DNA of 35,947 nucleotides from Coleofasciculaceae cyanobacterium CTOTU46641 (GTDB lineage Bacteria; Cyanobacteriota; Cyanobacteriia; Cyanobacteriales; Coleofasciculaceae). Under the pieces are notes generated by a model that was given only the letters and a program-made list of their open reading frames with translations, did no database searches and was not told where the DNA came from. Of this stretch, positions 1 to 35,947 are shown piece after piece. The stretch covers positions 1 through 35,947 of the forward strand of contig DALYKF010000031.1 in NCBI GenBank assembly GCA_031969515.1. The letters run 5' to 3'. Numbering within the stretch: position 1 is the stretch's first letter; each line of letters starts with the position of its first letter. The position numbers and the translations under genes were made by a program.

Positions 1-70
1 TGTAGCCGCGATTTCCTTTTCAACAGGTATTTTTGCTTGCATTGGGATGCACCCTCAATACACTGTCCCT

Positions 71-2218
71 TTAACCTTTCACAATTGCCCCAAAATCCGC
101 CAGCACTCGCGCATGATTCCTCAGTAATCCTAACAAATTCAACCGATTCTGCCGAACTTCTGGGTCATCCGCCATGACCAAAACCCCTTCTTCTTTATCA
201 TCAAAGAATGTACTAACCGTAGGCGCAATTTTTGCTAAACCCTCAACCAGTTTTTGATAATTTCGTTCAGTTTTAGAGGCTTGAGTTTGGGGGACTAATT
301 CAACTAAGGCATTATAAAATGCGGGTTCGCTTGATTTTTCAAACAATTTGACATCAATAACAGTTGTGGGATCTAATTGTTGGAAATCCAAAGTTCCTTG
401 CACGGATAAACGAGTTGAACGATTAACGGTTTCATAGATTTCATTGAGCTTACCACTATTACGAATATCTTGGAGGAATAACGCGCGATCGCGGACATCT
501 AACACATCTTTTAACGCTCGTTCTGCATAGTCACGGTCATTCTCACCCAAAACCGCATTCACCAAATCGTAATCAATCGTGCGTTCTTCTTGCAGTAATG
601 TCCGAATACGTTGTAAGAAAAAGTCCTGTAACAAGTCTACAGGCGATTTTTTACCTGGATAAGCCGCTACGAAATCCGCCGATATATCGTGTAATAGCCG
701 ATCCAAATTAAGCGTTAAATTAGCATCCCAAGTAACATTAATAATCGCATTGGCTGCACGACGCAAGGCAAAGGGGTCAGAGGAACCCGTCGGTAGCAGT
801 CCCAGTCCAAAAATACTCACCAATGTATCCAACCGATCCGCAATACCAACAACTCGACCCGTAAGCGTTTGCGGTAAAGAATCATTCGCCCCTCTGGGTA
901 AATAATGCTCAAAAATTGCTGTTGCTACGGCTTCTGATTCTCCACTAGCCACCGCATATTTTTGCCCCATTACTCCCTGTAATTCAGGAAATTCATAGAC
1001 CATCTGAGTGACCAGATCCGCTTTACAAAGCTGGGCAGCCCGTAAACTATCACTACGCTCTGTATTTGATAGATTTAATTGGTCAGCAATCTGAGCCACA
1101 ATTTTTTCAATCCGTTCAACTTTCTGGCGGACTGAACCTAACTCATCCTGAAATGTCACTTTCTCCAATTTAGGAACATAGGTTTCTAAGGGTGAGGCTA
1201 AGTCGGTTTTGTAGAAAAACTGACCATCTGCTAATCTGGCTCTAATGACTCGCTCATTCCCAGTAGCGATAATATCAGATTTAGTAGGATCGCCGTTAGA
1301 AATCGTGATAAAATAGGGTATTAATTCGGTTTCGTTTTCATCCTTAAAGACTGGGAAATAGCGCTGATGAGTGACCATTACCGTAGTCACAACCTCAGAA
1401 GGGAGAATTAAGAATTCCGGGTCAAATTTTCCAACGACAGCCGTAGGCCATTCGACTAAATTCGTGACTTCTTCCCACAAATCCGCATACATTGGGGCGT
1501 AACCCTTTAATTTTTGCGCCGCTGATTCAACTTGTTTTTTAATTGTATTCCGACGCTGATCGGGTTCTACCGCTACATAAGCAGATACCAAGGATTTAAT
1601 ATAATCAGTTGCTTGGGAAATCTGAACGGGTTGGGGATGTAAGACGCGATGACCGTAGGAAATGCGATCGCTTTTAATCACCTCAGAACCATTGACTAAC
1701 TCAATCGGCAATATCGTATTATCTAACAACGCGACTAACCAACGAATCGGTCGAGGAAATTTTAAATCCCCATCTCCCCAACACATAAACCGCCGACCTT
1801 CTAATCCGAAAATCCATTGAGGAATTAATTCTTTTAGAATGTCGGTAGCGGGACGACCTATTATTTTTTTAAGAACAAAAACAAATTCTCCCTTATCGGT
1901 ATCTCGCACTTCTAAGGCATCTAATTCTACCCCCTGCTTGCGGGCAAAACCTTCAGCCGCTTTAGTCGGTTTGCCGTTTTTAAATGCGGCTTGTGCAGGT
2001 GGGCCTTTAATTTCTTCTTCTCGATCAGGTTGTTGGGTTGGTAGTCCTTGAATCAACACAGCAAGGCGACGGGGAGTGCCATAGAACTCGATAGCTTCTG
2101 GCGTGAGGAATTGCTGATCAAGGCTTTGGGAAAGGCGAGACTGCCACTGCTTAATCGCAGCATCAACAAAATCTGCGGGTAGTTCTTCTGTACCGACTTC
2201 GAGTAGGAATGCAGCCAT
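71..2218 (-). CDS. glyS: Glycine--tRNA ligase beta subunit
   Basis: 715-aa ORF. The N-terminus [17 protein letters not shown] and overall length are typical of bacterial GlyS beta. The tRNA-binding C-terminal region is present. Confidence 0.9.
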
Positions 2219-2235
2219 AGTGGATCTTGAGAATA

Positions 2236-2450
2236 GAGGGGGAGATGGGGAGATGGGGGGAGGGGGAGAGGGGGAGAGGAAAGAGTGTTGGTTAATGGAA
2301 CCAGCTTCAATAGTTTAACTCGGTCGGAATCATCTGCGAGGGAGCATCCCATTTTGACCAATAAATATATATTTTTTCTCAGTACTACCCCTCTTTCCCC
2401 CTTGTCTCCCTTGTCCCCCTTGTCCCCCTTGTCTTCCTCACCCCCTCCCC
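2236..2450. repeat. STRR-like heptamer repeat blocks in the glyS/kinase intergenic region
   Basis: GGGGAGA/GGGGAGG repeats lie at about 2236-2285. A roughly complementary CCCCCTTGT repeat block lies at about 2388-2450. Purine and pyrimidine runs of this kind are typical of STRR elements in filamentous cyanobacteria. Confidence 0.7.
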
Positions 2451-2707
2451 TTGCCTAAAAATGCTAGTCAATTAACGACTTTTAGTCTGTATAAATAAAA
2501 TTTCAAGGAAACTTTATTGACAATTCTTACTATTTTATGGCTTATGCAAGCTAATCAAATTATCTTAGAGATCCGACGGATAAATACAAATCTTGGGACG
2601 GGATGATTTACTAAACTGTCATCCCCCAAACCTTATTGATTTAGTGACCTAAGATCCGGAAGTCGCTGAGGAATCCCTGAAATACAGGATAGTTACGGGA
2701 GAAGCAT

Positions 2708-5700
2708 ATGAAACTCAAGACAAAGTTTGTGTCAGGTTTTTTAGGGGTTGCATCTCTAGTAGCCATATTAGGGATTATTAATATTCAAACAAAGAAAAAT
2801 GTTGATGAACAGTTTAATAAAATTACTGAAAGTACTACTCGTCAACTCATTGCCCTAAATCAGGTCAAAGTTGCCTCAGTCATCATGATGAATGAGGTCT
2901 ATAGCTATGCGGTGATTGCGGGAGAATCCAACTCCATTGCTCCTGTCAAGCCAGGGGATTCACCAGCAGAGAAACAACCCAACTTAGACACTATAGAACT
3001 AGAAAAACAGGCAAAAAAAGACAAAGAAGAATTTAATCAGTCAGTAGAAACTATCGATAAATCGTTAGCGGATTTTCAGACCCTTGCTCAAAATCCAGAA
3101 ATGCAGAATGTTTATCGACAACTATTAACCAGTAAAATCCAACTCGCTGAAATCGGTCAAGAAATTTTAGAATTAAAGGGCGAAAAATTTCAAGCCGGGA
3201 ATCTACTTCGCAAACGACAAGAGTTTGAAGCGGCTCAAGAAAAATTTTTAGAAGTTGTTGATCGCGCCATCAGCGTTAACTTAGAAGCGTTAGAACGTGA
3301 AAATATAACCGCTAATCGCAGTGCGACCTATTCTCTAGTTATTAACCTAACATCCGTCACCGTAGTCATTACAATATCGATAATCTTTGGCATACTCTTA
3401 GCAGAAAGAATAACCAATCCCATTATAAAACTCAAAGAAGCTGCTGCAAAGATTGGAGAGGGAGAATTTGATACCATAGTCGAGATCAAAACTCAGGATG
3501 AACTGAGCATTTTAGCTGATGCCTTCAATCATATGGTCAAGCAGCTCCAAGACACAACCGTTTCTAAAACCTATCTCGATAACATTATCAGTTCCTTAAG
3601 TGATGCCCTGATTGTTCTGAATAAAAACATCAAAATTGAAAGCTTCAATGAAGCCGCTTTATATCTTTCCGGATATCAACCCAACGAACTACGCGGTCAA
3701 GCCTTAGATATCTTCTTTAAAGAAGATAATTTTTTAGGCTATTTAGAATCCAATGATTCCCAACCGAATGGATTTCTAGGCAGACGAGAAACAACCTTCT
3801 TTGCCAAAGATGGCATTCAAATTCCCGTCTCCGTCACCGCCTCTGTGATGCAAAATGCAGCAGGCAAAATTCAAGGAATTGTTTGCCTAGTTCAAGACAT
3901 ATCCGCACGCAAACGGGCAGAAGAAGCACTACGCCGACAAGCCCTAATGTTTGAAACCATTTATGATGGCGTGATCCTCACTGATTTAGCAGGTCGAATT
4001 CTGGATTGGAACCCCGCCGCTGAGAGAATATTTGGTTATGAAAAAACCGAAGTATTAGGTAAAACCTGCGGAGTCGTTTACCAACCCGAAGAATCAATAG
4101 TACTAACCCAACAAATGATTTATGGCTTGATGAGTGAAGGACGCTGGACAAGCGAGATTGAATTTAGCCGTAAAGATGGTACTCAAGGAGTTTGCGAAAC
4201 AGTAGTTGTACCCTTACGAGATGAACAAGGTCAACCCATAGCAGCAATTGGCGTAAATCGGGATATTACTGAGCGAAAACAATACGAAAATCAATTAGTT
4301 GAAGCACGAGAAGCTGCCCTAGAAGCTGCACGAGCAAAAGCTCAATTCTTAGCGAATATGAGTCATGAAATCCGCACTCCTATGAACGGAGTTTTGGGAA
4401 TGAGTGAATTACTTTTAACAACTGAACTTAGCGTTCGACAACTTGATTTTGTCAAAACTCTACAGGTCAGTGGCGAACACTTATTAAGAGTAATTAACGA
4501 TATTCTGGACTTCTCCAAACTTGAAGCGGGAGAAATGCGATTAGATAGCGATGAGCTAAACTTAAATCGCTGCTTAGAAGAAGTCTTAGATCTATGCAAT
4601 CCCCAAGCAGATATTAAAGATTTAGAACTAGCCCTTTTAGTCGATACCGACGTACCCCGATACCTCCTCGGAGATGCAGGTCGCCTACGGCAAATTCTCA
4701 CAAATTTAGTCGGCAATTCTATCAAATTTACCGAAACTGGAGATATTGTTATCCACGTATCTGTTGACCCATCCTCCTCAGCAATTGAAGAACTAACCCC
4801 TACAAACAACCAACAACCAATAACCAACGACCAACAACCAATAAAATTACGATTTGCGGTTAAAGATACTGGCATTGGGATTCTTCCAGAAGACAAGAAA
4901 AAGCTATTCCAAGCCTTCTCCCAAGTCGATGCTTCCACCACCCGCAAGCATGGAGGTACGGGGTTAGGTCTAGCCATTTGTAAGCAACTTGTAGAAATAA
5001 TGGGTGGAGAAATTGGCGTGGAAAGTGAACCCGGAATTGGATCTACATTCTGGTTTACGGCAACGTTTATTAAGCTAGCCGTTGACTCCACTAAAGAAGC
5101 TATGAATCAGGCTTATAGCAGCATTCCTGTTTCCCCTGAATTTTTAACTGGAAAGCGAGTATTAGTAGTAGACGATCGCCCCATTAATCGCAAAATTGTC
5201 CAGCATCAATTATCAGCAAAAGGCATGGAAGTGGATGAAGCGGATAATGGCATTATTGCCCTCAACGCGTTACAAGCAGCGGCTGAAGCTGGAAAACCCT
5301 ACGATGTGGCATTACTCGATATGAAAATGCCTAAAATTGATGGGTCAACTCTCGGACGACTGATTCTTGCTGAACCCGATTGGTCGCGTACAAAATTAGT
5401 ATTGATGACCTCCATGCACGCCGGAGATTCTGCTCAACCTTTACTTAAAAGTGGATTTGCTGATTATTTAGTCAAGCCAGTTAAAGAATCCCAATTACTC
5501 GACTCACTGCTGAAAGTACTCGCCTCTGAAGAAGAGACATCAACCCCTAATTCCTCCTCTTCCTTAACATTAGAAGGAGCGCCCCCTAATCAACAACAAG
5601 ACACCAGCTTGAAAATTCTGTTAGTAGAAGATACGCCCATTAACCTCAAATTAGTACAGCATCAGGTGCAACTGTTAGGACATCACTCAGAATTCGCAGA

Positions 5701-7252
5701 AAACGGTCAAGAAGGACTTGATAAATTAGCGCAGAATGACTACGATATCGTGTTAATGGATTGCCAAATGCCTGTGATGGACGGCTACCAAGCAACCCGA
5801 ACCTTGCGCCAACGAGAAGGAACTGATCGCCATACTATTGTCATTGGAATGACCGCTTATGCGATGCAAGGTGATCGCGAAAAATGTTTGGCGGCGGGTA
5901 TGGATGACTACCTCAGCAAACCCGTAATGGTGAAAAATTTAGCACCTGTATTGGAGCGATGGGCAGCCGTTGTTAAGGGAGATTCCTATGTTGAAAAAAG
6001 CAAAAAGTCTGAAACAACTATTACTATCGAACCCTCTATTGCTCCCTCTGTCAATTTAGTGGATTGGGTGCGGCTAAAGGAAATCTCCGAAGGAGATCCC
6101 GCATTTCAACTGGAACTCGTACAAGGATTTATTAAAGAAGGAGCAACATTTATCGCTGAGGCAAAGCAAGCGCTGGTGGATCGAGATTGGGTTATAGTAG
6201 CCAATAAAGCGCACCAAATTAAAGGCGCAAGTTCATCTGTTGCTGTGCAAATTATGCCAGAAGTAGCGGATCAACTCCGCCATCAAGCACTACTCAAAAG
6301 TCCGGAGGGTGCAGGTAAGTTAATCACTCAGTTAGAGCAAATTATAGAGCAACTCAGAGGGCATATTGACCTAAATTCTCCTTCCGTTGGAGACTCATTA
6401 TTAACGAAGGGATCAGCCCTGGTTAGTACTCAATCTGCCAACACAGAACGAGTAAACTCTGAGAAAGAAAAACCGACAACGTTAAATATTCTGTTAGTAG
6501 AAGATACGCCGATTAACCTGAAATTAGTGCAGCATCAAGTCCGCCTCCTTGGTCATCAGTGGGATTCAGCGGAAAATGGTTTAAAAGCCCTTGACAAATT
6601 AGCACTCAATGAGTTTGACCTTGTATTAATGGATTGTCAAATGCCCATTATGGACGGCTACCAAGCCACCCAATTATTACGGCAACGAGAAGGAACAGAC
6701 CGTCATACGGTAGTGATTGGGATGACAGCTTATGCGATGCCAGGCGATCGAGAAAAATGTCTAGCCGCAGGTATGGATGATTACCTCAGTAAACCTGTGA
6801 TGGTAAAAGAATTAAAAGTCATGCTTCAGCGTTGGTCATTTGTTGTAAATGAGGATTTGCAGGCAGAACGGAACAACTCCGGAAGCACGATTGAGAATGA
6901 TTTGGTGGATTGGAATCACTTGCATGAAATCTCTGGGGGAGATCCAGAGTTTCAACTGGAATTGGTGAAAGGATTTGTTAAAGATGGGACAAGTTTTATT
7001 GCCGAAGCCAAGCGAGCGGTGCAACTTCAAGACTGGGTTACTTTAGCAAATAAAGCTCACCAAATTAAAGGAGCGAGTGCTTCAGTAGCCGTGCAATCGA
7101 TGTCCGAATTAGCCCGTCAACTCCATATTCAAGCCAAAGCGAATACTTTGGAAAGTGCGGCTGATTTGGTGACTCAGTTAGAGCAAATTTTGGACGAGTT
7201 GAAATCGTCTGTTGAGAATAAAGTGGCTGCTGTAAAATCAAAATCTACCTGA
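2708..7252 (+). CDS. Hybrid sensor histidine kinase with TM, HAMP, two PAS, HisKA, HATPase, three REC and two HPt domains
   Basis: 1514 aa. Two TM segments flank an approximately 180-aa extracytoplasmic, coiled-coil-rich region. The H-box is MSHEIRTPMNGV. The ATPase has G-boxes (DTGIGI, GGTGLGLAI). Three receiver domains carry DD...D...K signatures (VLVVDDRPINR; ILLVEDTPINLK twice). Two HPt domains carry HQIKGAS. Confidence 0.9.
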   Translation: MKLKTKFVSGFLGVASLVAILGIINIQTKKNVDEQFNKITESTTRQLIALNQVKVASVIMMNEVYSYAVIAGESNSIAPVKPGDSPAEKQPNLDTIELEKQAKKDKEEFNQSVETIDKSLADFQTLAQNPEMQNVYRQLLTSKIQLAEIGQEILELKGEKFQAGNLLRKRQEFEAAQEKFLEVVDRAISVNLEALERENITANRSATYSLVINLTSVTVVITISIIFGILLAERITNPIIKLKEAAAKIGEGEFDTIVEIKTQDELSILADAFNHMVKQLQDTTVSKTYLDNIISSLSDALIVLNKNIKIESFNEAALYLSGYQPNELRGQALDIFFKEDNFLGYLESNDSQPNGFLGRRETTFFAKDGIQIPVSVTASVMQNAAGKIQGIVCLVQDISARKRAEEALRRQALMFETIYDGVILTDLAGRILDWNPAAERIFGYEKTEVLGKTCGVVYQPEESIVLTQQMIYGLMSEGRWTSEIEFSRKDGTQGVCETVVVPLRDEQGQPIAAIGVNRDITERKQYENQLVEAREAALEAARAKAQFLANMSHEIRTPMNGVLGMSELLLTTELSVRQLDFVKTLQVSGEHLLRVINDILDFSKLEAGEMRLDSDELNLNRCLEEVLDLCNPQADIKDLELALLVDTDVPRYLLGDAGRLRQILTNLVGNSIKFTETGDIVIHVSVDPSSSAIEELTPTNNQQPITNDQQPIKLRFAVKDTGIGILPEDKKKLFQAFSQVDASTTRKHGGTGLGLAICKQLVEIMGGEIGVESEPGIGSTFWFTATFIKLAVDSTKEAMNQAYSSIPVSPEFLTGKRVLVVDDRPINRKIVQHQLSAKGMEVDEADNGIIALNALQAAAEAGKPYDVALLDMKMPKIDGSTLGRLILAEPDWSRTKLVLMTSMHAGDSAQPLLKSGFADYLVKPVKESQLLDSLLKVLASEEETSTPNSSSSLTLEGAPPNQQQDTSLKILLVEDTPINLKLVQHQVQLLGHHSEFAENGQEGLDKLAQNDYDIVLMDCQMPVMDGYQATRTLRQREGTDRHTIVIGMTAYAMQGDREKCLAAGMDDYLSKPVMVKNLAPVLERWAAVVKGDSYVEKSKKSETTITIEPSIAPSVNLVDWVRLKEISEGDPAFQLELVQGFIKEGATFIAEAKQALVDRDWVIVANKAHQIKGASSSVAVQIMPEVADQLRHQALLKSPEGAGKLITQLEQIIEQLRGHIDLNSPSVGDSLLTKGSALVSTQSANTERVNSEKEKPTTLNILLVEDTPINLKLVQHQVRLLGHQWDSAENGLKALDKLALNEFDLVLMDCQMPIMDGYQATQLLRQREGTDRHTVVIGMTAYAMPGDREKCLAAGMDDYLSKPVMVKELKVMLQRWSFVVNEDLQAERNNSGSTIENDLVDWNHLHEISGGDPEFQLELVKGFVKDGTSFIAEAKRAVQLQDWVTLANKAHQIKGASASVAVQSMSELARQLHIQAKANTLESAADLVTQLEQILDELKSSVENKVAAVKSKST
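5609..7252 (+). repeat. Internal tandem duplication of a REC-HPt module within the hybrid kinase gene (units about 5609-6360 and 6481-7252)
   Basis: Near-identical protein segments (LKILLVEDTPINLKLVQHQVQLLGH...HQIKGASSSVAVQ versus LNILLVEDTPINLKLVQHQVRLLGH...HQIKGASASVAVQ). The DNA shares long identical runs such as attctgttagtagaagatacgcc. Confidence 0.8.
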
Positions 7253-7394
7253 TACAGCAGTTTTTAAGTTGATGAAGTACAGTGCTGAGTTTTCTTAAGG
7301 AAAACTCTAGTTATACCAATTCCCTAAAAGCGGGCAACAATAAGATTTCGTAGTATTCAAAGCCCCTCCTGAATTGGAAGCACAAAATCTGCAT

Positions 7395-7540
7395 GACGAC
7401 CTGATTAAACGTTGGTTGGTCTACCTGGAGATATGGTGCAAATTCGTAATGGGCAGACGCTTATCAACGGTAAGGCTATTGCAGAACCTGATGTGAAGGA
7501 GAAATCAACTTACAACTATAGACCTGTGACAATACCACCA
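7395..7540 (+). pseudogene. Signal peptidase I (LepB-like) C-terminal fragment, frameshifted and truncated
   Basis: The translation DDLIKRW, then after a frameshift LVGLPGDMVQIRNGQTLINGKAIAEPDVKEKSTYNYRPVTIPP, matches the conserved LepB box (RDYIKRVVGLPGD.V...G.L.ING). It is only a fragment. There are stops upstream, and homology ends at the dispersed repeat at 7552. Confidence 0.45.
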
Positions 7541-7551
7541 AAATCTCTCGG

Positions 7552-7586
7552 CAGTCCGCTCCAACAGGATTGTTATACGCCGTTTC
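7552..7586. repeat. Short dispersed repeat, copy 1 (cAGTCCGCTCCAACaGGATTGTTAtacGCCGTTTC)
   Basis: Two other copies are at 9603-9635 and 18165-18188. Copies 1 and 2 share about 33 nt. Confidence 0.7.
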
Positions 7587-7603
7587 ACCTACGCATCTCA
7601 TCC

Positions 7604-8014
7604 CTAAACTTGAATGATATCAAAGGTATCACGATCGCCAATCCGATAAAACAAGAAGTCAGAATCGAGGGTGAGAATTTGCCGATACCCAGTCTTTTCA
7701 GCCGCCACAACCAGAGTTGCATCTGCCAAATCCATCGGTCTGTCGCGGTATTGCTCCATCAGTGCCAACAAACGGCTGTAATCACTCTCCTGGATCTCGT
7801 AAACTGTCAGCAGTTTGTCTAACAGAAGCTGCCCCAACTGTTTTTGCATTTGCCAGCCGCCACGATGCAGGGCAAGATACATCGCCTCGGTTAGACATGA
7901 CCAAGTTGTGACGAGAGGTTTTGCCAAACGCATCACGGCACTTTTGTAGGCTTTGTGCTGAGGCTGAGTTCGGTCAACGAGGCACAGCAGAACCCCTGCA
8001 TCACACAGGATCAT
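7604..8014 (-). CDS. vapC: PIN-domain toxin (VapC family)
   Basis: 136 aa. Acidic PIN residues are in the right positions (ILCDAGVLL..D; DATLVVAAE; LTLDSDF). It overlaps the upstream small gene by 4 nt. Confidence 0.8.
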   Translation of the reverse strand: MILCDAGVLLCLVDRTQPQHKAYKSAVMRLAKPLVTTWSCLTEAMYLALHRGGWQMQKQLGQLLLDKLLTVYEIQESDYSRLLALMEQYRDRPMDLADATLVVAAEKTGYRQILTLDSDFLFYRIGDRDTFDIIQV

Positions 8015-8271
8015 AGCTCTAGCCCTTGTTGCCGATACTTGTTGAGCAGGAGTTGTTGATAGTTGCTGGCTGGTTCAGGTGGAGTTACATCTAGGCGATC
8101 AACTGCTTCAAACCATTTTGACCATGCACCTACAAGCGTTTCATCAGGCTGACTATCAGTAATTTCAGCTTGATGCTTGTGAATGACAAAATCAATAAAG
8201 TCACTTACTTGCTGTAAAAGTGGTTCGGAAAGTTGCTGTAATTTAGCAATAGCGGTGTCACGAATGGTCAT
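8011..8271 (-). CDS. Type II antitoxin (DUF2281-like) partner of VapC
   Basis: 86-aa ORF with start/stop overlap ATGA with vapC. The motif LLQQVSDFIDFVIHKHQ resembles DUF2281 antitoxins. Confidence 0.65.
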   Translation of the reverse strand: MTIRDTAIAKLQQLSEPLLQQVSDFIDFVIHKHQAEITDSQPDETLVGAWSKWFEAVDRLDVTPPEPASNYQQLLLNKYRQQGLEL

Positions 8272-8696
8272 AAAAGCACCTCTTTTTCAGCGTCACTCTC
8301 TTTGTACAGAACAGTTTACAAACCCTGTCTCCAATTTCTAACTAGAAATAACAGATTTAAACTGAGCCTATGGGAGCACAAAGCTTACATATTTCAACAC
8401 TAGATAAGATTCACCAGGAATAATGAGACTCTGAATAATCTGGTTGGAATCCATATCCAGGCACCCAAACATCTCCAGGTTACCACTCAGTATCATTATC
8501 TTTGTTCTCATCAGGTTTAACTTCATCAGTTTTATCTATTTGAGTAAGCTGTTGCACTTCCAAGCTCTGTTTTAACGACCAAGCTCACCGGACGCAGACA
8601 ACATTTGCAACCCAACTAACCAAATCGCAGCGTTCCGGTGCAGCGACTTGTTAGCTTGCGACTGAATACATGAAGATTTACGTATACCGATTAAAA

Positions 8697-9338
8697 CTAC
8701 TTTCGACCAAAATCTGCCGGAATTTCTCCCCAAGCAGCAGTATTCCACTTAAGTATAGGATTAGTATAGTCGTTATTCTCCAGCCAGGTTAACGCTCGGT
8801 CAACTAGATTGAATATCTCCTCACTATCTTCATTTCTCTTCAACTTTGTTTTTACTTTTCGGTTTTTCACCCAAAGAATTGCTGTTTCTGAATCAGAATA
8901 TATAGGTATGTCCTTCTCCTGATTCTTTAAATATGCGAGAGCATGAACGATTGCTAAGAACTCCCCAATATTATTAGTTCCGTGAGGTATCGGACGTTTT
9001 TGAAAAAGCACTTCATGTGTTGCCGTGTGAACGCCTTTATATTCGACAGCACCAGGATTGCCTGAACAAGCAGCATCGACACAGACACTATCCATAATAA
9101 CTACGTCTGTAGATGAAGTAATTGTTTTTGTAGGTTTTCGTTTCTTCTTTTCAGGCTCTTTAGGAAATACTGAAGTCTGTCTCGCAGCTTCTAATGCTTC
9201 TTCCGCCTCACCTCTGGTTTTGAAGGACTTATATAGCGCACCACTAAAACCTGTGATTTGTTCTTCACATTCCTGCCAAGTTGAAAATATTCCTGTCTTC
9301 CTACCCTTAAAAACAGCGTAGTATTTCTTAGATGCCAT
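8697..9338 (-). CDS. RNase H1-type ribonuclease with N-terminal Cauli_VI/hybrid-binding domain
   Basis: 213 aa. The N-terminus YYAVFKGRKTGIFSTWQECEEQITGFSGALYKSFKTRGEAEEAL is a caulimovirus-viroplasmin-like domain. It is followed by an RNase H core with VDAACSGNPG, GEFLAIVHAL and YSDSETAI catalytic motifs. Confidence 0.75.
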   Translation of the reverse strand: MASKKYYAVFKGRKTGIFSTWQECEEQITGFSGALYKSFKTRGEAEEALEAARQTSVFPKEPEKKKRKPTKTITSSTDVVIMDSVCVDAACSGNPGAVEYKGVHTATHEVLFQKRPIPHGTNNIGEFLAIVHALAYLKNQEKDIPIYSDSETAILWVKNRKVKTKLKRNEDSEEIFNLVDRALTWLENNDYTNPILKWNTAAWGEIPADFGRK

Positions 9339-9597
9339 GAGATAGAAGCCTATAACTCCACATCATGCTCTCCATAATAAGCAATTAACTCGTACAGGTC
9401 TTCAACATACTTAACAAACTGCCCCATGTTTGCGAGTAAAACACCTTTATCTAAATTTGGTGGTAAATGTGGATGCCCTGCTTCATTACGACATATTCTG
9501 CTGGTCGAGAACCAGGTCATCATCGAAGAAGATAACTTTGAGGAAGGACTGACCCCAGCCCTGATTGCCGATAACCTTGGCTACAACACCAATCAGC

Positions 9598-9846
9598 TTA
9601 GTCAGTCCGCTCCAACCGGATTGTTATGCCGTTTCTTTGCAAATATGGTTGCAATTGCTTACTCTTGCCTATTCCGTTAGCTTGGGCACACTGCCAAACC
9701 ACGCGATCGCTACTATTGACTTCCAACCCTATCTCTTCAAACAGGACAAAGCGAATATAAACTAACTCAAGCCAGCCACTAGCGGCAAGGCTACCTGCTA
9801 AGACAACAGAATGTCCACGTAAATTATGATCAACCAGAACATTCAT
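9598..9846 (-). pseudogene. DUF5615 (Mut7-C/PIN-like toxin) gene, 3'-disrupted
   Basis: MNVLVDHNL...VVWQCAQANG matches the DUF5615 N-terminal half. The last 10 codons are supplied by the dispersed repeat at 9603-9635. Possible remnants of the C-terminus lie in other frames further downstream. It overlaps the DUF433 gene by 4 nt. Confidence 0.5.
9603..9635. repeat. Short dispersed repeat, copy 2
   Basis: See copy 1. The sequence is cagtccgctccaaccggattgttatgccgtttc. Confidence 0.7.
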
Positions 9847-10223
9847 GCCTTTGATTCAAGTTTAGCCCGTTCTGCCCGGAGTTTTGCCCGAATCACTTCC
9901 GTACCTGGTCTAGGGGGTTTTGCAGCAATGTGAGCAACGAGAGCACGATTCTGCTCCTCATAATATTGTCGTAGTTCCTCGGCTTCCTTAAGGACGGCTT
10001 GGTACTCTGCTTCAACCTCGGCACGATGGGCATCAATGTAAGATAGAGCGGAATTAACCTGTTCATCGGTGAGGCTGAGCATGGCACGAATGAACTTTGG
10101 TGGATACTGCTCTGTCACATAGTCCATCACGTCATACAAAGTAATACGGGTTCCTGAAATTGTCAGTCCCCTCTCTGTACGAATGATAGCTGCTTGCCCA
10201 TCAGAATGCGAAGTCATAGCCAT
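9843..10223 (-). CDS. DUF433-domain protein (antitoxin-like partner of DUF5615)
   Basis: 126 aa. ERGLTISGTRITLYDVMDYV is the DUF433 signature. It has a C-terminal coiled-coil tail. Confidence 0.7.
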   Translation of the reverse strand: MAMTSHSDGQAAIIRTERGLTISGTRITLYDVMDYVTEQYPPKFIRAMLSLTDEQVNSALSYIDAHRAEVEAEYQAVLKEAEELRQYYEEQNRALVAHIAAKPPRPGTEVIRAKLRAERAKLESKA

Positions 10224-10445
10224 AACCTTGGAACAGCTAAGTCTATATTACCTCGCCAAAAAACTGATAGGTATGATGTCTACCCACCAGCTTCTAGTTC
10301 CTTTAAAAGTCCTCTAAATACTTGATTTCACGCCTTCTGTTACCAGCAGGGGAAAGTCTTGCCAGTTTCGCTGCTTCAGAGCCATGCGGATTATCTGAAT
10401 AGGCATCCACAACATCAATAGTGCGATCGCTTACACCAGTGAAAA

Positions 10446-10572
10446 CCCAGCCTACGGCGAACTTGCGATAGCGAAGCGCTGCTGCGAAGCGCAGATCGCA
10501 CTGGACAGCACACAAGCGATCGCTCTTCATATTGCTTGTTGGTTGAGAAACTGAGTTACTGCTTCCACTCCC
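10446..10572. repeat. Composite repeat, B-type unit copy B1 (contains HIP1 sites)
   Basis: cctacggcgaacttgcgatagcgaagcgctgctgcgaagcgcagatcgcactggacagcacacaagcgatcgctcttcat...gagaaactgagttactgcttccactc. Related copies are at 11221-11312, 12431-12573 and 13379-13402. Confidence 0.8.
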
Positions 10573-10589
10573 CTCAACAAAAGGGCTTG

Positions 10590-10778
10590 TTAGCTGGCGG
10601 TTGTATTCAGTAGTAACCATTCTACAAATGCCTCCCGCCCTAGCTCCCCCGATGCGATCGCCAACACCACACGCTCTTGTTCATCTACACAGACGTTAAT
10701 TTCCATTCCATTCAGCACAAGAAAAGTCTCTACGGCAGCATGACCTGTACGTTTGTTTCCATCAGAAACCGCATTATG
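10590..10778 (-). pseudogene. Doc/Fic-family (death-on-curing) toxin remnant, C-terminal half only
   Basis: The translation HNAVSDGNKRTGHAAVETFLVLNGMEINVCVDEQERVVLAIASGELGREAFVEW matches the Doc motif region (HxFx[DN]GNKRT...LNG) and the C-terminus. The frame closes with TAG immediately upstream, and the N-terminal approximately 65 aa are missing. Confidence 0.55.
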
Positions 10779-10989
10779 CTAAACACTGATACAATTGAGC
10801 ATTCTTTGTCAACACATAATTAGCTGCTTCAACAAACTCGCTCTTTTGAGAGTTGAGCCAATCCTCCAAGCTTGCCTTCAATAACACTTCGAGTGCAATC
10901 CCATGCACTGTTGCCAAATCTTGTAGCTTTTGGAATTGGGTGTCTGAAAGGTCAAGGGTAATAGAAGCCAAAGCGATCGCTCTCCTCAT
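10774..10989 (-). CDS. Ribbon-helix-helix (CopG/Phd-like) antitoxin
   Basis: 71 aa. The N-terminal ITLDLSDTQFQKLQDLATVHGIALEVLLKASLEDWL is RHH-like. It sits directly 5' of the Doc remnant. Confidence 0.6.
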   Translation of the reverse strand: MRRAIALASITLDLSDTQFQKLQDLATVHGIALEVLLKASLEDWLNSQKSEFVEAANYVLTKNAQLYQCLA

Positions 10990-11090
10990 GTTTCTGGGTT
11001 AAGTCTAGCATCTACCCCCAATTGGCAGCCTCGTTGTGCAGTCCCAACCCAGGAACGAAGCCAGCTAAGAATCTCCTCGCCTAGGGTTTG

Positions 11091-11312
11091 GTGAAAGGAA
11101 ACGATCGCCCTCTCATTTTATCTTGGCAATCACGTCCACGGTCACAGCCGTCCAGTGCGATCGCGCTTCTAGTTAGTACTGCCAAGAAAAGCGATGCTGG
11201 GTTTCCTTTTGTCAACTCAGCCTACGGCGGTAGGCGATTGCCCTGGACGGCACACAAGCGATCGCTCTTCATATCGCTTGTTGGTTGAGAAACTGAGTTA
11301 TCGTTTCCACTG
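11091..11312. repeat. Composite structured repeat A1+B2 (about 220 bp, imperfect terminal inverted repeats GTGGAAACGAT)
   Basis: The A unit (11091-11220) is almost identical to 13249-13378. The B unit (11221-11312) is related to B1/B3. The A and B arms are partly reverse-complementary (gtccagtgcgatc.gcgcttc). Confidence 0.8.
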
Positions 11313-11339
11313 TGTTGTTAGACCGTGCCTCACGGAACA

Positions 11340-11729
11340 CTACCGATTTACCAATCCTTGCAGTTCACTGATGTCGATATCGAGTCCTTGACGCTTCAGA
11401 TATTGATTCAGATTGATCTGGATGAATAAATCTTTGAGTTCTTCTGCAATCTCTGGGGGTGGACTGCCAGATAATGCCGTTGCGATTAGGCGTTCTGCGG
11501 CTCGTAACTCACCACATTCGATCGCGAGAGATGCAGCGCTACGATGAAGGACAGAGCGAGTGGGTTCAGCATCGAGAACACTAGCAATTAAATTGGCAGC
11601 TTGGGTTTCTTGTTCAAAGGCTTGGCGTGTTAACTGTGCCGCCTGTTCGATCGCACCTCTTAAACGGGCAACTGCCGCTGCTTCGGCTAAATCCATTGCT
11701 TGTTGGTGAAGCGTTTGAATCTGGTTCAT
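11340..11729 (-). CDS. Hypothetical alpha-helical protein (129 aa), downstream gene of a two-gene cassette
   Basis: Ala/Gln-rich helical ORF. It overlaps the upstream 189-aa gene by 4 nt. No recognisable motif. Confidence 0.5.
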   Translation of the reverse strand: MNQIQTLHQQAMDLAEAAAVARLRGAIEQAAQLTRQAFEQETQAANLIASVLDAEPTRSVLHRSAASLAIECGELRAAERLIATALSGSPPPEIAEELKDLFIQINLNQYLKRQGLDIDISELQGLVNR

Positions 11730-12295
11730 TGAAGTAAGGCTCCTTCGGGATTCTGTTTTGCGCTAACAACAGAAATTGGGCGGCTGAACTCTACCACAAT
11801 GATATAGGCTGGCAACCCTTCTGCATCAGATGCGCCAGTTTGTTCAGTTTTCTGCTTGACTCTGGCATTGATCTGACTCCGATTCCCCTTGCGAATTCCA
11901 GAAACCTCCAATCGAGCCATACGCTGGAACGGCAGCAGTGTGCTTGAATCTTGGCTCCCCAGCCAGTAGTCAAATCCAGTTCCCTTACGAGAACGTTCAA
12001 TCACCGTCAGATTGGTCAATTGCAGAATTAATAGGAATGCAATGCCATAAGCCGCTTGCTCGGTCGTATATTCGTCATCATTCCAGCATCGCCTTGCTTG
12101 TTCCGTAACGGGCTGCCAATCTAACTGGAACCGAGCGGAAAATTCTCCTTCGACTTCGAGGATTACTCCTGGCTCATGGGTTTCATCCGTTAGACAAATT
12201 GCACCCGCTTCTGCGATCGCGGCTCCAAAAGCGGGCGTGATTGCAGGAAGCCCTTGATTAAGGCGTTGTAAGTTTAAGATTTGATACTGGCTCAA
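11726..12295 (-). CDS. Hypothetical protein (189 aa), upstream gene of the two-gene cassette
   Basis: Intact ORF bracketed by composite repeats. No family recognised by eye. A possible D...E-x-K-like region (GFDYWL...RLEVSGIRKG) is speculative. Confidence 0.5.
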   Translation of the reverse strand: MSQYQILNLQRLNQGLPAITPAFGAAIAEAGAICLTDETHEPGVILEVEGEFSARFQLDWQPVTEQARRCWNDDEYTTEQAAYGIAFLLILQLTNLTVIERSRKGTGFDYWLGSQDSSTLLPFQRMARLEVSGIRKGNRSQINARVKQKTEQTGASDAEGLPAYIIVVEFSRPISVVSAKQNPEGALLQ

Positions 12296-12430
12296 AACGG
12301 TGTTGCCCTATAGAAACTAGAGGCTCAATTTTACTTGCGATCGCTACAGCTTGAGTCGCTGGCAATAATTTTGCCTTGATTGCCTTCTTCGACTTGGGGG
12401 CACGCCTGAAACTCATAAATCTCGTCGCCC

Positions 12431-12573
12431 CAACCTACGGCGAACTTGCGATAGCGAAGCGCTGCTGCGTTCGCCCTTGGCGTTGCCGAAGGCTAGCGCA
12501 GATCGCACTGGACGGCACACAAGCGATCGCTCTTCATATCGCCTACTGGTTGAGAAACTGAGTTACCGCTTCC
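12431..12573. repeat. Composite repeat, B-type unit copy B3
   Basis: Near-identical to B1, with a 25-nt insertion (ttcgcccttggcgttgccgaaggcta). Confidence 0.8.
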
Positions 12574-12609
12574 ACTCTCTTCGACGAGACGACTTGTTAG
12601 CTGACGGCG

Positions 12610-12999
12610 CTACTCCAGACACTGAAATCCCTTTTCCCCCTTCAATTTGCCATCGAAGCTTACGGTTTGTGTGCAACCCGCCTGTCGAGATACCGCCCCA
12701 ATCAAATAGTCAGAGAAATCAGCCTTGCCCTGCTTGTATCGCTGTAGAGCCTGGTCAATCGTTGAGCGGTTTTCAAATTCAAAAGCCGCACTATGCAACA
12801 TGGACTCCAGGACACTGACGATCTCGTCTTTATGAAAGCCATAATTTGCGCCCCTAAGTACCCAAACCAACTCACACAGAACGATATTGGTGATAAAGCA
12901 AGGCTGATTCTGCTGAATGACTGTAACGGCTTGTTGCCATTGCTGCTCATCATCTCTGGTGAGGTATCGAACGAGGATGTTGGTATCAAGTCCAATCAT
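12610..12999 (-). CDS. vapC: PIN-domain toxin (VapC family)
   Basis: MIGLDTNILVRYL is the PIN N-terminal motif. The likely start is the internal Met at 12999; the ORF track extends to 13020. It overlaps the antitoxin gene. Confidence 0.75.
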   Translation of the reverse strand: MIGLDTNILVRYLTRDDEQQWQQAVTVIQQNQPCFITNIVLCELVWVLRGANYGFHKDEIVSVLESMLHSAAFEFENRSTIDQALQRYKQGKADFSDYLIGAVSRQAGCTQTVSFDGKLKGEKGFQCLE

Positions 13000-13231
13000 T
13001 CGCGCCCTCGGAAATGGCAATTTCCATATCCTCGAGGGAAGCTCGTTGAATGTTGGGTCGATGGAGAATGCCGGATAGGGTTTCTACGGCAACATTGAGG
13101 GGAAAAATTTTGACTTGACCTTCGTTGTCAATCACAAACTCGACTCGGCTACCGCTTACCAGCTTGAGATGCTGCCGAATTTCTTCAGGCAGGGTAATTT
13201 GTCCGGTATCGGTAACTGTTGTACTGAGCAT
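12986..13231 (-). CDS. vapB: AbrB/MazE/SpoVT-type antitoxin (VapB)
   Basis: 81 aa. TGQITLPEEIRQHLKLVSGSRVEF is a swapped-hairpin AbrB-type DNA-binding motif. It is immediately 5' of the PIN gene. Confidence 0.7.
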   Translation of the reverse strand: MLSTTVTDTGQITLPEEIRQHLKLVSGSRVEFVIDNEGQVKIFPLNVAVETLSGILHRPNIQRASLEDMEIAISEGANDWT

Positions 13232-13248
13232 AGTTAGGGTGACTGCAA

Positions 13249-13402
13249 GTGAAAGGAAACGATCGCCCTCTCATTTTATCTTGGCAATCACGTCCACGGT
13301 CACAGCCGTCCAGTGCGATCGCGCTTCTAGTTAGTACTGCCAGAGAAAAGCGATGCTGGGTTTCCTGTTGTCAACCCAGCCTACGACGAGCTTGCGATCG
13401 CA
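13249..13402. repeat. Composite repeat A2 plus truncated B unit
   Basis: It matches 11091-11225 with about 4 mismatches over 130 nt, followed by cctacgacgagcttgcgatcgcac. Confidence 0.8.
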
Positions 13403-13486
13403 CTTTTTTTCTAGCGATCGCTTGACAATTAAGACAGTTGCTACAAGATTAAAATCATATTTTTCCTATTACAAGACAGCAAGATT

Positions 13487-13639
13487 AAAATTCCCTTTTG
13501 CCTAGCATTTCTTTTGCAATCTCCTTACATTTTTCATCTAGTGCATCCTCGTACTTAGATCTTAATGATTTTTCCGTAGGAATTTCTTCTAACCGTTTTT
13601 TCAAATCATCTGTTTGTGGCTTATCTGAATTTTGCATTT
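13487..13639 (-). CDS. Small hypothetical ORF (50 aa) downstream of the NACHT cluster
   Basis: Read by hand: MQNSDKPQTDDLKKRLEEIPTEKSLRSKYEDALDEKCKEIAKEMLGKREF. It is below the ORF-track cutoff, lies in an AT-rich region, and is weakly supported. Confidence 0.2.
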
Positions 13640-13693
13640 TTTCTATTTCTCATCTGTCAGTCGCTTATAAGCAAGAGCGTTAGTAAGCTAATT

Positions 13694-14257
13694 TTAAACA
13701 TCAAATCCATACCTCTCTTTCAAAAAAGCTCTTGTTTTTTCGTCAGGACTTTCCCCATAGCAAGAAGCAACAACTTCTCCATAATCTTCTAAATCAATTG
13801 ACTCAGTTGAATTTAATGCTTGTAGGAATCTTTGTTCAGCAGAAGGATGGATGAGGACAAAATAATATGCCCAACGTCCAGTACTGTCTTTAGCTTTAAG
13901 CTTATGAATTAAATGACCTCGACTTGCAATATGCCGATTAAGATAAGTATCGCCATCAGATGAGGTCGTGCTGTTTCCTTGATTCTTTTCCTGCTCCCAT
14001 TGTTCTAGTTGTAGGAGTGCATGATTGACTGCATCTCGAACCTGATTATTCTCATGCTCCTTCATATTTTCAAGAATTTTCTTCCCTTCAAGGTTTTCCA
14101 CTCCTGCCAATGTATAGGCATAGGCATCAAGGTCAATTTGTTCCCCCTTGCCAAGATTAAGCTGATCCCGAAGAGCATTCACATCTCCCATCCCAACTAA
14201 GGCGAGGAGACAACGGGCGTGCAAGTCATAACCACTGATGTTCTTCTTTGCCATCAT
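13694..14257 (-). CDS. Hypothetical protein with N-terminal HEAT-like repeat, co-transcribed with the NACHT gene
   Basis: 187 aa. It overlaps the NACHT gene stop by 4 nt. The N-terminus resembles a PBS-lyase HEAT repeat (ALVGMGDVNALRDQL...VRDAVNHALLQL). The C-terminal domain is unknown. Confidence 0.55.
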   Translation of the reverse strand: MMAKKNISGYDLHARCLLALVGMGDVNALRDQLNLGKGEQIDLDAYAYTLAGVENLEGKKILENMKEHENNQVRDAVNHALLQLEQWEQEKNQGNSTTSSDGDTYLNRHIASRGHLIHKLKAKDSTGRWAYYFVLIHPSAEQRFLQALNSTESIDLEDYGEVVASCYGESPDEKTRAFLKERYGFDV

Positions 14258-17004
14258 TCATCTCCTTTGCTATTGATTGAAGTGTTTATGATTTGTGTTA
14301 AGGATGATATGACTTGTTCGCCTCCGATCAATGTTAAATAGACCAAAGCTTCATCTCGATCTTCATTGGTTAGCAAATCATCCTGAAAGGCTTTTAGCAG
14401 TGGTTCTATCATTTCGGGGACAAAACAGCCTAATCGACCCATTGCGATCGCGACTAATTGCTTAGGGCTTTCCGGGATATCTGAAGTAATGAGAGATTGT
14501 AGAACTTGAGTATCCTGCGGACGGTGAATCGGCGTAATCAGGGGTAAATCTTTGTGGGGCTTTCTTCCATCTGCAACAGTTGCCCACTGCCTAATCCAGT
14601 CATCAACTTGATTAAAGACAAGCGTTTCAGTTCCACAAACACTCAAAATCAAAGCCGCCCACGTTCGAGAATAGGCATCGCGCCTATCATCTGTTACAAT
14701 TTGCCGTAAGACCTCAAGTTCTTCTTCATTAAAGCGGTAAGCTGTATAGGTGTGGCATGTCTTGGCGCTTGTTAACCATCCCAAAGCCCACAGCACTGCA
14801 AATGAAATAGCCTCATGTTCGCCGCTCTCCTTTGCGGTTTCCAACAATAAGCCTACAGTTTTTGGCAAGAGAGAATCGGGGAGGAAGTCAATCCTGATGT
14901 TAGAGTTCAGTACTTGGGTTCGATAGAATGCGTTCATTAGTTTAAGTGCTGCATCAGCACGGATTTTGATCGAGTTATTATCCTGTAACTTTGTCAAAAG
15001 AGGCTCCAATATCTCGAATGCATTATCCGCGTTAAGCACGTCACCGCTTGTCGTTGCCATCGAGTAAACAGCCCCGATCCTGCTCCGGCGGTTGCCACAG
15101 TATTTTACAAAGCTTTGCAACATCCGTTTTCGGCATCGTTCTGCAAAGCAAGAGCGCATGAGAGAGTACAGAACTTCATCCATGAGTGTGTTCTGTTTTG
15201 TGTTGAACCCATCCAATCTGTTTAGATTATCTGTAGCTGCATCGATGACGGCATCAACGGTTTCACCACTCACATCGGGTTCTTCGACTAGGGTTTGTAG
15301 CGCAAAGATGGATAAAGCACGAGCTTCCCTTTCAGCAGTGAGAGGCGAAGGGAGTAGCATTAACATTGCATCATCAGCAGTGATACCACTTTTTCCGAAT
15401 TTACCGTCTTTTCGACGAGGTAAGGAACCAATACAAAAGCGAATGACTTCCTGCCAATAACCGGCAGTTACAGGTTCTGTTTTTGTTACAAGTCCCCAAA
15501 AATCGACTTTTCTCTCTGCAATTTCAATCTCATGCACTAGCTGGTGCAAGCGCTGTAGAACTTCTACCCCTTCAGAGAAAATACGACCATTCAGTAATGC
15601 CTGGGCTGCAAAATACTCCTGGAACGATTGATGAAAAAATTGGACTTCATCGCAATCCATTTGGTCTCGTATACTAGTTCCTGCAATGGTTAGCAACCCA
15701 ATCTGGCTGAGAACTAAGTCATACCATTCTTCAGGAGAATACCGCTGTATTCTGCTTGTTGCTTTGTTGGCATAAAACTCTTCGATCGCTTCAATCACCT
15801 GTGACTCTTGCCAGTGTTGAGCACCATCCAAGCGCATCTGGTAAGCAAGGTATTCCAGGTGAGGCAGGATTTCATTATTGGGTTTGCTGACATAGCGGTC
15901 GTCCGAAATAGGACGACGTTTAATCATCAAGTCTACTGCTCGACGATAGAAATCTCCCCTCCGATCACGTGGCGAAATACTGTCTTGGAGCGCTAATTGA
16001 GTGATGAGAGTGAGGGGAAATACGTTTTCGCATAGGGTGGCTACTCTGCGGTCACTACAAACAAAAGATTCGAGAGCATTGGATAGAGATGCCTTTCCTA
16101 GAAATTTTGCAAAGTTCTGAGCAAATTCTTTCTTCTCAGAGCCTCTCAGAGGCGCTACATTAATGTGCTTGAAGGAACGCAGTGAGTCTGCGATAGTATT
16201 GAATCCAAAAACTCTAGAGGTGAGAACGATCGGGATTGGTTCATGGATGTTCGCAATCAGTTGAGCAAGCTGCCGTCGTTTCCGACTGGATGGAATTTCA
16301 TCCAGTCCATCGACTAGAAGTAAAACCTGTCCTTCTGACATTTTCTGTTCGAGCAGATCTGTCAGTAAGCGACGAGGCTCATTAGCGTGATAACCCAACT
16401 TTTGTAGTTGATACTCGATTAAATGGCTCAAACTGCACTCAAAGTCAGTGGCTAGCAGATCGCGACAGAATAGAACCACAGGTATCCAAGATTGATCCGG
16501 TAATGCCGCTTGATTTTCAGAGATTCTAGTCGAATCCTCTGTATGCAAAGGTGACAATGGATGCTTATCGAAATAACTATAAGCCAGAAAACGTAGAAGA
16601 GTTGTCTTACCACAACCCGGATCTCCCACGATTACTAATCGGGCTTCTGACGCTAACTGACTACTGATTTTGCAAACGGTTGGCTCTGGTTGTTGCAAGA
16701 GGTGCCGGATCGGCGATCTATCAAAACGCAAGGCACTCGTAAAGCTATCGCGGAATTGCTGATGAACTTGTTCTACATCAGTTGATTCAAGTTGAAAAAT
16801 TTGGCGCAGTGTAGATTGCTCAACCCGTTGGACATTGGTGGTGCTATTCCTGGCTGATGGGTTGTCTTGTTCAACATCTGTTTCAAGAAGAACGGAATCA
16901 GGGCGAGGATCGTAAGTCAGCAGCAATGGTAAATCGATGTATAGATCTTCGATCGGGAAATCGGCTGATCCAACTTGCTGTTGAATCAACAGTCCAACCT
17001 CCAT
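14254..17004 (-). CDS. NACHT-family STAND NTPase with C-terminal HEAT/ARM-like repeats
   Basis: 916 aa. Walker A is LVIVGDPGCGKTTLL. Walker B is VLLLVDGLDEI. An approximately 130-aa N-terminal region of unknown function precedes the NTPase. The C-terminal region is a long helical repeat. Confidence 0.8.
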   Translation of the reverse strand: MEVGLLIQQQVGSADFPIEDLYIDLPLLLTYDPRPDSVLLETDVEQDNPSARNSTTNVQRVEQSTLRQIFQLESTDVEQVHQQFRDSFTSALRFDRSPIRHLLQQPEPTVCKISSQLASEARLVIVGDPGCGKTTLLRFLAYSYFDKHPLSPLHTEDSTRISENQAALPDQSWIPVVLFCRDLLATDFECSLSHLIEYQLQKLGYHANEPRRLLTDLLEQKMSEGQVLLLVDGLDEIPSSRKRRQLAQLIANIHEPIPIVLTSRVFGFNTIADSLRSFKHINVAPLRGSEKKEFAQNFAKFLGKASLSNALESFVCSDRRVATLCENVFPLTLITQLALQDSISPRDRRGDFYRRAVDLMIKRRPISDDRYVSKPNNEILPHLEYLAYQMRLDGAQHWQESQVIEAIEEFYANKATSRIQRYSPEEWYDLVLSQIGLLTIAGTSIRDQMDCDEVQFFHQSFQEYFAAQALLNGRIFSEGVEVLQRLHQLVHEIEIAERKVDFWGLVTKTEPVTAGYWQEVIRFCIGSLPRRKDGKFGKSGITADDAMLMLLPSPLTAEREARALSIFALQTLVEEPDVSGETVDAVIDAATDNLNRLDGFNTKQNTLMDEVLYSLMRSCFAERCRKRMLQSFVKYCGNRRSRIGAVYSMATTSGDVLNADNAFEILEPLLTKLQDNNSIKIRADAALKLMNAFYRTQVLNSNIRIDFLPDSLLPKTVGLLLETAKESGEHEAISFAVLWALGWLTSAKTCHTYTAYRFNEEELEVLRQIVTDDRRDAYSRTWAALILSVCGTETLVFNQVDDWIRQWATVADGRKPHKDLPLITPIHRPQDTQVLQSLITSDIPESPKQLVAIAMGRLGCFVPEMIEPLLKAFQDDLLTNEDRDEALVYLTLIGGEQVISSLTQIINTSINSKGDE

Positions 17005-17094
17005 CCGCGAATAGCGGTCAGCTTCTTGCTTTAAATATCTGACTAATGCCTGTTGGGTTCTTTCCTTTATCCGTTCCCGTCCGGACGACTCCAG

Positions 17095-17553
17095 TCAATC
17101 TTCAGGCTGAGCACCAAAGTAAAACTTGGCATTTGAACCCGTCTGAATCACCTGAGATTTGGGATCATTCACCTGCAAACCCTGTCCAGTAAAAATTTGC
17201 TGCACATTTCTAGCATTTACCTCATCAAACCGGACTAGGACTTGATAAATCTCTTGCGCTATTGGTTGCACCATGCTGACGAATTCAGGATTCTCCATTT
17301 CCTTGAGCAGATAATCCTGGATTTGTTTAAGTTCTGGTTCAGATCCTTTTGCAGCAGCCTCTAAAACCTTATCGGCTCGTGGTTTTCCTTTGAAACACCA
17401 ATTCCACACCACCTGTCCCAACTTCTGAATTTGTGCAGAGGCTGCTTCTACAAGCTTTTCACCTAATTTGCTGCCTGCACCTTCATAAAGTTTGTCCAAA
17501 ATGATTTTGGCGATTGGGGCTGCTAAGACTGGAGTGATAATTGGATCAAGCAT
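17095..17553 (-). CDS. Hypothetical helical protein (152 aa) immediately upstream of the NACHT gene
   Basis: Intact ORF 90 nt upstream of the NACHT gene on the same strand. No motif recognised. Confidence 0.5.
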   Translation of the reverse strand: MLDPIITPVLAAPIAKIILDKLYEGAGSKLGEKLVEAASAQIQKLGQVVWNWCFKGKPRADKVLEAAAKGSEPELKQIQDYLLKEMENPEFVSMVQPIAQEIYQVLVRFDEVNARNVQQIFTGQGLQVNDPKSQVIQTGSNAKFYFGAQPED

Positions 17554-17702
17554 ACGGTTTAAGGAATAGAGGTCACGTTATCTGTTCTACACTATTGCTG
17601 TCGCAACATCCATTGTCTTGCTAATCGTCTCATCTAAACTTGTGCTTTTGAATACCAAAAGACGAATTTTCAGCTACACCCTACCGGGACATGAAGCAAC
17701 AT

Positions 17703-17769
17703 AACTATTATTAGACAGAAACTTTCCGCCTAAGATCCCATAGTGGGTGGATAGGCAGAATGATTCAGC
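17703..17769. repeat. 67-bp direct repeat, left copy, bounding the PanA islet
   Basis: aactattattagacagaaactttccgcctaagatcccatagtgggtggataggcagaatgattcagc. It matches 19422-19488 with about 7 mismatches. Confidence 0.8.
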
Positions 17770-17879
17770 ATAACACCCAAAATTTAATACTTATGCAGAT
17801 TATTTCTGCAAAATACGCTGCTCAAGCTGAATAACCAGAATCTTTCCGCATATTTTCAGATTCCTTACGGAGGTGAGAG

Positions 17880-18120
17880 GGGCAGGTTTCTGCTTCGACA
17901 CAAAATCAAGCCCTCAGTGCCTTGCTATTTCTCTATCGTGAAGTACTCAATCTTAACATGGCAGGCATTGATGCTGTTCGAGCCAAAGGACCTCAGTCTG
18001 TGCCAACCGTGTTGACCAAATAGGAAGCGATCGCAGTAATCCAACAGTATGTCATTGGTCGTGCGGTTCTACAAATTTATCCTCTTACGCACTTTCAGGG
18101 TCTGTTTTGATGGTGAAGTT
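17880..18120 (+). pseudogene. Possible degraded tyrosine recombinase/integrase fragment
   Basis: The translation ALSALLFLYREVLNLNMAGIDAVRAKGPQSVPTVLTK*EAIAVIQQY loosely fits the integrase patch LLY.TGLR.SEL..L...D.D.....V.R.KG.K.R.VPL. It has an in-frame stop and is weakly supported. Confidence 0.25.
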
Positions 18121-18164
18121 GAGCGGCTGTAAGCAAGCTCTGTATCTACACCAAGAGCTTTTAG

Positions 18165-18188
18165 AAGTCCGCTCCAACCGAATTGTTA
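18165..18188. repeat. Short dispersed repeat, copy 3 (agtccgctccaaccgaattgttag)
   Basis: It shares its core with copies at 7552 and 9603. Confidence 0.6.
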
Positions 18189-18264
18189 GACAGAGTAATT
18201 TAAAGCATCTTATGAAAGAATAAAATCTATAAATGGAGCGAAACGTATTGAATGAGACTTACAC

Positions 18265-18879
18265 TCAAGGTACTGGATATATTTTGTGATACCTTTCCCA
18301 CCAAACCAAATAAAAATGCCCTTGTAGCTTTATACCCCAAGCTCTGATGGTATTAGCAAATCTAAACCGAAAAGCCGTATCGTATTCTTCTAAACCGATT
18401 TCGATCCACCTATCCTGAGCTTCTTGCACCAAAGTAGTTAGCTCTTGATGGTGATGCTTAGGTACAGTTTTACCACCCTTAGCAGGTGTTTTTTGCTCAA
18501 ATAAGATTTCAGACCAAGTTGATTTTTCCAACAAACTAAAATTTGGAAGTATTTGGGTTTGCCATTCTTCCTCAGTCCAACATCTTTGTTCTCGCCATGA
18601 CCACTCTCCTTCCAAGTCAGACACAGTAGTACACCAAGTCAAGTTACAAGTTATTGCAAATGATTCTTCGCTAGGAAGATATAAAGACTTATTTTTACTT
18701 GGCTCTTCCTGAACCTTAACGACCTTCAAGGAAAGTTCAGGTATTGGCGCTATTTTCACAGTTTTGGTTACCAAATTTTCCACGCTAGACGAAAATCTTA
18801 CCGACTTTGCCTTGCGTGCCTGAGCTTTTTCTTCTTGCCTTTGCTTCCTTCTCTCAGCTTTGGAAGGTTTATCCGTCAT
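18265..18879 (-). CDS. Hypothetical protein (204 aa), candidate toxin partner of the Panacea-domain antitoxin
   Basis: Overlaps the upstream PanA-like gene by 4 nt. It has a basic N-terminus (KAERRKQRQEEKAQARKAK) and a Trp-rich C-terminal domain. No known family recognised. Confidence 0.55.
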   Translation of the reverse strand: MTDKPSKAERRKQRQEEKAQARKAKSVRFSSSVENLVTKTVKIAPIPELSLKVVKVQEEPSKNKSLYLPSEESFAITCNLTWCTTVSDLEGEWSWREQRCWTEEEWQTQILPNFSLLEKSTWSEILFEQKTPAKGGKTVPKHHHQELTTLVQEAQDRWIEIGLEEYDTAFRFRFANTIRAWGIKLQGHFYLVWWERYHKIYPVP

Positions 18880-19310
18880 AGGCTCGAATAATATTCATGC
18901 ATTGCAGCTAAGGGGATAACCTTATCACACCTCTCTGTAGGTTTCAGGTCGCCTCTAGCGTCTTTCCAAGGAGACTCCATATGAGTTAACTCACTTAACC
19001 ACTGCCCACTCTTGTCTTGGAGTGCCTCTAGAACTTTGTCAATAGAGTCTTGTTGATTGGGGGTTAAAGCATCAATGTCCCCATCAGCAAAGGTATCTTT
19101 ATTAACCTTAAATTGATCTCGATGATACCCATACAGAATAGGTACTACAGGACCATTCGCCCAAGCCTGAATATCTTCGTCAAACAAGGGGCTTTCATCC
19201 CAAACAAGAGACCAAGCTTGACTGTAATAAACAAGCTTTTGAAGCTTCATCGCAGTCATTTCGCCTGTTTTAGTTAGGATATATTTCGCCACATCCACAG
19301 CACGTGCCAT
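18876..19310 (-). CDS. Panacea-domain (DUF4065, PanA/SocA-like) antitoxin
   Basis: 144 aa. KLQKLVYYSQAWSLVWDESPLFDEDIQAWANGPVVPILYGYH matches the DUF4065 core (LQKLLYfaqgw...lf.e.feAW.hGPVvp.vY). Confidence 0.75.
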   Translation of the reverse strand: MARAVDVAKYILTKTGEMTAMKLQKLVYYSQAWSLVWDESPLFDEDIQAWANGPVVPILYGYHRDQFKVNKDTFADGDIDALTPNQQDSIDKVLEALQDKSGQWLSELTHMESPWKDARGDLKPTERCDKVIPLAAMHEYYSSL

Positions 19311-19421
19311 GTTGTCCCCCTTGTAGCTTTTAGCGAGCTAATAAACAATTATAGCATACTAGATCGTTTGTACTGCAATGCTGAGTGGATTATGGTTGCT
19401 GCTCAAAACCTTGCTCTGTTT

Positions 19422-19488
19422 AACTATTATTAGACTGAAAATTTCCCCCTAAGATCCAATAGTGGGTGGATATGCAGAACAATTCAGC
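19422..19488. repeat. 67-bp direct repeat, right copy
   Basis: aactattattagactgaaaatttccccctaagatccaatagtgggtggatatgcagaacaattcagc. It lies immediately 3' of the major vault protein gene stop. Confidence 0.8.
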
Positions 19489-19498
19489 CCTCCATAAA

Positions 19499-22198
19499 TT
19501 AAGCCAGAGGACGATCGCTTTTCGGCAATGGCTGTGTTTCTGCTCCCATCGGACTAATCAACCCCTGCGCTGTATTAAACAGATTAATCGGATTTCTGCC
19601 ATCAGTAATCAACACACTTTGAATACCCAGCGCTTGCAAAAGTCTAGCCTGCATTTCTGGACCAGCTTGAGCCATAGCTTTGAGCGTTTCAGAGCCAATT
19701 GCTTCTACTTTTTGTCTAAATTCAGCGCTAGTAATTTCTGCCATCCGCTGCGCTTTTTCAATATCCAAATTATTCAACGCTTGTTGATGCGCTAACTCAG
19801 CTTCCTGTCTTGCTCTTAATTGAGCTAATTCTACGTCCGAGCGAATCCTTGCCGCCTCAGCTTCTTGCTGTGCCAAATTCACCGTTAATTGACCTTGAAT
19901 TCTCGCTGCTTCTGCCTTAGCCCTGGCTTCTGCTGTTGCTTGCCCCGTAGATTCAATGGCGGCATTTTCAGCTTCTAATTCCAACAAATTCTTGCGCTCT
20001 GCTTCCGCTGCACTTTTATCAACAATTGCCTGCCGTTCTAGTCTCGCTTTGGCTTCTTGTTCAATCCGTTCAGCATCATGTCTAGCCGCTGCTTCTTGAG
20101 CATCTGTTGTAATTTGTATAGCAATCTGTACCGACTTTTGGAGACTCTTTAATGTCTCTTCATCTACGGGTTCAACGGATTGGATATCAACATTAAAAAT
20201 CACTAAGTTATTCGTCCTAAAACGCAATTCATCCCGTACATGACCTTCTGCATCTATTCCAAACACAGCCGTGCGAATAATGTGAGCCGAATTGCGATGA
20301 AATTCATCAAATTTTACACCCGCTACCGCACCTCGCACACGGGAAGCGATCGCTTTACAAGCCGTATCTACAAAATCCGGAACTTGAAACAGCTTGGCTG
20401 CTGCTTGTTCATCATGTCGATCCACATCAAAATACCAATTGTAGGATAAACGTAACTGCAATCTGGCATGATCTGAGGTTTCCACCGTGAAAAGATCCGT
20501 CATAAAATCTGGCCCTAATAACAAGGCTAAGGATTTGATAATATGAGGACGTTTAGGTACACTACCCGATAAACTTAACACCGTAAACGCTTCATCTGGC
20601 CCTAACATTACTAAGTCGGGACCGAATACAGTTCTGGCTGTTCTTTCCTTGTAATCATGGATTTGTACAGCGGCATTTTGTGGCACATGAAAGACAACCG
20701 CCCGACTTTTATCTCGTGCAGATGCGGTCTGATCTAGAGTGGATGACTCTGAGATTTCAGTTGAGCGATCGCTCCCTTTACTTTTGCTAACATGATACCG
20801 ACCCCGCTCAGAAACTGGGTCATTTTTGATCGCTAATAATTCTTCAACAATCGGGGGTAATTCTTTTTCCCAAAGCTCTTCATAGGGACTGAGCATATAA
20901 GCTTGGGGACCACTCACAACTTTCAGTTCACCCGTCTGAATATCACGCACATAAATCCCTTCATTTTTATCCAAAGGAATCGCTTGACGTTTTTCAATCA
21001 CTTCCACTTCTACACGGGGAATATAATCTCTGGGGCCAGCAATCATCCACATATCACCTGGGTACCGTTGGATTAAATTATCCCCTTCCCCTTCCCTAAA
21101 ACCTTCTTTCGCTTTGAGCAAAAGTGATTCTTGTTCGCCCAAAACATAAATGTTTTGAATGCCATTTTCCAGGGATTCACCGGGATGCAAGAAAAATGAA
21201 AGTCTGCCTTGGCGAACCTCTCGCATTCCTAACTGAGGTTTGCCCTCTTCATCAATGGGGTTGACAACAATACACCATTCTCTATCTCCTAATGTGGTAA
21301 TTTCTACTTCTCCAACCACCTCTTCATAGACATCAGGAATATGAATTTCGGCATCGGCAAACGTGACTAACCATTCATCACCCGCTTTACGTTGCCGACT
21401 AAAAATATCTGTAAAAGTGCGTTTTGCTCGCAAATGTAAGGCTTTTTTCTCGGTTAAAACGTAAGCCTTAATAATCCCAATTGCTTCCTCATCTACCCCA
21501 GGCAAATAGGCTCCTTCTTCCCTTACTAACCACTCTTCACCCGCTCTACGTCTATTCCCTTGGCGATCGGTACAATTTTGTCGCGCTAATAATCGTAACG
21601 CTTGATTCGGCTTAATTACGGTTGCCGTGACTACTTTGATCACTTCAACTTCAATTCGGGGACGATAAGTTCCTGGTCCTTCAAATAGCCACTCATCCCC
21701 TGCTAAACGGTTGATTGGTTCTGATTGAGTTGCGACTTCATCCGTGACTAAAATCGAATCGGAAAAATCTCTCAATGCTCTTAAACGTAGTGCTTGATTT
21801 CTCTCAACGACTGTCAGTTGGGTAATCTCTCCCTGAACGTCTTCACCAGGATAGAGTGGAAACGGTTCTTGGGCAAAGCGAATTTCAGCATCGCCGTATC
21901 TGAGTTTAATTTGTCCATATTCATCTGTAATCGGATTACCATTTTGATCTCGAAGTACAGGATTAGCAATCACACAATAATAGCGAGGTGGCACTACTAT
22001 CATGGGTTCAGGTTTTAATATTAGCCGCTCATGGTCACGTAGAGTAATGGTTTGAGGGCCAATTTCTAGCCGGGTCACACCTGTATTATTATCTAGAACG
22101 TGAATAAACTGCTGAGGTTTGAGGCGAATTACGCCTGTAGAACTTCCGGCGACTTCCGTTTTACTGTCAGTTTTTCGCTCAGTTGTATTCATTTCCAT
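19499..22198 (-). CDS. Major vault protein (MVP) homologue
   Basis: 899 aa, collinear with eukaryotic MVP. The N-terminal repeat [31 protein letters not shown] and motifs [26 protein letters not shown] and [16 protein letters not shown] are present. The SPFH-like shoulder and the C-terminal coiled coil with GPEMQ...[11 protein letters not shown] are also present. Confidence 0.85.
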
Positions 22199-22382
22199 TG
22201 TCTAATATGGGATTGCCAAAATTGTTTTCGCTCGGTATGGAGAAGTCGTTATTATTCCCGCTTTCGCTGTTGGAAGGAGCAGAAATCTCCTCACCTGGCA
22301 CTATTGGCTCGATTTTAACCCCACTTGATTAAGCTGCTCTAAATTGTAATGAATCTACAATCTAAAGGGGTAGAATGTAGCT

Positions 22383-23657
22383 TTAGAAATTAATGGCTTC
22401 ATTTGGACCCACTAAAGATATATAAGGTTCAGAAAAGTATTGATTAGCAACGGCTTGAGCGATTTCTGGAGTAACATTAGTAACGTCCTCCTGAAACTGG
22501 GTATCAAACTCAATCCCTAACCCCAGCGTCTCATACCAACCGTAGATTTGAGCAAGTTGAGCATTCGTTTGTTTCCCTAAAGCATACTGACCTAAAAGCT
22601 TATTCGTTGAAGTCTGAAGTTCATCAATACTCAGAGAAGACGTACAAAGGCGTTCAACTTCTGCACGTAGACCCTCTAGCGCTATGGTTGTATTTTCCGG
22701 TGCCGTACCCATATAGACCACGAACGTAGATGCCGACTGACGCGTCGGATAAAATGCAGAAACGTCATAGGCTAACCCTCGTTTTTCCCGCAGTTCCACA
22801 AACAAGCGACTGGAAAGACCATTTCCTAAGTAAGTATTGAGTAATTTTAAGGCAGCATAGTTCGGATCTTTGACGGCTGAAGCGAGATAGCCTAGCATAA
22901 CAATAGATTGCTGAGTTTCTTGAGGTGTAATAACTCGGCTAGGTTGAGATTTAATCAACGGTAAAACGGGTTGATTTACAGGTGTTTGAGGCGCTTGCCA
23001 ATCCCAAAATACGCTCGTAATCTGCTCGATCGCTTCCGCTGGAGTAACGCGACCTGCAACACTAATGACTAGGTTATCAGGACGGAAATAGGTTTGATGA
23101 TAGTCCTCTAGATCACTCCGCAATAACTTAGCGATCGCTGCTTCAGTTCCTAAAATTGAGAGACCATAGGGATGGTCTTGATACATTGCCTGTCGTAACT
23201 GCTCAAAGGCAATATTAAACGGTTGCTCTTTTTGAGAACGAATGTCTTGAATGGTTAAATGTCGTTCGAGTTCTACTTCAGTTTCTGGAAAACTCGGATA
23301 TCGCAACATCTGCCCTGCTAACTCTAACATTTCAGGCCAGTCTGTAGAAACAGTCTTGAGTGAGAGCAAAAAGTAATCCGTAGCTGTATCCGCACTAAGT
23401 TGAGCGCCAACTGACTCAACTCGTTCAGCAATTTCAATGGATGATAACTTCTGTGTTCCTTTCGTTAGTACGGCTGAAAGTAAGTGAGAAAGTCCAGCTT
23501 TTTCGCGGGATTCCCACTGACTCCCTGCTCGAATAAATAGACGAGTCGCAATAATATCTGCGGCTGAATTTTCTATAGCAATTACCACAATACCATTATC
23601 TAAAACCGTGCGGTGGATAATTTGCTGTTGTTCCGGAGCGGTCACATTTTGAGGCAT
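22383..23657 (-). CDS. M16-family peptidase, non-catalytic (beta-like) subunit
   Basis: 424 aa with the M16 fold, but the zinc motif position reads GLSHLLSAVLTKGT (no HxxEH). Confidence 0.75.
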   Translation of the reverse strand: MPQNVTAPEQQQIIHRTVLDNGIVVIAIENSAADIIATRLFIRAGSQWESREKAGLSHLLSAVLTKGTQKLSSIEIAERVESVGAQLSADTATDYFLLSLKTVSTDWPEMLELAGQMLRYPSFPETEVELERHLTIQDIRSQKEQPFNIAFEQLRQAMYQDHPYGLSILGTEAAIAKLLRSDLEDYHQTYFRPDNLVISVAGRVTPAEAIEQITSVFWDWQAPQTPVNQPVLPLIKSQPSRVITPQETQQSIVMLGYLASAVKDPNYAALKLLNTYLGNGLSSRLFVELREKRGLAYDVSAFYPTRQSASTFVVYMGTAPENTTIALEGLRAEVERLCTSSLSIDELQTSTNKLLGQYALGKQTNAQLAQIYGWYETLGLGIEFDTQFQEDVTNVTPEIAQAVANQYFSEPYISLVGPNEAINF

Positions 23658-24005
23658 TTTTGTTGTTGGTTGTTAGTTGTTAGTTGTTAGTTGTTAGTTG
23701 TTGGTTGTTGGTTGTTAGTTGTTAGTTGTTAGTTGTTAGTTGTTAGTTGTTGGTTGTTGGTGATTTGTTTTTAACCAATTTACCCAATTACTAACACTCC
23801 CACCCCCACTCCCCACTCCCCACTCCCCATTTGGTTGTTAGTTATTATATTATTTTCTAAATGCCTGCTACACATTAATCGCCGCGTCTTCGACTCTCCG
23901 CGTCATCAGCATCTATAGCGAACATAAATAAAATTAGTATTAGTCGAACACCAAACAGCAAACAACAAACAACCAACAACCAACAACCAACAACCAACAA
24001 CAAAA
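23658..24005. repeat. STRR heptamer array with a large inverted-repeat organisation between the two M16 genes
   Basis: (A/G)GTTGTT units occur about 14 times at 23660-23760. CCCCACT repeats occur at about 23800-23835. AACAACC/CAACAAC units occur at 23950-24003 and are the reverse complement of the first block. Confidence 0.8.
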
Positions 24006-25301
24006 TTACCAATTTCCCATAATGGGTTTGAGGACAGTAACAGCGTAATGATAGGGAGAAAGATATTGCTGCGCTAAGTGCATTAAGTCTTCTGGAGTTC
24101 GCTTTTGAATCTGTTGCGGGTAAGTAACAGCGAGTTCTGCTGTCGCAATCGTGTTGTAGTATCCATACAAACCTGCAAGCTGACTGGCAGCTTCAGTGGA
24201 AAAGATGTAGTCATTACAGAGTAGGCGTTGACAGCGACTGAGTTCTGCTTGAGAGAGGGGTGTTTGTTGCAATTCCAGAAGGCGATCGCAAATTAGGGTT
24301 TCAACGTGTTCGAGGTGTTGGGGGTCTAGGTATGCACTAATTGTAAATAAACTGGAATCCCGTTGCAGAGAGAAACCACTACTAATCCCTTGAACTAATC
24401 GTTGTTCTTCTCGTAATTCTCGGACTAAGCGAGAGGATCGTCCATCGGCTAATAATACCGAGAGTAAGTCTAAACCATAAGCATCTGCCAAGCGATCAAC
24501 TCCAGGTCCAATCCAAGCCATTAACAGACGTGCTTGTTCGATTCGGGGTAAATATAATTCCTGACGACGAATTTCTGTAATCGGGGGTTCAGCGTCTGGA
24601 GTCACATTTGGACAATCACCGGGTTTACAGAAGTCTTGAAAGGACTGTTGGACTAACTCTAATGCTGATGCTTGTTCTATTCCCCCGACAATGACAACGG
24701 TCATATTTTCGGGTTGATAGTAGGTAGAATGGAAGCTACGCATTTGCTGGGGCGATCGCGTCATTAATTGCTGTTCTGTTCCCAGTACCGAGCGTCCGTA
24801 GGGGTGATGCTGGTAAACATTCTCGGAAAGTGCCTGAAACCCTAGCCAATCCGGATTATCATAACAAGAGCGAATTTCTTCTAAGATGACATCCCGTTCC
24901 CGAACAAATTCGTCGTCGGGAATAGTGGCGTGTAAGAGCAAATCGGCTAGAGGGGGTAGGGTATCATCTAAGTATTGAGCAGCAGTCGTAATAAAGAAAT
25001 GAGCATAGTCATGACTCGTTGCTGCATTGGTGAGTCCGCCACGACGTTCAATGATCGAGTCGAATACACCAGGAGCAAGTGTAGCAGTCCCTTTAAAGAT
25101 CATATGTTCCAGGAAATGTGCCATCCCAGTCCATGGGGAAGGTTCTCTGATCGCACCCGCACGCACCCAAACATCGACCACAACCGCTGGAGTTGCAGGT
25201 AGATATTGGTGAATAACCGTCAACCCATTCGCAAGTCGAACGATCTCAGCAGGAAATGTAGCAGTAGTCAGCGGCTCAGACAGCAATTTTTCTAATCTCA
25301 A
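24006..25301 (-). CDS. M16-family zinc peptidase, catalytic subunit (pitrilysin-like)
   Basis: 431 aa. The inverted zinc-binding motif HFLEHMIFKGT (HxxEH) is present. Confidence 0.8.
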   Translation of the reverse strand: MRLEKLLSEPLTTATFPAEIVRLANGLTVIHQYLPATPAVVVDVWVRAGAIREPSPWTGMAHFLEHMIFKGTATLAPGVFDSIIERRGGLTNAATSHDYAHFFITTAAQYLDDTLPPLADLLLHATIPDDEFVRERDVILEEIRSCYDNPDWLGFQALSENVYQHHPYGRSVLGTEQQLMTRSPQQMRSFHSTYYQPENMTVVIVGGIEQASALELVQQSFQDFCKPGDCPNVTPDAEPPITEIRRQELYLPRIEQARLLMAWIGPGVDRLADAYGLDLLSVLLADGRSSRLVRELREEQRLVQGISSGFSLQRDSSLFTISAYLDPQHLEHVETLICDRLLELQQTPLSQAELSRCQRLLCNDYIFSTEAASQLAGLYGYYNTIATAELAVTYPQQIQKRTPEDLMHLAQQYLSPYHYAVTVLKPIMGNW

Positions 25302-26359
25302 CTGTTAGTTAGTAAATTGAAATTAGTCTCATAGTAGCGCTTGATCGAGTAAAAAGTAGAATAGACCTTTGGCATAAAGGGAGGGAAAAGGGGGAAAGGC
25401 GTTGAAAATCCTTTTTCCTTTGAGCTTTAACCTTTCCTTGGCTTTCGGATAAAGGACTTTTACAAGAGACGTTCATGAGCGTACCGCTCACACTCCAGGA
25501 TGAAAGGAGACTTTCAAAACAGGTTTAAGCTGTTCGTCATTTAAACCTGATTGTCAATAATTACAGAATCCTTGTAGTGCGACCATCTTGGTCGCTACTG
25601 ATACCCAATTTAAAGGCGTGACAGCTTAATAATACCCGATTACAGCTATGACATCCTCTGAAACCCACTCTAACGAATAGGGTGTCAGCTTCCCAGCATC
25701 ACTACTCGGCATTCCTACTTCATCTGGAGTCTAACCACTTAGCCGTCTGTAGGCAACCCCCGTGAGTCCCATTACAATTAATCCTAGGAACGGTGAATGA
25801 TACTAAGTTGTGGTTCAGGATGTAATACAAGCCGTTTATGAGAGGAGGAGGGGGAGATGGGAAGATGGGGAGAGAACGTTATCTGTTTAAATGCAACTTG
25901 GTATGAGCGCATTTCTCCTTTCCAGGCAGGGTTATTCTCCCGAAGTTCACCTGGAACTGCTTTTCCCCTATCCAGGATTAAATGTAGTGCTTGATACTAT
26001 TCTTGTGGAATAGGAAGACTGAAAACCCTAATTCGGCAAGATTATACCCTTGTGTTATCACCACCAATACACGAGAGCCAAAAAAAAGTAAATTTAGCAA
26101 AATCTTGTCAACTTCTTGACATTTATTATTTATTCTTTGAGCATCGAAGGCACACTAATTCAGTTAGATCGCCTTTTATACTTGGATCGGTTAATAATCC
26201 GATCTCAGCCATCAGCTCTAATAGTGATTACTCAAAAGCAAATTGCTGAGTTAAATGCTCGGTTTATGACCGTGCTAAGTATAGCTGCCAAGAAGGACCG
26301 TCTTAGTTTACCTGAGAAGCATATTGAGTAGTTGGTCATGTACCTGAATTGGTAATGCC

Positions 26360-27595
26360 TTGAAGTTACAAGGAGAACGAGCCATGACACTCATTCCAAA
26401 TTTCGACGCAGCAACGTTTGTACCTGGAACTCAGATCAATAATCCTTATTTTCCCCTAGAACCGGGCACAATCTATGTTTATGAGGGCGAATCGGCAGAT
26501 GAAGAGACGGGTGAAGAGAGCGAGGAACTGATTCGATTTGCCGTCACGTTTCAAACCGAAGAAATCGCTGGCGTTACCGCAACCGTCGTACAAGAAACTG
26601 CCTGGGTAGATGGTTTTCTTGAAGAGCATACGCATGATTGGTTCGCTCAGGATACGGATGGAAATGTCTGGTATTTGGGTGAATTTACGACAGCCTATGA
26701 ATACGACGACGATGGTAATTTTATTGGCACAAACAATGATGGAGCGTGGGAAGCTGGGGTTAATGGAGCTTTACCGGGTTATATCATGCCAGCCAATCCT
26801 CAAGTTGGCGATAATTACTATCAGGAGTTTGCGCCAGAGGATGAAGCCTTAGACCAGGCGGAGGTTATTAGTAATGACCAAACTCTTTCAACGGAGATAG
26901 GAACCTTTAGTAACGTTCTCCAAACCCTTGAGTTTTCAGAACTTGCACCGGGAGTATTTGATTTTAAGTATTATGCTCCAGGTATTGGTTTAGTCTTAGT
27001 TGAAGAGCTGGATGAAAACCTTGAACCCGAGTTTATTGTTGAACTAGAATCTATCACGTCTGTAAGCGAAGAAGCCTTTACCAGCGGGTACGGAACTAAA
27101 GGGAATGACGTACTTGATGGTGACAACGGAGTTAACATTCTCAAGGGATTTAAAGGTGATGATTTGTTGCAAGGTTTTGGTGGTGAAGATTGGTTAGTTG
27201 GTCAAAAGGGCAACGATTTCTTAGTGGGTGGCAATGGGTTGGATCTGTTGGAAGGTGGCAAAGGGGAGGATATTTTAATTGGGGGTCAAGGAATAGATAT
27301 TTTGGAGGGAGGCAAGGACAGAGATCAGTTTGTTTTCAGAACATTAGGGGACAAGGGGGATCTAATTCAAGATTTTAATCACGAGGATGTGATTATTTTG
27401 GTTGAGATCTTTAATTCAGGAAACTACGACAGTTCCAATCCAATTGATGATTATTTACAAATTCAACAATTGGGTTCTCTCACCGTTATTTCTATTGATT
27501 CAGATGGGGATGCGGGGTCTAATCCGTTTGAAGTTTTGGCAATTTTGCAGCACACAAATGCCAGTAGCTTGAGCGATGCTAACTTTGTTGTATAG
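26360..27595 (+). CDS. Secreted calcium-binding protein with C-terminal RTX (hemolysin-type) nonapeptide repeats
   Basis: 411 aa. Tandem GGxGxDxL-type repeats (GNDVLDGDNG, GDDLLQGFGGEDWL, GNDFLVGGNGLDLLEGGKGEDIL) are present. The N-terminal domain is unknown, and no N-terminal signal peptide is apparent (type I secretion is typical for such proteins). Confidence 0.75.
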   Translation: MKLQGERAMTLIPNFDAATFVPGTQINNPYFPLEPGTIYVYEGESADEETGEESEELIRFAVTFQTEEIAGVTATVVQETAWVDGFLEEHTHDWFAQDTDGNVWYLGEFTTAYEYDDDGNFIGTNNDGAWEAGVNGALPGYIMPANPQVGDNYYQEFAPEDEALDQAEVISNDQTLSTEIGTFSNVLQTLEFSELAPGVFDFKYYAPGIGLVLVEELDENLEPEFIVELESITSVSEEAFTSGYGTKGNDVLDGDNGVNILKGFKGDDLLQGFGGEDWLVGQKGNDFLVGGNGLDLLEGGKGEDILIGGQGIDILEGGKDRDQFVFRTLGDKGDLIQDFNHEDVIILVEIFNSGNYDSSNPIDDYLQIQQLGSLTVISIDSDGDAGSNPFEVLAILQHTNASSLSDANFVV

Positions 27596-27599
27596 TATC

Positions 27600-27768
27600 G
27601 TTTTAATGGGGAGTGGGGAGTGGGGAGTGGGGAGTGGGGAGGGGGAGAGAGGGGGAAGACGAAGGGGGACGTGGAGACAAATAACCAACAACTAACAACC
27701 AACAACTAACAACTAACAACTAATAACTAACAACTAAAAACCAACAACCAACAACCAACAACAGACAG
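27600..27768. repeat. STRR heptamer block (GGGGAGT then AACAACT/AACAACC units) ending at the regulator start codon
   Basis: ggggagtggggagtggggagtgggga, then ccaacaactaacaaccaacaactaacaa, then ccaacaaccaacaacagacag ATG. Confidence 0.8.
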
Positions 27769-28449
27769 ATGAGAATCTTGCTAATTGAAGATGACGATCG
27801 CATCGCTAAACCTTTGGCAGAAGATTTGCGACACCAGCACTACGTGGTAGACCTTGCCTATGATGGGATTGAGGGATGGATTTGTTCTCAAGGTGTCACG
27901 TATGACCTGATTTTGTTGGACTTGATGTTACCAAAACTTGATGGTATCACCTTATGTCAGAAGTTGCGATCATCACATTATAAGGGTTTTGTGTTGATGT
28001 TGACAGCGCGAGATACGACAACGGATAAAGTGATTGGGTTAGATGCAGGTGCGGATGATTACTTGGTGAAACCCTTTGAATTGGAGGAATTATCTGCTCG
28101 TATTCGAGCCTTATCTCGTCGTCCAGTCGAGTTACAACAACAGAGTTTTCTCTGTGGCAAATTAGAACTCAACCCGGCACTACATACAGTGACTTATGCG
28201 GGGACTCCCTTAAATCTAACACCCAAGGAGTATCTAATTCTAGAGTGTTTTATTCGTAATCCTTCTCAAGTTTTCAGTCGCTCAATGTTGCTTGATAAAC
28301 TCTGGGAATTGGATAAAGTTTCTGGGGAAAATACGATTAAAACACATATTACGAACCTGCGCCATAAACTTAAAGCAGCCGGAAGTAAAGAGGAAGCAAT
28401 CCAAACGGTTTATGGGGTTGGGTACCGTTTTGTGCAAGACTCGTTATGA
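27769..28449 (+). CDS. OmpR-family response regulator (REC plus winged-helix)
   Basis: 226 aa. MRILLIEDDDRIAKPL...DLILLDLMLPKLDG is the receiver domain, and the C-terminal VYGVGYRF is the winged-helix DNA-binding domain. Confidence 0.85.
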   Translation: MRILLIEDDDRIAKPLAEDLRHQHYVVDLAYDGIEGWICSQGVTYDLILLDLMLPKLDGITLCQKLRSSHYKGFVLMLTARDTTTDKVIGLDAGADDYLVKPFELEELSARIRALSRRPVELQQQSFLCGKLELNPALHTVTYAGTPLNLTPKEYLILECFIRNPSQVFSRSMLLDKLWELDKVSGENTIKTHITNLRHKLKAAGSKEEAIQTVYGVGYRFVQDSL

Positions 28450-28574
28450 GAGGGGAGTTAGGGGGAGTGGGGAAGAGAATTAAGTGTACCTCACCTATTT
28501 GAGAAATGCTATATATTGGTTATTAGTTATTTACAAACAACAAACAACCAACAACAAGCAACAAGCAACAAACC

Positions 28575-29411
28575 ATGCCTTACATTGAAGTTCGGGGCGT
28601 TGAGCATTACTACGAATGGATACGAACACCAGACGGATCTCAAGAAAAGCCGATCATTGTGTTTGTTCACGGTTGGGCGGGATCAGCTCGTTATTGGGAG
28701 AGTACAGCTCAAGCGCTATCGGATCGGTTTGATTGTTTGCTCTACGATCTGCGCGGATTTGGTCGCTCAAAGTTACCTCAAGAACCGCTAGAATTACTCT
28801 ATGAAATGGAGGAGTATGCTGAAGATTTGGCGGTGTTGTTAGATGCGCTGGAACTTAACCGAGTTTACATCAATGCTCACTCGTTAGGTGCGTCGGCGGC
28901 AACGATGTTTCTCAACCGTTATCCTGAGCGAGTGGAACGTGCTGTTTTAACCTGTAGCGGTATTTTTGAATATGAAGAGAAATCGTTTGCGGCGTTTCAT
29001 AAGTTCGGTGGTTATGTGGTCAAGTTTCGTCCCCGTTGGTTATCGAGGATTCCGTTTGCGAGTCCCCTCTTTATGGCAAGATTTTTGCATCGTCCGTTAC
29101 CTTTGGCAGTGAGTAAGGCGTTTTTAGAAGATTTCTTGTTAGCGGAGTATGAGGCGGCGTTAGGGACGATGTTGACGGCGGTGAGTCAGTTTGCCGCGGA
29201 GGTGATGCCTCAAGAGTTTGCTCGGCTCAAAGTGCCAACGCTATTAATTTCTGGGCAATACGATCAGATTATCCCGCCAGAGCTGGGACGTAAAGCATCA
29301 CAACTGAGCGAAAAAGTCAAGTATTGGGAGATTCCAGCAACGGCTCACTTTCCCATGTTAGAAGCTCCGGCTGTTTATTTGGAAGGGGTGCGGGAGTTTT
29401 TTGGCAGTTAA
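28575..29411 (+). CDS. Alpha/beta-hydrolase fold protein
   Basis: 278 aa. VFVHGWAGSARYWE and the nucleophile elbow HSLGA are present. The C-terminus has the His motif region. Confidence 0.75.
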   Translation: MPYIEVRGVEHYYEWIRTPDGSQEKPIIVFVHGWAGSARYWESTAQALSDRFDCLLYDLRGFGRSKLPQEPLELLYEMEEYAEDLAVLLDALELNRVYINAHSLGASAATMFLNRYPERVERAVLTCSGIFEYEEKSFAAFHKFGGYVVKFRPRWLSRIPFASPLFMARFLHRPLPLAVSKAFLEDFLLAEYEAALGTMLTAVSQFAAEVMPQEFARLKVPTLLISGQYDQIIPPELGRKASQLSEKVKYWEIPATAHFPMLEAPAVYLEGVREFFGS

Positions 29412-29642
29412 GTGGATAAGTAGGTTGGTACAATTCAAGTTAATTTGTGAGAGTCGTCATTAGTCTTTTATCATTGGTCATTATTGTTTAAATGGGTAGA
29501 AAAATAATTTACCTCTTCAACTCTATATTTACTCCTATAAATAATAAAATTTTATCGATTTCTCAGCAAAAACTAATTTTCAAGTTGGGTATCTTTGTCA
29601 CAATCAAAACCGTTACCCTAAAAAAGTTAAACGGGAGCCACA

Positions 29643-30125
29643 ATGAAACCCTTATTCTTGAGCAGTAGTAGTTTGTTAGTATTAGGATTAATGGCAGGTT
29701 GTCAAAATAGTCAAGTCGGATCTGAACCCTCGACTAGCCAGAAAGAACCCCAAGTGATTGAACTAACTCAAACAGGGTGTCAATTCTTAGAAACAGAAGA
29801 TAAGGATTATCAATTTACGACCAAGAGTGGTGAAGATTGTAAAAAAATAAACTCTCAAACTCTAAGCGATCGCAAGACGGGTTTTAAACCCCTGAATTTA
29901 AAGGCGGGAGACTATATCTTTCGAGTGACTAATCGGAATGTTCCGTATGAATTGGGATTTTACTTGCGCGGAGAGGGCAGCAATCAGTTAACATTACCTA
30001 AAGTGAGTGGTGGTGGACTGACTGAAGGAAAAACTCAAGATTATCCTATTACCCTTCGTCCGGGTAATTATGTATTTAGTTGTCCGCTGAACCCTACCCC
30101 AGATTATCCTTTAGTGGTGCAGTAG
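29643..30125 (+). CDS. Putative lipoprotein of unknown function
   Basis: 160 aa. It has a signal peptide with lipobox LMAGC and a likely beta-rich mature domain with a Cys pair. Its stop is 3 nt before the next gene. Confidence 0.55.
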   Translation: MKPLFLSSSSLLVLGLMAGCQNSQVGSEPSTSQKEPQVIELTQTGCQFLETEDKDYQFTTKSGEDCKKINSQTLSDRKTGFKPLNLKAGDYIFRVTNRNVPYELGFYLRGEGSNQLTLPKVSGGGLTEGKTQDYPITLRPGNYVFSCPLNPTPDYPLVVQ

Positions 30126-30128
30126 GCT

Positions 30129-30740
30129 ATGGAAAGTTGTGATTGGTTAGTAACAGATGATGGACAATGTATAAGCTGTGATTCAATCGATAAGGCTAAA
30201 ATTCCTCTAGATTACTATCGCCTTTATCGATTCCTAACTGATTTAGAAGATATTCTCAAAGATATTAAAGATGACGGCAAACGTCTGGAAAAAATTCGTC
30301 CCTTAGTTCGTCGTTTACTAACCAGTTCCTATTGGCTACAGGGAGAATATCGAGAACCTGATCCGGATAAAGGGTGGTCAGTTTTGATGCTTTATGATGA
30401 GCCAGGGTTTATGTTAACTGTGCAGACAGTAGTCTGGTTGCCAGGGATGGTTTCTCCTATTCACAATCATGGGACTTGGGGAGTAGTAGCGCTGATTAGT
30501 GGCGAGGAAAAAAATACATTTTGGCGACGAACTAACGATCCAGAATTTCCAGATCGGATTGAAGCTGTTGGCGATCGCATTCTCAGTCCAGGAGATATTA
30601 TTAGCTTTACACCTGATGCTATTCATAGTGTAGAAGTCATAGGTGAGGAACCAACGATTACGTTTAATATTTATGGAGAAACTGAGTATGAACAACGATT
30701 TGAATTTGATGTTGTGAATCATACGGCTAAACTGTTTTAA
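30129..30740 (+). CDS. Cysteine dioxygenase type I-like cupin (thiol dioxygenase family)
   Basis: 203 aa. The cupin metal motif is SPIHNHGTWGVV, and a second His lies in DAIHSVEV. The architecture matches the CDO/3-mercaptopropionate dioxygenase family. Confidence 0.65.
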   Translation: MESCDWLVTDDGQCISCDSIDKAKIPLDYYRLYRFLTDLEDILKDIKDDGKRLEKIRPLVRRLLTSSYWLQGEYREPDPDKGWSVLMLYDEPGFMLTVQTVVWLPGMVSPIHNHGTWGVVALISGEEKNTFWRRTNDPEFPDRIEAVGDRILSPGDIISFTPDAIHSVEVIGEEPTITFNIYGETEYEQRFEFDVVNHTAKLF

Positions 30741-30841
30741 TTGTTTGAAGTAGATAGGCATAGGCACAATTAAAGTTAAAACTCGCAGGGGTTAAGAAGT
30801 CCGATTTATTAGAGCCTATTTCAGGCTTATGAAGTACGGTA

Positions 30842-30872
30842 TATCTAAGCAAGATCCCCGACTTCTTGAAGA
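30842..30872. repeat. Perfect 13-bp-stem hairpin (gatccccgacttc ttgaa gaagtcggggatc), with degenerate copies of the AATCCGACTTCT motif nearby
   Basis: Seen directly. It is 100 nt downstream of the cupin gene stop and has no following T-run. Related motifs are at about 30788, 30925 and 31012. Confidence 0.6.
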
Positions 30873-31162
30873 AGTCGGGGATCTGGTGTACCTCACTCAC
30901 CTGAAAAGCGCTGTAAAAAATCCGACTTCTGGGTGTGAGGTTTATTTAATAGATCTGAATAGATTAGGCGGATGGCTGATAGCTGACTCCTAATGGCTAT
31001 AAGCAAGCGCAAAAAATCCTACTCGTCAAGCAGAAAGTCGGCTATAGTCATTTGGTTGAGCAATAGATAGAATAGTAAGAAGCTCTGGAGTAGTTTATCT
31101 GTAAAATTACCCAACTATCCGTTTAAGAGCATCCTATCTCAAGCCTAAGATTCACGTTTGAT

Positions 31163-32584
31163 ATGTCTAAATCCTCAGCTATTGCCGTCGGATCAATTCT
31201 AGAGAAACGCTATCGAATTGTGCGGGAATTGGGACAGGGAGGGTTTGGACGGACTTATCTAGCTGAAGATATTAATCGCTACAATGAGAAGTGTTTACTT
31301 AAAGAATTTGCGCCACAAGTTCTAAGTGTTAGTGATTTGCGAAAAGCTCAAGAATTGTTTGAACGCGAAGCAGGAATGCTCTACAAGTTGCAGCACCCGC
31401 AAATACCACGCTTCCGAGAATTGATATGGGTTAATGTAGGGATAAAAGACTCATTATTCTTAGTCCAAGATTATATAGAAGGTCAAACGTACTGGGATAT
31501 TCTTAAATCTGGTAAGCAGTTTAGTGAGGCAGAAGTTATTGAGTTAATGCTTCAAATTCTACCTGTTTTAGAATACATTCACTCTCAAAATTTACTCCAT
31601 CGTGATATTTCGCCAGACAATTTAATTCAACGAAATTCTGATAAATTACCCTTTTTAATTGACTTTGGCTGTGTGAAGCAACTCGCTACAAATGCTCTAT
31701 CTCAATGTACTGGATTACCAGGTACTGCGGTAGGTAAGCATGGCTACGCGCCAGAGGAACAGATGACGCAAGGAAAGGTTTCTCCATCGAGTGATTTATA
31801 TGCTTTGGCTGTAACAGCTTTGGTATTACTCACGGGAGAAGAACCCCAAGAACTCTATAACAGTTTTAAGGGAACTTGGTGTTGGAAACAAAAGGTAAAT
31901 GTTAATTCAACATTAGATTCTGTTTTAGATAAGATGTTGGCGCATCGAACACGCGATCGCTATTCCTCAGCAACAGAAGTGATTGAAGCACTTAGAAAGG
32001 TAAATTTATCGCCTCAAAAACACTCGAATACCTCCCAGGTAGGTACTGTCGTTGTTGCTCCTAACAAACCGTTACAAAATAAGGTACAAAATAAGGTTAC
32101 GTCATTTGTTACCTCTAAAATCGGTACTATTGTTGTTGCTCCGGGGAAGCGATTACGAAATAATGTCACCGCTTTTATTAGTCAGAAACGCCAGTCTAAC
32201 AAGGGAGAATTAAAAATATTTGCCCGTTCTGCAAGTATTTCTATAGTGACTATAATTGGCATTTTTACCCTAGCTAAATTAGTTTCACAATTACCCCAGT
32301 TCCCGACTATCCAATTCCCTAAAATATCATTACCTTCCCAAGGGGATCAATCTGTTTCTAGAACCGAACAATCACGGCTAGAAAAAATTATCAAGCGCCG
32401 CCAAGCGTTGAAAATTGATCCGGTAGTTTTTAATCAGAATGTTGATCAATTATTTTATGCTCAACATCCAGAATTACAAAATAGGAGCTTGACAAATAAT
32501 CCAGAAGATGCAAAATTTCGACAGGATTGGTATCAAATTGCCGAGGATTTATTAGATAAGGTAGAGAGGGGTGAATCGTTGTAA
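31163..32584 (+). CDS. Ser/Thr protein kinase (Hanks-type) with C-terminal TM segment and extracytoplasmic tail
   Basis: 473 aa. The Gly loop is LGQGGFGRTY, with K in LLKEF, HRDISPDNL and DFG. A TM helix (SISIVTIIGIFTLAKL) is followed by an approximately 100-aa tail. Confidence 0.85.
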   Translation: MSKSSAIAVGSILEKRYRIVRELGQGGFGRTYLAEDINRYNEKCLLKEFAPQVLSVSDLRKAQELFEREAGMLYKLQHPQIPRFRELIWVNVGIKDSLFLVQDYIEGQTYWDILKSGKQFSEAEVIELMLQILPVLEYIHSQNLLHRDISPDNLIQRNSDKLPFLIDFGCVKQLATNALSQCTGLPGTAVGKHGYAPEEQMTQGKVSPSSDLYALAVTALVLLTGEEPQELYNSFKGTWCWKQKVNVNSTLDSVLDKMLAHRTRDRYSSATEVIEALRKVNLSPQKHSNTSQVGTVVVAPNKPLQNKVQNKVTSFVTSKIGTIVVAPGKRLRNNVTAFISQKRQSNKGELKIFARSASISIVTIIGIFTLAKLVSQLPQFPTIQFPKISLPSQGDQSVSRTEQSRLEKIIKRRQALKIDPVVFNQNVDQLFYAQHPELQNRSLTNNPEDAKFRQDWYQIAEDLLDKVERGESL

Positions 32585-32678
32585 GTTATGAGGCGATCGC
32601 TCGTTTATTCATCCCTACTAATAATGAAACGTGGCGAGTCAGGTTAGCCCTAAAACTTAGGAATTTTGGCAAAATCTA

Positions 32679-32993
32679 CTAAGCGTGAATCGCTCCATCA
32701 GGCATTATTGCTCCACGCAAGTTTGCCTGAGTCAAATTAACCTCACCAATGTCGGTTTGGCTGAGGTTTACTCCTGTCAAGTTAGCTTCTGTTAAATTTG
32801 CCCCAGTCATGACAGCAGAATCCAGATTGGCATGACTGAGATTGGCTGCTGTTAAGTTTGCGCCTCTGAGATCTGCACCGCTAAGATTGGCATAACTTAG
32901 ATTAGCTTTTTTGAGTTGTGCCCCCATGAGATTGACTCCTCTAAAGTCTCTTTGTCCTACTGCATATCGACTTAAAACTTCGCTCGTCTTCAT
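32679..32993 (-). CDS. Pentapeptide-repeat protein
   Basis: 104 aa of A(N/D)L(S/T)x pentapeptide repeats (ANLSYANLSGADLRGANLTAANLSHANL...). Confidence 0.8.
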   Translation of the reverse strand: MKTSEVLSRYAVGQRDFRGVNLMGAQLKKANLSYANLSGADLRGANLTAANLSHANLDSAVMTGANLTEANLTGVNLSQTDIGEVNLTQANLRGAIMPDGAIHA

Positions 32994-33044
32994 CGCTTTT
33001 TTGTTTTTTATTAACTATTTTGAATTCTAGTTTAACGCTGGCTT

Positions 33045-33269
33045 CTAGACTGGCATTTCTTGAGCGCAAGAGCTACATCGCCAGTAAAGCCCTGCAAAAC
33101 GCATATGACGGAGTAAAGTGTCTGAGCAGCAAGGGCAACTAGGCTTAATCATCATGGATTGGTTCAGAGTTGTTGCTCTATGGTGTCGGCTCTGACTAAT
33201 GTTTAGGCAAGTCTGCGCTGGGCGGAGGTTTATTAATTTAAGTATCATTTTTATGACCAGCGTAAACAA
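33045..33269 (-). CDS. Possible small zinc-ribbon protein (true start probably the internal Met at about 33155)
   Basis: The C-terminus reads CPCCSDTLLRHMRFAGLYWRCSSCAQEMPV (CxxC-15-CxxC). The N-terminal half of the ORF looks non-coding. Weak. Confidence 0.25.
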   Translation of the reverse strand: MFTLVIKMILKLINLRPAQTCLNISQSRHHRATTLNQSMMIKPSCPCCSDTLLRHMRFAGLYWRCSSCAQEMPV

Positions 33270-33478
33270 TATTTCTATTATACCAGAATATCTTGAAATA
33301 AATTTATTTTGATCTAATTTGCTCCTATTAATTTTCTATAAGAGGCAAGTTTATTTTTTGTGATCTCGCTGGAGTGGACTAAATAAAACTTACCAACTCA
33401 CGGGTAACTTACTTTTGAAGATCTGAATTCGCTACGATTGGATGAATTGAATTTTAGTGAAACTGGCTGAGTTAAAAC

Positions 33479-35911
33479 TCAGACAAGAACGGCTTCTGGC
33501 AATGCTCCTTGCATCTTACCTAAAAAGTTAATTAAATTCTCCAATTGTTGATTTGCCTTAAAAACTCCCAACCCCCGAACTGTCACCTTACCCGGAGAAT
33601 AAACAAAGCGCGATCGCATATGTTCCGGTAAATTTTCCTTAAGTATATTCCAAGCCGGTTCTTCCATCGGCGTTTCCAAAATCACATTCTGTTTCCCTTC
33701 TGGTTTAATCCGACTAAACCCTAATGATTTGGCAATTTGTTTGAGTTCTACTACTTTAATTAACTGTTCAGCAGAAGAGGGAATTGAACCATACCGATCA
33801 CTCCAATCTGCTGCAATTTGTTCTAATTCTTGCTTCGATCCCGCTGCGGCTACGGTTCGATAGGCACTCATTTTTTGCTCTAAATCTGGGATATAATCTG
33901 CGGGAATAAATGCCGTTAAATTCAAATCAATTTGAGTATCATCAACTTTAGGAATTTCCTGTCCTTGAATCTCACGAATTGCCTCTTGTAACATTTCCAT
34001 ATACAGATCAAAACCAATTGCCTCCATCTGTCCCGACTGTTCCGCACCCAAGAGATTTCCGACTCCGCGAATTTCCATATCTCGCGTTGCTAATTGATAG
34101 CCTGAACCCAATTGAGTAAACTCTTGAATCGCTCGTAACCTTTGCCGTGCCGCTTCCGAAAGTTCTCGTTTTTTGGGGTAAAATAACCAAGCGTGAGCTT
34201 GAATTCCTGCCCGTCCAACCCGTCCTCGAAGCTGGTACAATTGAGCCAAACCAAACTTATGAGCATCTTCAATTAAAATCGTATTAACTCTGGGAATATC
34301 TAATCCCGATTCAATAATTGTGGTACAAACTAAGATATCCGCCTCGCCATTACTAAACGCCAACATTGTTGTTTCGAGTTCAGCTTCTGGCATTTGACCA
34401 TGAGCGATCGCTAACCGAATTCCGGGTACCATTTCCCGTAATGTAGCAGCAATTTCTTCAATTCCTTCTATTTTGGGTACAACATAAAAAACTTGTCCAC
34501 CCCGATCTAATTCACTGCGAATGGCTGTCCGAATGGCTTCTCCATCATAAGGCGCTAAATGGGTTTTAATCGGACGACGAGAGGGAGGTGGCGTTGTAAT
34601 TAAACTCATCTCCCGCACTCCAGAAAGAGACATATATAAAGTCCGGGGAATTGGTGTAGCGGTAAGGGTTAGCACATCCACCTGAGTTTTTAAGGTTTTA
34701 ATTTTTTCCTTTTGATTTACCCCAAATCGTTGTTCTTCATCAATAACCAACATTCCCAAATCCCGGAATATTACATCTTTTGCTAATAACTGATGGGTTC
34801 CCACAACCACATCTAATTCCCCCGTAGCAAGGCGGCGTTGGATATCTTTACGTTCTTGGGCAGTACGAAAACGATTCAGTAAACCGACATTAACCGGATA
34901 GGGTGAAAACCGTTCTTTAAGAGTATGATAATGTTGTTGAGTTAGAATAGTGGTGGGAGCTAGAAAAGCGACTTGTTTGCCAGAGGTAATCACTTTAAAA
35001 ATCGCCCGAATGGCAACTTCGGTTTTCCCAAAGCCAACATCGCCACAGACTAACCGATCCATCGGGCGATCGCTTTCTAAATCCCGCTTCACATCTTGTA
35101 CGGCTTTCAGTTGATCCGGTGTCGCTTGATAAGGGAACGAATCTTCTAACTCGTCTTGCCAAGGCGAATCAACCGGAAACGCATAACCCGAACGTTGCGA
35201 TCGCTGGGCATATAATTTTAGTAAATCAACCGCTAATTTCTTAATACTTTTCCGAACCCGATTTTTCGTCGCCTCCCACGCTTTCCCCGACATTTTATTC
35301 AGTTCGGGTGGACGGCTATCGGTAGTCCGAAATCGGGACAGTACTCCGACCTGATCTGCCGCAACTCGTAACAAACCATCCGCATATTGTAAAACTAAAT
35401 ATTCACGAGTTTCGTAATTAAGAGTAAGACTTTCTAATTTCAGAAACTTACCCACGCCATGGCTTTTGTGAACCACATAATCCCCCGGAACAAGTTTATT
35501 CGGATCAACTTGTTTTGAGGCGGCGCGGCGACGCTTGCGAATATAACTGGGAGTGGCTAAGGTATGCTGACCAAAAAATTCTCTATCCGTAACAACAACA
35601 ATTCGGAATGTAGGTAATACAAATCCTTCCAATTCCGCCAATCCCGAATATTTCACCGCGACAGGTGTTTTCTGACTTTGTAACTTATCAATCGCTGGAT
35701 AATCACGGGGATTAGGAACAAATTGCGCCGGACAATCATGTTCTTGTAACAACGAAACCGAACGACTCGGTTGTGCAGAAACTAACCAAATGGAGAATTT
35801 GCGATCGCGTTCCCCTCGAATCACTTCTGCCAACTTCCCAAATTGATGAGGCGTTACCGGGACAGGACGACTCGCCAGATTAATACTATTCTGATTAGTT
35901 TCTTCTGCCAA
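33479..35911 (-). CDS. mfd: Transcription-repair coupling factor (Mfd) lacking the N-terminal UvrB-homology module within this window
   Basis: 810 aa. The RNAP-interacting/TRCF region is [14 protein letters not shown]...[14 protein letters not shown]. The helicase motifs are [24 protein letters not shown] and the TRG motif region. The C-terminal D7 is present. It aligns to E. coli Mfd from about residue 340 onward. The reading frame is open through STRR-like sequence to the window edge (35947), and the start here is a TTG. Confidence 0.8.
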
Positions 35912-35926
35912 TTCTGACAGATAAAC

Positions 35927-35947
35927 AAGGGGGAGTGGGGAGTGGGG
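35927..35947. repeat. STRR heptamer repeat (GGGGAGT) at the window edge
   Basis: The window ends with gggggagtggggagtgggg, within the frame open upstream of mfd. Confidence 0.6.

Follow-up and report, generated by a model that had tools for sequence, protein, structure and literature searches.

Genes and repeat copies in the islet

We investigated an accessory islet that lies between a histidine-kinase gene (ending at 7252) and a vault-protein gene (starting at 19499) in the window, that is, the whole stretch of 35,947 nucleotides analyzed here. The islet contains the following features, in which the strand of each attC site is that of its bottom-strand reading.

7334–7540, + strand: pseudogene fragment of lepB (signal peptidase I; TIGR02227, E 1e-8)
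7536–7582, + strand: attC half site 1, with the core at 7553–7575 and R'' GTTATAC
7604–8014, − strand: vapC (PIN/VapC match)
8011–8271, − strand: vapB/DUF2281 (VapB match)
8564–8663, + strand: complete but divergent attC (model R1, 24.8 bits, E 1e-4)
8697–9338, − strand: RNase H cassette gene with Cauli_VI and RNase_H domains (NF046109, E 5e-89; Pfam families)
9358–9570, + strand: patchwork filler, comprising 9358–9500 with no assigned origin and a 70-bp xisI fragment at 9501–9570
9571–9631, + strand: attC half site 2, with the core at 9604–9626 and R'' GTTATGC
9598–9846, − strand: ORF of a truncated DUF5615 toxin, with homology only at 9671–9846 (approximately 58 codons)
9843–10223, − strand: DUF433 antitoxin, the partner of the DUF5615 toxin (PF04255)
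17883–18047, + strand: intI pseudogene fragment (TIGR02249, E 5e-12; tblastn to the intI of locus L044, 65% identity, E 2e-16)
18046–18110, + strand: C-terminal tail of lepB (YVIGRAVLQIYPLTHFQGLF, then stop), directly adjoining R' of the full-length attC
18098–18198, + strand: full-length attC of the PanA cassette (model R1, 73.6 bits, E 1e-18)
18265–18879, − strand: toxin partner of PanA, in the PanA cassette
18876–19310, − strand: PanA/SocA antitoxin (NF047745)

The core AGTCCGCTCCAACNGRATTGTTA starts at 7553, 9604, and 18166, each time on the + strand, where no copy is expected by chance. A search with the pattern AGTCCGCTCCAACMGGATTGTTA, allowing up to three mismatches, returned exactly three matches in the window (7553–7575, 9604–9626, and 18166–18188, all on the + strand), whereas none of 100 shuffled sequences contained any match, and repeat finding in the window recovered the same three copies as a 50-nt family (D8). 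The dispersed repeat of the preliminary description is thus real, as is the additional right-hand sequence, ..TTAT(AC)GCCGTTTC, that the copies at 7553 and 9604 have in common. The starts given there (7552, 9603, and 18165) are each one base early because the preceding base had been counted in. The third copy had also been taken for a shorter form, but, alone among the three, it has a complementary arm and belongs to a full site.

attC sites, arrays, and intI fragments

The motif occurs 44 times in the 40 loci compared here, which come almost entirely from cyanobacteria of diverse orders; the same 22-mer arm is identical in approximately 40 species across many cyanobacterial orders. In 34 of these occurrences, the core serves as the 3' arm of an imperfect palindrome approximately 100 nt long with a poorly conserved loop of approximately 40 nt, which is within the published length range of attC sites (57–141 bp). 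The flanks of the sites follow the consensus GNCTAAC...GTTAGNC, which fits RYYYAAC/GTTRRRY. Among 50 model-found copies, the AAC/GTT triplet pairs were kept in 50, 50, and 48, and compensatory changes were found in 18 of 25 pairs (129 cells), a level that none of 500 shuffles reached. Partner positions were paired in 81.8% of cells, compared with 25–42% when the partners were slid, and complete copies folded into DNA hairpins at −14 to −22 kcal/mol.

One arm of the hairpin carries both bulges: a T (G-T-CCGC), followed by a 6-bp stem and then by C or G. [quoted passage not shown] Additionally, a fourth site of the window, beyond the three core copies, lies at 8564–8663 between the RNase H and vapBC cassettes (boxes TTTTAAC ... 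GTTAGCT) and, when inspected by hand, has the same layout of a T bulge, 6 bp, and a C bulge. It is conserved in loci L041 and L042, and its relatives occur on plasmids of Nostoc, Chroococcidiopsis, and Kovacikia.

The sites are arranged in same-strand arrays, with 16 loci carrying 2–6 sites at spacings of 286–3393 bp, and 29 of the 36 spacers between sites have their longest ORF on the top strand. A reading of the + strand of the window as the attC top strand was rejected by this ORF orientation (opposite in the same 29 of 36) and by the positions of the bulges; the + strand is the bottom strand. In the window, four sites lie on one strand, each 3' of − strand genes, and each of the cassettes (vapBC, RNase H, DUF433/DUF5615, and PanA plus toxin), whose genes are all on the − strand, is followed by an attC of its own.

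The intI fragment at 17883–18047 covers approximately residues 60–112 of a 315-position profile (about 55 codons) and is divergent from the − strand cassettes at 7.5–10.2 kb. Locus L031 has an intI pseudogene (TIGR02249, E 1e-42) approximately 1.1 kb from an attC site, and intI fragments are likewise present in L020 and L026; in the window and in these three loci, intI runs divergently from the cassettes, which is the canonical layout. We looked for an intact integrase beside these sites and found none, every linked intI being a fragment. IntI homologues among the matches listed (at least 120) were all 144–221 aa long. No matching attC site occurred within 10 kb of intI in the cyanobacterial loci L044 and L045, and the box II motif was absent from the window. 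A complete integron, with an intact intI and attI adjoining the array, was not recovered in the window; attI is not recognisable by sequence. With nothing but a fragment left of its integrase, the array is classed as a chromosomal integron in decay (a CALIN with an intI relic), and recombination at this locus has presumably ceased. Reports of integrons in Cyanobacteria exist, as does a published attC model specific to the phylum (PMC4889954, PMC8352920).

We consider it very probable that the repeat is the R''-L'' arm (ORF-proximal, in the bottom-strand reading) of integron attC sites, lying in a decayed chromosomal integron of toxin–antitoxin cassettes with an intI relic. The element is of a known kind and not a new one. 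In a complete site, the bottom strand would fold into an imperfect hairpin of approximately 100 nt. A short spacer separates its R box (RYYYAAC pairing with GTTRRRY) from an L box that bears two extrahelical bases, and the hairpin ends in a variable loop; recombination at the folded site would excise or insert the cassette upstream of it. That the sites could recombine is suggested by their architecture.

The full-length site at 18098–18198 has a mutated R' triplet (TAAC to TGAT) and forms a DNA hairpin of −14.1 kcal/mol with the bulges in the 3' arm. Along the lepB tail, the window and L026 are homologous as far as the R' box, beyond which their L' arms differ; such a switch may be an indirect hint of IntI recombination through the folded bottom strand. 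In L026, the PanA cassette is directly beside an intI fragment, and its genes are 96–97% identical to those of the window.

Half sites and gene breakage

An attC site has both arms, with the hairpin and the cleavage point between AA and C, whereas those at 7553 and 9604 have lost the R'-L' arm and retain R'' alone. Judged by their sequence, they are dead relics of attC sites and not functional ones.

Half site 1, located 3' of the vapBC cassette, retains part of the variable loop and the L''-R'' arm, lacks the R'-L' arm, and gave no hairpin on folding. In L012 the same cassette has a complete site, to which half site 1 is homologous from 7545 onward; the vapBC module there (80% identical in nucleotides, and 90% in the amino acids of VapC) has this complete attC alongside. 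L012 is a Leptolyngbyaceae assembly, and the closest relatives of the window are labelled Coleofasciculaceae. The neighboring lepB fragment is an internal, frameshifted part of the gene that ends where the attC-derived sequence starts, and it is 92% identical to positions 5218–5424 of L026. The gene in L026 runs on to the C-terminus. The earlier claim that lepB homology stops at the repeat unit was borne out, with an endpoint at 7540. At the junction, gacaataccac is followed by caaaatctc, the two being fused inside the loop of the site at an ACCAC microhomology. The segment 7272–7578 is absent from the close relative L041.

Half site 2 keeps most of the variable loop and the L''-R'' arm, and has the xisI fragment in place of the R'-L' arm. 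It matches complete sites of L035, L018, L040, and L010 over their 3' two-thirds, at 81–90% identity. The xisI fragment (9501–9570) is 98.6% identical to positions 1182–1251 of L043, which lie within a xisI gene; a degenerate 5' arm that was apparent upstream of the 9604 copy in an alignment was rejected as spurious because the stretch is this same fragment. The entire filler (9358–9570) stands in place of 1365 bp of L041.

The DUF5615 gene had been described as truncated, with the repeat at its breakpoint and supplying its last 10 codons and the stop. Intact homologues are 131 aa long with PF18480, and in the window the frame runs through a native 3' spacer of 44 nt (9627–9670) into the attC. 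The repeat does supply read-through codons and the stop, but the homology break is 44 nt away, at the deletion junction 9670/9671, where 223 bp are missing relative to L041 (2878–3100 there), and the truncation is a deletion separate from the repeat. DUF433–DUF5615 pairs in four other genomic contexts had no such attC site, so the module is not always a cassette. Because these contexts are site-free, the support for an ancestral juxtaposition of gene and attC comes down to two observations, namely that the 44-nt spacer is shared and that L041 retains the outer R'' bases.

The segments 7272–7578 and 9358–9670 are exactly those in which the window differs from relatives of 97–99.7% identity, and to this extent the repeat marks strain-specific rearrangements, as had been proposed. 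The breaks did not fall at the recombination point: both copies are broken in the hairpin loop, and the arm with the AAC cleavage site has been lost. The loop would have been broken by illegitimate recombination, one half site becoming joined to the lepB pseudogene and the other to the xisI fragment, probably through palindrome-stimulated or microhomology-mediated deletion. Half sites make up approximately one-sixth of the motif occurrences (7553 and 9604 in the window, and L001, L007, L010, and L026), and the break is within the loop in all six. This tempts one to suppose, although we regard it as rather unlikely, that attC hairpin loops are preferred breakpoints for integrase-independent illegitimate recombination in cyanobacteria, for instance by hairpin cleavage and microhomology joining; were this true, decaying arrays would actively scramble the genes around them, with half-attC scars left behind.

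The survival of the ORF-proximal arm in half sites might instead recall a structured RNA or a terminator-like hairpin of the 3' UTR (REP-like), conserved because it stabilizes mRNA or ends transcription rather than because it recombines, but this survival is partly an ascertainment effect because that arm was the search pattern, and the half sites are unable to form a hairpin. Such an RNA would also fit a strong, covarying hairpin that is always just 3' of co-oriented ORFs. However, no T-run follows the hairpin, Rfam at the gathering threshold gave zero matches over the whole window (Rfam holds no attC model), the invariant AAC/GTT and the asymmetric bulges at 6-bp spacing are integrase-recognition features, and intI remnants adjoin the sites in four loci, all of which makes an RNA function very improbable.

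The preliminary description had read the repeat as a mobile-element terminus, a recombination hotspot, or a site-specific target, and this was partly supported: the repeat is a site-specific recombination site of mobile DNA, namely of integron gene cassettes, but not the terminus of a transposon. We looked for target-site duplications at 7271/7272, 7578/7579, 9357/9358, and 9670/9671 and found none. There is no associated transposase, and the enzyme linked to the sites is the integron integrase, in pseudogene fragments only. The arms of the palindrome are approximately 40 nt apart and not at the ends of a cargo, the sites form co-oriented arrays with each site downstream of ORFs, and the cut in DUF5615 is a plain 223-bp deletion 44 nt away. 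An origin as the end of a transposable element (a terminal inverted repeat of a MITE or an IS) that broke lepB and DUF5615 by inserting into them is thus very unlikely, even though the repeat is dispersed in an accessory region, occurs within strain-specific indel segments, and has a different MITE-like repeat nearby (10.4–13.4 kb).

That a fragment of a conserved protein-coding sequence was copied around can be practically dismissed: ORFs do read through the repeat (e.g., in L031 an ABC-binding protein ends with ..NNPVGAD, and the truncated DUF5615 has ..TIRLERTD), but these are unrelated proteins that end inside it, the reading frame varies among copies, indels of 1–2 nt between copies are not multiples of three, and variation tracks base-pair covariation rather than codon periodicity. 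A tRNA-derived repeat was rejected, as a tRNA/tmRNA scan found none.

Comparison with known integrons

The attC sites described here share the main features of known attC sites (59-base elements; the Vibrio cholerae repeats of sedentary chromosomal integrons): an imperfect palindrome of approximately 100 nt with RYYYAAC/GTTRRRY boxes, extrahelical bases on L'', a distal T, a 6-bp stem, a variable loop, one co-oriented site 3' of each cassette, and a sequence that is homogeneous within the taxon. They differ from these in the proximal bulged base, which is C in the main family whereas published attC usually have G, and in the R–L box spacer, which is short or, in CCGG-type copies, mostly paired. 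Moreover, no intact integrase is linked to them, and those at 7553 and 9604 are half sites. A sequence and structure shared phylum-wide is also a property of the Cyanobacteria-type attC (Ghaly et al. 2021, PMC8352920), and the sites are probably those of the covariance model of that study.

As in CALIN (2016, PMC4889954), the attC cluster of the window has no functional integrase nearby, carries non-resistance cassettes, and has an intI pseudogene within 10 kb and mobile-element debris inside. It is more decayed than a typical CALIN, with only two of the four sites at full length, one of which has the mutated R' triplet.

The islet is accordingly read as the wreck of a chromosomal integron, mostly of toxin–antitoxin cassettes with an integrase relic, so that one ordinary cause accounts for the dispersed repeat, for the fragments of genes, and for what differs between strains. 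It offers a clean example of cassette-array decay, in which sites have been halved, a cleavage triplet has mutated, and deletions stand out against near-identical relatives, and one cassette arm is common across cyanobacterial orders. Its value is for annotation; existing knowledge of integrons is unchanged, and the interest is modest.

Toxin–antitoxin cassettes occur in chromosomal integrons, such as the superintegrons of Vibrio. The cassettes of the window are likewise mostly toxin–antitoxin modules (vapBC, DUF433/DUF5615, and PanA plus toxin), but differ from those of Vibrio in that their genes are co-oriented with the array.

Identity of the repeat

We found the core AGTCCGCTCCAACMGGATTGTTA in the window by pattern search at 7553-7575, 9604-9626 and, with one mismatch, 18166-18188, all on the + strand. 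The core pattern was matched in 0 of 100 dinucleotide-preserving shuffles and a repeat search joined the three copies in one 50-nt family (D8), which together bear out the three-copy repeat of the preliminary description. In an exact-pattern scan with one genome per species, the 22-mer GTCCGCTCCAACNGRATTGTTA was present in 40 loci, almost all of them in cyanobacteria from very different orders (among them Nostoc, Microcystis, Leptolyngbyaceae and Candidatus Cyanaurora). A full cyanobacterial-type site (67.7 bits) also occurs on a 2.5-kb contig of a Blastocatellia MAG of the Acidobacteria (L016, 1503-1601), which reflects cassette sharing across phyla or else a binning error. The cyanobacterial-type arm without its other arm in an Acidoferrum MAG, also of the Acidobacteria (L024, 6082-6103), may be a chance match, of which about 0.5 are expected in the collection by our estimate.

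Once the flanks were aligned, the motif formed the 3' arm of a ~100-nt imperfect palindrome in 34 of its 44 occurrences; the palindrome has the consensus GCnGnCTAAC-GTT-CCGGTTGAGCGGC...(about 40 nt)...G-T-CCGCT-C-CAACCGG-ATT-GTTAGACnGC. Bases paired as proposed in 81.8% of cells, versus 25-42% with partners slid, and the covariance model R1 recovered additional non-identical copies. Across 50 copies, 18 of 25 pairs had compensatory changes (129 cells), a level reached by 0 of 500 shuffles, and the AAC/GTT triplet was essentially invariant. Folding predicted a DNA hairpin for complete copies, but not for the half site at 7553.

On their bottom strand, integron attC sites have R' RYYYAAC, R'' GTTRRRY, extrahelical bases on the L'' arm, of which the distal is a T separated from the proximal one by a 6-bp stem, and a variable loop (PMC5027507). 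The palindrome matches them in R' (GNCTAAC), R'' (GTTAGNC), extrahelical bases on the L'' arm, distal T, 6-bp stem and variable loop; its proximal extrahelical base is C, or G in variants. Because of these asymmetries, the window + strand is the bottom strand and the cassette (top) strand is the - strand. The + strand as cassette strand was ruled out by an ORF test over 16 arrays: of 36 spacers between neighbouring sites, 29 had their longest ORF on the strand opposite the model. Same-strand arrays comprise 2-6 sites, 286-3393 bp apart (e.g., loci L008, L012, L017, L019 and L040). Integrons have been reported in Cyanobacteria (PMC4889954), and there is a published attC model specific to Cyanobacteria (PMC8352920). 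The repeat is an already known kind of element, namely the attC sites of a decayed cyanobacterial integron or CALIN.

Sites, integrase remnants and state of the array

A search with R1, filters off, found four sites in the window, all on one strand and each directly 3' of - strand genes. The 18166 copy, previously described as a shorter form, belongs to the full-length site at 18098-18198.

attC sites in the window and integron integrase (intI) remnants
18098-18198: full-length attC, 73.6 bits, 3' of PanA and its toxin (- strand)
8564-8663: full-length attC, divergent, same bulge layout, 24.8 bits, 3' of RNase H (- strand)
9604 copy: attC-derived half site, R''-L'' arm and part of the loop only, 3' of DUF433/DUF5615 (- strand)
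7553 copy: attC-derived half site, R''-L'' arm and part of the loop only, 3' of vapBC (- strand)
17883-18047: intI fragment, TIGR02249 E 5e-12
L031, 5207-5668: intI pseudogene, TIGR02249 E 1e-42
L020 and L026: intI fragments adjoining sites

In all four cases (window, L020, L026 and L031), the intI remnant is divergent from the cassettes, as in the canonical layout. No site was found linked to an intact integrase, and the window has none; loci L044 and L045 carry intI, and matching sites were not found there. Since the best 120 homologues of a cyanobacterial IntI fragment were all 144-221 aa long, and intI is split into two ORFs (jointly 466 bits on TIGR02249) in the complete genome of L044 (9623-10588), interruption or truncation seems common among cyanobacterial integron integrases.

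By what is established for this family, IntI would act on a complete site as a folded single strand and excise or insert the cassette upstream of it. The window array is probably frozen, because an intact integrase is missing, the cleavage arm is gone from two sites, and one triplet is mutated (R' TAAC to TGAT in the full 18098 copy). Relatives of the divergent 8564-8663 attC occur on cyanobacterial plasmids of Nostoc, Chroococcidiopsis and Kovacikia; two same-strand sites (6890-6987 and 8997-9096) lie 2.1 kb apart in unannotated DNA of the Nostoc sp. UHCC 0926 megaplasmid pn1 (L054).

Breakpoints at the two half sites

Close relatives of the window (L041-L043, 96-99.7% identical) were recovered via the intact DUF5615 homologue P0002, and L026 is a further, mosaic relative. 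Window 7272-7578, comprising the lepB fragment and half attC, is absent from L041, where the kinase gene directly abuts the vapC cassette (1-nt ambiguity). As L012 (Leptolyngbyaceae) retains a complete attC, followed by GTTATACGCCGTTTCA and then vapC, the window state is the older and L041 a further deletion. Deletions or rearrangements that end within the hairpin loop would best account for the half sites, and the palindrome may have provoked the breaks. Microhomology occurs at one half-site junction: at the lepB/attC-loop junction (..gacaataccac|caaaatctc), ACCAC is common to the lepB side and the loop consensus. The lepB fragment runs on to the C-terminus in L026; in the window, this tail is found elsewhere, at 18046-18110, where it abuts the R' box of the full attC. 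Window/L026 homology ends there at the R' box, with differing L' arms beyond, which may hint at past integrase activity.

At the second breakpoint, window 9358-9670 takes the place of 1365 bp in L041 as a four-piece patchwork.

Pieces of the patchwork at 9358-9670
first piece: 143 bp (9358-9500)
9501-9570: 70-bp xisI fragment
9571-9626: attC remainder
9627-9670: 44-nt spacer, natively after the DUF5615 stop

Right after the spacer, 223 bp are missing, and the C-terminal 72 codons of DUF5615 are lost. The proposal that the repeat, as a mobile-element end, recombination hotspot or site-specific target, caused or marked gene disruptions holds in part. The repeat does not mark the DUF5615 break, because the gap directly follows the spacer, beyond the repeat. 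As had been described, the repeat supplies read-through codons and the stop of the DUF5615 ORF, its sole contribution there. DUF433-DUF5615 pairs in four other genomic contexts had no attC-like site alongside. At the position of the window's attC half site, L041 carries a 71-aa ORF (3117-3332, ..KGGGKKPKLSAVSLQIWL*). This ORF looks like an N-terminal transposase stub, by its similarity to IS5-like HTH regions, and suggests that an IS contributed to attC loss in the L041 lineage.

Other features of the islet and the window

A second dispersed repeat family of ~250 nt (D6/D7/D9/D13; 10380-10640, 11060-11400, 12360-12640 and 13220-13440) lies between toxin-antitoxin modules of the islet. It is rich in GCGATCGC (HIP1) and looks MITE-like from its inverted ends (GTGAAAGGAAACGAT...ATCGTTTCCAC) and internal inverted repeats; L026 has many copies, three immediately before lepB-fragment copies. 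A 68-nt direct repeat (17702-17769 and 19421-19488, 90% identical) flanks a 1.7-kb segment containing the intI fragment, lepB tail, full attC and PanA cassette. L043 has a single copy, with xisH/xisI instead of the segment, a pattern that suggests replacement or duplication-mediated rearrangement.

Bordering the islet is a cyanobacterial major-vault-protein-like gene, an 899-aa ORF (19499-22198, - strand) with an L043 homologue that has Vault, MVP-shoulder and related Pfam domains. Within the islet, a 916-aa P-loop (GCGKTT) NACHT-like NTPase (14254-17004, - strand) and the 187-aa ORF downstream, which overlaps its gene (13694-14257, - strand), may form a defence-type module; the search showed no attC next to the NTPase. 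Long heptamer repeat tracts of a kind typical for filamentous cyanobacteria (TTGGTTG/CAACAAC type) occur, along with G-rich or C-rich octamer/nonamer tracts, at 23645-24016, 27605-27777, 28522-28591 and 2228-2441, and form 90-nt inverted pairs ~3.9 kb apart. An internal tandem duplication (5572-7194) lies at the 3' end of the gene for the 1514-aa hybrid histidine kinase: units of ~300 nt, 71-75% identical, recur at spacings of 846-873 nt and correspond to a receiver-HPt module that is repeated.

What the first reader, a model, noticed from the sequence alone, without database searches (positions are those of the whole stretch)
10440..13402. Integron-like cassette array: same-strand toxin-antitoxin pairs separated by 135-220-bp structured composite repeats
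Three consecutive two-gene modules (RHH antitoxin plus Doc remnant; unknown 189-aa plus 129-aa pair; AbrB-type VapB plus PIN VapC) are all on the minus strand. Gaps between them and the repeats are only 18-130 nt. Each module is separated by copies of one composite repeat: an A unit of about 130 bp, a B unit of about 125-145 bp, or both fused (11091-11312). The A and B arms are partly reverse-complementary (gtccagtgcgatc.gcgcttc), and the unit ends form imperfect terminal inverted repeats (gtgGAAACGAT / ATCGTTTCCac). The repeats could therefore fold into long bulged hairpins, as attC recombination sites do, and TA-rich cassette arrays are typical of chromosomal integrons and CALINs. No integrase gene is in the window, and the canonical attC R-box signatures are not obvious. 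The alternative explanation is a cyanobacterial MITE family containing HIP1 sites that has colonised a TA island.
Basis: partly seen in the sequence, partly recalled or inferred. Interest (0 to 1): 0.75.

Follow-up and report, generated by a model that had tools for sequence, protein, structure and literature searches.

The report
Decayed cyanobacterial integron with scar repeats
The toxin-antitoxin genes lie in a worn-out, strain-variable integron-type gene-cassette array of a filamentous cyanobacterium, but the conspicuous A/B repeats between them are duplicated scar DNA (partly a fragment of a signal-peptidase gene), not the recombination hairpins or a jumping element.

Summary
The A and B repeats are real, at the stated coordinates, and far beyond chance. 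They are neither attC hairpins nor a MITE.

- **B units.** The last 39-59 nt are an antisense piece of a signal-peptidase-I gene (lepB/traF-like). Intact copies of that gene end a TrwC-relaxase operon in other contigs. The rest of B is HIP1-rich filler.
- **A units.** A is the conserved 5' leader of another cassette (72-aa plus retropepsin-like genes) in related genomes.
- **TIR and distribution.** The "terminal inverted repeat" is lepB codons SYRFH. There is no target duplication. The B probe hit one contig in each of the two related genomes.

The integron idea is right for the locus, though. The window holds:
- an integron-integrase remnant (17877-18047);
- beside it, a conserved attI-like block ending in G|TT at four independent junctions with different cassettes;
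- a co-oriented array (7.3-19.5 kb) in which most cassettes end in an inverse-core box (YTAAC-AA);
- one complete attC-like hairpin (8656-8570) and several truncated ones.

A sister strain lacks exactly the interval between two B copies and carries a chimeric B. The repeats probably act as homologous-recombination substrates.

Verdict: a decayed chromosomal integron, ordinary in kind, with unusual scar repeats.

The parts
7293..7539 (+). Decayed fragment of a signal peptidase I gene (lepB/traF-like, about nt 185-413), frameshifted, at the left edge of the island next to the His-kinase gene
   Evidence: Pfam Peptidase_S26 hit. 84% DNA identity to the intact gene in L010. Absent, together with 7540-7578, from sister haplotype L022.
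7540..7578 (-). D8 copy 1: truncated attC-like 5' half (R'' GTATAAC, spacer AATCC, L'' TGTTGGAGCGG) after the PIN cassette
   Evidence: Repeat family D8; alignment A5.
7604..8271 (-). PIN toxin plus DUF2281 antitoxin cassette
   Evidence: Pfam.
8570..8656 (-). Complete attC-like hairpin: AGCTAAC-AAGTC-GCT[G]CACCGGA[A]CGC...GCGTCCGGTGAGC-TTGGTC-GTTAAAA
   Evidence: Folding. It is the only hit of 11 bp or more in 134 kb scanned with an attC-geometry scanner. Its geometry matches the aadA-type attC printed in PMC2117344.
8697..9338 (-). RNase H1-like cassette. Its start is a G|TT junction (around 9357) shared by two haplotypes that carry different upstream cassettes.
   Evidence: Pfam; junction comparison.
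9578..9629 (-). D8 copy 2: truncated attC-like 5' half (GCATAAC-AATCC-GGTTGGAGCGG) after the DUF433/DUF5615' pair
   Evidence: A haplotype breakpoint falls here.
9598..10223 (-). DUF433 antitoxin-like gene plus a truncated DUF5615 gene (223-nt deletion relative to Hap 2)
   Evidence: Pfam.
10446..10589 (+). B1 repeat: core (10446-10459), HIP1-rich filler, then lepB-derived 10531-10589
10589..10595 (-). Inverse-core-like box AGCTAAC at the end of the Doc remnant. TTAGCTGGC (10590-10598) is the inverted partner of GCCAGCTAA (11060-11068), and the two bracket the 71-aa/Doc' cassette.
10590..10989 (-). 71-aa gene (putative antitoxin, unverified) plus a 42-aa Doc (Fic/DOC) remnant
11091..11312 (+). 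Fused A2+B2 repeat. A is 11091-11230. B has an internal deletion; its lepB-derived part is 11273-11311.
11317..11323 (-). Inverse-core-like box GTCTAAC after the 129-aa gene
11340..12295 (-). 189-aa plus 129-aa gene pair of unknown function
   Evidence: No significant Pfam, NCBIfam or PADLOC hit.
12429..12596 (+). B3 repeat with a 24-nt internal insert; lepB-derived part is 12538-12596
12596..12602 (-). Inverse-core-like box AGCTAAC, 7 nt after the vapC stop. Box, spacer and the next base (AGCTAAC-AAGTC-G) are identical to the RNase H attC-like site.
12610..13231 (-). vapB (MazE/AbrB-type) and vapC (PIN) cassette
   Evidence: Pfam.
13249..13404 (+). A4 repeat plus core plus a 16-nt stub of B. 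A haplotype breakpoint lies at 13404|13405.
13405..17704 (-). 4.3-kb block next to attI (152-aa, 916-aa NACHT/nSTAND3 ATPase, 187-aa and 50-aa genes). Hap 2 has a 234-aa gene here instead.
17705..17876 (-). attI-like region: conserved with L015 (92%) and L013 (86%), ending in ...AATAG|TT
17877..18047 (+). Integron integrase (intI) pseudogene remnant, aa about 57-112, divergent from the array
   Evidence: NCBIfam TIGR02249, E=1.5e-13. tblastn with full-length IntI relatives. Those relatives exceed the TIGR02249 cut-off.
18049..18110 (+). C-terminal remnant of the same signal-peptidase gene, fused to the intI remnant
18113..18199 (-). D8 copy 3: attC-like site of the SocA cassette (GTCTAAC-AATTC-G-GTT[G]GAGCGG...CCGCTCAAC-TTCACC-). 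The R' box has decayed here; L010 has GTTATAA at that position.
18265..19423 (-). SocA/Panacea antitoxin plus 204-aa toxin cassette. Its start, TTAAACAGAG, is complementary to its own inverse core, CTCTGTCTAA.
19424..19488 (-). Second, partial copy of the attI end (D10 copy 2), with its own G|TT junction

Best explanation
The finding lies in the middle of a cassette island of about 12 kb (about 7.27-19.49 kb). The island sits between a hybrid histidine-kinase gene and a vault-protein gene in a Coleofasciculaceae cyanobacterium. It is best read as a decayed chromosomal integron.

**What the island contains**
- A remnant of the integron integrase gene on the + strand.
- Immediately beside it, an attI-like block where cassettes were joined at G|TT.
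- An array of toxin-antitoxin and defence-type cassettes, all on the - strand. Most of them still end in an inverse-core (R'') box, YTAAC-AA.
- Only one cassette (RNase H) keeps a complete attC-like hairpin. Others keep 5' halves (the D8 family).

**What the A and B repeats are**
- They are not recombination sites. They are pieces of one decayed module, A - core - filler - lepB', that has been duplicated inside the array.
- B is the R'' box of the preceding cassette fused to an antisense 39-59-nt fragment of a conjugative-element signal peptidase gene, followed by HIP1-rich filler.
- A is the 5' leader that precedes a 72-aa/retropepsin-like cassette in related genomes.

**How they work today (inference)**
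- They act as passive direct repeats. RecA-type recombination between copies deletes, duplicates or swaps blocks of cassettes.
- The toxin-antitoxin modules counter-select large deletions.

**Shown versus inferred**
- Shown: the sequence origins, the junctions, and a strain that carries the B1xB3 recombinant.
- Inferred: past IntI activity, the order of events, and recombination between the repeats as the present mechanism.
For: **1. Integrase remnant.** 17877-18047 matches TIGR02249 'integron integrase' (E=1.5e-13, profile positions 57-112). Full-length relatives P0361, P0241, P0362 and P0336 exceed that family's cut-off. L013 keeps aa 1-146 of the same gene, starting about 200 nt from the junction.

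**2. attI.** A block of about 170 nt is conserved in the window, L015 and L013, plus a 65-nt copy at 19424-19488. All four end at ...AATAG|TT and are then followed by unrelated DNA starting TTATGT, TTAAAC, TTGGAC and TTAGAC.

**3. Cassette ends.**
- TAACAA occurs on the - strand within 80 nt after 6 of 9 cassette-final stop codons (0.3 expected).
- The SocA cassette start is complementary to its own R'' box at 9 of 10 positions.
- The 71-aa/Doc' cassette is bracketed by perfect inverted 9-mers.

**4. attC-like sites.**
- 8656-8570 has the 7/5/L''-with-bulge...L'/6/7 geometry of the aadA-type attC quoted in PMC2117344.
- D8c3 reads GTCTAAC-AATTC-(G)GTT[G]GAGC...GCTCAAC, against aadA GTCTAAC-AATTC-GTT[C]AAGC...GCTTAAC.

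**5. Strain variation at the same chromosomal site**. Hap 2 lacks 10601-12428, and its single B is B1-like on the left and B3-like on the right.

**6. B is partly lepB.** 12538-12600 is 86% identical to intact lepB in L010 (12538-12572: 97%). The intact proteins (P0001-P0014) read ...DRLLVEKLSYRFHPPQRNDLVVF.... Those genes end a TrwC/SNase operon.

**7. A is a cassette leader.** It lies directly upstream of the 72-aa gene in L006 (85% identity) and L013 (70%).

**8. Locality.** The B 19-mer hits one contig in each of the two related genomes among 185,579 species genomes. All copies in L029 have one orientation.
Against: - Only one complete attC-like hairpin was found. A hit of that strength (13 bp or more) turns up somewhere in about 1 of 9 shuffled windows.
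- Several strain breakpoints are not at G|TT. 13404|13405 and the Hap 2 intI' end lie next to HIP1 sites. The D8c1 and D8c2 breakpoints lie at the R'' side, where integron recombination is not expected.
- The vapBC, PIN and DUF433 cassettes show no start/R'' complementarity.
- The integrase remnant lacks the region holding the IntI-specific extra domain.
- IntegronFinder's attC model could not be run.
- How the A-B-lepB' module was multiplied is not established.
- The B1xB3 difference fits insertion as well as deletion.
Confidence: 0.6

Rival explanations
1. A decayed end of a conjugative or integrative element has become a general recombination and defence-island hotspot. On this view the lepB fragments are scars of repeated integration and decay of TrwC-type elements. 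TA modules accumulated by illegitimate and HIP1-associated recombination. The intI fragment is just one more remnant, and integron recombination did not build the array.
For: - Intact lepB lies at the variable end of a TrwC/SNase operon.
- lepB pieces lie at both edges of the island and inside it.
- The A-B-lepB' module sits at the island edge in another genome, where it also collects an IS and a MITE.
- Several breakpoints abut HIP1 sites.
- Most cassette junctions lack a complete attC.
Against: - Four independent G|TT junctions occur at one conserved block beside the intI remnant.
- R'' boxes follow most cassettes.
- There is cassette start/R'' complementarity.
- The attC geometry at 8656-8570 and D8c3 matches the reference site.
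Confidence: 0.2
2. The A-core-B composite is itself a long, non-canonical recombination site. It would be either an unusually large attC or the site of another recombinase acting at the 14-nt core, so that each cassette is [A - genes - B] bounded by core copies.
For: - The core CCCAGCCTACGGCG is present at every A|B junction, at the ends of B-only copies and at the end of the A-only copy.
- The composite folds better than shuffles (z = -3.3 and -4.1).
- All copies are co-oriented.
- The vapBC cassette is flanked by B3...A4, as if circularly permuted.
Against: - B alone and A alone do not fold significantly (z = -0.9 and -1.9).
- The structure comes from one HIP1-centred 16-nt inverted repeat.
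- The ends do not form R boxes with 5/6-nt spacers.
- 39-59 nt of B is antisense lepB coding sequence.
- A is conserved as a gene leader in a distant genome that has no B.
- A copies with other upstream DNA keep only 10-12 nt of the core.
Confidence: 0.08
3. A/B is a HIP1-containing cyanobacterial MITE family that has colonised a TA island.
For: - The fused copy has 11-nt imperfect terminal inverted repeats and folds into a long hairpin.
- Metagenome contigs break at the repeats.
Against: - The right 'TIR' is lepB codons and is degenerate in the other copies.
- There is no target-site duplication.
- The B probe hit a single contig in each of the two related genomes, and the second B probe found no true relatives in metagenome contigs.
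- All copies share one orientation.
- Genuine transposable elements in the same module in L031 show clear 52-nt TIRs with a 7-bp duplication, and a MITE with an 8-bp duplication.
Confidence: 0.05

Closest known systems
Sedentary chromosomal integrons (e.g. the Vibrio cholerae superintegron with VCR repeats and TA cassettes)
   Same: Chromosomal location; a co-oriented cassette array next to a divergent intI/attI platform; many toxin-antitoxin and defence-type cassettes; a lineage-specific family of similar attC sequences (here the D8 family); cassette content that differs between strains.
   Different: The integrase is reduced to a 57-aa remnant. Most attC sites are truncated or replaced. The array is small (about 10 cassettes). 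The most conspicuous repeats (A/B) are not attC sites but duplicated scar DNA that includes a gene fragment.
CALINs and 'pseudo-integrons' (clusters of attC sites without a working integrase; intI pseudogenes; PMC4889954, PMC2426708)
   Same: A cassette cluster whose integrase is lost or decayed. Both papers report integrons in Cyanobacteria; the abundance of intI pseudogenes is from PMC2426708.
   Different: CALINs are defined by two or more attC sites detected with the IntegronFinder model, which could not be run here. Only one complete attC-like hairpin is evident.
Cyanobacterial MITEs and HIP1-associated small repeats
   Same: Short, HIP1-containing, hairpin-forming non-coding repeats in intergenic DNA of a cyanobacterium.
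   Different: No consistent TIRs, no target-site duplications, not dispersed, all in one orientation at one locus, and partly derived from a coding gene.
Conjugative-element signal peptidase (LepB/TraF-like, Peptidase_S26) at the end of TrwC relaxase operons
   Same: The B repeat, 7293-7539 and 18049-18110 are 79-97% identical in DNA to such genes (L008-L010).
   Different: Only non-functional fragments remain here, on the strand opposite to the cassette genes.

Membership tests
Integron (platform) | intI: a tyrosine recombinase of the IntI family with the IntI-specific additional domain | tested here: inconclusive
   The remnant best matches TIGR02249/NF011946 integron integrase (E=1.5e-13), but covers only profile positions 57-112. 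Full-length relatives pass the cut-off. The region carrying the IntI-specific domain is deleted.
Integron (platform) | attI next to and divergent from intI, with cassettes joined at G|TT | tested here: met
   Four junctions end ...AATAG|TT and are followed by different cassettes: three GTTRRRY-perfect and one GTTATGT. In L013 intI starts about 200 nt away on the opposite strand.
Integron (array) | Cassettes co-oriented, each ending in an attC with R''(RYYYAAC)-L''...L'-R'(GTTRRRY), unpaired spacers and extrahelical bases | tested here: inconclusive
   Orientation is met. R''-like boxes follow 7 cassettes. There is one complete site (8656-8570) and one lacking R' (D8c3), both with canonical spacing and a bulge in L''. 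The other sites are truncated.
Integron (array) | Detection of attC sites by the IntegronFinder covariance model | not testable with these tools
   The model is not in Rfam, and Rfam scans gave nothing. A home-made geometry scanner was used instead.
Integron (array) | Cassette-level presence/absence between related strains at the same locus | tested here: met
   Hap W and Hap 2 differ by whole cassettes between the same His-kinase and vault-protein genes.
attC site (applied to the A/B repeats) | 57-141 nt imperfect hairpin whose ends are the R''/R' boxes | tested here: not met
   The sites between an ORF end and the next cassette are 108-257 nt. B3 folds with z=-0.9 and A4 with z=-1.9. There is no R' GTT at the distal end and no 5/6-nt spacer geometry. 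The interior is lepB antisense sequence.
MITE | Terminal inverted repeats present in all copies | tested here: not met
   GTGGAAACGAT/ATCGTTTCCAC occurs only in A2-B2. Other B copies read ACCGCTTCCAC or ACTGCTTCCAC, which is lepB codons SYRFH.
MITE | Target-site duplication flanking the copies | tested here: not met
   No direct repeats flank any copy. Compare the IS (TSD TCTCAAC) and the MITE (TSD GTATTCAA) in L031.
MITE | Many dispersed copies in varied orientations in the genome | tested here: not met
   The B 19-mer hits one contig in each of the two related genomes. There are no copies in the other 24 kb of the window. All copies in L029 have one orientation. The window's own complete genome was not available.
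Type II toxin-antitoxin modules | Adjacent small antitoxin and toxin genes with recognised domains | tested here: met
   vapB/vapC (MazE, PIN), DUF2281/PIN, DUF433/DUF5615', SocA-Panacea/204-aa and the Doc remnant all match. The 71-aa 'RHH' gene and the 189/129-aa pair have no domain support.

The most novel reading that the evidence does not exclude
The A-core-B composite could be a working recombination site of a new kind: about 220-290 nt, with crossover in the shared 14-nt core. A cyanobacterial integron-type or other recombinase would use it to move [A - TA genes - B] units. That would make this a cassette system with long composite sites rather than a decayed classical integron.
Probability: 0.07. 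Interest if true: 0.75.

Novelty: new member of a known kind. Interest (0 to 1): 0.4.

Why it matters
- It documents, with strain-level comparisons, a chromosomal integron in a mat-forming cyanobacterial family at a late stage of decay. The integrase is gone, attI is still recognisable, attC sites are half erased, and the toxin-antitoxin and defence cassettes are retained.
- It shows that once site-specific recombination is lost, ordinary direct repeats made of scar DNA can take over as the places where cassette blocks are gained and lost.
- It is a practical warning for genome scans. The most eye-catching repeats in such an array need not be the recombination sites. Short R''/G|TT signatures and a small integrase remnant several kilobases away carried the real signal.

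Tried and rejected
- **Rfam.** Gathering and permissive scans found nothing relevant.
- **Strict attC search.** An RYYYAAC/GTTRRRY inverted-pair search gave mostly chance hits in coding DNA.
- **Promoter and terminator scan.** No promoter or terminator consensus in A or B, and no excess over shuffles.
- **Metagenome scan.** A B 21-mer gave two contigs with no similarity to the window, so these are chance matches.
- **A as lepB 5' end.** I considered whether A is the N-terminal part of lepB with frameshifts. Rejected: the intact genes and their upstream DNA share nothing with A or the left half of B.
- **B ending at a G|TT junction.** I considered that B ends at a G|TT cassette junction at the core. 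Rejected as a clean boundary, because 10-12 nt upstream of the TT stay conserved in unrelated contexts.
- **Plus strand as integron top strand.** Rejected on ORF orientation, intI geometry, spacer lengths and bulge positions. The site after lepB in L010 is ambiguous, however.
- **PADLOC.** Scans of the unknown proteins were uninformative.
- **HIP1 palindrome.** The palindrome CCAGTGCGATCGCACTGG is not present as such in any fetched locus.

Full report
**1. The observation**

The repeats are real.
- Unit A (about 139 nt) occurs at 11091-11229 and 13249-13388.
- Unit B occurs at 10446-10572, at 11217-11312 (with an internal deletion) and at 12429-12572 (with a 24-nt internal insert).
- A and B overlap on a shared 14-nt core, CCCAGCCTACGGCG. 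The only fused copy is 11091-11312. The A copy at 13249 is followed by the core and a 16-nt stub of B.
- Probes from both units have no chance matches in shuffled sequence.

The genes between them are all on the minus strand.
- vapB (MazE/AbrB type) and vapC (PIN) are confirmed.
- The 42-aa ORF is a genuine Doc remnant. The same DNA in a Coleofasciculus MAG (L004) encodes an intact 127-aa Fic/DOC protein.
- The 71-aa 'RHH' protein and the 189/129-aa pair match no family.

**2. What B is made of**

B1 and B3 stay similar to each other for about 28 nt beyond the reported end of B. In the Coleofasciculaceae MAG locus L006, the sequence to the right of B runs on into a signal peptidase I reading frame.

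A search with that conceptual protein found intact 185-aa LepB proteins, 80-89% identical. Their genes lie at the end of a conserved operon with a TrwC relaxase and an SNase-like nuclease, that is, in a conjugative or mobilisable element.
- At DNA level, 12538-12600 is 86% identical to the intact gene (12538-12572: 97%).
- The homology starts inside a HIP1 site at codon about 57 (DRLLVEKLSYRFHPPQRNDLVVF).
- The left half of B and all of A have no counterpart in the intact loci.

The A/B complementarity is a single 16-nt perfect inverted repeat centred on HIP1. It accounts for the good folding of the composite (z = -3.3 and -4.1). B alone and A alone fold no better than shuffles.

More lepB pieces lie at 7293-7539 and 18049-18110, at the two edges of the variable region.

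**3. What A is**

A lies directly upstream of a 72-aa gene that is followed by a retropepsin-like (Asp_protease_2) gene. This holds in L006 (85% identity) and in the more distant L013 (70% identity, with no B present). In the window, A2 still carries that gene's ribosome-binding region (GAGGAGATTCT) before the sequence switches to the 71-aa/Doc' cassette. A is thus a cassette leader that has been copied.

**4. Not a MITE**

- The B 19-mer hits only one contig in each of the two related genomes among 185,579 species genomes.
- There are no copies elsewhere in the window.
- In the 20-kb locus L029, all of the five or more copies share one orientation within one array.
- There are no target-site duplications.
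- In another genome (L031), the same A-B-lepB' module is interrupted by a real IS (52-nt TIRs, 7-bp duplication) and a real MITE (8-bp duplication). These show what transposable elements look like in this DNA.

**5. The locus is integron-derived**

*Integrase remnant.* At 17877-18047 the + strand encodes [45 protein letters not shown]. Its best NCBIfam hits are the two integron-integrase models (TIGR02249, E=1.5e-13). Full-length relatives found with a profile of such remnants pass the TIGR02249 cut-off. L013 keeps residues 1-146.

*attI-like block.* The 170 nt next to the remnant are conserved in L015 (92%) and L013 (86%). A 65-nt copy of its end lies at 19424-19488. All four copies end at ...AATAG|TT and are followed by unrelated DNA beginning TTATGT, TTAAAC, TTGGAC and TTAGAC. 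This is the pattern expected of an attI site that has received different cassettes.

*Geometry.* All genes from 17553 down to 7604 are on the minus strand, divergent from the integrase remnant. This is the canonical integron arrangement.

*Cassette ends.*
- TAACAA occurs on the minus strand within 80 nt after six of nine cassette-final stop codons, where 0.3 are expected. A seventh lies in the truncated DUF5615 gene.
- The SocA/Panacea cassette begins TTAAACAGAG and ends with CTCTGTCTAAC, complementary at 9 of 10 positions.
- The 71-aa/Doc' cassette is bracketed by TTAGCTGGC and GCCAGCTAA.
- The RNase H cassette is joined to different upstream cassettes in two strains at AG|TT.

*attC-like sites.*
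- The site after the RNase H gene (8656-8570) reads AGCTAAC-AAGTC-GCT[G]CACCGGA[A]CGC...GCGTCCGGTGAGC-TTGGTC-GTTAAAA.
- This has the 7/5/L''-with-bulge...L'/6/7 layout of the aadA-type attC printed in PMC2117344: GTCTAAC-AATTC-GTT[C]AAGC...GCTTAAC-TCAGGC-GTTAGAT.
- It was the only hit of 11 bp or more in 134 kb scanned. Hits of 13 bp or more arise in 7 of 60 shuffled windows, so on its own it is only suggestive.
- The D8 repeat family (7578, 9629 and 18191 in the window; 3151 in L006) consists of attC 5' halves: R''-AAKYY-(G)GTTGGAGCGG. Copy 3 also has the matching L' (CCGCTCAAC), but its R' has decayed.

**6. Strain comparison**

Exact-protein look-ups recovered the same chromosomal locus from several assemblies. 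Relative to the window, haplotype 2 (L015/L023, L016, L022, L024; 96-99% identical in shared parts) shows these differences:
- it lacks 7272-7578;
- it lacks 10601-12428;
- it has a 234-aa gene in place of 13405-17702;
- it has XisH/XisI in place of 18035-19488;
- it has a VapB/PIN' pair in place of 9358-9626.

Its single B copy is B1-like on the left (flank, no 24-nt insert) and B3-like on the right. That is what recombination between the two direct repeats would produce.

Not all breakpoints are at G|TT. Some abut HIP1 sites, and the D8c1 and D8c2 breakpoints lie at the R'' side.

**7. Interpretation**

The best reading is a decayed chromosomal integron in which site-specific recombination no longer operates. 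Duplicated scar DNA (the A - core - filler - lepB' module) now supplies the homology for cassette-block rearrangements, and the TA modules oppose loss.

How the module was multiplied remains inferred. Possibilities are Campbell-type integration of excised circles, unequal crossing-over, or cassette duplication while the integrase still worked.

The main rival is a non-integron recombination hotspot at a decayed conjugative-element end. It explains the lepB fragments, but not the four G|TT junctions at one conserved block beside an intI remnant.

Integrons and intI pseudogenes are already known in cyanobacteria (PMC4889954, PMC2426708). This is therefore a new member of a known kind, with an unusual kind of inter-cassette repeat.

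Noticed in passing
window 17877-18047 and 17705-17876: An integron-integrase pseudogene remnant and a conserved attI-like block lie outside the finding's coordinates.
   Followed up: yes
window 19499-22198 (with 22383-25301): An 899-aa homologue of the eukaryotic major vault protein (Vault repeats plus shoulder domain) lies next to two M16 peptidase genes. It forms the conserved right flank of the island.
   Followed up: no
window 14254-17004, 13694-14257, 17095-17553: A 916-aa NACHT/nSTAND3-type ATPase with small partner genes forms the block next to attI. The sister haplotype has a 234-aa predicted membrane protein there instead.
   Followed up: partly
window 12538, 13394-13404; L015 about 5380: Several rearrangement breakpoints fall inside or within 3 nt of HIP1 (GCGATCGC) sites: the lepB/B junction, the A4 stub end, and the Hap 2 end of the intI remnant. 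HIP1 may mark recombination-prone spots.
   Followed up: partly
proteins P0005 and P0015 (intact LepB homologues): Two otherwise intact LepB proteins carry an 8-aa in-frame insertion (SPSGTLRE / LPTGTLRD) exactly at the HIP1 site where B joins lepB.
   Followed up: no
L031 8075-10020 and about 10040-10165: An IS-like element (52-nt TIRs, TSD TCTCAAC, 264-aa ORF with no Pfam match) and a MITE of about 125 nt (TIR GGTGCATCCCA, TSD GTATTCAA) are inserted in the A-B-lepB' module of another genome.
   Followed up: partly
window 23645-23784, 23933-24016, 27666-27777, 28522-28591, 4777-4846: Heptanucleotide tandem arrays (AACAACC / TTGGTTG type) lie in intergenic regions, in both orientations, flanking the M16 peptidase and RTX-repeat genes.
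   Followed up: no
window 9430-9600 (+ strand): A fragment of an XisI gene, 98.6% identical over 70 nt to the intact XisI of the sister haplotype, sits between cassettes.
   Followed up: partly
L029 14263-17691: In the Coleofasciculaceae MAG the array ends at an AAA_15/AAA_21 plus DUF4435 gene pair followed by a DNA methylase gene.
   Followed up: no
L010 7866-7960: The intact element-borne lepB gene is followed by an AAC...GTT-bounded bulged hairpin related to the D8 family. Its polarity is ambiguous, and a DUF433 gene follows on the same strand.
   Followed up: partly
one search hit list: All of the 120 best database matches to the intI remnant are 100 aa or shorter and contain only the N-terminal SAM-like domain. 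This may reflect a widespread family of decayed intI genes in cyanobacteria, or a length bias of the search tool.
   Followed up: partly

What the first reader, a model, noticed from the sequence alone, without database searches (positions are those of the whole stretch)
11340..12295. Uncharacterised two-gene cassette (189 aa plus 129 aa) sitting in a toxin-antitoxin slot
An intact overlapping gene pair (ATGA-type 4-nt overlap) is bracketed by the composite repeats. It occupies the same position as bona fide TA pairs in neighbouring cassettes, but neither protein shows a recognisable TA, nuclease or NTPase motif by eye. Both are Ala/Gln-rich and compositionally unlike the flanking AT-rich genes. 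This makes it a candidate novel TA or abortive-infection module.
Basis: inference. Interest (0 to 1): 0.6.

Follow-up and report, generated by a model that had tools for sequence, protein, structure and literature searches.

The report
Mobile nuclease-fold plus TPR gene pair
The two overlapping genes are a real, widely spread and horizontally mobile module: a small protein with a restriction-endonuclease-like fold plus a small TPR protein. It has no named family and looks like a new toxin-antitoxin or phage-defence pair, but no activity has been shown.

Summary
The pair exists as described. Gene A (189 aa, 11726-12295, minus strand, TTG start) overlaps gene B (129 aa, 11340-11729, ATG) by ATGA.

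Neither matches any Pfam, NCBIfam, PADLOC or PHROG model. Structure prediction is more informative:
- A has a PD-(D/E)xK (restriction-endonuclease-like) core. E79, D109 and E130 sit at the canonical catalytic positions and are 96-100% conserved across 148 diverse relatives. The usual lysine is replaced by Ser132.
- B is a three-hairpin TPR protein.

The A-then-B order is kept in 80 of 80 genome loci examined, nearly always with the same 4-nt overlap. Both genes are under strong purifying selection. The DNA shared between genomes is only about 60 nt of promoter and leader, plus A and B. Flanking genes differ almost everywhere and are enriched for PIN, ParE and other toxin-antitoxin genes.

Outside cyanobacteria the partner is about 365-385 aa: the TPR part plus an unknown C-terminal domain.

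The repeats bracketing the pair in this window are specific to this genome and are not part of the module.

Best reading (about 50%): A is a nuclease toxin or effector and B is its TPR-type inhibitor or sensor, that is, a new toxin-antitoxin or abortive-infection family. Toxicity, binding and nuclease activity are untested.

The parts
11726..12295 (-). Gene A, 189 aa, TTG start. It has an N-terminal alpha/beta region (residues 1-70; conserved C34, H40, D73) and a PD-(D/E)xK-type core. The core is helix 74-93 (E79), strands 96-101, 110-114 (D109) and 127-134 (E130-V-S132-G), helix 139-152 (R145, K149, Q152), and strand 163-169 (E169).
11340..11729 (-). Gene B, 129 aa, ATG start overlapping the stop of A (ATGA). 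It is a three-hairpin TPR-like helical protein with the conserved motif EPTRSVLHRSAA (residues 55-66) and G-x-PP-x-EIA (88-95).
12296..12355 (-). Conserved promoter/leader that travels with the genes. The -10-like box TAAAAT lies at 12328-12333 (minus strand), followed by 32 nt of leader before the TTG start.
   Evidence: This stretch is 72-92% identical in the upstream DNA of many other genomes. The shared block extends a median of 59 nt upstream of A. No conserved RNA structure was found here. The generic sigma-70 scan did not call it as a promoter, so its promoter role is inferred.
11315..11339 (-). Short 3' tail of the module. It contains a 5-bp stem-loop, CCGTG-AGG-CACGG on the minus strand, at 11323-11335, 4 nt after the stop of B.
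   Evidence: DNA similarity to eight other loci ends at about 11315. The hairpin was read directly from the sequence. It has no T-run and was not called as a terminator.
12356..12430 (-). Decayed remnant of an unrelated small gene (..GDEIYEFQACPQVEEGNQGKIIASD..) that was carried along upstream of the module. Coordinates are approximate.
   Evidence: Intact N-terminal versions of the same ORF (MTVRQPRYSKEEFAQRGDALYESQIRSKVEEGNHGKIVAID, then a stop) lie upstream of A in L008 and L010.
11091..11342 (.). Composite repeat (D7+D12+D6) immediately 3' of gene B. It is not part of the module.
   Evidence: Repeat families are. Copies are found only in assemblies of the same species (L001-L006) and in none of the 80 other loci.
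12429..12607 (.). Composite repeat (D9+D6) between the neighbouring PIN gene and the upstream region of the module. It is not part of the module.

Best explanation
The region is an autonomous, horizontally mobile two-gene conflict module, either toxin-antitoxin (TA) or abortive-infection type.

Gene A most likely encodes a metal-dependent nuclease of the PD-(D/E)xK superfamily. It carries an unusual E79 / D109 / E130-x-S132 signature. K149, on the following helix, may supply the missing lysine.

Gene B encodes a small TPR protein that is co-transcribed and translationally coupled to A through the ATGA overlap. B is proposed to bind A and keep it inactive, or to gate it in response to a trigger.

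A starts with a weak TTG codon and B with ATG, which would favour an excess of B over A.

What is shown:
- Both genes are real and under purifying selection.
- The pair is strictly linked.
- The folds are as described.
- The module moves alone and lands in variable, TA-rich regions.

What is inferred:
- A has nuclease activity.
- A is toxic.
- A and B bind each other.
- A is the toxin and B the antidote, rather than the reverse.
For: Linkage:
- A is followed by B in 80 of 80 loci drawn from 310 species-level hits. The two nearly always share the 4-nt overlap.
- The same arrangement is found in distant relatives: L087, L093, L094 and a Hymenobacter plasmid.

Selection: dN/dS is 0.05-0.17 for both genes.

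Fold of A:
- The model is confident, with pLDDT 89.6.
- The top Foldseek hit is the SPARDA nuclease domain, probability 0.99.

Active-site residues: D109 and E130 are 100% conserved, S132 99%, E79 96%, R145 97% and K149 95% across 148 relatives, each representing a 50%-identity cluster. They sit at the canonical helix 1, strand 2, strand 3 and helix 2 positions of the fold.

Fold of B: it is a TPR protein.

Mobility:
- The shared DNA covers only about 59 nt upstream of A through about 3 nt beyond B.
- 249 neighbouring ORFs fall into 184 families.
- The module's GC content stays at 0.45-0.50 while the flanks range from 0.42 to 0.51.
- Copies occur on plasmids of Anabaena, Leptolyngbya and Hymenobacter.
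- Calothrix parasitica carries two copies (L062 and L068).

Context:
- The most frequent neighbour families include PIN, ParE, DUF433, DUF2281 and Uma2.
- In Microcystis strains the gene just upstream varies between a HEPN_Apea protein and a MavL protein.
- In Leptolyngbya boryana a DUF4231 gene lies close by.
- In L087 a HipA/HTH pair lies next to the module.

Start codons: A starts with TTG in 56 of 76 loci, and in 29 of 29 intact loci of the close clade. B always starts with ATG.

Weaker support:
- A is truncated while B is intact in L035, L081 and Leptolyngbya ohadii. The converse was not seen.
- Two A-B fusion proteins exist.
Against: - No TA, defence, Pfam, NCBIfam or PHROG model matches either protein.
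- Neither protein has the DNA-binding domain typical of type II antitoxins.
- The canonical lysine of the (D/E)xK motif is absent. Nuclease activity is therefore not assured.
- I could not inspect the model coordinates, so I could not confirm that the conserved residues cluster in space.
- The evidence from decayed copies rests on only 2-3 loci. In those loci the promoter is also lost.
- The two fusion proteins could be frameshift artefacts in metagenome assemblies.
- In many genomes the neighbours are ordinary housekeeping genes.
- No copy was found in phage genomes.
Confidence: 0.5

Rival explanations
1. This is a sensor-effector phage-defence system rather than an addiction-type TA. B, with its TPR peptide-binding surface, recognises a phage protein and activates or releases nuclease A. 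A is not toxic without that trigger. In the long form found outside cyanobacteria, the extra domain of about 250 aa on B would be the sensing or second effector part.
For: - Long-B partners of 363-383 aa are the rule in three distant, non-cyanobacterial loci.
- The module sits next to defence genes that vary between strains in Microcystis and L. boryana.
- The top Foldseek hit for A is the effector nuclease of the SPARDA defence system.
Against: - There are no PADLOC matches.
- The cyanobacterial clade has lost the extra domain yet remains under strong selection.
- Many copies lie among housekeeping genes, not in defence islands.
- No phage-encoded homologues or counter-defence links were found.
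Confidence: 0.25
2. This is a non-conflict accessory function in DNA or RNA metabolism. Examples would be a structure-specific nuclease (Hjc/YraN-like) or an excision-controlling factor analogous to cyanobacterial XisH/XisI, with B as its adaptor.
For: - Very strong sequence conservation (84-92% amino-acid identity across cyanobacterial orders) is unusual for fast-evolving conflict genes.
- The synteny is stable within Nostoc, where the pair lies downstream of a gene of about 1940 aa.
Against: - The distribution is patchy: 310 species-level hits in a collection of 185,579 species genomes.
- Locations vary, and copies occur on plasmids and as duplicates.
- There are no Pfam XisH or XisI matches.
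- B is a TPR protein, unlike XisI.
- The module moves as a promoter-plus-two-gene unit. That is typical of selfish modules, not of core repair genes.
Confidence: 0.13
3. A is a catalytically inactive PD-(D/E)xK-fold scaffold, since the lysine is replaced by serine. The pair would then have a structural or regulatory role unrelated to nucleic-acid cleavage.
For: - Ser132 replaces the canonical Lys in 99% of 148 relatives.
Against: - The three acidic positions are 96-100% conserved, together with R145, K149 and Q152 on the next helix. This pattern is expected for a working metal-dependent active site with a relocated lysine. Such variation is well documented for this superfamily (established knowledge, not tested here).
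Confidence: 0.1

Closest known systems
PD-(D/E)xK (restriction-endonuclease-like) nucleases: SPARDA DREN/DUF4365 domain, Hjc, YraN/UPF0102, HamA of Hachiman, lambda-type alkaline exonuclease
   Same: A has the same alpha-beta-beta-beta-alpha-beta core. It carries Glu on helix 1, Asp at the start of strand 2, and Glu in strand 3.
   Different: - There is no detectable sequence relationship to any of these proteins.
- The motif is E-x-S-G instead of (D/E)-x-K.
- A has an extra conserved N-terminal region of about 70 aa with Cys34 and His40.
- A is always paired with a TPR protein.
Type II toxin-antitoxin operons, such as the VapBC-type pairs beside it at 12610-13231 and 7604-8271
   Same: Both are small, co-directional, overlapping two-gene units. 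Both are mobile, occur in several copies, appear on plasmids and cluster with other TA genes.
   Different: - Here the putative toxin gene comes first.
- The partner is a TPR protein without a DNA-binding domain.
- No known TA family model matches either protein.
Cyanobacterial XisH/XisI pairs
   Different: - There are no XisH or XisI family matches.
- B is an all-helical TPR protein.
- The A family also occurs in Bacteroidota, Nitrospirota and other phyla.

Membership tests
PD-(D/E)xK nuclease superfamily (protein A) | Alpha-beta-beta-beta-alpha-beta core fold | tested here: met
PD-(D/E)xK nuclease superfamily (protein A) | Conserved acidic residues: Glu on helix 1, Asp at strand 2, Asp/Glu in strand 3 | tested here: met
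   E79 is 96% conserved, D109 100% and E130 100% in 148 diverse relatives. They sit at the expected secondary-structure positions.
PD-(D/E)xK nuclease superfamily (protein A) | Lysine two residues after the strand-3 acidic residue, completing the (D/E)xK motif | tested here: not met
   That position is Ser132 in 99% of relatives. K149 (95%) and R145 (97%) on the next helix could substitute. I could not check this in three dimensions.
PD-(D/E)xK nuclease superfamily (protein A) | Metal-dependent phosphodiester cleavage | not testable with these tools
   This needs a biochemical assay.
PD-(D/E)xK nuclease superfamily (protein A) | Sequence-profile match to a curated family of the clan | tested here: not met
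   No Pfam or NCBIfam hit was found for A or for 146 relatives. No PDB sequence hit was found with profiles.
TPR / helical-hairpin repeat proteins (protein B) | Stacked antiparallel helix pairs with a TPR-like sequence pattern | tested here: met
Type II toxin-antitoxin system | Two adjacent, co-oriented, co-transcribed small genes conserved as a unit | tested here: met
   The pair is kept in 80 of 80 loci with the 4-nt overlap. One conserved upstream region is shared.
Type II toxin-antitoxin system | One product arrests growth and the other neutralises it by direct binding | not testable with these tools
   Only indirect hints exist: two fusion proteins and A-decayed/B-intact loci.
Type II toxin-antitoxin system | Antitoxin carries a DNA-binding domain (HTH, RHH, AbrB, Phd) and represses its own operon | tested here: not met
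   No such domain was found in A or B. B is a TPR protein. No clear operator palindrome or conserved leader structure was found.
Type II toxin-antitoxin system | Mobile, patchy, multi-copy distribution, often in TA-rich islands and on plasmids | tested here: met
Known anti-phage defence systems (PADLOC-DB 2.0) | HMM match of a component to a catalogued system | tested here: not met
   No hits were found for A, B, long-B or distant A relatives.
XisH/XisI | Match to the XisH and XisI families | tested here: not met

The most novel reading that the evidence does not exclude
A large protein family not assigned to any Pfam family is a new branch of PD-(D/E)xK nucleases. It comprises at least 2000 clusters at 50% identity across cyanobacteria, Bacteroidota, Nitrospirota and other phyla, and carries an E-D-ExSG...K signature. 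In this reading it acts as the toxin or effector of a previously undescribed two-gene system. Its antidote or sensor is a TPR protein: a short form in cyanobacteria, and a long form with an unknown 250-aa domain elsewhere. A TPR-type antitoxin would be a new way of controlling a TA toxin.
Probability: 0.4. Interest if true: 0.65.

Novelty: new variant of a known kind. Interest (0 to 1): 0.5.

Why it matters
If confirmed, this would add a new toxin or effector family and a new type of partner, a TPR protein, to the catalogue of bacterial conflict modules. It would also give a function to thousands of 'hypothetical protein' entries in cyanobacteria, including bloom-forming Microcystis. The E-D-ExS active-site variant would extend the known plasticity of PD-(D/E)xK nucleases. 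The short-versus-long partner split offers a natural experiment on how such modules are regulated.

Tried and rejected
- **Flanking repeats as module ends or recombination sites.** Rejected. Repeats D6, D7, D9 and D12 occur only in assemblies of this species and are absent from all 80 other loci.
- **A conserved third gene.** Rejected. 249 neighbouring ORFs fall into 184 families and none is universal.
- **A structured 5' leader or RNA element.** Rejected. RNAalifold gives only -1 kcal/mol with no covariation. Rfam finds nothing in 7-20 kb.
- **Sequence-level family assignment.** This failed in every library:
  - Pfam, NCBIfam, PADLOC and PHROGs on A, B and long-B.
  - Pfam on 146 relatives of A.
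  - PDB profile searches.
- **Phage origin.** No tblastn hit in 50,697 phage records.
- **Literature.** Three searches found no description of this pair. The DefensePredictor paper was checked for TPR/nuclease pairs and had no relevant match.
- **AFDB fold search.** The library was unavailable.
- **C-terminal domain of long-B.** There is no Pfam or PDB relative by sequence. No structure-prediction quota was left to model it.
- **Generic promoter and terminator scan.** It found nothing convincing around the pair.

Full report

On the minus strand, a 189-aa ORF (gene A, 11726-12295) is followed by a 129-aa ORF (gene B, 11340-11729). The ATG of B and the TGA of A share the tetranucleotide ATGA at 11726-11729. 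A can only start at a TTG codon.

The pair is bracketed by repeats:
- D7+D12+D6 at 11091-11342, directly 3' of B.
- D9+D6 at 12429-12607.

Nearby small-gene pairs are genuine toxin-antitoxin (TA) modules:
- PIN + MazE/AbrB at 12610-13231.
- PIN + DUF2281 at 7604-8271.
- A DUF433 gene at 9843-10223.
- A Panacea-domain gene plus a 204-aa gene at 18265-19310.

The window belongs to a Coleofasciculaceae-type cyanobacterial MAG. Protein B is 100% identical to the UBA12227 entry.

Composition claims hold only in part. B has Ala 17% and Gln 10%; A has Ala 10% and Gln 8.5%. The pair's GC is 0.48-0.49 against 0.43 for the window, but the adjacent cassettes have GC that is the same or higher.

**2. Are these real genes, and a real pair?**

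- A has 1229 homologous clusters at 90% identity and B has 859. All named ones are 'hypothetical'.
- An exhaustive profile search finds 2013 clusters at 50% identity for A. Of these, 539 have E<=1e-30.
- A scan of one genome per species found 310 species with an A relative.
- In all 80 loci retrieved, B follows A on the same strand. They almost always share the same 4-nt overlap, and A and B identities track each other, forming an 81-92% clade and a 58-72% clade.
- Pairwise dN/dS against the window copy is 0.05-0.13 for A and 0.07-0.18 for B.

**3. What moves?**

- DNA similarity between the window and other genomes runs from 40-150 nt upstream of A to 0-25 nt past the stop of B.
- Among 465 locus pairs of the close clade, the shared block extends a median of 59 nt upstream and 3 nt downstream.
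- The upstream piece contains a conserved TAAAAT box (12328-12333) 32 nt before the TTG start. No conserved RNA structure is present.
- In several genomes, and in decayed form in the window, the block also drags along the 5' fragment of an unrelated small gene.
- The repeats that bracket the pair here are found only in assemblies of the same species and in no other locus. They are local insertions, not module ends.
- Flanking genes are almost never the same: 249 neighbours fall into 184 families.
- The most frequent neighbour families are PIN (6, plus 2 PIN_3), ParE (4), Uma2, DUF433 and DUF2281 (3 each), and DUF4926. The rest are ordinary genes such as RuBisCO, psbA and ChpXY.
- In Microcystis strains the gene just upstream varies between a MavL-domain protein and a HEPN_Apea protein.
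- In L. boryana a DUF4231 gene lies close by. In a distant metagenomic locus a HipA/HTH pair is adjacent.
- Copies occur on plasmids of Anabaena cylindrica, L. boryana and Hymenobacter radiodurans, but on no phage.
- Calothrix parasitica has two copies.
- Module GC stays at 0.45-0.50 whatever the flank GC.

**4. What are the proteins?**

No Pfam, NCBIfam, PADLOC or PHROG model matches either protein. The only near-hit is a sub-threshold TPR_19 match for B. None of 146 diverse A relatives hits a meaningful Pfam family, and PDB sequence and profile searches are empty.

*Protein A.* AlphaFold2 with family alignments gives a confident model, pLDDT 89.6. A has an N-terminal alpha/beta region followed by an alpha-beta-beta-beta-alpha-beta core.
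- Foldseek's best hit is the nuclease domain of the SPARDA defence system, probability 0.99, E 7e-3.
- Conservation across 148 representatives marks the canonical catalytic positions:

| Residue | Position in fold | Conservation |
|---|---|---|
| E79 | helix 1 | 96% |
| D109 | start of strand 2 | 100% |
| E130 | strand 3 | 100% |

- The expected lysine two residues later is Ser132 (99%), followed by Gly133 (99%).
- R145, K149 and Q152 on the next helix are 94-97% conserved.
- Relocation or replacement of the lysine is known in this superfamily. That is my own knowledge and was not tested here.
- So A is best read as an active but atypical PD-(D/E)xK enzyme. Whether it cuts DNA or RNA cannot be told.

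**5. Wider family**

- In three distant, non-cyanobacterial loci (L087, L093, L094), A is followed, again with a 4-nt overlap, by a 363-383-aa protein.
- The first ~120 residues of that protein are homologous to B.
- The remaining ~250 residues form a conserved domain with no Pfam or PDB relative.
- The cyanobacterial clade therefore carries a short form of the partner.
- In Hymenobacter, the TPR part of B is fused to a sugar-transferase body. This is probably an insertion artefact.
- Two metagenomic proteins are A-B fusions. That is weak support for a physical complex.

**6. Mechanism**

The best-supported reading is a toxin-antitoxin or abortive-infection type module. A would be the nuclease toxin or effector, and B its TPR-type inhibitor or gatekeeper.

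Points in favour beyond context:
- The upstream gene has a conserved weak TTG start: 29 of 29 intact close-clade loci and 56 of 76 overall. B always starts with ATG and is translationally coupled. This would give an excess of B.
- In the few decayed copies, A is truncated and B is intact (L035, L081, L. ohadii). The converse was not seen.

Points against:
- There is no DNA-binding antitoxin domain.
- There is no match to any catalogued TA or defence family.
- The catalytic lysine is missing.
- Fold scores are modest.
- There are no experimental data, and I could not find the pair in the literature.

Rival readings are a trigger-activated defence system, a non-conflict nuclease with an adaptor (Hjc- or XisH-like), or an inactive scaffold.

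**7. Verdict**

The claim that no nuclease signature exists is corrected. Novelty: an uncharacterised family combination within a known kind of system. Interest is moderate (0.5).

Noticed in passing
window 19499-22198 (-): An 899-aa protein with the full set of Major Vault Protein domains (four Vault repeats, Vault_2/3/4 and MVP_shoulder; E down to 8e-65). It is a eukaryote-type vault shell protein encoded in a cyanobacterial genome, right next to the TA/defence island. It is also present in sister assemblies L001 and L002.
   Followed up: no
window 7554-7575, 9605-9626, 18167-18188 (+): A 22-nt motif, GTCCGCTCCAACNGRATTGTTA, occurs three times where none is expected by chance. Each copy lies at or just past the 3' end of a minus-strand small-gene cassette: the PIN gene, the 82-aa ORF and the 204-aa gene. 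It could be a shared 3' element or a recombination site.
   Followed up: partly
window 10446-10600, 11091-11342, 12429-12607, 13249-13415: Composite dispersed repeats rich in GCGATCGC (HIP1) sites fill the gaps between the small-gene cassettes. They are specific to this species' assemblies. ORFs called inside them, such as 10303-10620 (105 aa), are probably spurious.
   Followed up: partly
window 13694-14257 and 14254-17004 (-): A 187-aa gene with no family match overlaps a 916-aa NACHT/STAND NTPase gene with HEAT repeats by 4 nt. This is a likely two-gene defence unit. The NTPase gene is split into pieces in sister assembly L002.
   Followed up: no
window 18265-19310 (-): A Panacea (SocA) domain antitoxin gene (144 aa) overlaps a 204-aa gene with no Pfam match. 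This is a candidate Panacea-associated toxin of an unassigned family.
   Followed up: no
window 12356-12430 (-); L008 and L010 upstream of gene A: A decayed remnant of a small gene travels with the module (intact N-terminus: MTVRQPRYSKEEFAQRGDALYESQIRSKVEEGNHGKIVAID). It suggests an ancestral insertion into, or next to, that gene.
   Followed up: partly
window 4777-4846, 23645-23784, 23933-24016, 27666-27777, 28522-28591; also 2228-2286, 25840-25882, 27618-27665: Intergenic tandem arrays of heptamers (AACAACC/AACAACT and their complement) and of G-rich octamers (GGGGAGAT-like) occur at these positions. These look like typical cyanobacterial short tandem repeats.
   Followed up: no
L090 4435-5340 (Hymenobacter radiodurans plasmid); protein P0252: In Hymenobacter, the TPR part of B is fused in frame to a sugar-transferase body and is annotated as 'sugar transferase'. 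In P0252, an A homologue carries the first 85 residues of an HmaA-type SNF2 helicase. Both look like products of the module inserting into other genes.
   Followed up: partly
L087 5543-6643, L093 4690-5781, L094 4834-5985: The long form of the partner protein has a conserved C-terminal domain of about 250 aa. Its motifs include RTxER..PFR, IAPDGxxIKxVGF and VPExMxDIVxPLW. It has no Pfam or PDB relative.
   Followed up: partly

Follow-up and report, generated by a model that had tools for sequence, protein, structure and literature searches.

Three adjacent genes of a cyanobacterial NACHT locus are probably one NLR immune-receptor gene with a recoded stop codon

In filamentous cyanobacteria, small helical proteins are paired with NLRs in the Bell/NLR systems that carry BASS motifs (Dyrka et al. 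2020, 10.1101/2020.01.06.895854) and in the Bab/Agp antiphage pair (10.1101/2024.11.07.622273), the closest described systems to the locus examined here. As in both, the locus encodes a helical protein of ~100-115 aa that begins with a hydrophobic, MEPIS-like stretch and ends in a Q/N/G-rich motif of 20-40 aa, and its small gene directly precedes a NACHT or NB-ARC NLR gene, with which it is collinear. Unlike in the Bell/BASS pairs, the annotated NLR has no motif copy of its own, and one reading frame is split by a putatively leaky stop codon and a hairpin, or in some relatives by a -1 slippery site. The bNACHT antiphage proteins (Kibby et al., 10.1101/2022.07.19.500537) share with this locus a D[GAS]hDE Walker B signature, swappable N-terminal effectors, a repeat-type C-terminal sensor, and enrichment in multicellular cyanobacteria. 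They are single polypeptides, whereas here the effector module would be joined by recoding and the C-terminus is a second cistron. By analogy only, the fungal HET-S/NWD2 and plant CC-NLR (ZAR1) resistosomes also have an NLR in control of a helical cell-death domain, either N-terminal or on a partner protein, and membrane insertion has been proposed for the first helix of this domain. HET-S and NWD2 have a common amyloid motif but, unlike the locus here, the sensor of that pair carries the motif without the killing domain.

The window, meaning the whole 35,947-nt stretch of DNA that was analysed, contains three co-oriented minus-strand ORFs of 152, 916 (NACHT), and 187 aa, as the initial annotation had described (Table 1). 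That annotation began the locus at 13487, which adds ~200 nt and a 50-aa ORF without support. It also placed the genes in an accessory region beside toxin-antitoxin cassettes, and such modules are indeed present on the flanks; the flanks of related loci differ from those of the window, indicating that the locus is non-syntenic. No defence model from PADLOC or NCBIfam, and no model of the tested bNACHT, Avs, or EruA proteins, matched the locus beyond the P-loop. We propose that the apparent three adjacent genes are probably one bacterial NLR gene. Our main reading, to which we assign a probability of roughly 60%, is a two-cistron NLR system in which the first cistron would be recoded.

Table 1. 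Features of the locus, in window coordinates
Feature	Coordinates	Strand	Remarks
p152 ORF	17095-17553	-	152 aa
p152 residues 1-112, helical domain	17218-17553	-	N-terminus MLDPIITPVLAAPIAKIIL, hydrophobic, resembles 'MEPIS' motif
p152 residues 113-152, Q/N/G-rich motif NARNVQQIFTGQGLQVNDPKSQVIQTGSNAKFYFGAQPED	17098-17217	-	predicted disordered, pLDDT <50
Putatively recoded stop codon TGA, then C	17095-17097	-	NACHT frame open in frame directly after
Candidate recoding signal: 8-nt spacer CUGGAGUC (17087-17094) and hairpin (17069-17086)	17069-17094	-	covariation
30 in-frame codons (LESSGRERIKERTQQALVRYLKQEADRYSR)	17005-17094	-	annotated intergenic; proposed to be translated by readthrough only
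NACHT ORF as annotated	14254-17004	-	916 aa
NACHT NTPase domain	about 16114-16674	-	Pfam NACHT, NPHP3_N
Walker A GDPGCGKTT	16600-16626	-	within NACHT
Walker B LLLVDGLDEI (VDGLDE)	16294-16323	-	within NACHT
Helical HEAT-like C-terminal region, weak HEAT matches	14653-15042	-	HEAT_2 below cutoff
Coupling junction: AAGGAG (Shine-Dalgarno-like), ATGATG	14254-14275	-	overlaps NACHT stop (ATGA)
p187 ORF	13694-14257	-	187 aa
p187 residues 1-95, last HEAT-like helical sensor repeats	13973-14257	-	separate cistron
p187 residues ~102-187, alpha/beta domain of ~80 aa (GHLIHKLKAKDSTGRWAYYFVL...LKERYGFDV)	13694-13954	-	conserved, unannotated

The assignment of the 916-aa protein to the NACHT/STAND NTPases was confirmed by a Pfam NACHT match of 45.2 bits (cutoff 26.7), with NPHP3_N also above cutoff and both Walker motifs located. 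The HEAT/ARM-like C-terminus is borne out in part, by a HEAT_2 match (E=3.5e-5) and by PF13646 in several homologues, but the score lies below the cutoff. The 191 homologues of this protein carry varied effector domains, and these swap within the family (trypsin-like peptidase, CHAT, TIR, SIR2, Mrr, PNP, and others), as expected for bacterial NLR conflict systems. A separate N-terminal domain of ~130 aa had been suggested for the 916-aa protein; from residues ~6-16 onward this is instead the conserved pre-P-loop region, which in the alignment lies between the effector domain and the P-loop in every family member. Judged by this alignment, the 916-aa protein has neither an effector nor a distinct N-terminal domain of its own. 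In the NACHT reading frame, the 152-aa protein stands in the place of the N-terminal effector module, where homologues carry enzymatic effector domains.

The 152-aa and 916-aa ORFs share a single frame, broken only by one TGA. The 30 codons between this TGA and the annotated NACHT start align to the interior of single-chain trypsin-, CHAT-, and TIR-NACHT proteins (P0011 from residue 215, P0009 from residue 375, P0008 from residue 208). Across four loci this stretch has no stops and no indels, and second codon positions vary least. These 'intergenic' codons evolve like coding sequence. In the conventional annotation there are three independent genes, with NACHT starting at the ATG at 17004 or nearby and p152 as a separate partner, and the hairpin would be a regulatory or processing element (mRNA stability, attenuation, or a protein-binding site). 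This agrees with the presence of that ATG in the window and of equivalent methionines in L001, P0012, and P0014, with the separate proteins listed by gene callers, and with the usual arrangement of Bell and NLR genes as separate, closely spaced cistrons. However, it leaves the 30 codons 5' of the ATG homologous to internal protein sequence, and the ATG is missing from L002 and L003. We found no Shine-Dalgarno site and start codon at the 152/916 junction, in contrast to a clear one at the 916/187 junction. Many loci have no start codon ahead of conserved or essential motifs; in several the first canonical start comes only after essential motifs, in L009 inside the P-loop. In five loci CAG directly follows the stop, so that this codon cannot be a start. 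Nearly all loci also keep the two ORFs in frame, which separate initiation would not call for. We therefore regard the conventional annotation as improbable.

The stop codon and the sequence after it resemble a recoding signal. Alignment A2 has TGA at the stop in 31 rows and TAG in three; a C comes next in 33 of these 34. The spacer is followed by a hairpin with a 5-bp stem (GUCCG and CGGAU) around the loop GACGGGAA. This stem (A2 columns 21-25/38-42) is 95.3% paired, with two-sided compensatory changes in four of its five pairs that alter the encoded peptide. Pairing over the whole structure was 86.9% against at most 49% in slid controls, and none of 500 shuffles reached the observed pairing and covariation score. 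RNAalifold independently predicted the same stem. The stop/spacer/hairpin element occurs once in the window, and the covariance model R1 matches one site per locus. Single-sequence folding z-scores of the 5-bp hairpin were not significant, a per-sequence test gave a proposed pseudoknot stem (S2) no advantage over shuffled controls, and an Rfam search of the hairpin element gave no match.

Classic viral readthrough signals include UGA-CUA and UGA-CAG contexts, as well as a structure set off from the stop by an 8-nt spacer (PMC13517186), and the leakiest stop in E. coli is TGA, decoded as Trp (PMC11126739). We compared the junction with alphavirus UGA-CUA, coltivirus UGA-CGG/UGA-CAG with a stem-loop, MuLV UAG with an 8-nt spacer and pseudoknot (PMC13517186), and the Q-beta coat/A1 readthrough. 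It shares with the viral signals a potentially leaky UGA-C(U/A)N, an 8-nt spacer, and then RNA structure, and with viral and Q-beta readthrough the predicted pairing of a short abundant product with a rarer, C-terminally extended one having a common N-terminus. It differs in belonging to a bacterial chromosomal gene family read by the bacterial ribosome, in a stem of only 5 bp, and in having no Rfam family. We found no published description of recoding at the p152/NACHT junction. We know of essentially no documented case of structure-stimulated readthrough in a bacterial chromosomal gene. A hairpin near a UGA is also the arrangement of a bacterial SECIS, and the UGA might be read as selenocysteine or by a dedicated suppressor tRNA. 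This is the least probable of the explanations considered: UAG occupies the same position in L011, L012, and L042, the junction also exists in frameshift forms and in one form with a Ser codon, the Rfam search yielded no SECIS, and there are no tRNA genes within the window.

The same junction recurs across ~35 cyanobacterial loci with differing NACHT or NB-ARC partners; the NTPases 3' of it are NB-ARC+TPR, NACHT+NCH2, NACHT+NCC-H+NCAB1, or of the window clade. In 28 of the 35 distinct family loci the stop is followed by an in-frame ORF that is at least 300 aa long or runs to the contig end, and in these 28 the other two frames close within at most 83 codons. L014, L018, and L038 do not have the in-frame arrangement. 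Their NLR lies in the -1 frame over 322-639 aa, and GAA_AAA_AAG or A_AAA_AAA stands directly before the stop, followed in L018 by a 6-nt spacer and a stable stem. These A_AAA_AAG-type slippery sites appear to be an independent recoding solution at the same junction, and would be sensible only if the fusion is made. We compared them with dnaX-type -1 frameshifting (A_AAA_AAG), the phage tail chaperones G/GT, and E. coli copA/CopA(Z). Like dnaX, the three family members have an in-frame A_AAA_AAG or A_AAA_AAA heptamer, spacer, and stem; like copA, the short product is the N-terminal domain alone. Unlike these systems, the window and most relatives are predicted to use readthrough rather than frameshifting.

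Natural fusions also occur. In P0436 and P0434 the module is joined directly to NB-ARC-TPR, P0366 retains the linker without the stop, and P0307 has TCA in place of TGA and has lost the stem pairing as well. An in-frame stop could instead reflect pseudogene decay or an assembly artefact, and the junction could be inherited sequence or a recombination joint. Four signature loci have only short in-frame continuations (L015, L021, L024, L041), and the junction sequence shared by unrelated downstream NTPases suggests cassette shuffling. Yet more than 30 loci, with p152 identities as low as ~33%, share the position of the stop, intact ORFs of 500-950 codons follow it, and identical p152 and p187 sequences are each present on six contigs. 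Together with the stem covariation, the joint loss of stop and stem pairing in P0307, and purifying selection on the downstream ORFs, this makes decay or artefact very improbable.

The 4-nt ATGA overlap reported for the 916- and 187-aa ORFs is present. This coupling junction is kept in four loci, although overlaps and frames differ (-1, -1, -1, +1). Residues 1-95 of p187 correspond in alignment to the C-terminal repeats found in single-chain homologues, among them the TIR-NACHT forms that terminate there. Elsewhere the C-terminal ~80-aa domain is fused to TIR, SEFIR, or caspase domains. These alignments make p187 the split-off C-terminus of an ancestral single polypeptide, with its own Shine-Dalgarno site and ATG. 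The proposed three-gene operon with small accessory partners thus gave way to a different layout, in which p152 shares the frame of the NACHT protein at the effector-module position and p187 matches the C-terminus of single-chain relatives.

The helical nature claimed for p152 agrees with its predicted structure, in which a hydrophobic N-terminal helix bearing the MEPIS-like motif is joined by a helical bundle and a tail that is disordered. The tail motif is the best-conserved part of the p152 family. In Phormidium tanganyikae three NB-ARC/TPR NLRs carry it N-terminally and a TIR-CHAT protein carries it internally, next to a p152 homologue. This layout is the Bell/BASS arrangement (10.1101/2020.01.06.895854). 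We propose p152 to be a small helical, death-domain-like or Bell/HeLo-like protein; comparisons of p152 with Bell or Babybell, in sequence and fold, and of its helical domain with Bell, HeLo, and Bab structures or models gave no match.

Elsewhere the helical domain is fused to TIR, CHAT-TRADD-TIR, DUF900, and GUN4, a pattern that suits an adaptor as well as an executioner. With recoding real, the module could be an adaptor or regulator and the effector lie elsewhere. Free p152 would then be a decoy like CARD-only or PYD-only proteins, capping the NLR N-terminal module, or a signalling filament, and the p187 C-terminal domain or a motif-bearing protein in trans would be the candidate effector. 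The module is fused N-terminally to genuine effectors and sensors (TIR, CHAT+TRADD-N+TIR, DUF900 hydrolase, GUN4), as effector-associated adaptor domains are (PMC7159879). The helical domain has no structural match to pore-forming domains, and the p187 C-terminal domain is found together with TIR, SEFIR, and caspase domains. However, the window locus has no other recognisable effector, the module has a MEPIS-like hydrophobic N-terminal helix, and it lies exactly where homologues have enzymatic effectors. We consider an adaptor role unlikely, though less so than the conventional annotation.

Programmed recoding thus probably yields free p152 and a p152-NACHT fusion of ~1,099 aa. The evidence is the single frame, coding conservation over the gap, the conserved stop context, and the hairpin covariation, along with the alternative -1 signal, natural fusions that lack the stop, and the presence of the motif at the N-termini of NLRs in another genome. 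We hold that the fusion is made with good confidence, whereas the executioner-plus-templating model is tentative, at somewhat less than even odds. We infer that readthrough occurs and that its ratio would favour the short product: most ribosomes on p152 would stop at the UGA-C and release a Bell/HeLo-like helical domain with a ~35-aa Q/N/G-rich tail. A fraction would pass, stimulated by the leaky UGA-C context and the hairpin 8 nt downstream, and make a protein with the helical-domain-plus-motif module, as effector or adaptor, N-terminal to the NACHT NTPase and its HEAT-like sensor. The last sensor repeats and the 80-aa domain would be made separately as p187 by Shine-Dalgarno-dependent translational coupling, and p187 presumably re-associates with the sensor. 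Because one frame is split by a recoding site, the NLR would receive the whole module by recoding, and sensor and effector would carry the identical motif from the same DNA. Upon a trigger the NACHT module would oligomerise and cluster the N-terminal modules, and the shared motif may seed, by templating, a homotypic and amyloid-like assembly into which the excess of free p152 is drawn. Membrane attack by the helical domains may follow, and the system would act in defence or cell death through abortive infection or regulated cell death.

A homologue of p152, the 152-aa protein encoded by the first gene of the NACHT locus, was always followed by a STAND NTPase on the same strand (19 genome loci and approximately 20 metagenome loci). 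The NTPase frame was open from the first base past the p152 stop and was the same frame as that of the p152 homologue. The junction in the window reads ...FYFGAQPED-TGA-LESSGRERIKERTQQALVRYLKQEADRYSR-M(17004)EVGLL..., and the 30 codons annotated as intergenic matched internal sequence of single-chain relatives (QQALVRYLKQEADRYSRMEVGLL versus QEALADYLKRETHRHAIMQLPLL in the homologous protein P0011), contained no stops or indels across four loci, and varied least at second codon positions. Judged by these comparisons, the 30 codons are coding. The ATG at 17004 is missing in two related loci, L002 and L003, and elsewhere conserved motifs come before the first canonical start, which in L009 falls within the P-loop. 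When 35 distinct family termini were compared, 28 stayed open in frame past the stop for at least 300 aa or up to the contig end; four had the signature and a short continuation, and three were of a different, slippery-site type. On sequence grounds, the junction has the in-frame downstream ORF, the coding constraint, and the retention across relatives by which readthrough is recognized. Of the models considered, a two-cistron NLR system is the best supported; in it, the first cistron is recoded through a leaky TGA at 17095-17097, and we give the production of a p152-NACHT fusion a probability of roughly 0.8.

Features of the NACHT locus and of the accessory stretch around it
Feature	Position	Strand	Description
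Vault-protein homologue	19499-22198	(-)	899 aa
SocA/Panacea-domain antitoxin and overlapping 204-aa protein	18265-19310	(-)	antitoxin 144 aa (Pfam 5e-18); 204-aa protein without family match
p152	17095..17553	(-)	152-aa ORF, same orientation as NACHT NTPase and p187
Hairpin past the p152 stop	17069-17086	(-)	GUCCG-GACGGGAA-CGGAU
NACHT NTPase	14254..17004	(-)	916-aa ORF
p187	13694..14257	(-)	187-aa ORF
p187 C-terminal ~80-aa domain	13697-13954	(-)	GHLIHKLKAKDSTGRWAYYFVL...YGE.P...LKERYGFDV; proteins P0205-P0301
50-aa ORF	13485..13637
VapBC-like pair	12610-13231	(-)	PIN-domain toxin (136 aa) and MazE/AbrB-type antitoxin (81 aa)
Direct repeats	11091-11316, 12501-12581, 13249-13388		45-94 nt, 89-100% identity, with GCGATCGC (HIP1) sites
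Overlapping 189-aa and 129-aa ORFs	11340-12295	(-)	best match TPR_19, E=0.017, unconvincing
RNase H1	8697-9338	(-)	N-terminal Cauli_VI/hybrid-binding domain; edge of accessory region

The extensions encode NTPases of several types, namely NB-ARC with TPR, NACHT with NCH2, NACHT with NCC-H and NCAB1, and the NACHT with HEAT-like repeats of the window. Since these unrelated types lie past the same junction, the helical domain of p152 and its C-terminal motif (together the module), the stop, the hairpin, and the linker have been shuffled as a unit.

The sequence around the stop was compared in a junction alignment of 34 loci (A2). Thirty-one rows had TGA as the stop and three (L011, L012, and L042) had TAG; the next base was C in 33 of the 34, and the next codon was CTN in 28 rows and CAG, which cannot serve as a start codon, in five. 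Past the stop lie an 8-nt spacer, a 5-bp stem, and a purine-rich loop of approximately 8 nt, with the stem-loop consensus GUCGG-GAGGGGCA-CCGAC. The stem was 95.3% paired, with two-sided compensatory changes at four of its five pairs, and RNAalifold independently recovered the same stem. The whole tested structure was 86.9% paired versus at most 49% in slid controls, and its pairing and covariation score was equalled by none of 500 shuffles. The peptides encoded across the stem differ (SSGGAPTK, SSGRERIK, TEGRVPPK, PPVVDQVK). The compensatory changes thus alter the peptide, which argues that selection acts on the RNA. A leaky stop context and a covarying 3' RNA structure, a further mark of readthrough, are both present. 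Classic viral readthrough signals include UGA-CUA, UGA-CAG, and "8-nt spacer plus structure" (PMC13517186), and in E. coli TGA is the leakiest stop codon and is decoded as Trp (PMC11126739).

The element occurs once in the window, and a search of 356 kb with a covariance model built from A2 gave a single site in every locus, also in loci outside the alignment. No Rfam family matched it, the viral contigs searched contained no match, and a promoter and terminator scan gave chance-level results only. We considered a selenoprotein, in which UGA would be read as selenocysteine with the aid of a SECIS element; Rfam gave zero matches, and the occurrence of TAG at the same position in three loci excludes this reading. 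A pseudoknot stem (S2) between the loop GGG and a downstream CCC is tentative: the alignment-based count looks favourable, the difference in a per-sequence shuffle test (mean helix 4.0 vs 3.6 bp) is statistically unsecured, and the C-run also codes a conserved Thr-Pro. In L040 and L041 (stop at 3986 and 4403, respectively), L024 and L026, and L015 the stop and hairpin were intact and the in-frame ORF closed at 20-91 codons; past this closure, L041 stayed open in the -1 frame for 270 codons. Decay, a sequencing error, or an additional recoding event could account for these short continuations.

Two independent lines of sequence evidence, slippery-site loci and uninterrupted fusions, support a fused product. 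The in-frame arrangement is missing from three Prochlorotrichaceae-type loci (L014, L018, and L038), which end in ...GAA AAA AAG TAG or ...GAA AAA AAA TAA and thereby contain a correctly framed slippery heptamer of the dnaX type. Their NLR sits in the -1 frame (322-639 codons), and in L018 the slippery site is followed by a 6-nt spacer and a stable stem. In the proteins P0436 and P0434 the helical domain and a variant of the motif are joined directly to NB-ARC and TPR repeats. P0366 has kept an ELKSSGGVPTK linker and has no stop, and in P0307 TCA replaces TGA and the stem pairing is gone. A further candidate, P0340 (L048 488-1648), was rejected as a natural fusion through a Trp codon: the DNA has TGA, and the public gene call had translated it as Trp, apparently via genetic code table 4, giving a false fusion.

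The initial annotation had called the 916-aa protein a NACHT NTPase with a 130-aa N-terminal domain of its own and a HEAT-like sensor region. The NTPase identity was confirmed by Pfam (PF05729, 45.2 bits vs a cutoff of 26.7; PF24883 NPHP3_N also matched, with 38.9 bits vs 24.8) and by both nucleotide-binding motifs. Walker A, GDPGCGKTT at residues 127-135, fits GxxGxGK[ST], and the D-G-L-D-E of Walker B, LLLVDGLDEI at residues 228-237, fits D[GAS]hDE, a NACHT-specific signature (Kibby et al., 10.1101/2022.07.19.500537). The HEAT-like character of the C-terminal half held in part, with weak Pfam matches of which HEAT_2 reached E=3.5e-5 but stayed below cutoff. Matches of the PADLOC and NCBIfam defence models to the NACHT protein were restricted to the P-loop (mad8, E=5.6e-5 across 37 residues; EruA, 28.7 bits vs a cutoff of 1000; Avs2, E ~0.03-0.08). 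p152, p187, and a neighbouring 50-aa ORF had zero matches in Pfam, PADLOC, and NCBIfam, and library searches of PHROGs, Rfam, PADLOC, and NCBIfam were uninformative.

The separate N-terminal domain did not survive comparison with the 191 homologues of the NACHT protein. The nearest have the same short form (P0002, P0003, and P0004, with 79%, 65%, and 53% identity). A second tier consists of single chains of 1,100-1,500 aa with an N-terminal trypsin-like peptidase, CHAT, or TIR domain, and in remoter homologues the domains are SIR2, Mrr, FGE-sulfatase, PNP, or metallophosphatase. Aligned locally, the 916-aa protein matched these relatives from residue ~6-16 on, directly past their effector domains. 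The whole pre-P-loop stretch is family-wide in a multiple alignment (LPIExLYIDLPL...DVE...RESFTSALLFDR...), apart from a clade-specific insertion of approximately 35 residues that is missing in L002. The first 130 aa are thus a conserved linker of the NACHT module, which rules out a hidden effector there and leaves the annotated protein without an effector of its own. The tripartite architecture of bNACHT and Avs-type antiphage NLR systems, with N-terminal effector, NTPase, and C-terminal repeat sensor, would arise only through the readthrough product. We also rejected QIFQLESTDVEQV in the NACHT N-terminus as a copy of the motif in the p152 tail: its DVEQV is common to all family members, the remainder belongs to the clade-specific insertion, and a motif HMM gave no match there.

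The missing end of the sensor lies in p187. This protein aligned with the extreme C-termini of single-chain relatives (41-48% identity, E 1e-49 to 1e-67), starting at the very point at which the 916-aa protein ceases to align; in P0009, for example, residues 404-1275 were matched by the 916-aa protein and 1273-1492 by p187. By homology, p187 is the split-off C-terminus of an ancestral single chain. Of the three-gene arrangement described initially, the 916/187 split was repeated in the three closest loci, where the downstream ORFs are 182-188 aa long and 64-74% identical to p187. A frameshift fusion was ruled out here: the junctions differ in overlap (4, 1, and 14 nt) and in frame, and each of the four loci has its own ATG with a Shine-Dalgarno-like GAAGGAG (GAAGGTG in L003) a few bases ahead. 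This pattern marks the split as a true gene fission, conserved and translationally coupled. The first ~95 residues of p187 are the final helical repeats of the sensor, and residues ~102-187 form a predicted alpha/beta domain (AF2, pLDDT 94-97). The latter is 55-70% identical across phyla, occurs standalone (105-125 aa) or C-terminal to TIR, SEFIR, caspase, or HEAT-like regions, and had zero Pfam or PDB matches. We define it as a domain of 80 aa that lacks annotation, is highly conserved, and is linked to TIR, SEFIR, and caspase effectors.

The p152 family consists of cyanobacterial proteins of approximately 150 aa, with 78 members in a 90%-identity collection and 241 representatives at E <=1e-3. 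AF2 predicted a helical bundle at residues 8-121 (pLDDT 73-86) followed by a disordered tail. No part of the family is better conserved than this tail, which carries the Q/N/G-rich motif NA+NVQQIFGGQGLQVNDPKSQVIQAGENAKFYFG (7 Q, 4 N, and 4 G per 40 residues in p152). The N-termini are MEPIS-like, with MLDPII in the window, MEPIT in P0181, MPEPIT in P0366, and MADPLIT in P0436. As modelled, p152 would have the make-up of Bell proteins, a helical domain of ~100 aa with a hydrophobic helix 1 and a MEPIS-type motif. In Bell/BASS pairs the same 20-40-aa motif is found on the C-terminus of the effector and the N-terminus of the adjacent NLR, whereas in the window this sharing would arise only via the readthrough fusion; p152 was the sole match to the motif HMM, with no copy in the NACHT ORF. 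The paired arrangement that defines Bell/BASS amyloid signalling was found in Phormidium tanganyikae (L021 5453-8384 and L022 7224-13661), where three NB-ARC/TPR NLR paralogues have the motif at their N-termini and adjoin a 501-aa TIR-motif-CHAT protein and a p152 homologue. Past the stop of this homologue, the open frame is cut off after 47 codons. Elsewhere the module is fused to TIR, CHAT with TRADD-N and TIR, DUF900, or GUN4, so the helical domain may be an executioner or an adaptor.

In the two-cistron model, termination at the stop would yield abundant free p152, readthrough would yield a p152-NACHT-HEAT sensor of ~1,099 aa, and p187 would supply the detached C-terminal piece. By analogy with Bell/BASS, Bab/Agp, HET-S/NWD2, and CC-NLRs, free p152 may then be recruited on the motif as a template, leading to membrane damage and cell death, a model to which we give slightly less than even odds. 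The stop and hairpin might go beyond a fixed-ratio device and act as a regulated switch with termination fidelity as an immune input, which we consider unlikely. More UGA/UAG readthrough would then give more full-length sensor, which would tip a death circuit that is prion-like and self-templating. Candidate inputs are suppressor tRNAs of phages, interference with release factor 2, stress, and shifts in temperature or pH; sensor and executioner would share the motif because the same codons encode both.

The locus lies within an accessory stretch (~8.7-22 kb) with an RNase H1 gene, three toxin-antitoxin-like pairs, and a vault-protein homologue, flanked by the core genes glyS, a hybrid histidine kinase, M16 peptidases, and mfd. 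Neighbouring genes are unlike between this and related loci. The vault homologue, just upstream, is full-length relative to the eukaryotic major vault protein and has Pfam matches to Vault repeats (8e-65), MVP_shoulder (1.6e-52), Vault_2, Vault_3, and Vault_4. The SocA/Panacea protein and its 204-aa partner are probably a toxin-antitoxin module, and the 189-aa and 129-aa ORFs may be a further two-gene module. Direct repeats with HIP1 sites flank the toxin-antitoxin cassettes downstream of the locus and may represent a small mobile or recombinogenic repeat.

Programmed readthrough that an RNA structure stimulates is characteristic of eukaryotic viruses and, to our knowledge, is almost undocumented in bacterial cellular genes. 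In a non-exhaustive literature survey, made up of full-text searches and the reading of key articles on bacterial NLRs, Bell/BASS, and conflict systems, neither readthrough nor frameshifting nor in-frame stops were mentioned for NLR, Bell, or cyanobacterial genes. The probably recoded genes fall into an annotation blind spot: gene callers predict such NLRs as proteins that lack an effector and start at arbitrary positions, some within the P-loop, and in at least one database entry a table-4 gene call hides the stop by making Trp of TGA. In protein databases, entries of this type can conceal recoding sites or give the false appearance of one. The compact, covariation-defined signal described here opens bacterial readthrough to direct testing. 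A whole cyanobacterial NLR gene family, with NACHT and NB-ARC types in at least 35 loci, appears to depend on readthrough, with some members using a frameshift variant at the same junction instead. Through readthrough, NLR and death effector would be encoded in part by the same codons, which may explain how the two retain a matching homotypic amyloid-type motif and a fixed stoichiometry.

Follow-up and report, generated by a model that had tools for sequence, protein, structure and literature searches.

A probable decayed cyanobacterial integron with a Panacea toxin–antitoxin-like cassette

Integrons and intI pseudogenes are known in Cyanobacteria, and toxin–antitoxin cassettes are known in chromosomal integrons (PMC4889954, PMC2426708, PMC11023631); the attI site is unknown for most integrons, according to the authors of IntegronFinder (PMC4889954). 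In sedentary chromosomal integrons, such as that of Vibrio cholerae (PMC11023631, PMC4889954), a toxin–antitoxin cassette has its own promoter and a 3′ attC site, and stands in a co-oriented array together with other toxin–antitoxin and defence cassettes. The type II PanAT systems (Kurata et al. 2022, PMC8832971) are built from a Panacea protein of about 144 aa, encoded upstream of a variable partner with a 4-nt overlap, and these pairs are spread across phyla and also occur in prophages.

Both sets of features recur in the DNA analysed here, a stretch of 35,947 nt from Coleofasciculaceae cyanobacterium CTOTU46641 (hereafter the window). We consider it likely that the window contains a decayed cyanobacterial integron with a Panacea toxin–antitoxin cassette. 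The region from about 7.5 to 19.5 kb would then be what remains of a sedentary chromosomal integron in a filamentous cyanobacterium, and its minus strand would read from the vault-protein gene through a partial repeat (repeat 2) to a cassette with promoter and attC, encoding a Panacea protein (PanA) and a 204-aa partner (T204), then through a gutted, divergent intI and a full attI-like unit to a NACHT cassette and further toxin–antitoxin cassettes. It differs from the described sedentary integrons in its Leptolyngbya-like cyanobacterial host, its gutted intI, the mutated R′ core of an attC site and a second, partial attI copy. The gene-capture array is of a known kind and the partner protein is its uncharacterised part; current ideas are not overturned.

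The cassette array, its attC sites and the integrase remnant

The first cassette behind the attI-like unit (13678-17704, minus strand) encodes three proteins, of 152 aa, 916 aa (a NACHT NTPase) and 187 aa. This 4-kb block recurs with 81.7% nucleotide identity in another cyanobacterium (locus L030), where it lies behind an attC site ending ...GGAAC G|TTATGTTGC, and the cassette begins with TTATGTTGC in both places, behind the attI-like unit here and behind the attC there. This nearest relative of the NACHT cluster belongs to another array and has no vault-protein gene in its vicinity. The remaining part of the co-oriented array (7490-13677, minus strand) comprises a MazE-PIN pair, two unknown pairs, a DUF433 gene, an RNase H gene and a DUF2281-PIN pair; all genes from 7604 to 17553 lie on the minus strand, and the array is rich in toxin–antitoxin pairs.

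A short dispersed repeat that had been noticed in the original prediction is indeed present at 18140-18189, with copies at 7527-7576 and 9578-9627. By its motifs, this repeat is an attC site of the type RYYYAAC...GTTRRRY. The canonical form (RYYYAAC, GxTGGAGCGG, CCGCTCAxC, GTTRRRY) lies on the cassette strand directly after stop codons, and occurs also in seven related loci (L018, L020, L021, L030, L032, L034 and L039). The sites were called by regular expression, and this search returned 21 matches, against 0.8 in shuffled sequences. A crude hairpin-based attC finder gave one match, in a coding region, and a short IUPAC pattern proved too strict. Within the array, attC-like sites form the 3′ ends of cassettes at 9629-9530 and 8656-8570, and a truncated one lies at 7578 (all on the minus strand). 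The attC of the PanA/T204 cassette (18105-18191, minus strand) reads GTCTAAC-AATTCG-GTTGGAGCGGACT...ACAGCCGCTCAAC-TTCACC-ATCAAAA; its R′ core is changed from GTT to ATC, a mutation with which the cassette is probably now immobile.

Between this attC and the attI-like unit lies a tyrosine-recombinase remnant, which had been suspected previously and is real: positions 17877-18066 on the plus strand match PF13495 (E = 2e-6) and, more specifically, the NCBIfam integron integrase model TIGR02249 (E = 7.9e-14, model positions 55-118 of 315). Only codons ~55-118 are left, and they include an in-frame stop; some 60 codons at the N-terminal end and the entire catalytic domain are deleted. Over 57 aa, the remnant shares 91% identity with a composite built from the N-termini of cyanobacterial intI genes, and at the nucleotide level it is 85% identical to an intact intI of Kovacikia. 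Because the IntI-specific C-terminal domain is deleted, the assignment of the fragment to integrons rests on the N-terminal part and the Kovacikia homology. It points away from the NACHT cassette, the layout of an integron platform. The fragment is best read as part of the neighbouring integron platform, and not of the PanA/T204 module.

The attI-like unit and the flanking repeats

Adjacent to the integrase remnant is a conserved unit of 171 nt (17702-17872, minus strand), which ends on that strand with ...AATAATAG|TTATGT, where the NACHT cassette begins. It contains four imperfect palindromes, xCAGAAnnnTTCxGC, with an exact spacing of 40 nt (17716, 17756, 17796 and 17836). The unit was found in 12 further loci, from at least nine other genomes or samples and with unrelated neighbour genes; in seven loci from five other organisms or samples it is found a short way upstream of genes for integron integrases, or of what is left of them, with ~30-70 nt from the end of the unit to the intI start or remnant, and ~50 nt in the case of intact genes. 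Among these intI-linked loci, L019 and L022 were found via the repeat, while L032, L033 and L034 were fetched independently via integrase homologs. L039, a Kovacikia plasmid, carries an intact intI of 320 aa beside the unit (WP_224346711.1; TIGR02249, 468 bits against a cut-off of 265). In all copies, conservation breaks off at most a few bases from ...AATAG|TT, and the genes beyond this point differ. In the window and in seven other loci alike, the unit separates intI from the first cassette, is divergent from intI and has a G|TT boundary.

From its position alone, we infer that the 171-nt unit is a putative attI site, and a recombination activity of the platform, the attI-like unit and the attC sites is likewise predicted from sequence. 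Sites of the attI1 type, like the unit, separate the start of intI from the first cassette, have a G|TT junction and carry repeated putative binding sites; their sequence is unrelated, and the four palindromes phased at exactly 40 nt distinguish the unit from attI1. The attI1 site of characterised integrons carries integrase-binding repeats, and the promoters Pint and Pc lie in attI regions too.

Other identities of the unit were considered and set aside. As a decayed 5′ coding part of intI, it gave translations unlike the N-terminus MQPPPKKLLDQ..., and intact genes start about 50 nt beyond it, which rules out this origin as well. As a small RNA or leader, it had an unfavourable covariation term in RNAalifold, with one compensatory pair only, and an Rfam scan of 17400-19700 gave no match at E <= 1. 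As for a hot spot of insertion, the L018 copy turned out to be split simply by an IS4-like insertion with inverted ends.

The unit might instead be a promoter or operator for a dimeric regulator, duplicated so as to drive both the PanA and the NACHT operons and having no role in recombination. The regularly phased palindromes would suit such a regulator, both copies in the window lie 110-150 nt upstream of an operon start on the minus strand, and in other genomes the unit is always 5′ of variable, often defence-like genes. We nevertheless regard this reading as decidedly unlikely, as the unit goes together with the start of intI in seven loci, its boundary falls precisely at G|TT, the NACHT cassette is found behind an attC elsewhere and the PanA module has its own conserved -10 element outside the repeat. 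Promoter or operator and recombination roles are not mutually exclusive.

The second copy accounts for the direct repeats described in the original prediction, which are real and have a corrected length of 68 nt, with 61 of 68 positions identical and seven mismatches (positions 16, 21, 27, 38, 53, 60 and 61). The 68-nt repeat has two copies in the window and none in shuffled sequences, and is not a high-copy, genome-wide repeat. Repeat 1 (17702-17769) is the left, cassette-proximal 68 nt of the 171-nt unit. Repeat 2 (19421-19488, minus strand) is a partial and divergent copy of the same cassette-proximal part, lacking the remainder of the unit. On the minus strand, it ends with ...AATAATAG|TTAAAC, with the PanA cassette immediately after, and the stop codon of the vault-protein gene is 10 nt past its other end. 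It has unique substitutions at positions 27, 38 and 53, which are invariant in all other copies. Repeat 1 agrees with copies from other genera at 58-62 of the 68 positions, so that the divergence between the two repeats equals that between genera, which argues for old, independent copies and not for a duplication made by insertion. Most likely, the repeats are two old copies of an integron cassette-insertion region, stemming from two platforms or from a platform rearrangement. A second attI-like copy beyond intI is absent from the canonical integron layout.

The original prediction had seen in the whole segment a decayed integrative element, with att-like repeats created by its insertion: a small element carrying PanA/T204 and its own integrase would have inserted, duplicated a 68-bp att site and then decayed. 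It is true that direct repeats enclose a segment with an integrase fragment, and that this segment sits exactly between two unrelated gene clusters. The repeats, however, are no closer to each other than repeat 1 is to copies from other genera, and repeat 1 lies within a conserved unit that elsewhere accompanies intI without PanA. The homology of the PanA/204-aa module to other genomes spans 19411-18272 only, thus leaving out both the integrase fragment and the repeats, and the integrase is of the integron type and directed away from the NACHT cassette. The predicted empty site, in which one repeat copy alone would separate the vault-protein gene from the NACHT cluster, was not found in the genomes and metagenomes scanned: an exact-core scan gave four loci in 185,579 species genomes and five in JGI metagenomes, none of which has vault-protein, PanA or 152-aa genes, and the relatives of the 152-aa gene sit in other contexts, again showing no empty site. 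We therefore reject the insertion model as very improbable and retain the decayed integron as the preferred reading.

The Panacea gene and its partner protein

The antitoxin-like gene (18876-19310, minus strand) encodes a protein of 144 aa with a Panacea/DUF4065 domain, as had been proposed; it matches PF13274 SocA_Panacea (E = 5e-18, 66.5 bits against a cut-off of 25.7) and phrog_1281 (E = 7e-37). This domain is shared with SocA of the type VI SocAB system of Caulobacter, from which the pair differs in that PanA scores 38.9 bits with the NCBIfam SocA_antitoxin model (E = 7e-10), under the cut-off of 190, and T204 has no SocB-type match. The proposed coupling is also genuine, the T204 gene (18265-18879, minus strand) overlapping the PanA gene by 4 nt (ATGA). 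The two genes form a 1.3-kb cassette with its own attC, from 19423 to 18105 on the minus strand. A candidate cassette-internal promoter, read by eye from the sequence, lies at 19348-19378 (minus strand), with TTGCAG, a 19-nt spacer and TGCTATAAT as an extended -10, and is conserved in the copy of a Pseudanabaenaceae genome. A promoter and terminator scan gave no site for the PanA/T204 cassette; with a spacer of 19 nt, the candidate is missed by the consensus scan.

T204 begins with a basic helix, which is followed by a disordered linker and then by a globular domain rich in Trp (residues ~75-204), in which D88, W93, W95, W122, E153, R157, R171, R173, R179 and H198 are near-invariant. The earlier statement that it has no recognisable family holds for Pfam, NCBIfam, PADLOC and PDB sequences; in NCBIfam there was no match at E <= 1. 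None of 140 family members matched the Pfam toxin families (ParE_toxin, HigB-like, YoeB and similar), an hhalign comparison of the family profile with E. coli YoeB and RelE gave no signal, and a BFVD search and a tblastn search against phages yielded nothing useful. No experimental record of the partner family was found in the literature. The family is large, with about 1,700 clusters at 50% identity, and a Panacea gene lies directly upstream of the T204 homolog in all seven distinct contexts checked, namely this window, Symploca, Pseudanabaenaceae, three metagenome or assembly contigs and a Klebsiella prophage, whose homolog is 38% identical.

Given its coupling to a Panacea gene, T204 is a reasonable toxin candidate, as had been suggested. 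The cassette would most likely be a type II Panacea toxin–antitoxin pair, in which PanA would bind and neutralise T204, and T204 released from PanA would stop growth. Conserved Glu and Arg residues and a His near the C-terminus fit an RNase site, and T204 may resemble the RelE/ParE fold; its most likely mechanism would be that of a ribosome-dependent mRNA endonuclease of the RelE/YoeB type. T204 differs from RelE, HigB, YoeB and ParE toxins in being twice as long, with the basic N-terminal helix, disordered linker and Trp-rich insertion, in having no profile-level similarity to them and in being putatively neutralised by a Panacea protein rather than by RelB, HigA or YefM. Its termini also differ from those of the experimentally tested P. 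moraviensis PanT (cluster T6, MazF-like). In its present setting, the pair would act in addiction or defence and so keep the array stable.

It is also possible, if somewhat unlikely, that T204 does not arrest growth and is a non-toxic partner, for example a nucleic-acid-binding or phage-sensing protein or, as in type VI systems, a SocB-like protease substrate. The lack of a sequence match to any toxin family would fit this view, and Dataset S1 of the Panacea paper lists one predicted PanT that was not toxic when tested (PMC8832971). In one organism, as seen on contigs from three assemblies, an IS21 element interrupts the Panacea gene and the T204 homolog is intact, which is compatible with a silent or non-lethal homolog. 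The conserved association with Panacea genes and the candidate RNase residues are consistent with the toxin reading, which we prefer.

Platform persistence and significance

Defective units, made up of the 171-nt unit, an intI with an internal deletion and a conserved ORF of 70 aa, show 93% identity across genera and occur in two copies within one genome. In a bolder and rather unlikely reading, this persistence would point to a non-autonomous platform that is still in use, being spread or supplied with cassettes by an intact IntI acting in trans from elsewhere, with T204 as a new, Panacea-neutralised branch of the RelE fold. The tandem attI copies of the window would then be the footprint of a platform duplication, and T204 would found a branch of RelE-fold toxins reaching from cyanobacteria to Klebsiella prophages.

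For the decayed integron itself, the analysis yields a candidate attI sequence and a class of attC sites for one lineage of cyanobacterial integrons. Both the 4-kb NACHT system and the Panacea pair would travel as integron cassettes, in keeping with the recent picture in which chromosomal integrons store modules for defence and addiction. The T204 family, large, unannotated and strictly tied to Panacea antitoxins, may offer a target for toxin characterisation.

An attI-like unit beside an integron integrase remnant

Between the vault-protein gene and the NACHT cassette (a 152-aa gene, a NACHT NTPase gene and a 187-aa gene, minus strand), the original prediction placed an integrative element with att-like direct repeats of 67 bp, about 7 mismatches apart, and a possible degraded tyrosine recombinase. 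The repeats are present as two 68-nt copies, the only ones in the 36-kb window, at 17702-17769 (repeat 1) and 19421-19488 (repeat 2), identical at 61 of 68 positions. The recombinase is also real: a fragment at 17877-18066 (+), with one in-frame stop, matches PF13495 (E = 2e-6) and the NCBIfam 'integron integrase' model TIGR02249 (E = 7.9e-14, model positions 55-118 of 315). The toxin-antitoxin candidate likewise stands; the part that does not is the integrative element. Judged from its sequence, the islet is most likely a gene cassette together with a duplicated attI region in a decayed chromosomal integron.

Scanning one genome per species for the repeat core returned four single-copy loci, in Leptolyngbya, two species of Stenomitos and 'Lyngbya', and a metagenome scan added three more; none of these loci, checked as possible empty sites, had the vault-protein, PanA (Panacea-domain antitoxin-like) or 152-aa genes. 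Similarity in them extends beyond 68 nt to about 171 nt (window 17702-17872, 81-91% identity), so that repeat 1 forms only the left-hand portion of the longer unit, of which repeat 2 is a partial copy. Decayed intI remnants, found by tblastn with a cyanobacterial intI N-terminus, directly follow the unit in L019 and L022. The decisive test did not rely on the repeat: protein homologs of the integrase fragment led to three loci, one in Leptolyngbya NK1-12 and two in Elainella, and in each the 171-nt unit is present, with its end about 45 nt short of the integrase start. On a Kovacikia minuta plasmid some 50 nt separate it from a downstream, intact gene of 320 aa, labelled integron integrase in RefSeq and scoring 468 bits against the TIGR02249 cut-off of 265. 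On the side facing away from intI, conservation stops in every copy at ...AATAG|TT, and past this boundary lie differing genes transcribed divergently from intI. Such a position and junction type point to an integron attI site. Within the unit, four imperfect palindromes (xCAGAAnnnTTCxGC) are spaced at exactly 40 nt.

Repeat 1 matches copies from other genera at 58-62 of 68 positions, and its 61 of 68 with repeat 2 falls inside that range, which argues for old, independent copies rather than an insertion duplication. Since repeats 1 and 2 are no closer than cross-genus copies, and repeat 1 is part of the unit adjoining intI, the integrative element with att repeats is disfavoured.

Several variants of the unit were observed. 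In Leptolyngbya BL-A-14 it is interrupted by an IS4-like element (L018 3839-5144; 384-aa transposase, inverted ends CTTAGTGGTGCAGAAAAC) with a 10-bp duplication (GTGGGTGGAT), and it is uninterrupted in a related genome (L020). A short variant (L023 168-79, -) joins palindrome unit 2 to unit 4 and seems to have arisen by deletion between the internal repeats of 40 nt. In front of the Pseudanabaenaceae PanA gene (L010 3655-3700), TTAGGCAAAAATTTTCTGTATAAC resembles the last palindrome at 19 of 24 positions, nearer repeat 2 than repeat 1 and below BLAST reporting length. Leptolyngbya NK1-12 (L032 6787-7981) and the two Elainella places (L033 and L034, 6778-7983) have in common, at 93% identity, a platform unit of about 1.2 kb that comprises the attI-like unit, a conserved 70-aa ORF and an intI with a shared internal deletion (residue ~105 joined to GYDIRTVQELLGH); a lesion common to different genera and copies seems odd for a dead gene.

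attC sites, cassette boundaries and the order of parts

The short dispersed repeat predicted within the islet is found at 18140-18189 and recurs at 7527-7576 and 9578-9627. In the minus-strand direction it is the attC site of the PanA/T204 cassette (18191-18105; GTCTAAC-AATTCG-GTTGGAGCGGACT ... ACAGCCGCTCAAC-TTCACC-ATCAAAA): its parts follow the order R''/L''/L'/R', the L stem contains bulged bases, and the R' core is mutated. Searching the window and related loci with a regular expression for the left half of the site (AAC, 4-8 nt, TGG[AT]GCGG) gave 21 matches, versus 0.8 in shuffles. The canonical sites are all on the cassette strand, and most have a textbook partner half and directly follow stop codons of minus-strand genes (GCATAAC...GTTATGC in L018, GCCCAAC...GTTGGGC in L032, AGCTAAC...GTTAGCT on the Kovacikia plasmid). 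Two additional attC-like sites occupy 9629-9530 and 8656-8570.

The PanA/T204 module is 88% identical in DNA to a Pseudanabaenaceae contig from 19411 to 18272 only, and 82% to Symploca from 19341 to 18272; what is common to them excludes the repeats, the integrase fragment and attC. Across 4,052 nt, the NACHT cassette (17705-13678) shares 81.7% identity with contigs of another cyanobacterium (L030 2089-6086). There, an attC ending ...GGAAC G|TTATGTTGC, rather than the 171-nt unit, comes before it; in the window, TTATGTTGC directly follows ...AATAG| of the 171-nt unit. Integron recombination predicts such a block, starting at an identical base behind attC in one genome and behind attI in another. 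The 152-aa/NACHT/187-aa block (13678-17704, -) behaves as a single 4-kb integron cassette. In other loci (L028, L022), NB-ARC/TPR and NACHT-WD40 proteins also have a homolog of the 152-aa protein ahead of them.

From 7.6 to 17.6 kb runs a co-oriented array of MazE-PIN, DUF433, RNase H, DUF2281-PIN and unknown pairs. Cyanobacteria are already reported to have integrons and, frequently, intI pseudogenes (PMC4889954, PMC2426708), and chromosomal integrons are known to include toxin-antitoxin and defence cassettes (PMC11023631, bioRxiv 10.1101/2024.07.02.601686). Between the array cassettes lie a 94-nt repeat (11091-11184 and 13249-13342, 100% identical) and other families of 40-113 nt (10446-10600, 11185-11342, 12429-12607, 13344-13415), rich in GCGATCGC and unlike the canonical attC type. 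On a Symploca contig (L009), direct repeats of about 110 nt containing GCTAACAAAGG (~5390-5500 and ~6640-6750) flank the PanA/T204 pair, and may mark another cassette array with a different attC class; the right flank differs in its sister contig L007.

On the minus strand, the vault-protein stop (19499) is followed by the partial attI copy (19488-19421), the PanA/T204 cassette start (G|TTAAAC), a candidate promoter conserved in the Pseudanabaenaceae copy (TTGCAG-19 nt-TGCTATAAT, 19378-19348), PanA (19310-18876), T204 (18879-18265), attC (18191-18105), a spacer of about 38 nt, intI codons ~118 to ~55 in antisense, the full attI-like unit (17872-17702) and the NACHT cassette start (G|TTATGT). 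The simplest reading of a second attI copy beyond intI is two tandem platforms fused by deletions; Elainella does have two copies of the platform.

The vault-protein gene (19499-22198, -) encodes an 899-aa bacterial homolog of the eukaryotic major vault protein with strong matches to all Vault repeats and shoulder domains; its stop codon is 10 nt from the partial attI copy, and two M16 peptidase genes lie upstream. Intergenic heptamer runs (TTGTTAG/CAACAAC type) occur at 23645-23784, 23933-24016, 27666-27777 and 4777-4846; long runs of this kind are typical of filamentous cyanobacteria.

The PanA/T204 pair and the T204 family

The Panacea-domain gene and its coupling to a 204-aa gene, both part of the original prediction, hold: PanA (144 aa) matches PF13274 SocA_Panacea (E = 5e-18), and its ORF overlaps that of T204, the candidate toxin, by 4 nt. 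In all seven contexts sampled, this window included, a Panacea gene lies immediately upstream of the T204 homolog; one is a Klebsiella prophage member of 38% identity. The Klebsiella pair (L035-L038, ~3564-4600) sits at a prophage end near a tape-measure gene, LysC and AlpA, and its T204-family cluster has a member on >300 contigs. A counter-observation is that on contigs of three assemblies an IS21 element splits the Panacea gene and leaves the partner intact (L013 1263-3724, also L014 and L015; IS21-family istA/istB; 211-aa T204 homolog with all invariant residues), which polarity could explain.

T204 has, as predicted, no recognisable family, with no match in Pfam, NCBIfam, PADLOC or PDB sequences. 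Its close homologs number 63 and are about 200 aa long; those few that carry an organism's name are from cyanobacterial metagenome-assembled genomes, and every named one is labelled 'hypothetical protein'. A profile search of 1.84 billion representatives extended the family to 1,742 clusters at E <= 1e-3 (747 at E <= 1e-10), with named members, always under the same label, in Ralstonia, Marinobacter, Klebsiella and Pluralibacter; none of 140 diverse members had an explanatory Pfam family, and the family profile matched no PDB sequence.

Nearly invariant are D88, W93, W95, W122, E153, A154, R157, F170-R171-F172-R173, R179, G182, F189, W193 and H198. The AlphaFold2 model starts with a basic helix, continues through a disordered linker and ends in a domain predicted with confidence (pLDDT >90 from about residue 80), and is read as a probable RelE/ParE-type fold that has a large elaboration at its N-terminus. 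An RNase would suit the conserved Glu, Arg and C-terminal His residues better than would a gyrase poison of the ParE type.

Kurata et al. predicted 1,268 PanAT pairs, with 938 putative toxin sequences (41 clusters) lacking a domain match (PMC8832971); the T204 family is probably among these, and its termini are unlike those of the validated P. moraviensis toxin of cluster T6 (MPGNIL... / ...IRQNNF). Among the papers searched, none connects Panacea with integron cassettes. Integrons and Panacea pairs are already known kinds of system; unexplored are the T204 family and a defined attI/attC class of a cyanobacterial integron lineage.

Follow-up and report, generated by a model that had tools for sequence, protein, structure and literature searches.

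An intact major vault protein orthologue in a cyanobacterial chromosome: identity, genomic setting and possible cage assembly

What vaults do has been a puzzle for about 40 years, and the field mostly describes the particle as absent from prokaryotes, as PMC9778704 does, for example. One open reading frame (ORF) in the window (the whole stretch of DNA that was analysed, 35,947 nucleotides of the cyanobacterial contig DALYKF010000031.1) had been read as a full-length homologue of the eukaryotic major vault protein (MVP). The locus raises two questions: is this a true MVP, and does it build a cage on its own? We found that the gene almost certainly encodes a functional MVP orthologue. We put the whole explanation, in which this orthologue also assembles into a cage, at a probability of about 0.6.

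Cyanobacterial MVP is a real find and one that is already known. It was described in silico in 2013 (Daly; PMC3762200) and 2019 (Sokolskyi; bioRxiv 10.1101/872010), and it also figures in a 2023 paper (Santos; bioRxiv 10.1101/2023.11.10.566534); the novelty implied by the sequence-only reading was overstated, and the gene is one more orthologue, not a new kind. An intact, constrained bacterial MVP that lacks the minor components and keeps its pocket offers a minimal system for studying the role of the shell and the origin of vaults. That opportunity dates from the 2013 and 2019 in silico reports. Added here are the status of MVP as a stand-alone backbone gene, a pocket conserved in 130 bacterial copies, and a wider taxonomic range.

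Identity and architecture of the product

An ORF scan gave an ATG-to-stop frame of 899 aa that occupies exactly the span listed in Table 1. The product matched all five Pfam MVP families well over their gathering cutoffs: Vault in four stretches (E = 8e-65), Vault_2 in two stretches, Vault_3, Vault_4, and MVP_shoulder (PF11978) over positions 1 to 118 of 118 (E = 1.6e-52). NCBIfam gave no match to the 899-aa product. Using phmmer against PDB sequences, we found that residues 21 to 893 align with rabbit MVP 5 to 860 (E = 1.4e-298) and residues 23 to 893 with human MVP 7 to 860 (E = 3.3e-298), each in a single continuous alignment. Identity to human MVP is 57.1% (481 of 843 columns). As judged by these comparisons, the match to MVP is far beyond chance. 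With bacterial genes on either side, the claim of a full-length MVP homologue in a bacterial chromosome held up, and the three motifs quoted in its support are present, with 12/12, 8/12, and 11/14 residues identical to human MVP.

Table 1 Features of the MVP locus (positions in the window)
Feature	Position	Strand	Evidence
Complete MVP coding sequence, 899 aa + stop	19499..22198	-	ORF, Pfam, full-length alignment, AF2/Foldseek, dN/dS
Residues 1-22: polar N-terminal extension, no counterpart in vertebrate MVP	22133..22198	-	Human MVP residue 7 aligns from query residue 23
Residues 23-562: nine beta-rich MVP repeat domains, R1-R9	20513..22132	-	Pfam stretches, alignment, AF2 beta-strand repeats
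Residues 466-495: Ser/Thr-rich loop, predicted disordered	20714..20803	-	Gap in human and rabbit alignments
Residues 563-678: SPFH-like shoulder domain	20165..20512	-	PF11978, per-domain identity, pocket mapping
Residues 679-834: cap-helix	19697..20164	-	DSSP on AF2, alignment to human 647-802
Residues 835-899 + stop: cap-ring segment and short disordered tail	19499..19696	-	Alignment to human 803-860
Noncoding region (184 bp) 5' of MVP	22199..22382	-	DNA similarity and conserved blocks among relatives
Palindrome TGTAGATTCATTACA, 161 nt upstream of ATG	22345-22359	-	Present in 12/67 loci
Invariant GGTTA(A/G)AAT box resembling a -10 element	22312-22317	-	Conserved block, 8-sequence alignment

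We modeled the protein with AF2. A run with a shallow alignment, in which all sequences were at least 75% identical, gave a pLDDT of 49.6 and was set aside; a second run with a diverse alignment gave a mean pLDDT of 81.6 and was used. In a Foldseek search with this model, MVP chains filled the top 12 places (E = 1e-64 to 1e-86; 809 to 866 columns), and crystal fragments covering R1 to R7 gave TM scores of 0.60 to 0.62. Against the in-cage geometry, the monomer model gave a global TM of 0.36 to 0.42 and an rmsd above 78 Å. It fails to reproduce that geometry and is therefore uninformative on assembly.

All of the domains that the sequence-only reading had named (N-terminal repeats, shoulder, and cap helix) were found by Pfam, alignment, and AF2. 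With the boundaries of R1 to R9 set after the rat structure, each repeat is 45 to 63% identical to its human counterpart. The shoulder is the best-conserved part, at 67% identity to human residues 520 to 646. DSSP gave one unbroken cap helix of about 155 residues (680 to 834) in both AF2 runs, which is 51% identical to human MVP, and the cap-ring segment is 53% identical and has many columns that are invariant over 30 bacterial sequences. The Ser/Thr-rich loop exceeds that of human MVP by about 15 residues, has a pLDDT below 50 at residues 470 to 490, and falls in a variable stretch of the family consensus. Residues 1 to 19 likewise have a pLDDT below 50, and the family consensus for this tail, MNTTERxxExKxExPGxSSG, resembles it in composition. 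In the rat structure, the N termini of eukaryotic vaults face the lumen at the waist.

Compared with the eukaryotic MVPs of known structure (human, rat, and rabbit; PDB 4V60, 4HL8, 9BW5, and 9Z4W), the protein is collinear over its full length with every domain represented, and it conserves the cap-ring motif LITDGxxPINLF. It differs from them by the polar N terminus of 22 residues, by insertions of about 11 residues in R3 and about 15 in the R8/R9 loop, and by a shoulder loop that is about 10 residues shorter.

A generic SPFH/band-7 protein lacking the MVP repeats, the outcome that the sequence-only reading named as counting against it, was excluded by Pfam, alignment, and Foldseek. HflK/C, flotillin, prohibitin, stomatin, and erlin share the fold of the shoulder and the long helix with our protein and also build domed multimeric cages. 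However, they are membrane anchored and lack the nine N-terminal repeats, whereas our protein has the repeats and no membrane segment (the highest Kyte-Doolittle 19-residue mean is 1.17). Band_7 was not among its Pfam matches at E ≤ 0.01, and SPFH proteins matched the AF2 model at an E of about 1e-6 with 11 to 19% identity. We therefore rejected an SPFH/band-7 membrane scaffold as the identity of the product, leaving a kinship at the level of fold only. By its sequence, the product is a soluble protein.

Cage assembly and the nucleotide pocket

As the sequence-only reading had stated, there is no TEP1, PARP4, or vault RNA in the window. We found no TROVE, PARP, vWA, DUF4062, or WD40 domain in the scanned ORFs, which included most window ORFs of at least 100 aa. 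Rfam searches of the window at gathering score and at E ≤ 1 gave no vault RNA or Y RNA; the sole match at E ≤ 1 was a subthreshold MIR2630 hit to a heptamer-repeat hairpin. TEP1 has the layout DUF4062(TIR-like)-NACHT-WD40, which led us to examine the NACHT NTPase encoded at 14254-17004, 2.5 kb from MVP. It has NACHT and HEAT only, without TIR/DUF4062, TROVE, or WD40, and it is missing from other MVP loci; we rejected it as TEP1-like. In MVP itself, one of the four residues that contact the PARP4 MINT domain is kept. At the level of the window, the locus does not amount to a complete vault ribonucleoprotein (MVP, TEP1, PARP4, and vault RNA).

Human MVP has an intersubunit shoulder pocket for NAD+, ADP-ribose, or ADP, formed by R437, R504, K506, R507, P508, H509, R511, L517, D521, F522, W545, P565, and K573 (PMC12280208). 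Most of the corresponding positions lie within the shoulder domain, and 11 of the 13 are identical in our protein, so that the pocket is nearly intact in its residues. The two changes, R504V and R511I, alter two of the three residues of the basic "keyhole loop"; isoleucine at position 511 is the rule in nonvertebrate eukaryotes, too. Among 130 bacterial sequences, K506, D521, F522, W545, P565, and K573 (human numbering) are invariant, and R437 is kept in 127. This pattern makes binding of adenine dinucleotides by our protein a tentative prospect, to which we give somewhat less than even odds.

The host is most likely a filamentous cyanobacterium whose closest named relatives are Floridaenema and Aerosakkonema (family Aerosakkonemataceae). 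In our model, the cap helices would hold monomers together in half-shells, each with about 39 subunits, as in eukaryotic MVP, which needs no partner to self-assemble into its hollow barrel of 78 subunits (2 × 39). Two half-shells would meet at the N-terminal R1 waist, and the resulting cage would be hollow, cytoplasmic, and about 70 by 40 nm in size. Such a cage would bind NAD+, ADP-ribose, or ADP in its shoulder pockets and hold cargo, without TEP1, PARP4, or vault RNA. Our best guess for its role is sequestration or storage in large filamentous cells.

We infer that our protein probably forms closed vault-like cages in vivo. The cap ring and R1, which are the pole and the waist of the eukaryotic particle, differ little between the bacterial and human proteins, which argues that assembly has been retained; conservation of the cap helix lends indirect support as well. 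Residues that we take from the rat structure to be waist contacts are in part altered (I36T and R37L) and in part kept (D39 and R42, as D55 and R58). Previous work demonstrated that human MVP alone forms vault-like particles of 70 to 80 nm in Escherichia coli (PMC9778704), and self-assembly in a bacterial cytoplasm is thus feasible. The same particles were abnormally shaped and were accompanied by a species of about 20 nm (PMC9778704), so assembly templated by polyribosomes may not be matched by translation in bacteria; assembly on eukaryotic polyribosomes does not apply in a prokaryotic host. The searchable literature reports no particle, transcript, or protein of any bacterial MVP.

The alternative that survives best, although we consider it unlikely, keeps the MVP fold without closed two-half vaults: the protein would form half-domes that stay open, or some other oligomer, and might dock to a membrane or the thylakoid, as SPFH cages do. 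The SPFH cage proteins HflK/C, flotillin, prohibitin, and stomatin, with which the shoulder and helix region is shared, come right behind MVP among the structural matches. The extra 22-residue tail lies in the waist region, where some contacts are altered, and could change how the two halves pair. The nonnative shape of the E. coli-made human particles points the same way, as does an association of eukaryotic vaults with membranes in situ, reported in a 2026 study (PMC13100048). Against this, all nine repeats, including R1, are under strong purifying selection, and a dome-only scaffold would need none of them. The product also has no transmembrane or hydrophobic anchor, and the retention of D55 and R58 speaks for a waist. 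Closed cages remain our preferred reading.

Genomic setting of the gene

The bacterial genes in the window include those for the GlyS beta subunit, Mfd, hybrid kinases, two-component proteins, and M16 peptidases. The sequence-only reading had placed MVP in an accessory region next to mobile and defense-like modules. That part stands for the 3' flank: positions 9358-19488 hold a variable islet that mixes SocA/Panacea and PIN toxin-antitoxin pairs with a NACHT-HEAT STAND NTPase, and this islet adjoins MVP. It does not stand for MVP itself, which behaves as part of the stable backbone. In the closest relatives, MVP and the upstream M16 peptidase gene are collinear at 96% nucleotide identity. The 98%-identical relative has the same M16 peptidase upstream and differs only in the 3' islet, in whose place it carries XisH/XisI, a piece of an integrase, and MazE/PIN.

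We also considered that MVP is recently acquired cargo of this adjacent mobile or defense island, as the swapping of the toxin-antitoxin/NACHT mosaic in so close a relative, and flanking genes that are wholly different in relatives at ≤94% identity, might suggest. This is very unlikely, since only the islet changes while MVP and M16 stay together. The GC content of MVP matches that of glyS and the M16 genes, and its GC3 is 0.327, compared with 0.336 to 0.356 for M16a, glyS, and the hybrid kinase gene. With dN/dS values of 0.044 to 0.086 against eight relatives, MVP is compositionally native and under strong purifying selection. There is no transposase or intact integrase beside MVP in the window, and we found no copy on 72,556 plasmids or in IMG/VR viral contigs. 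Phage matches were 23% identical and partial (56% of the query) and came from just two 735-kb phage records. PADLOC models match neither MVP nor the genes next to it, save for weak P-loop matches of the NACHT protein, and we set aside a defense role for MVP.

MVP has no conserved partner gene in 73 MVP loci, as determined by tblastn with 23 window proteins and by comparing 1,426 flanking ORFs all against all and clustering them. The flanking families that recur are promiscuous ones, namely, response regulators/kinases (16 loci) and pentapeptide repeats (7 loci), at frequencies that we judged compatible with chance in cyanobacterial genomes. DNA similarity reaches about 160 bp 5' of the ATG in relatives with other flanking genes. 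Because no neighbor is kept in the 73 loci and the upstream similarity moves with the gene, we concluded that MVP stands alone and has an upstream region of its own. By its composition, it is an ameliorated gene of the backbone. The upstream 184 bp likely hold both the MVP promoter and a leader some 105 nt long. The palindrome is carried mostly by the closest relatives of this locus. When the MVP strand was scanned with the sigma-70 consensus, no promoter came up 5' of the ATG, nor was there a terminator downstream of the gene; the predicted promoter therefore stays unproven.

The published cyanobacterial MVPs are those of Moorena (Lyngbya) producens 3L (F4Y3B4), Oscillatoria acuminata (K9TKX8), and Allocoleopsis (Microcoleus) sp. 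PCC 7113 (K9WB38). Our protein is 80% identical to those of M. producens 3L and Allocoleopsis franciscana. It shares with the published proteins the length class, the Pfam architecture, and the absence of a conserved partner gene, and it differs in species and genomic position. Just two features are specific to its subclade: the palindrome upstream of the gene and the variable islet on its 3' side.

Distribution and transfer

The rarity of bacterial MVPs, as claimed in the sequence-only reading, is true in a relative sense only: we found more than 120 clusters at ≥74% identity, and 73 species-level genome loci, mostly from filamentous cyanobacteria, where orthologues are 74 to 98% identical. 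Some lie on contigs of 6 to 10 Mb, for example in Calothrix NIES-2100 (9.9 Mb) and A. franciscana (7.47 Mb). In Floridaenema evergladense, a close relative, the copy is fragmented, and the gene is therefore dispensable in some lineages.

Most cyanobacterial orthologues carry an NCBI name for a TolA-like "colicin uptake" envelope protein, an identity suggested by the Ala/Glu/Lys/Gln-rich cap helix, whose low-complexity sequence is similar to TolA domain II (Daly, PMC3762200; Sokolskyi, 10.1101/872010), and refuted here by the lack of any TolA family in Pfam at E ≤ 0.01, of any NCBIfam match, and of a membrane anchor, together with end-to-end 57% identity to solved MVP. Eukaryotic contamination or a chimeric assembly might be suspected because the protein is closer to human MVP (56% in this comparison) than are those of a sponge (50%), Anaeramoeba (48%), or Trypanosoma (40%); an intronless ORF of uniform composition among bacterial genes, more than 70 independent bacterial loci that make a chimeric contig very unlikely, some of them in near-complete chromosomes, and a single bacterial cluster in the MVP tree refute it for practical purposes.

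Giant sulfur bacteria and filamentous Chloroflexota carry MVP copies that are 65 to 73% identical to ours, which requires transfer between phyla. In a neighbor-joining tree built from Kimura distances, bacterial MVPs of several phyla form one cluster with 100% bootstrap support. The tree has no outgroup; the direction of transfer between bacteria and eukaryotes is therefore undecidable from it, and we claim none. Horizontal acquisition, which the sequence-only reading had based on the neighborhood, is thus supported on other grounds, namely, the phylogenetic distribution and the multiphylum cluster. The neighborhood argument is weak, as the gene is part of the stable backbone, and the transfer was old rather than recent.

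The cyanobacterial type of MVP is present in Nostocales, Prochloron, Thiotrichaceae, and Chloroflexota, all of which go unmentioned in the bacterial MVP papers cited here; among cyanobacteria, these papers name only Oscillatoriales. It is conceivable, though we would bet against it, that filamentous cyanobacteria, giant sulfur bacteria, and filamentous Chloroflexota make true MVP-only vault cages that bind NAD+ or ADP-ribose in the pocket. If MVP-only bacterial cages do exist, the vault would count among the nanocompartments of bacteria, one that phyla have exchanged with each other, and these bacteria would provide a genetically accessible minimal system for its core function and the direction of transfer.

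MVP-like proteins also occur in Myxococcota and Bacteroidota (Corallococcus, Plesiocystis, Saprospira, and Microscilla), whose hosts are gliding or filamentous bacteria, and in phages; these have an MVP-like fold and a shoulder. The Myxococcota/Bacteroidota proteins share about 16% identity with cyanobacterial MVPs of our type, compared with about 25% for eukaryotic MVP (Sokolskyi 2019, bioRxiv 10.1101/872010) and thus form a separate, far more divergent clade.

Identity and predicted fold

We found a major vault protein (MVP) gene in the window exactly where the sequence-only reading had placed it. Its product (the window protein) matched each of the five Pfam families for MVP with scores well over the curated cut-offs, with four Vault, two Vault_2, one Vault_3 and one Vault_4 stretches and a complete MVP_shoulder (1-118/118); NCBIfam offered no model for it. 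In a PDB sequence search, rabbit, human, and rat MVP each aligned to it without a break. Human residues 7-860 matched query residues 23-893 (E = 3.3e-298), with 481/843 aligned columns identical (57.1%). The five families and this end-to-end alignment bear out the claim that the protein is a full-length homologue, and the motifs quoted in support of that claim are present, one of 12 residues being the human sequence.

Identity to human MVP is highest in the shoulder (67%), followed by repeat domain R9 (63%) and the remaining domains (45-57%), and the cap-ring motif LITDGxxPINLF is common to bacteria and human. In contrast to vertebrate MVP, the window protein begins with a polar tail of 22 residues; about 11 residues are inserted in R3 and about 15 in the R8/R9 loop, and the loop in the shoulder is shorter. 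We found no membrane segment in it, and we therefore rejected the NCBI name "colicin uptake protein," carried by most cyanobacterial orthologues, as a low-complexity artefact.

A first AlphaFold run had a shallow alignment and was unusable (pLDDT, 49.6). A second run, using a 46-sequence alignment with eukaryotic homologues, gave a mean pLDDT of 81.6. The model predicts beta-rich repeats (residues 23-562), an alpha/beta shoulder, a single continuous helix (680-834), and short cap-ring helices, with disorder limited to residues 1-19, loop 470-490, and the tail at the C terminus. The best twelve Foldseek matches in the PDB were MVP chains only (E, 1e-64 to 1e-86; 49-54% identity; 809-866 aligned columns), with TM scores of 0.60-0.62 to R1-R7 crystal fragments. 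SPFH cage proteins were the next class (E, about 1e-6). The global TM was low (0.36-0.42) because prediction of the elongated monomer in isolation does not reproduce the curvature it has in the cage. Thus, the model supports an MVP fold and carries no information on assembly.

Cyanobacterial MVPs have been in print since Daly et al. 2013 (PMC3762200), which named those of Lyngbya/Moorena, Oscillatoria acuminata, and Microcoleus PCC 7113, and were discussed later (Sokolskyi 2019, bioRxiv 10.1101/872010; Santos et al. 2023, bioRxiv 10.1101/2023.11.10.566534). Two of the Daly-named proteins are each 80% identical to the window protein, and JGI labels the cyanobacterial orthologues "major vault protein." We concluded that the window MVP is real, correctly identified, and already known. 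The literature searched contained no experimental work on a bacterial MVP. The appeal of this MVP lies in a testable underlying biological question, not in the newness of the locus.

Proposed assembly and predicted shoulder pocket

Eukaryotic MVP self-assembles alone into the vault shell. The window protein keeps all the MVP modules, and constraint falls on the segments found at the pole and waist once the particle has assembled. Human MVP in E. coli gives 70-80 nm vault-like particles of aberrant shapes (PMC9778704). From these observations, we infer as the likeliest mechanism (probability, about 0.6) that the window MVP would assemble into a hollow cytoplasmic cage that carries nucleotide-binding shoulder pockets and encloses cargo. 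The main rival, drawn by analogy with SPFH cages, is that the MVP fold might form an open dome or other oligomer instead of a closed two-half vault; we consider this rather improbable.

The pockets of the proposed cage can be compared with human MVP, in which thirteen residues form an NAD+/ADP/ADP-ribose pocket between adjacent shoulders (Lodwick et al. 2025, PMC12280208). In the alignment, 11/13 residues of the predicted pocket are identical in the window protein. All 130 aligned bacterial sequences keep K506, D521, F522, W545, P565, and K573 (human numbering), and 127 of them keep R437. The two changes in the window protein are R504V and R511I, and position 511 is also Ile, Leu, or Val in the non-vertebrate eukaryotes of the alignment. 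Of the four PARP4-MINT contact residues, the window protein retains just one, in line with PARP4 being a vertebrate-specific partner.

Distribution and evolution

A word-indexed search returned 2,575 MVP homologues; its best 120 clusters each share at least 74% identity with the window protein, and nearly every one that bears a taxon name comes from cyanobacteria. An exhaustive search gave 479 50%-identity clusters at E <= 1e-30. MVP loci occur in Oscillatoriales-type genera, Xenococcaceae, Spirulina, and Prochloron and, among Nostocales, in Calothrix NIES-2100, Nostoc T09, Aulosira, and Richelia. Copies 65-72% identical occur in giant sulfur bacteria of the Thiotrichaceae (Thiomargarita, Parabeggiatoa; loci L041, L047, L052, L070) and in filamentous Chloroflexota (Anaerolineae, Chloroflexaceae, Oscillochloris, Thermoflexales; loci L043, L044, L048, L058, L065, L072). 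The papers on bacterial MVP that were consulted name neither of these two groups of carriers.

In a neighbour-joining tree, the Thiotrichaceae and Chloroflexota MVPs cluster with the cyanobacterial ones at 100% bootstrap, and the mean distance inside the bacterial cluster is 0.35, versus 1.24 among eukaryotes. Such a cluster, with very short internal distances, requires inter-phylum transfer among bacteria. All the bacterial MVPs found fall within this tight cluster except the divergent P0137 (874 aa, 44% identity), which joins it at 62% support. We set aside four other deep metagenomic representatives, since the genes beside them (among others actin, importin, FUT8, and malectin) showed them to be eukaryotic.

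By identity to human MVP, the window protein (56%) ranks above the sponge (50%) and Trypanosoma (40%) proteins. Since the tree has no outgroup, we draw no direction of transfer between bacteria and eukaryotes. Published trees disagree on this placement: cyanobacterial MVPs are nested within Amoebozoa in that of Daly 2013 and lie at the base of the eukaryotic cluster in that of Santos 2023. In Floridaenema evergladense (L067:9983-11439, 89% identical), MVP is fragmented into 79-aa and 398-aa ORFs, with about 900 nt internally missing and the 3' end gone. Unless the assembly is at fault, this apparent pseudogene suggests that the gene can be lost.

We found no MVP copy on sequenced plasmids or IMG/VR contigs. 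Two uncultured 735-kb phage records (LR756501.1, LR756503.1) have a distant MVP-like segment at 17332-18840 (23% identical, query 353-854). The 2,562-aa fusion protein P0170 has a full MVP-like region at 893-1816 (38% identity). At L078:3169-6859, a 53-bp gap separates the P0137 gene from the gene of a CHAT (caspase-like) protease upstream of it, with a hybrid histidine kinase nearby. Almost all carriers of cyanobacterial-type MVP are filamentous, gliding, or giant celled.

Genomic setting

The window is bacterial DNA of uniform GC (about 0.43). It encodes the glycyl-tRNA synthetase beta subunit (glyS), mfd, a 1,514-aa hybrid histidine kinase, an OmpR-type regulator, RNase H, two M16 peptidases, and pentapeptide proteins. 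Among named taxa, the MVP gene is closest to those of Floridaenema evergladense (89%), [Phormidium] sp. LEGE 05292 (84%), and Aerosakkonema (83%), all in or near the family Aerosakkonemataceae. One 90% match labelled Actinomycetota was taken to be a mis-binned MAG.

Features in the window and their coordinates
Feature	Position	Strand	Remark
MVP ORF	19499..22198	minus	ATG start, 899 aa
Palindrome TGTAGATTCATTACA (TGTAG-N5-TTACA)	22345-22359	minus	161 nt upstream of MVP start
Invariant GGTTA(A/G)AAT box	22312-22317	minus	after palindrome
RNase H	8697-9338		far anchor of islet
Toxin-antitoxin/defence mosaic islet	9358-19488		between RNase H and MVP
DUF433	9843-10223		islet
PIN toxin	12610-13020		islet
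187-aa ORF and translationally coupled 916-aa NACHT-HEAT STAND NTPase	13694-17004		islet
204-aa partner of SocA/Panacea	18265-18879		islet; no Pfam match
SocA/Panacea antitoxin	18876-19310		islet
Heptanucleotide tandem repeats	23645-24010, 4805-4841, 27607-27647, 27683-27762, 28533-28573		mostly intergenic

The two M16 genes lie upstream of MVP on the same strand. On its 3' side follow the SocA/Panacea antitoxin and its partner, a 152-aa ORF, and the NACHT-HEAT STAND NTPase gene, which the 187-aa ORF overlaps by 4 bp, and further out the PIN toxin, the DUF433 protein, and RNase H. The 98%-identical relative L074 keeps M16 and MVP in the order seen in the window, with 96% of nucleotides identical, and has RNase H again as the far anchor. 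The block between holds XisH/XisI, an integrase fragment, and MazE/PIN in L074, versus the SocA pair and NACHT block in the window. Thus, MVP borders a cassette-turnover islet without belonging to it.

MVP is a native, constrained, solitary gene. Its GC3 (0.327) is close to those of M16a (0.336), glyS (0.356), and the hybrid kinase (0.353), and its dN/dS against eight relatives is 0.044-0.086 (dS up to 2). No gene accompanies MVP consistently across 73 species-level genome loci, and the neighbouring families that recur are limited to response regulators/kinases and pentapeptide proteins. As the sequence-only reading had stated, no further vault component shows up in the window: we found no TEP1-, PARP4-, or TROVE-like domain in the ORFs scanned and detected no vault RNA or Y RNA. 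Recent work describes TEP1 as an NADase that resides in vaults and has a TIR-like(DUF4062)-NACHT-WD40 architecture (bioRxiv 10.64898/2026.05.01.722283), so we examined the NACHT protein. It lacks the domains specific to TEP1 and does not accompany MVP at other loci, and we rejected it as a TEP1 link.

Both MVP flanks are wholly different in relatives at <=94% identity, and DNA similarity to them continues 5' of the ATG for at most about 160 bp. The palindrome and box are conserved there in 12/67 loci, mostly the window's closest relatives, with a variable 5-nt spacer. With these changed flanks and retained upstream elements, the MVP gene looks like an autonomous transcription unit. The palindrome pattern occurs twice in the window (0.1 expected), the second copy inside glyS (627-641). 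The NtcA consensus is TGTA-N8-TACA, and the spacing of the palindrome falls one base short of this.

The heptanucleotide repeats look like the STRR repeats known from filamentous cyanobacteria, and one array (4805-4841) falls within the ORF of the hybrid kinase. In the gap separating the two M16 genes, GTTGTTA x14 and AACAACA x8 form 64-nt arms, 84% complementary and 230 nt apart, and these arms account for a sub-threshold Rfam match to MIR2630 (36.6 bits; gathering score, 144).
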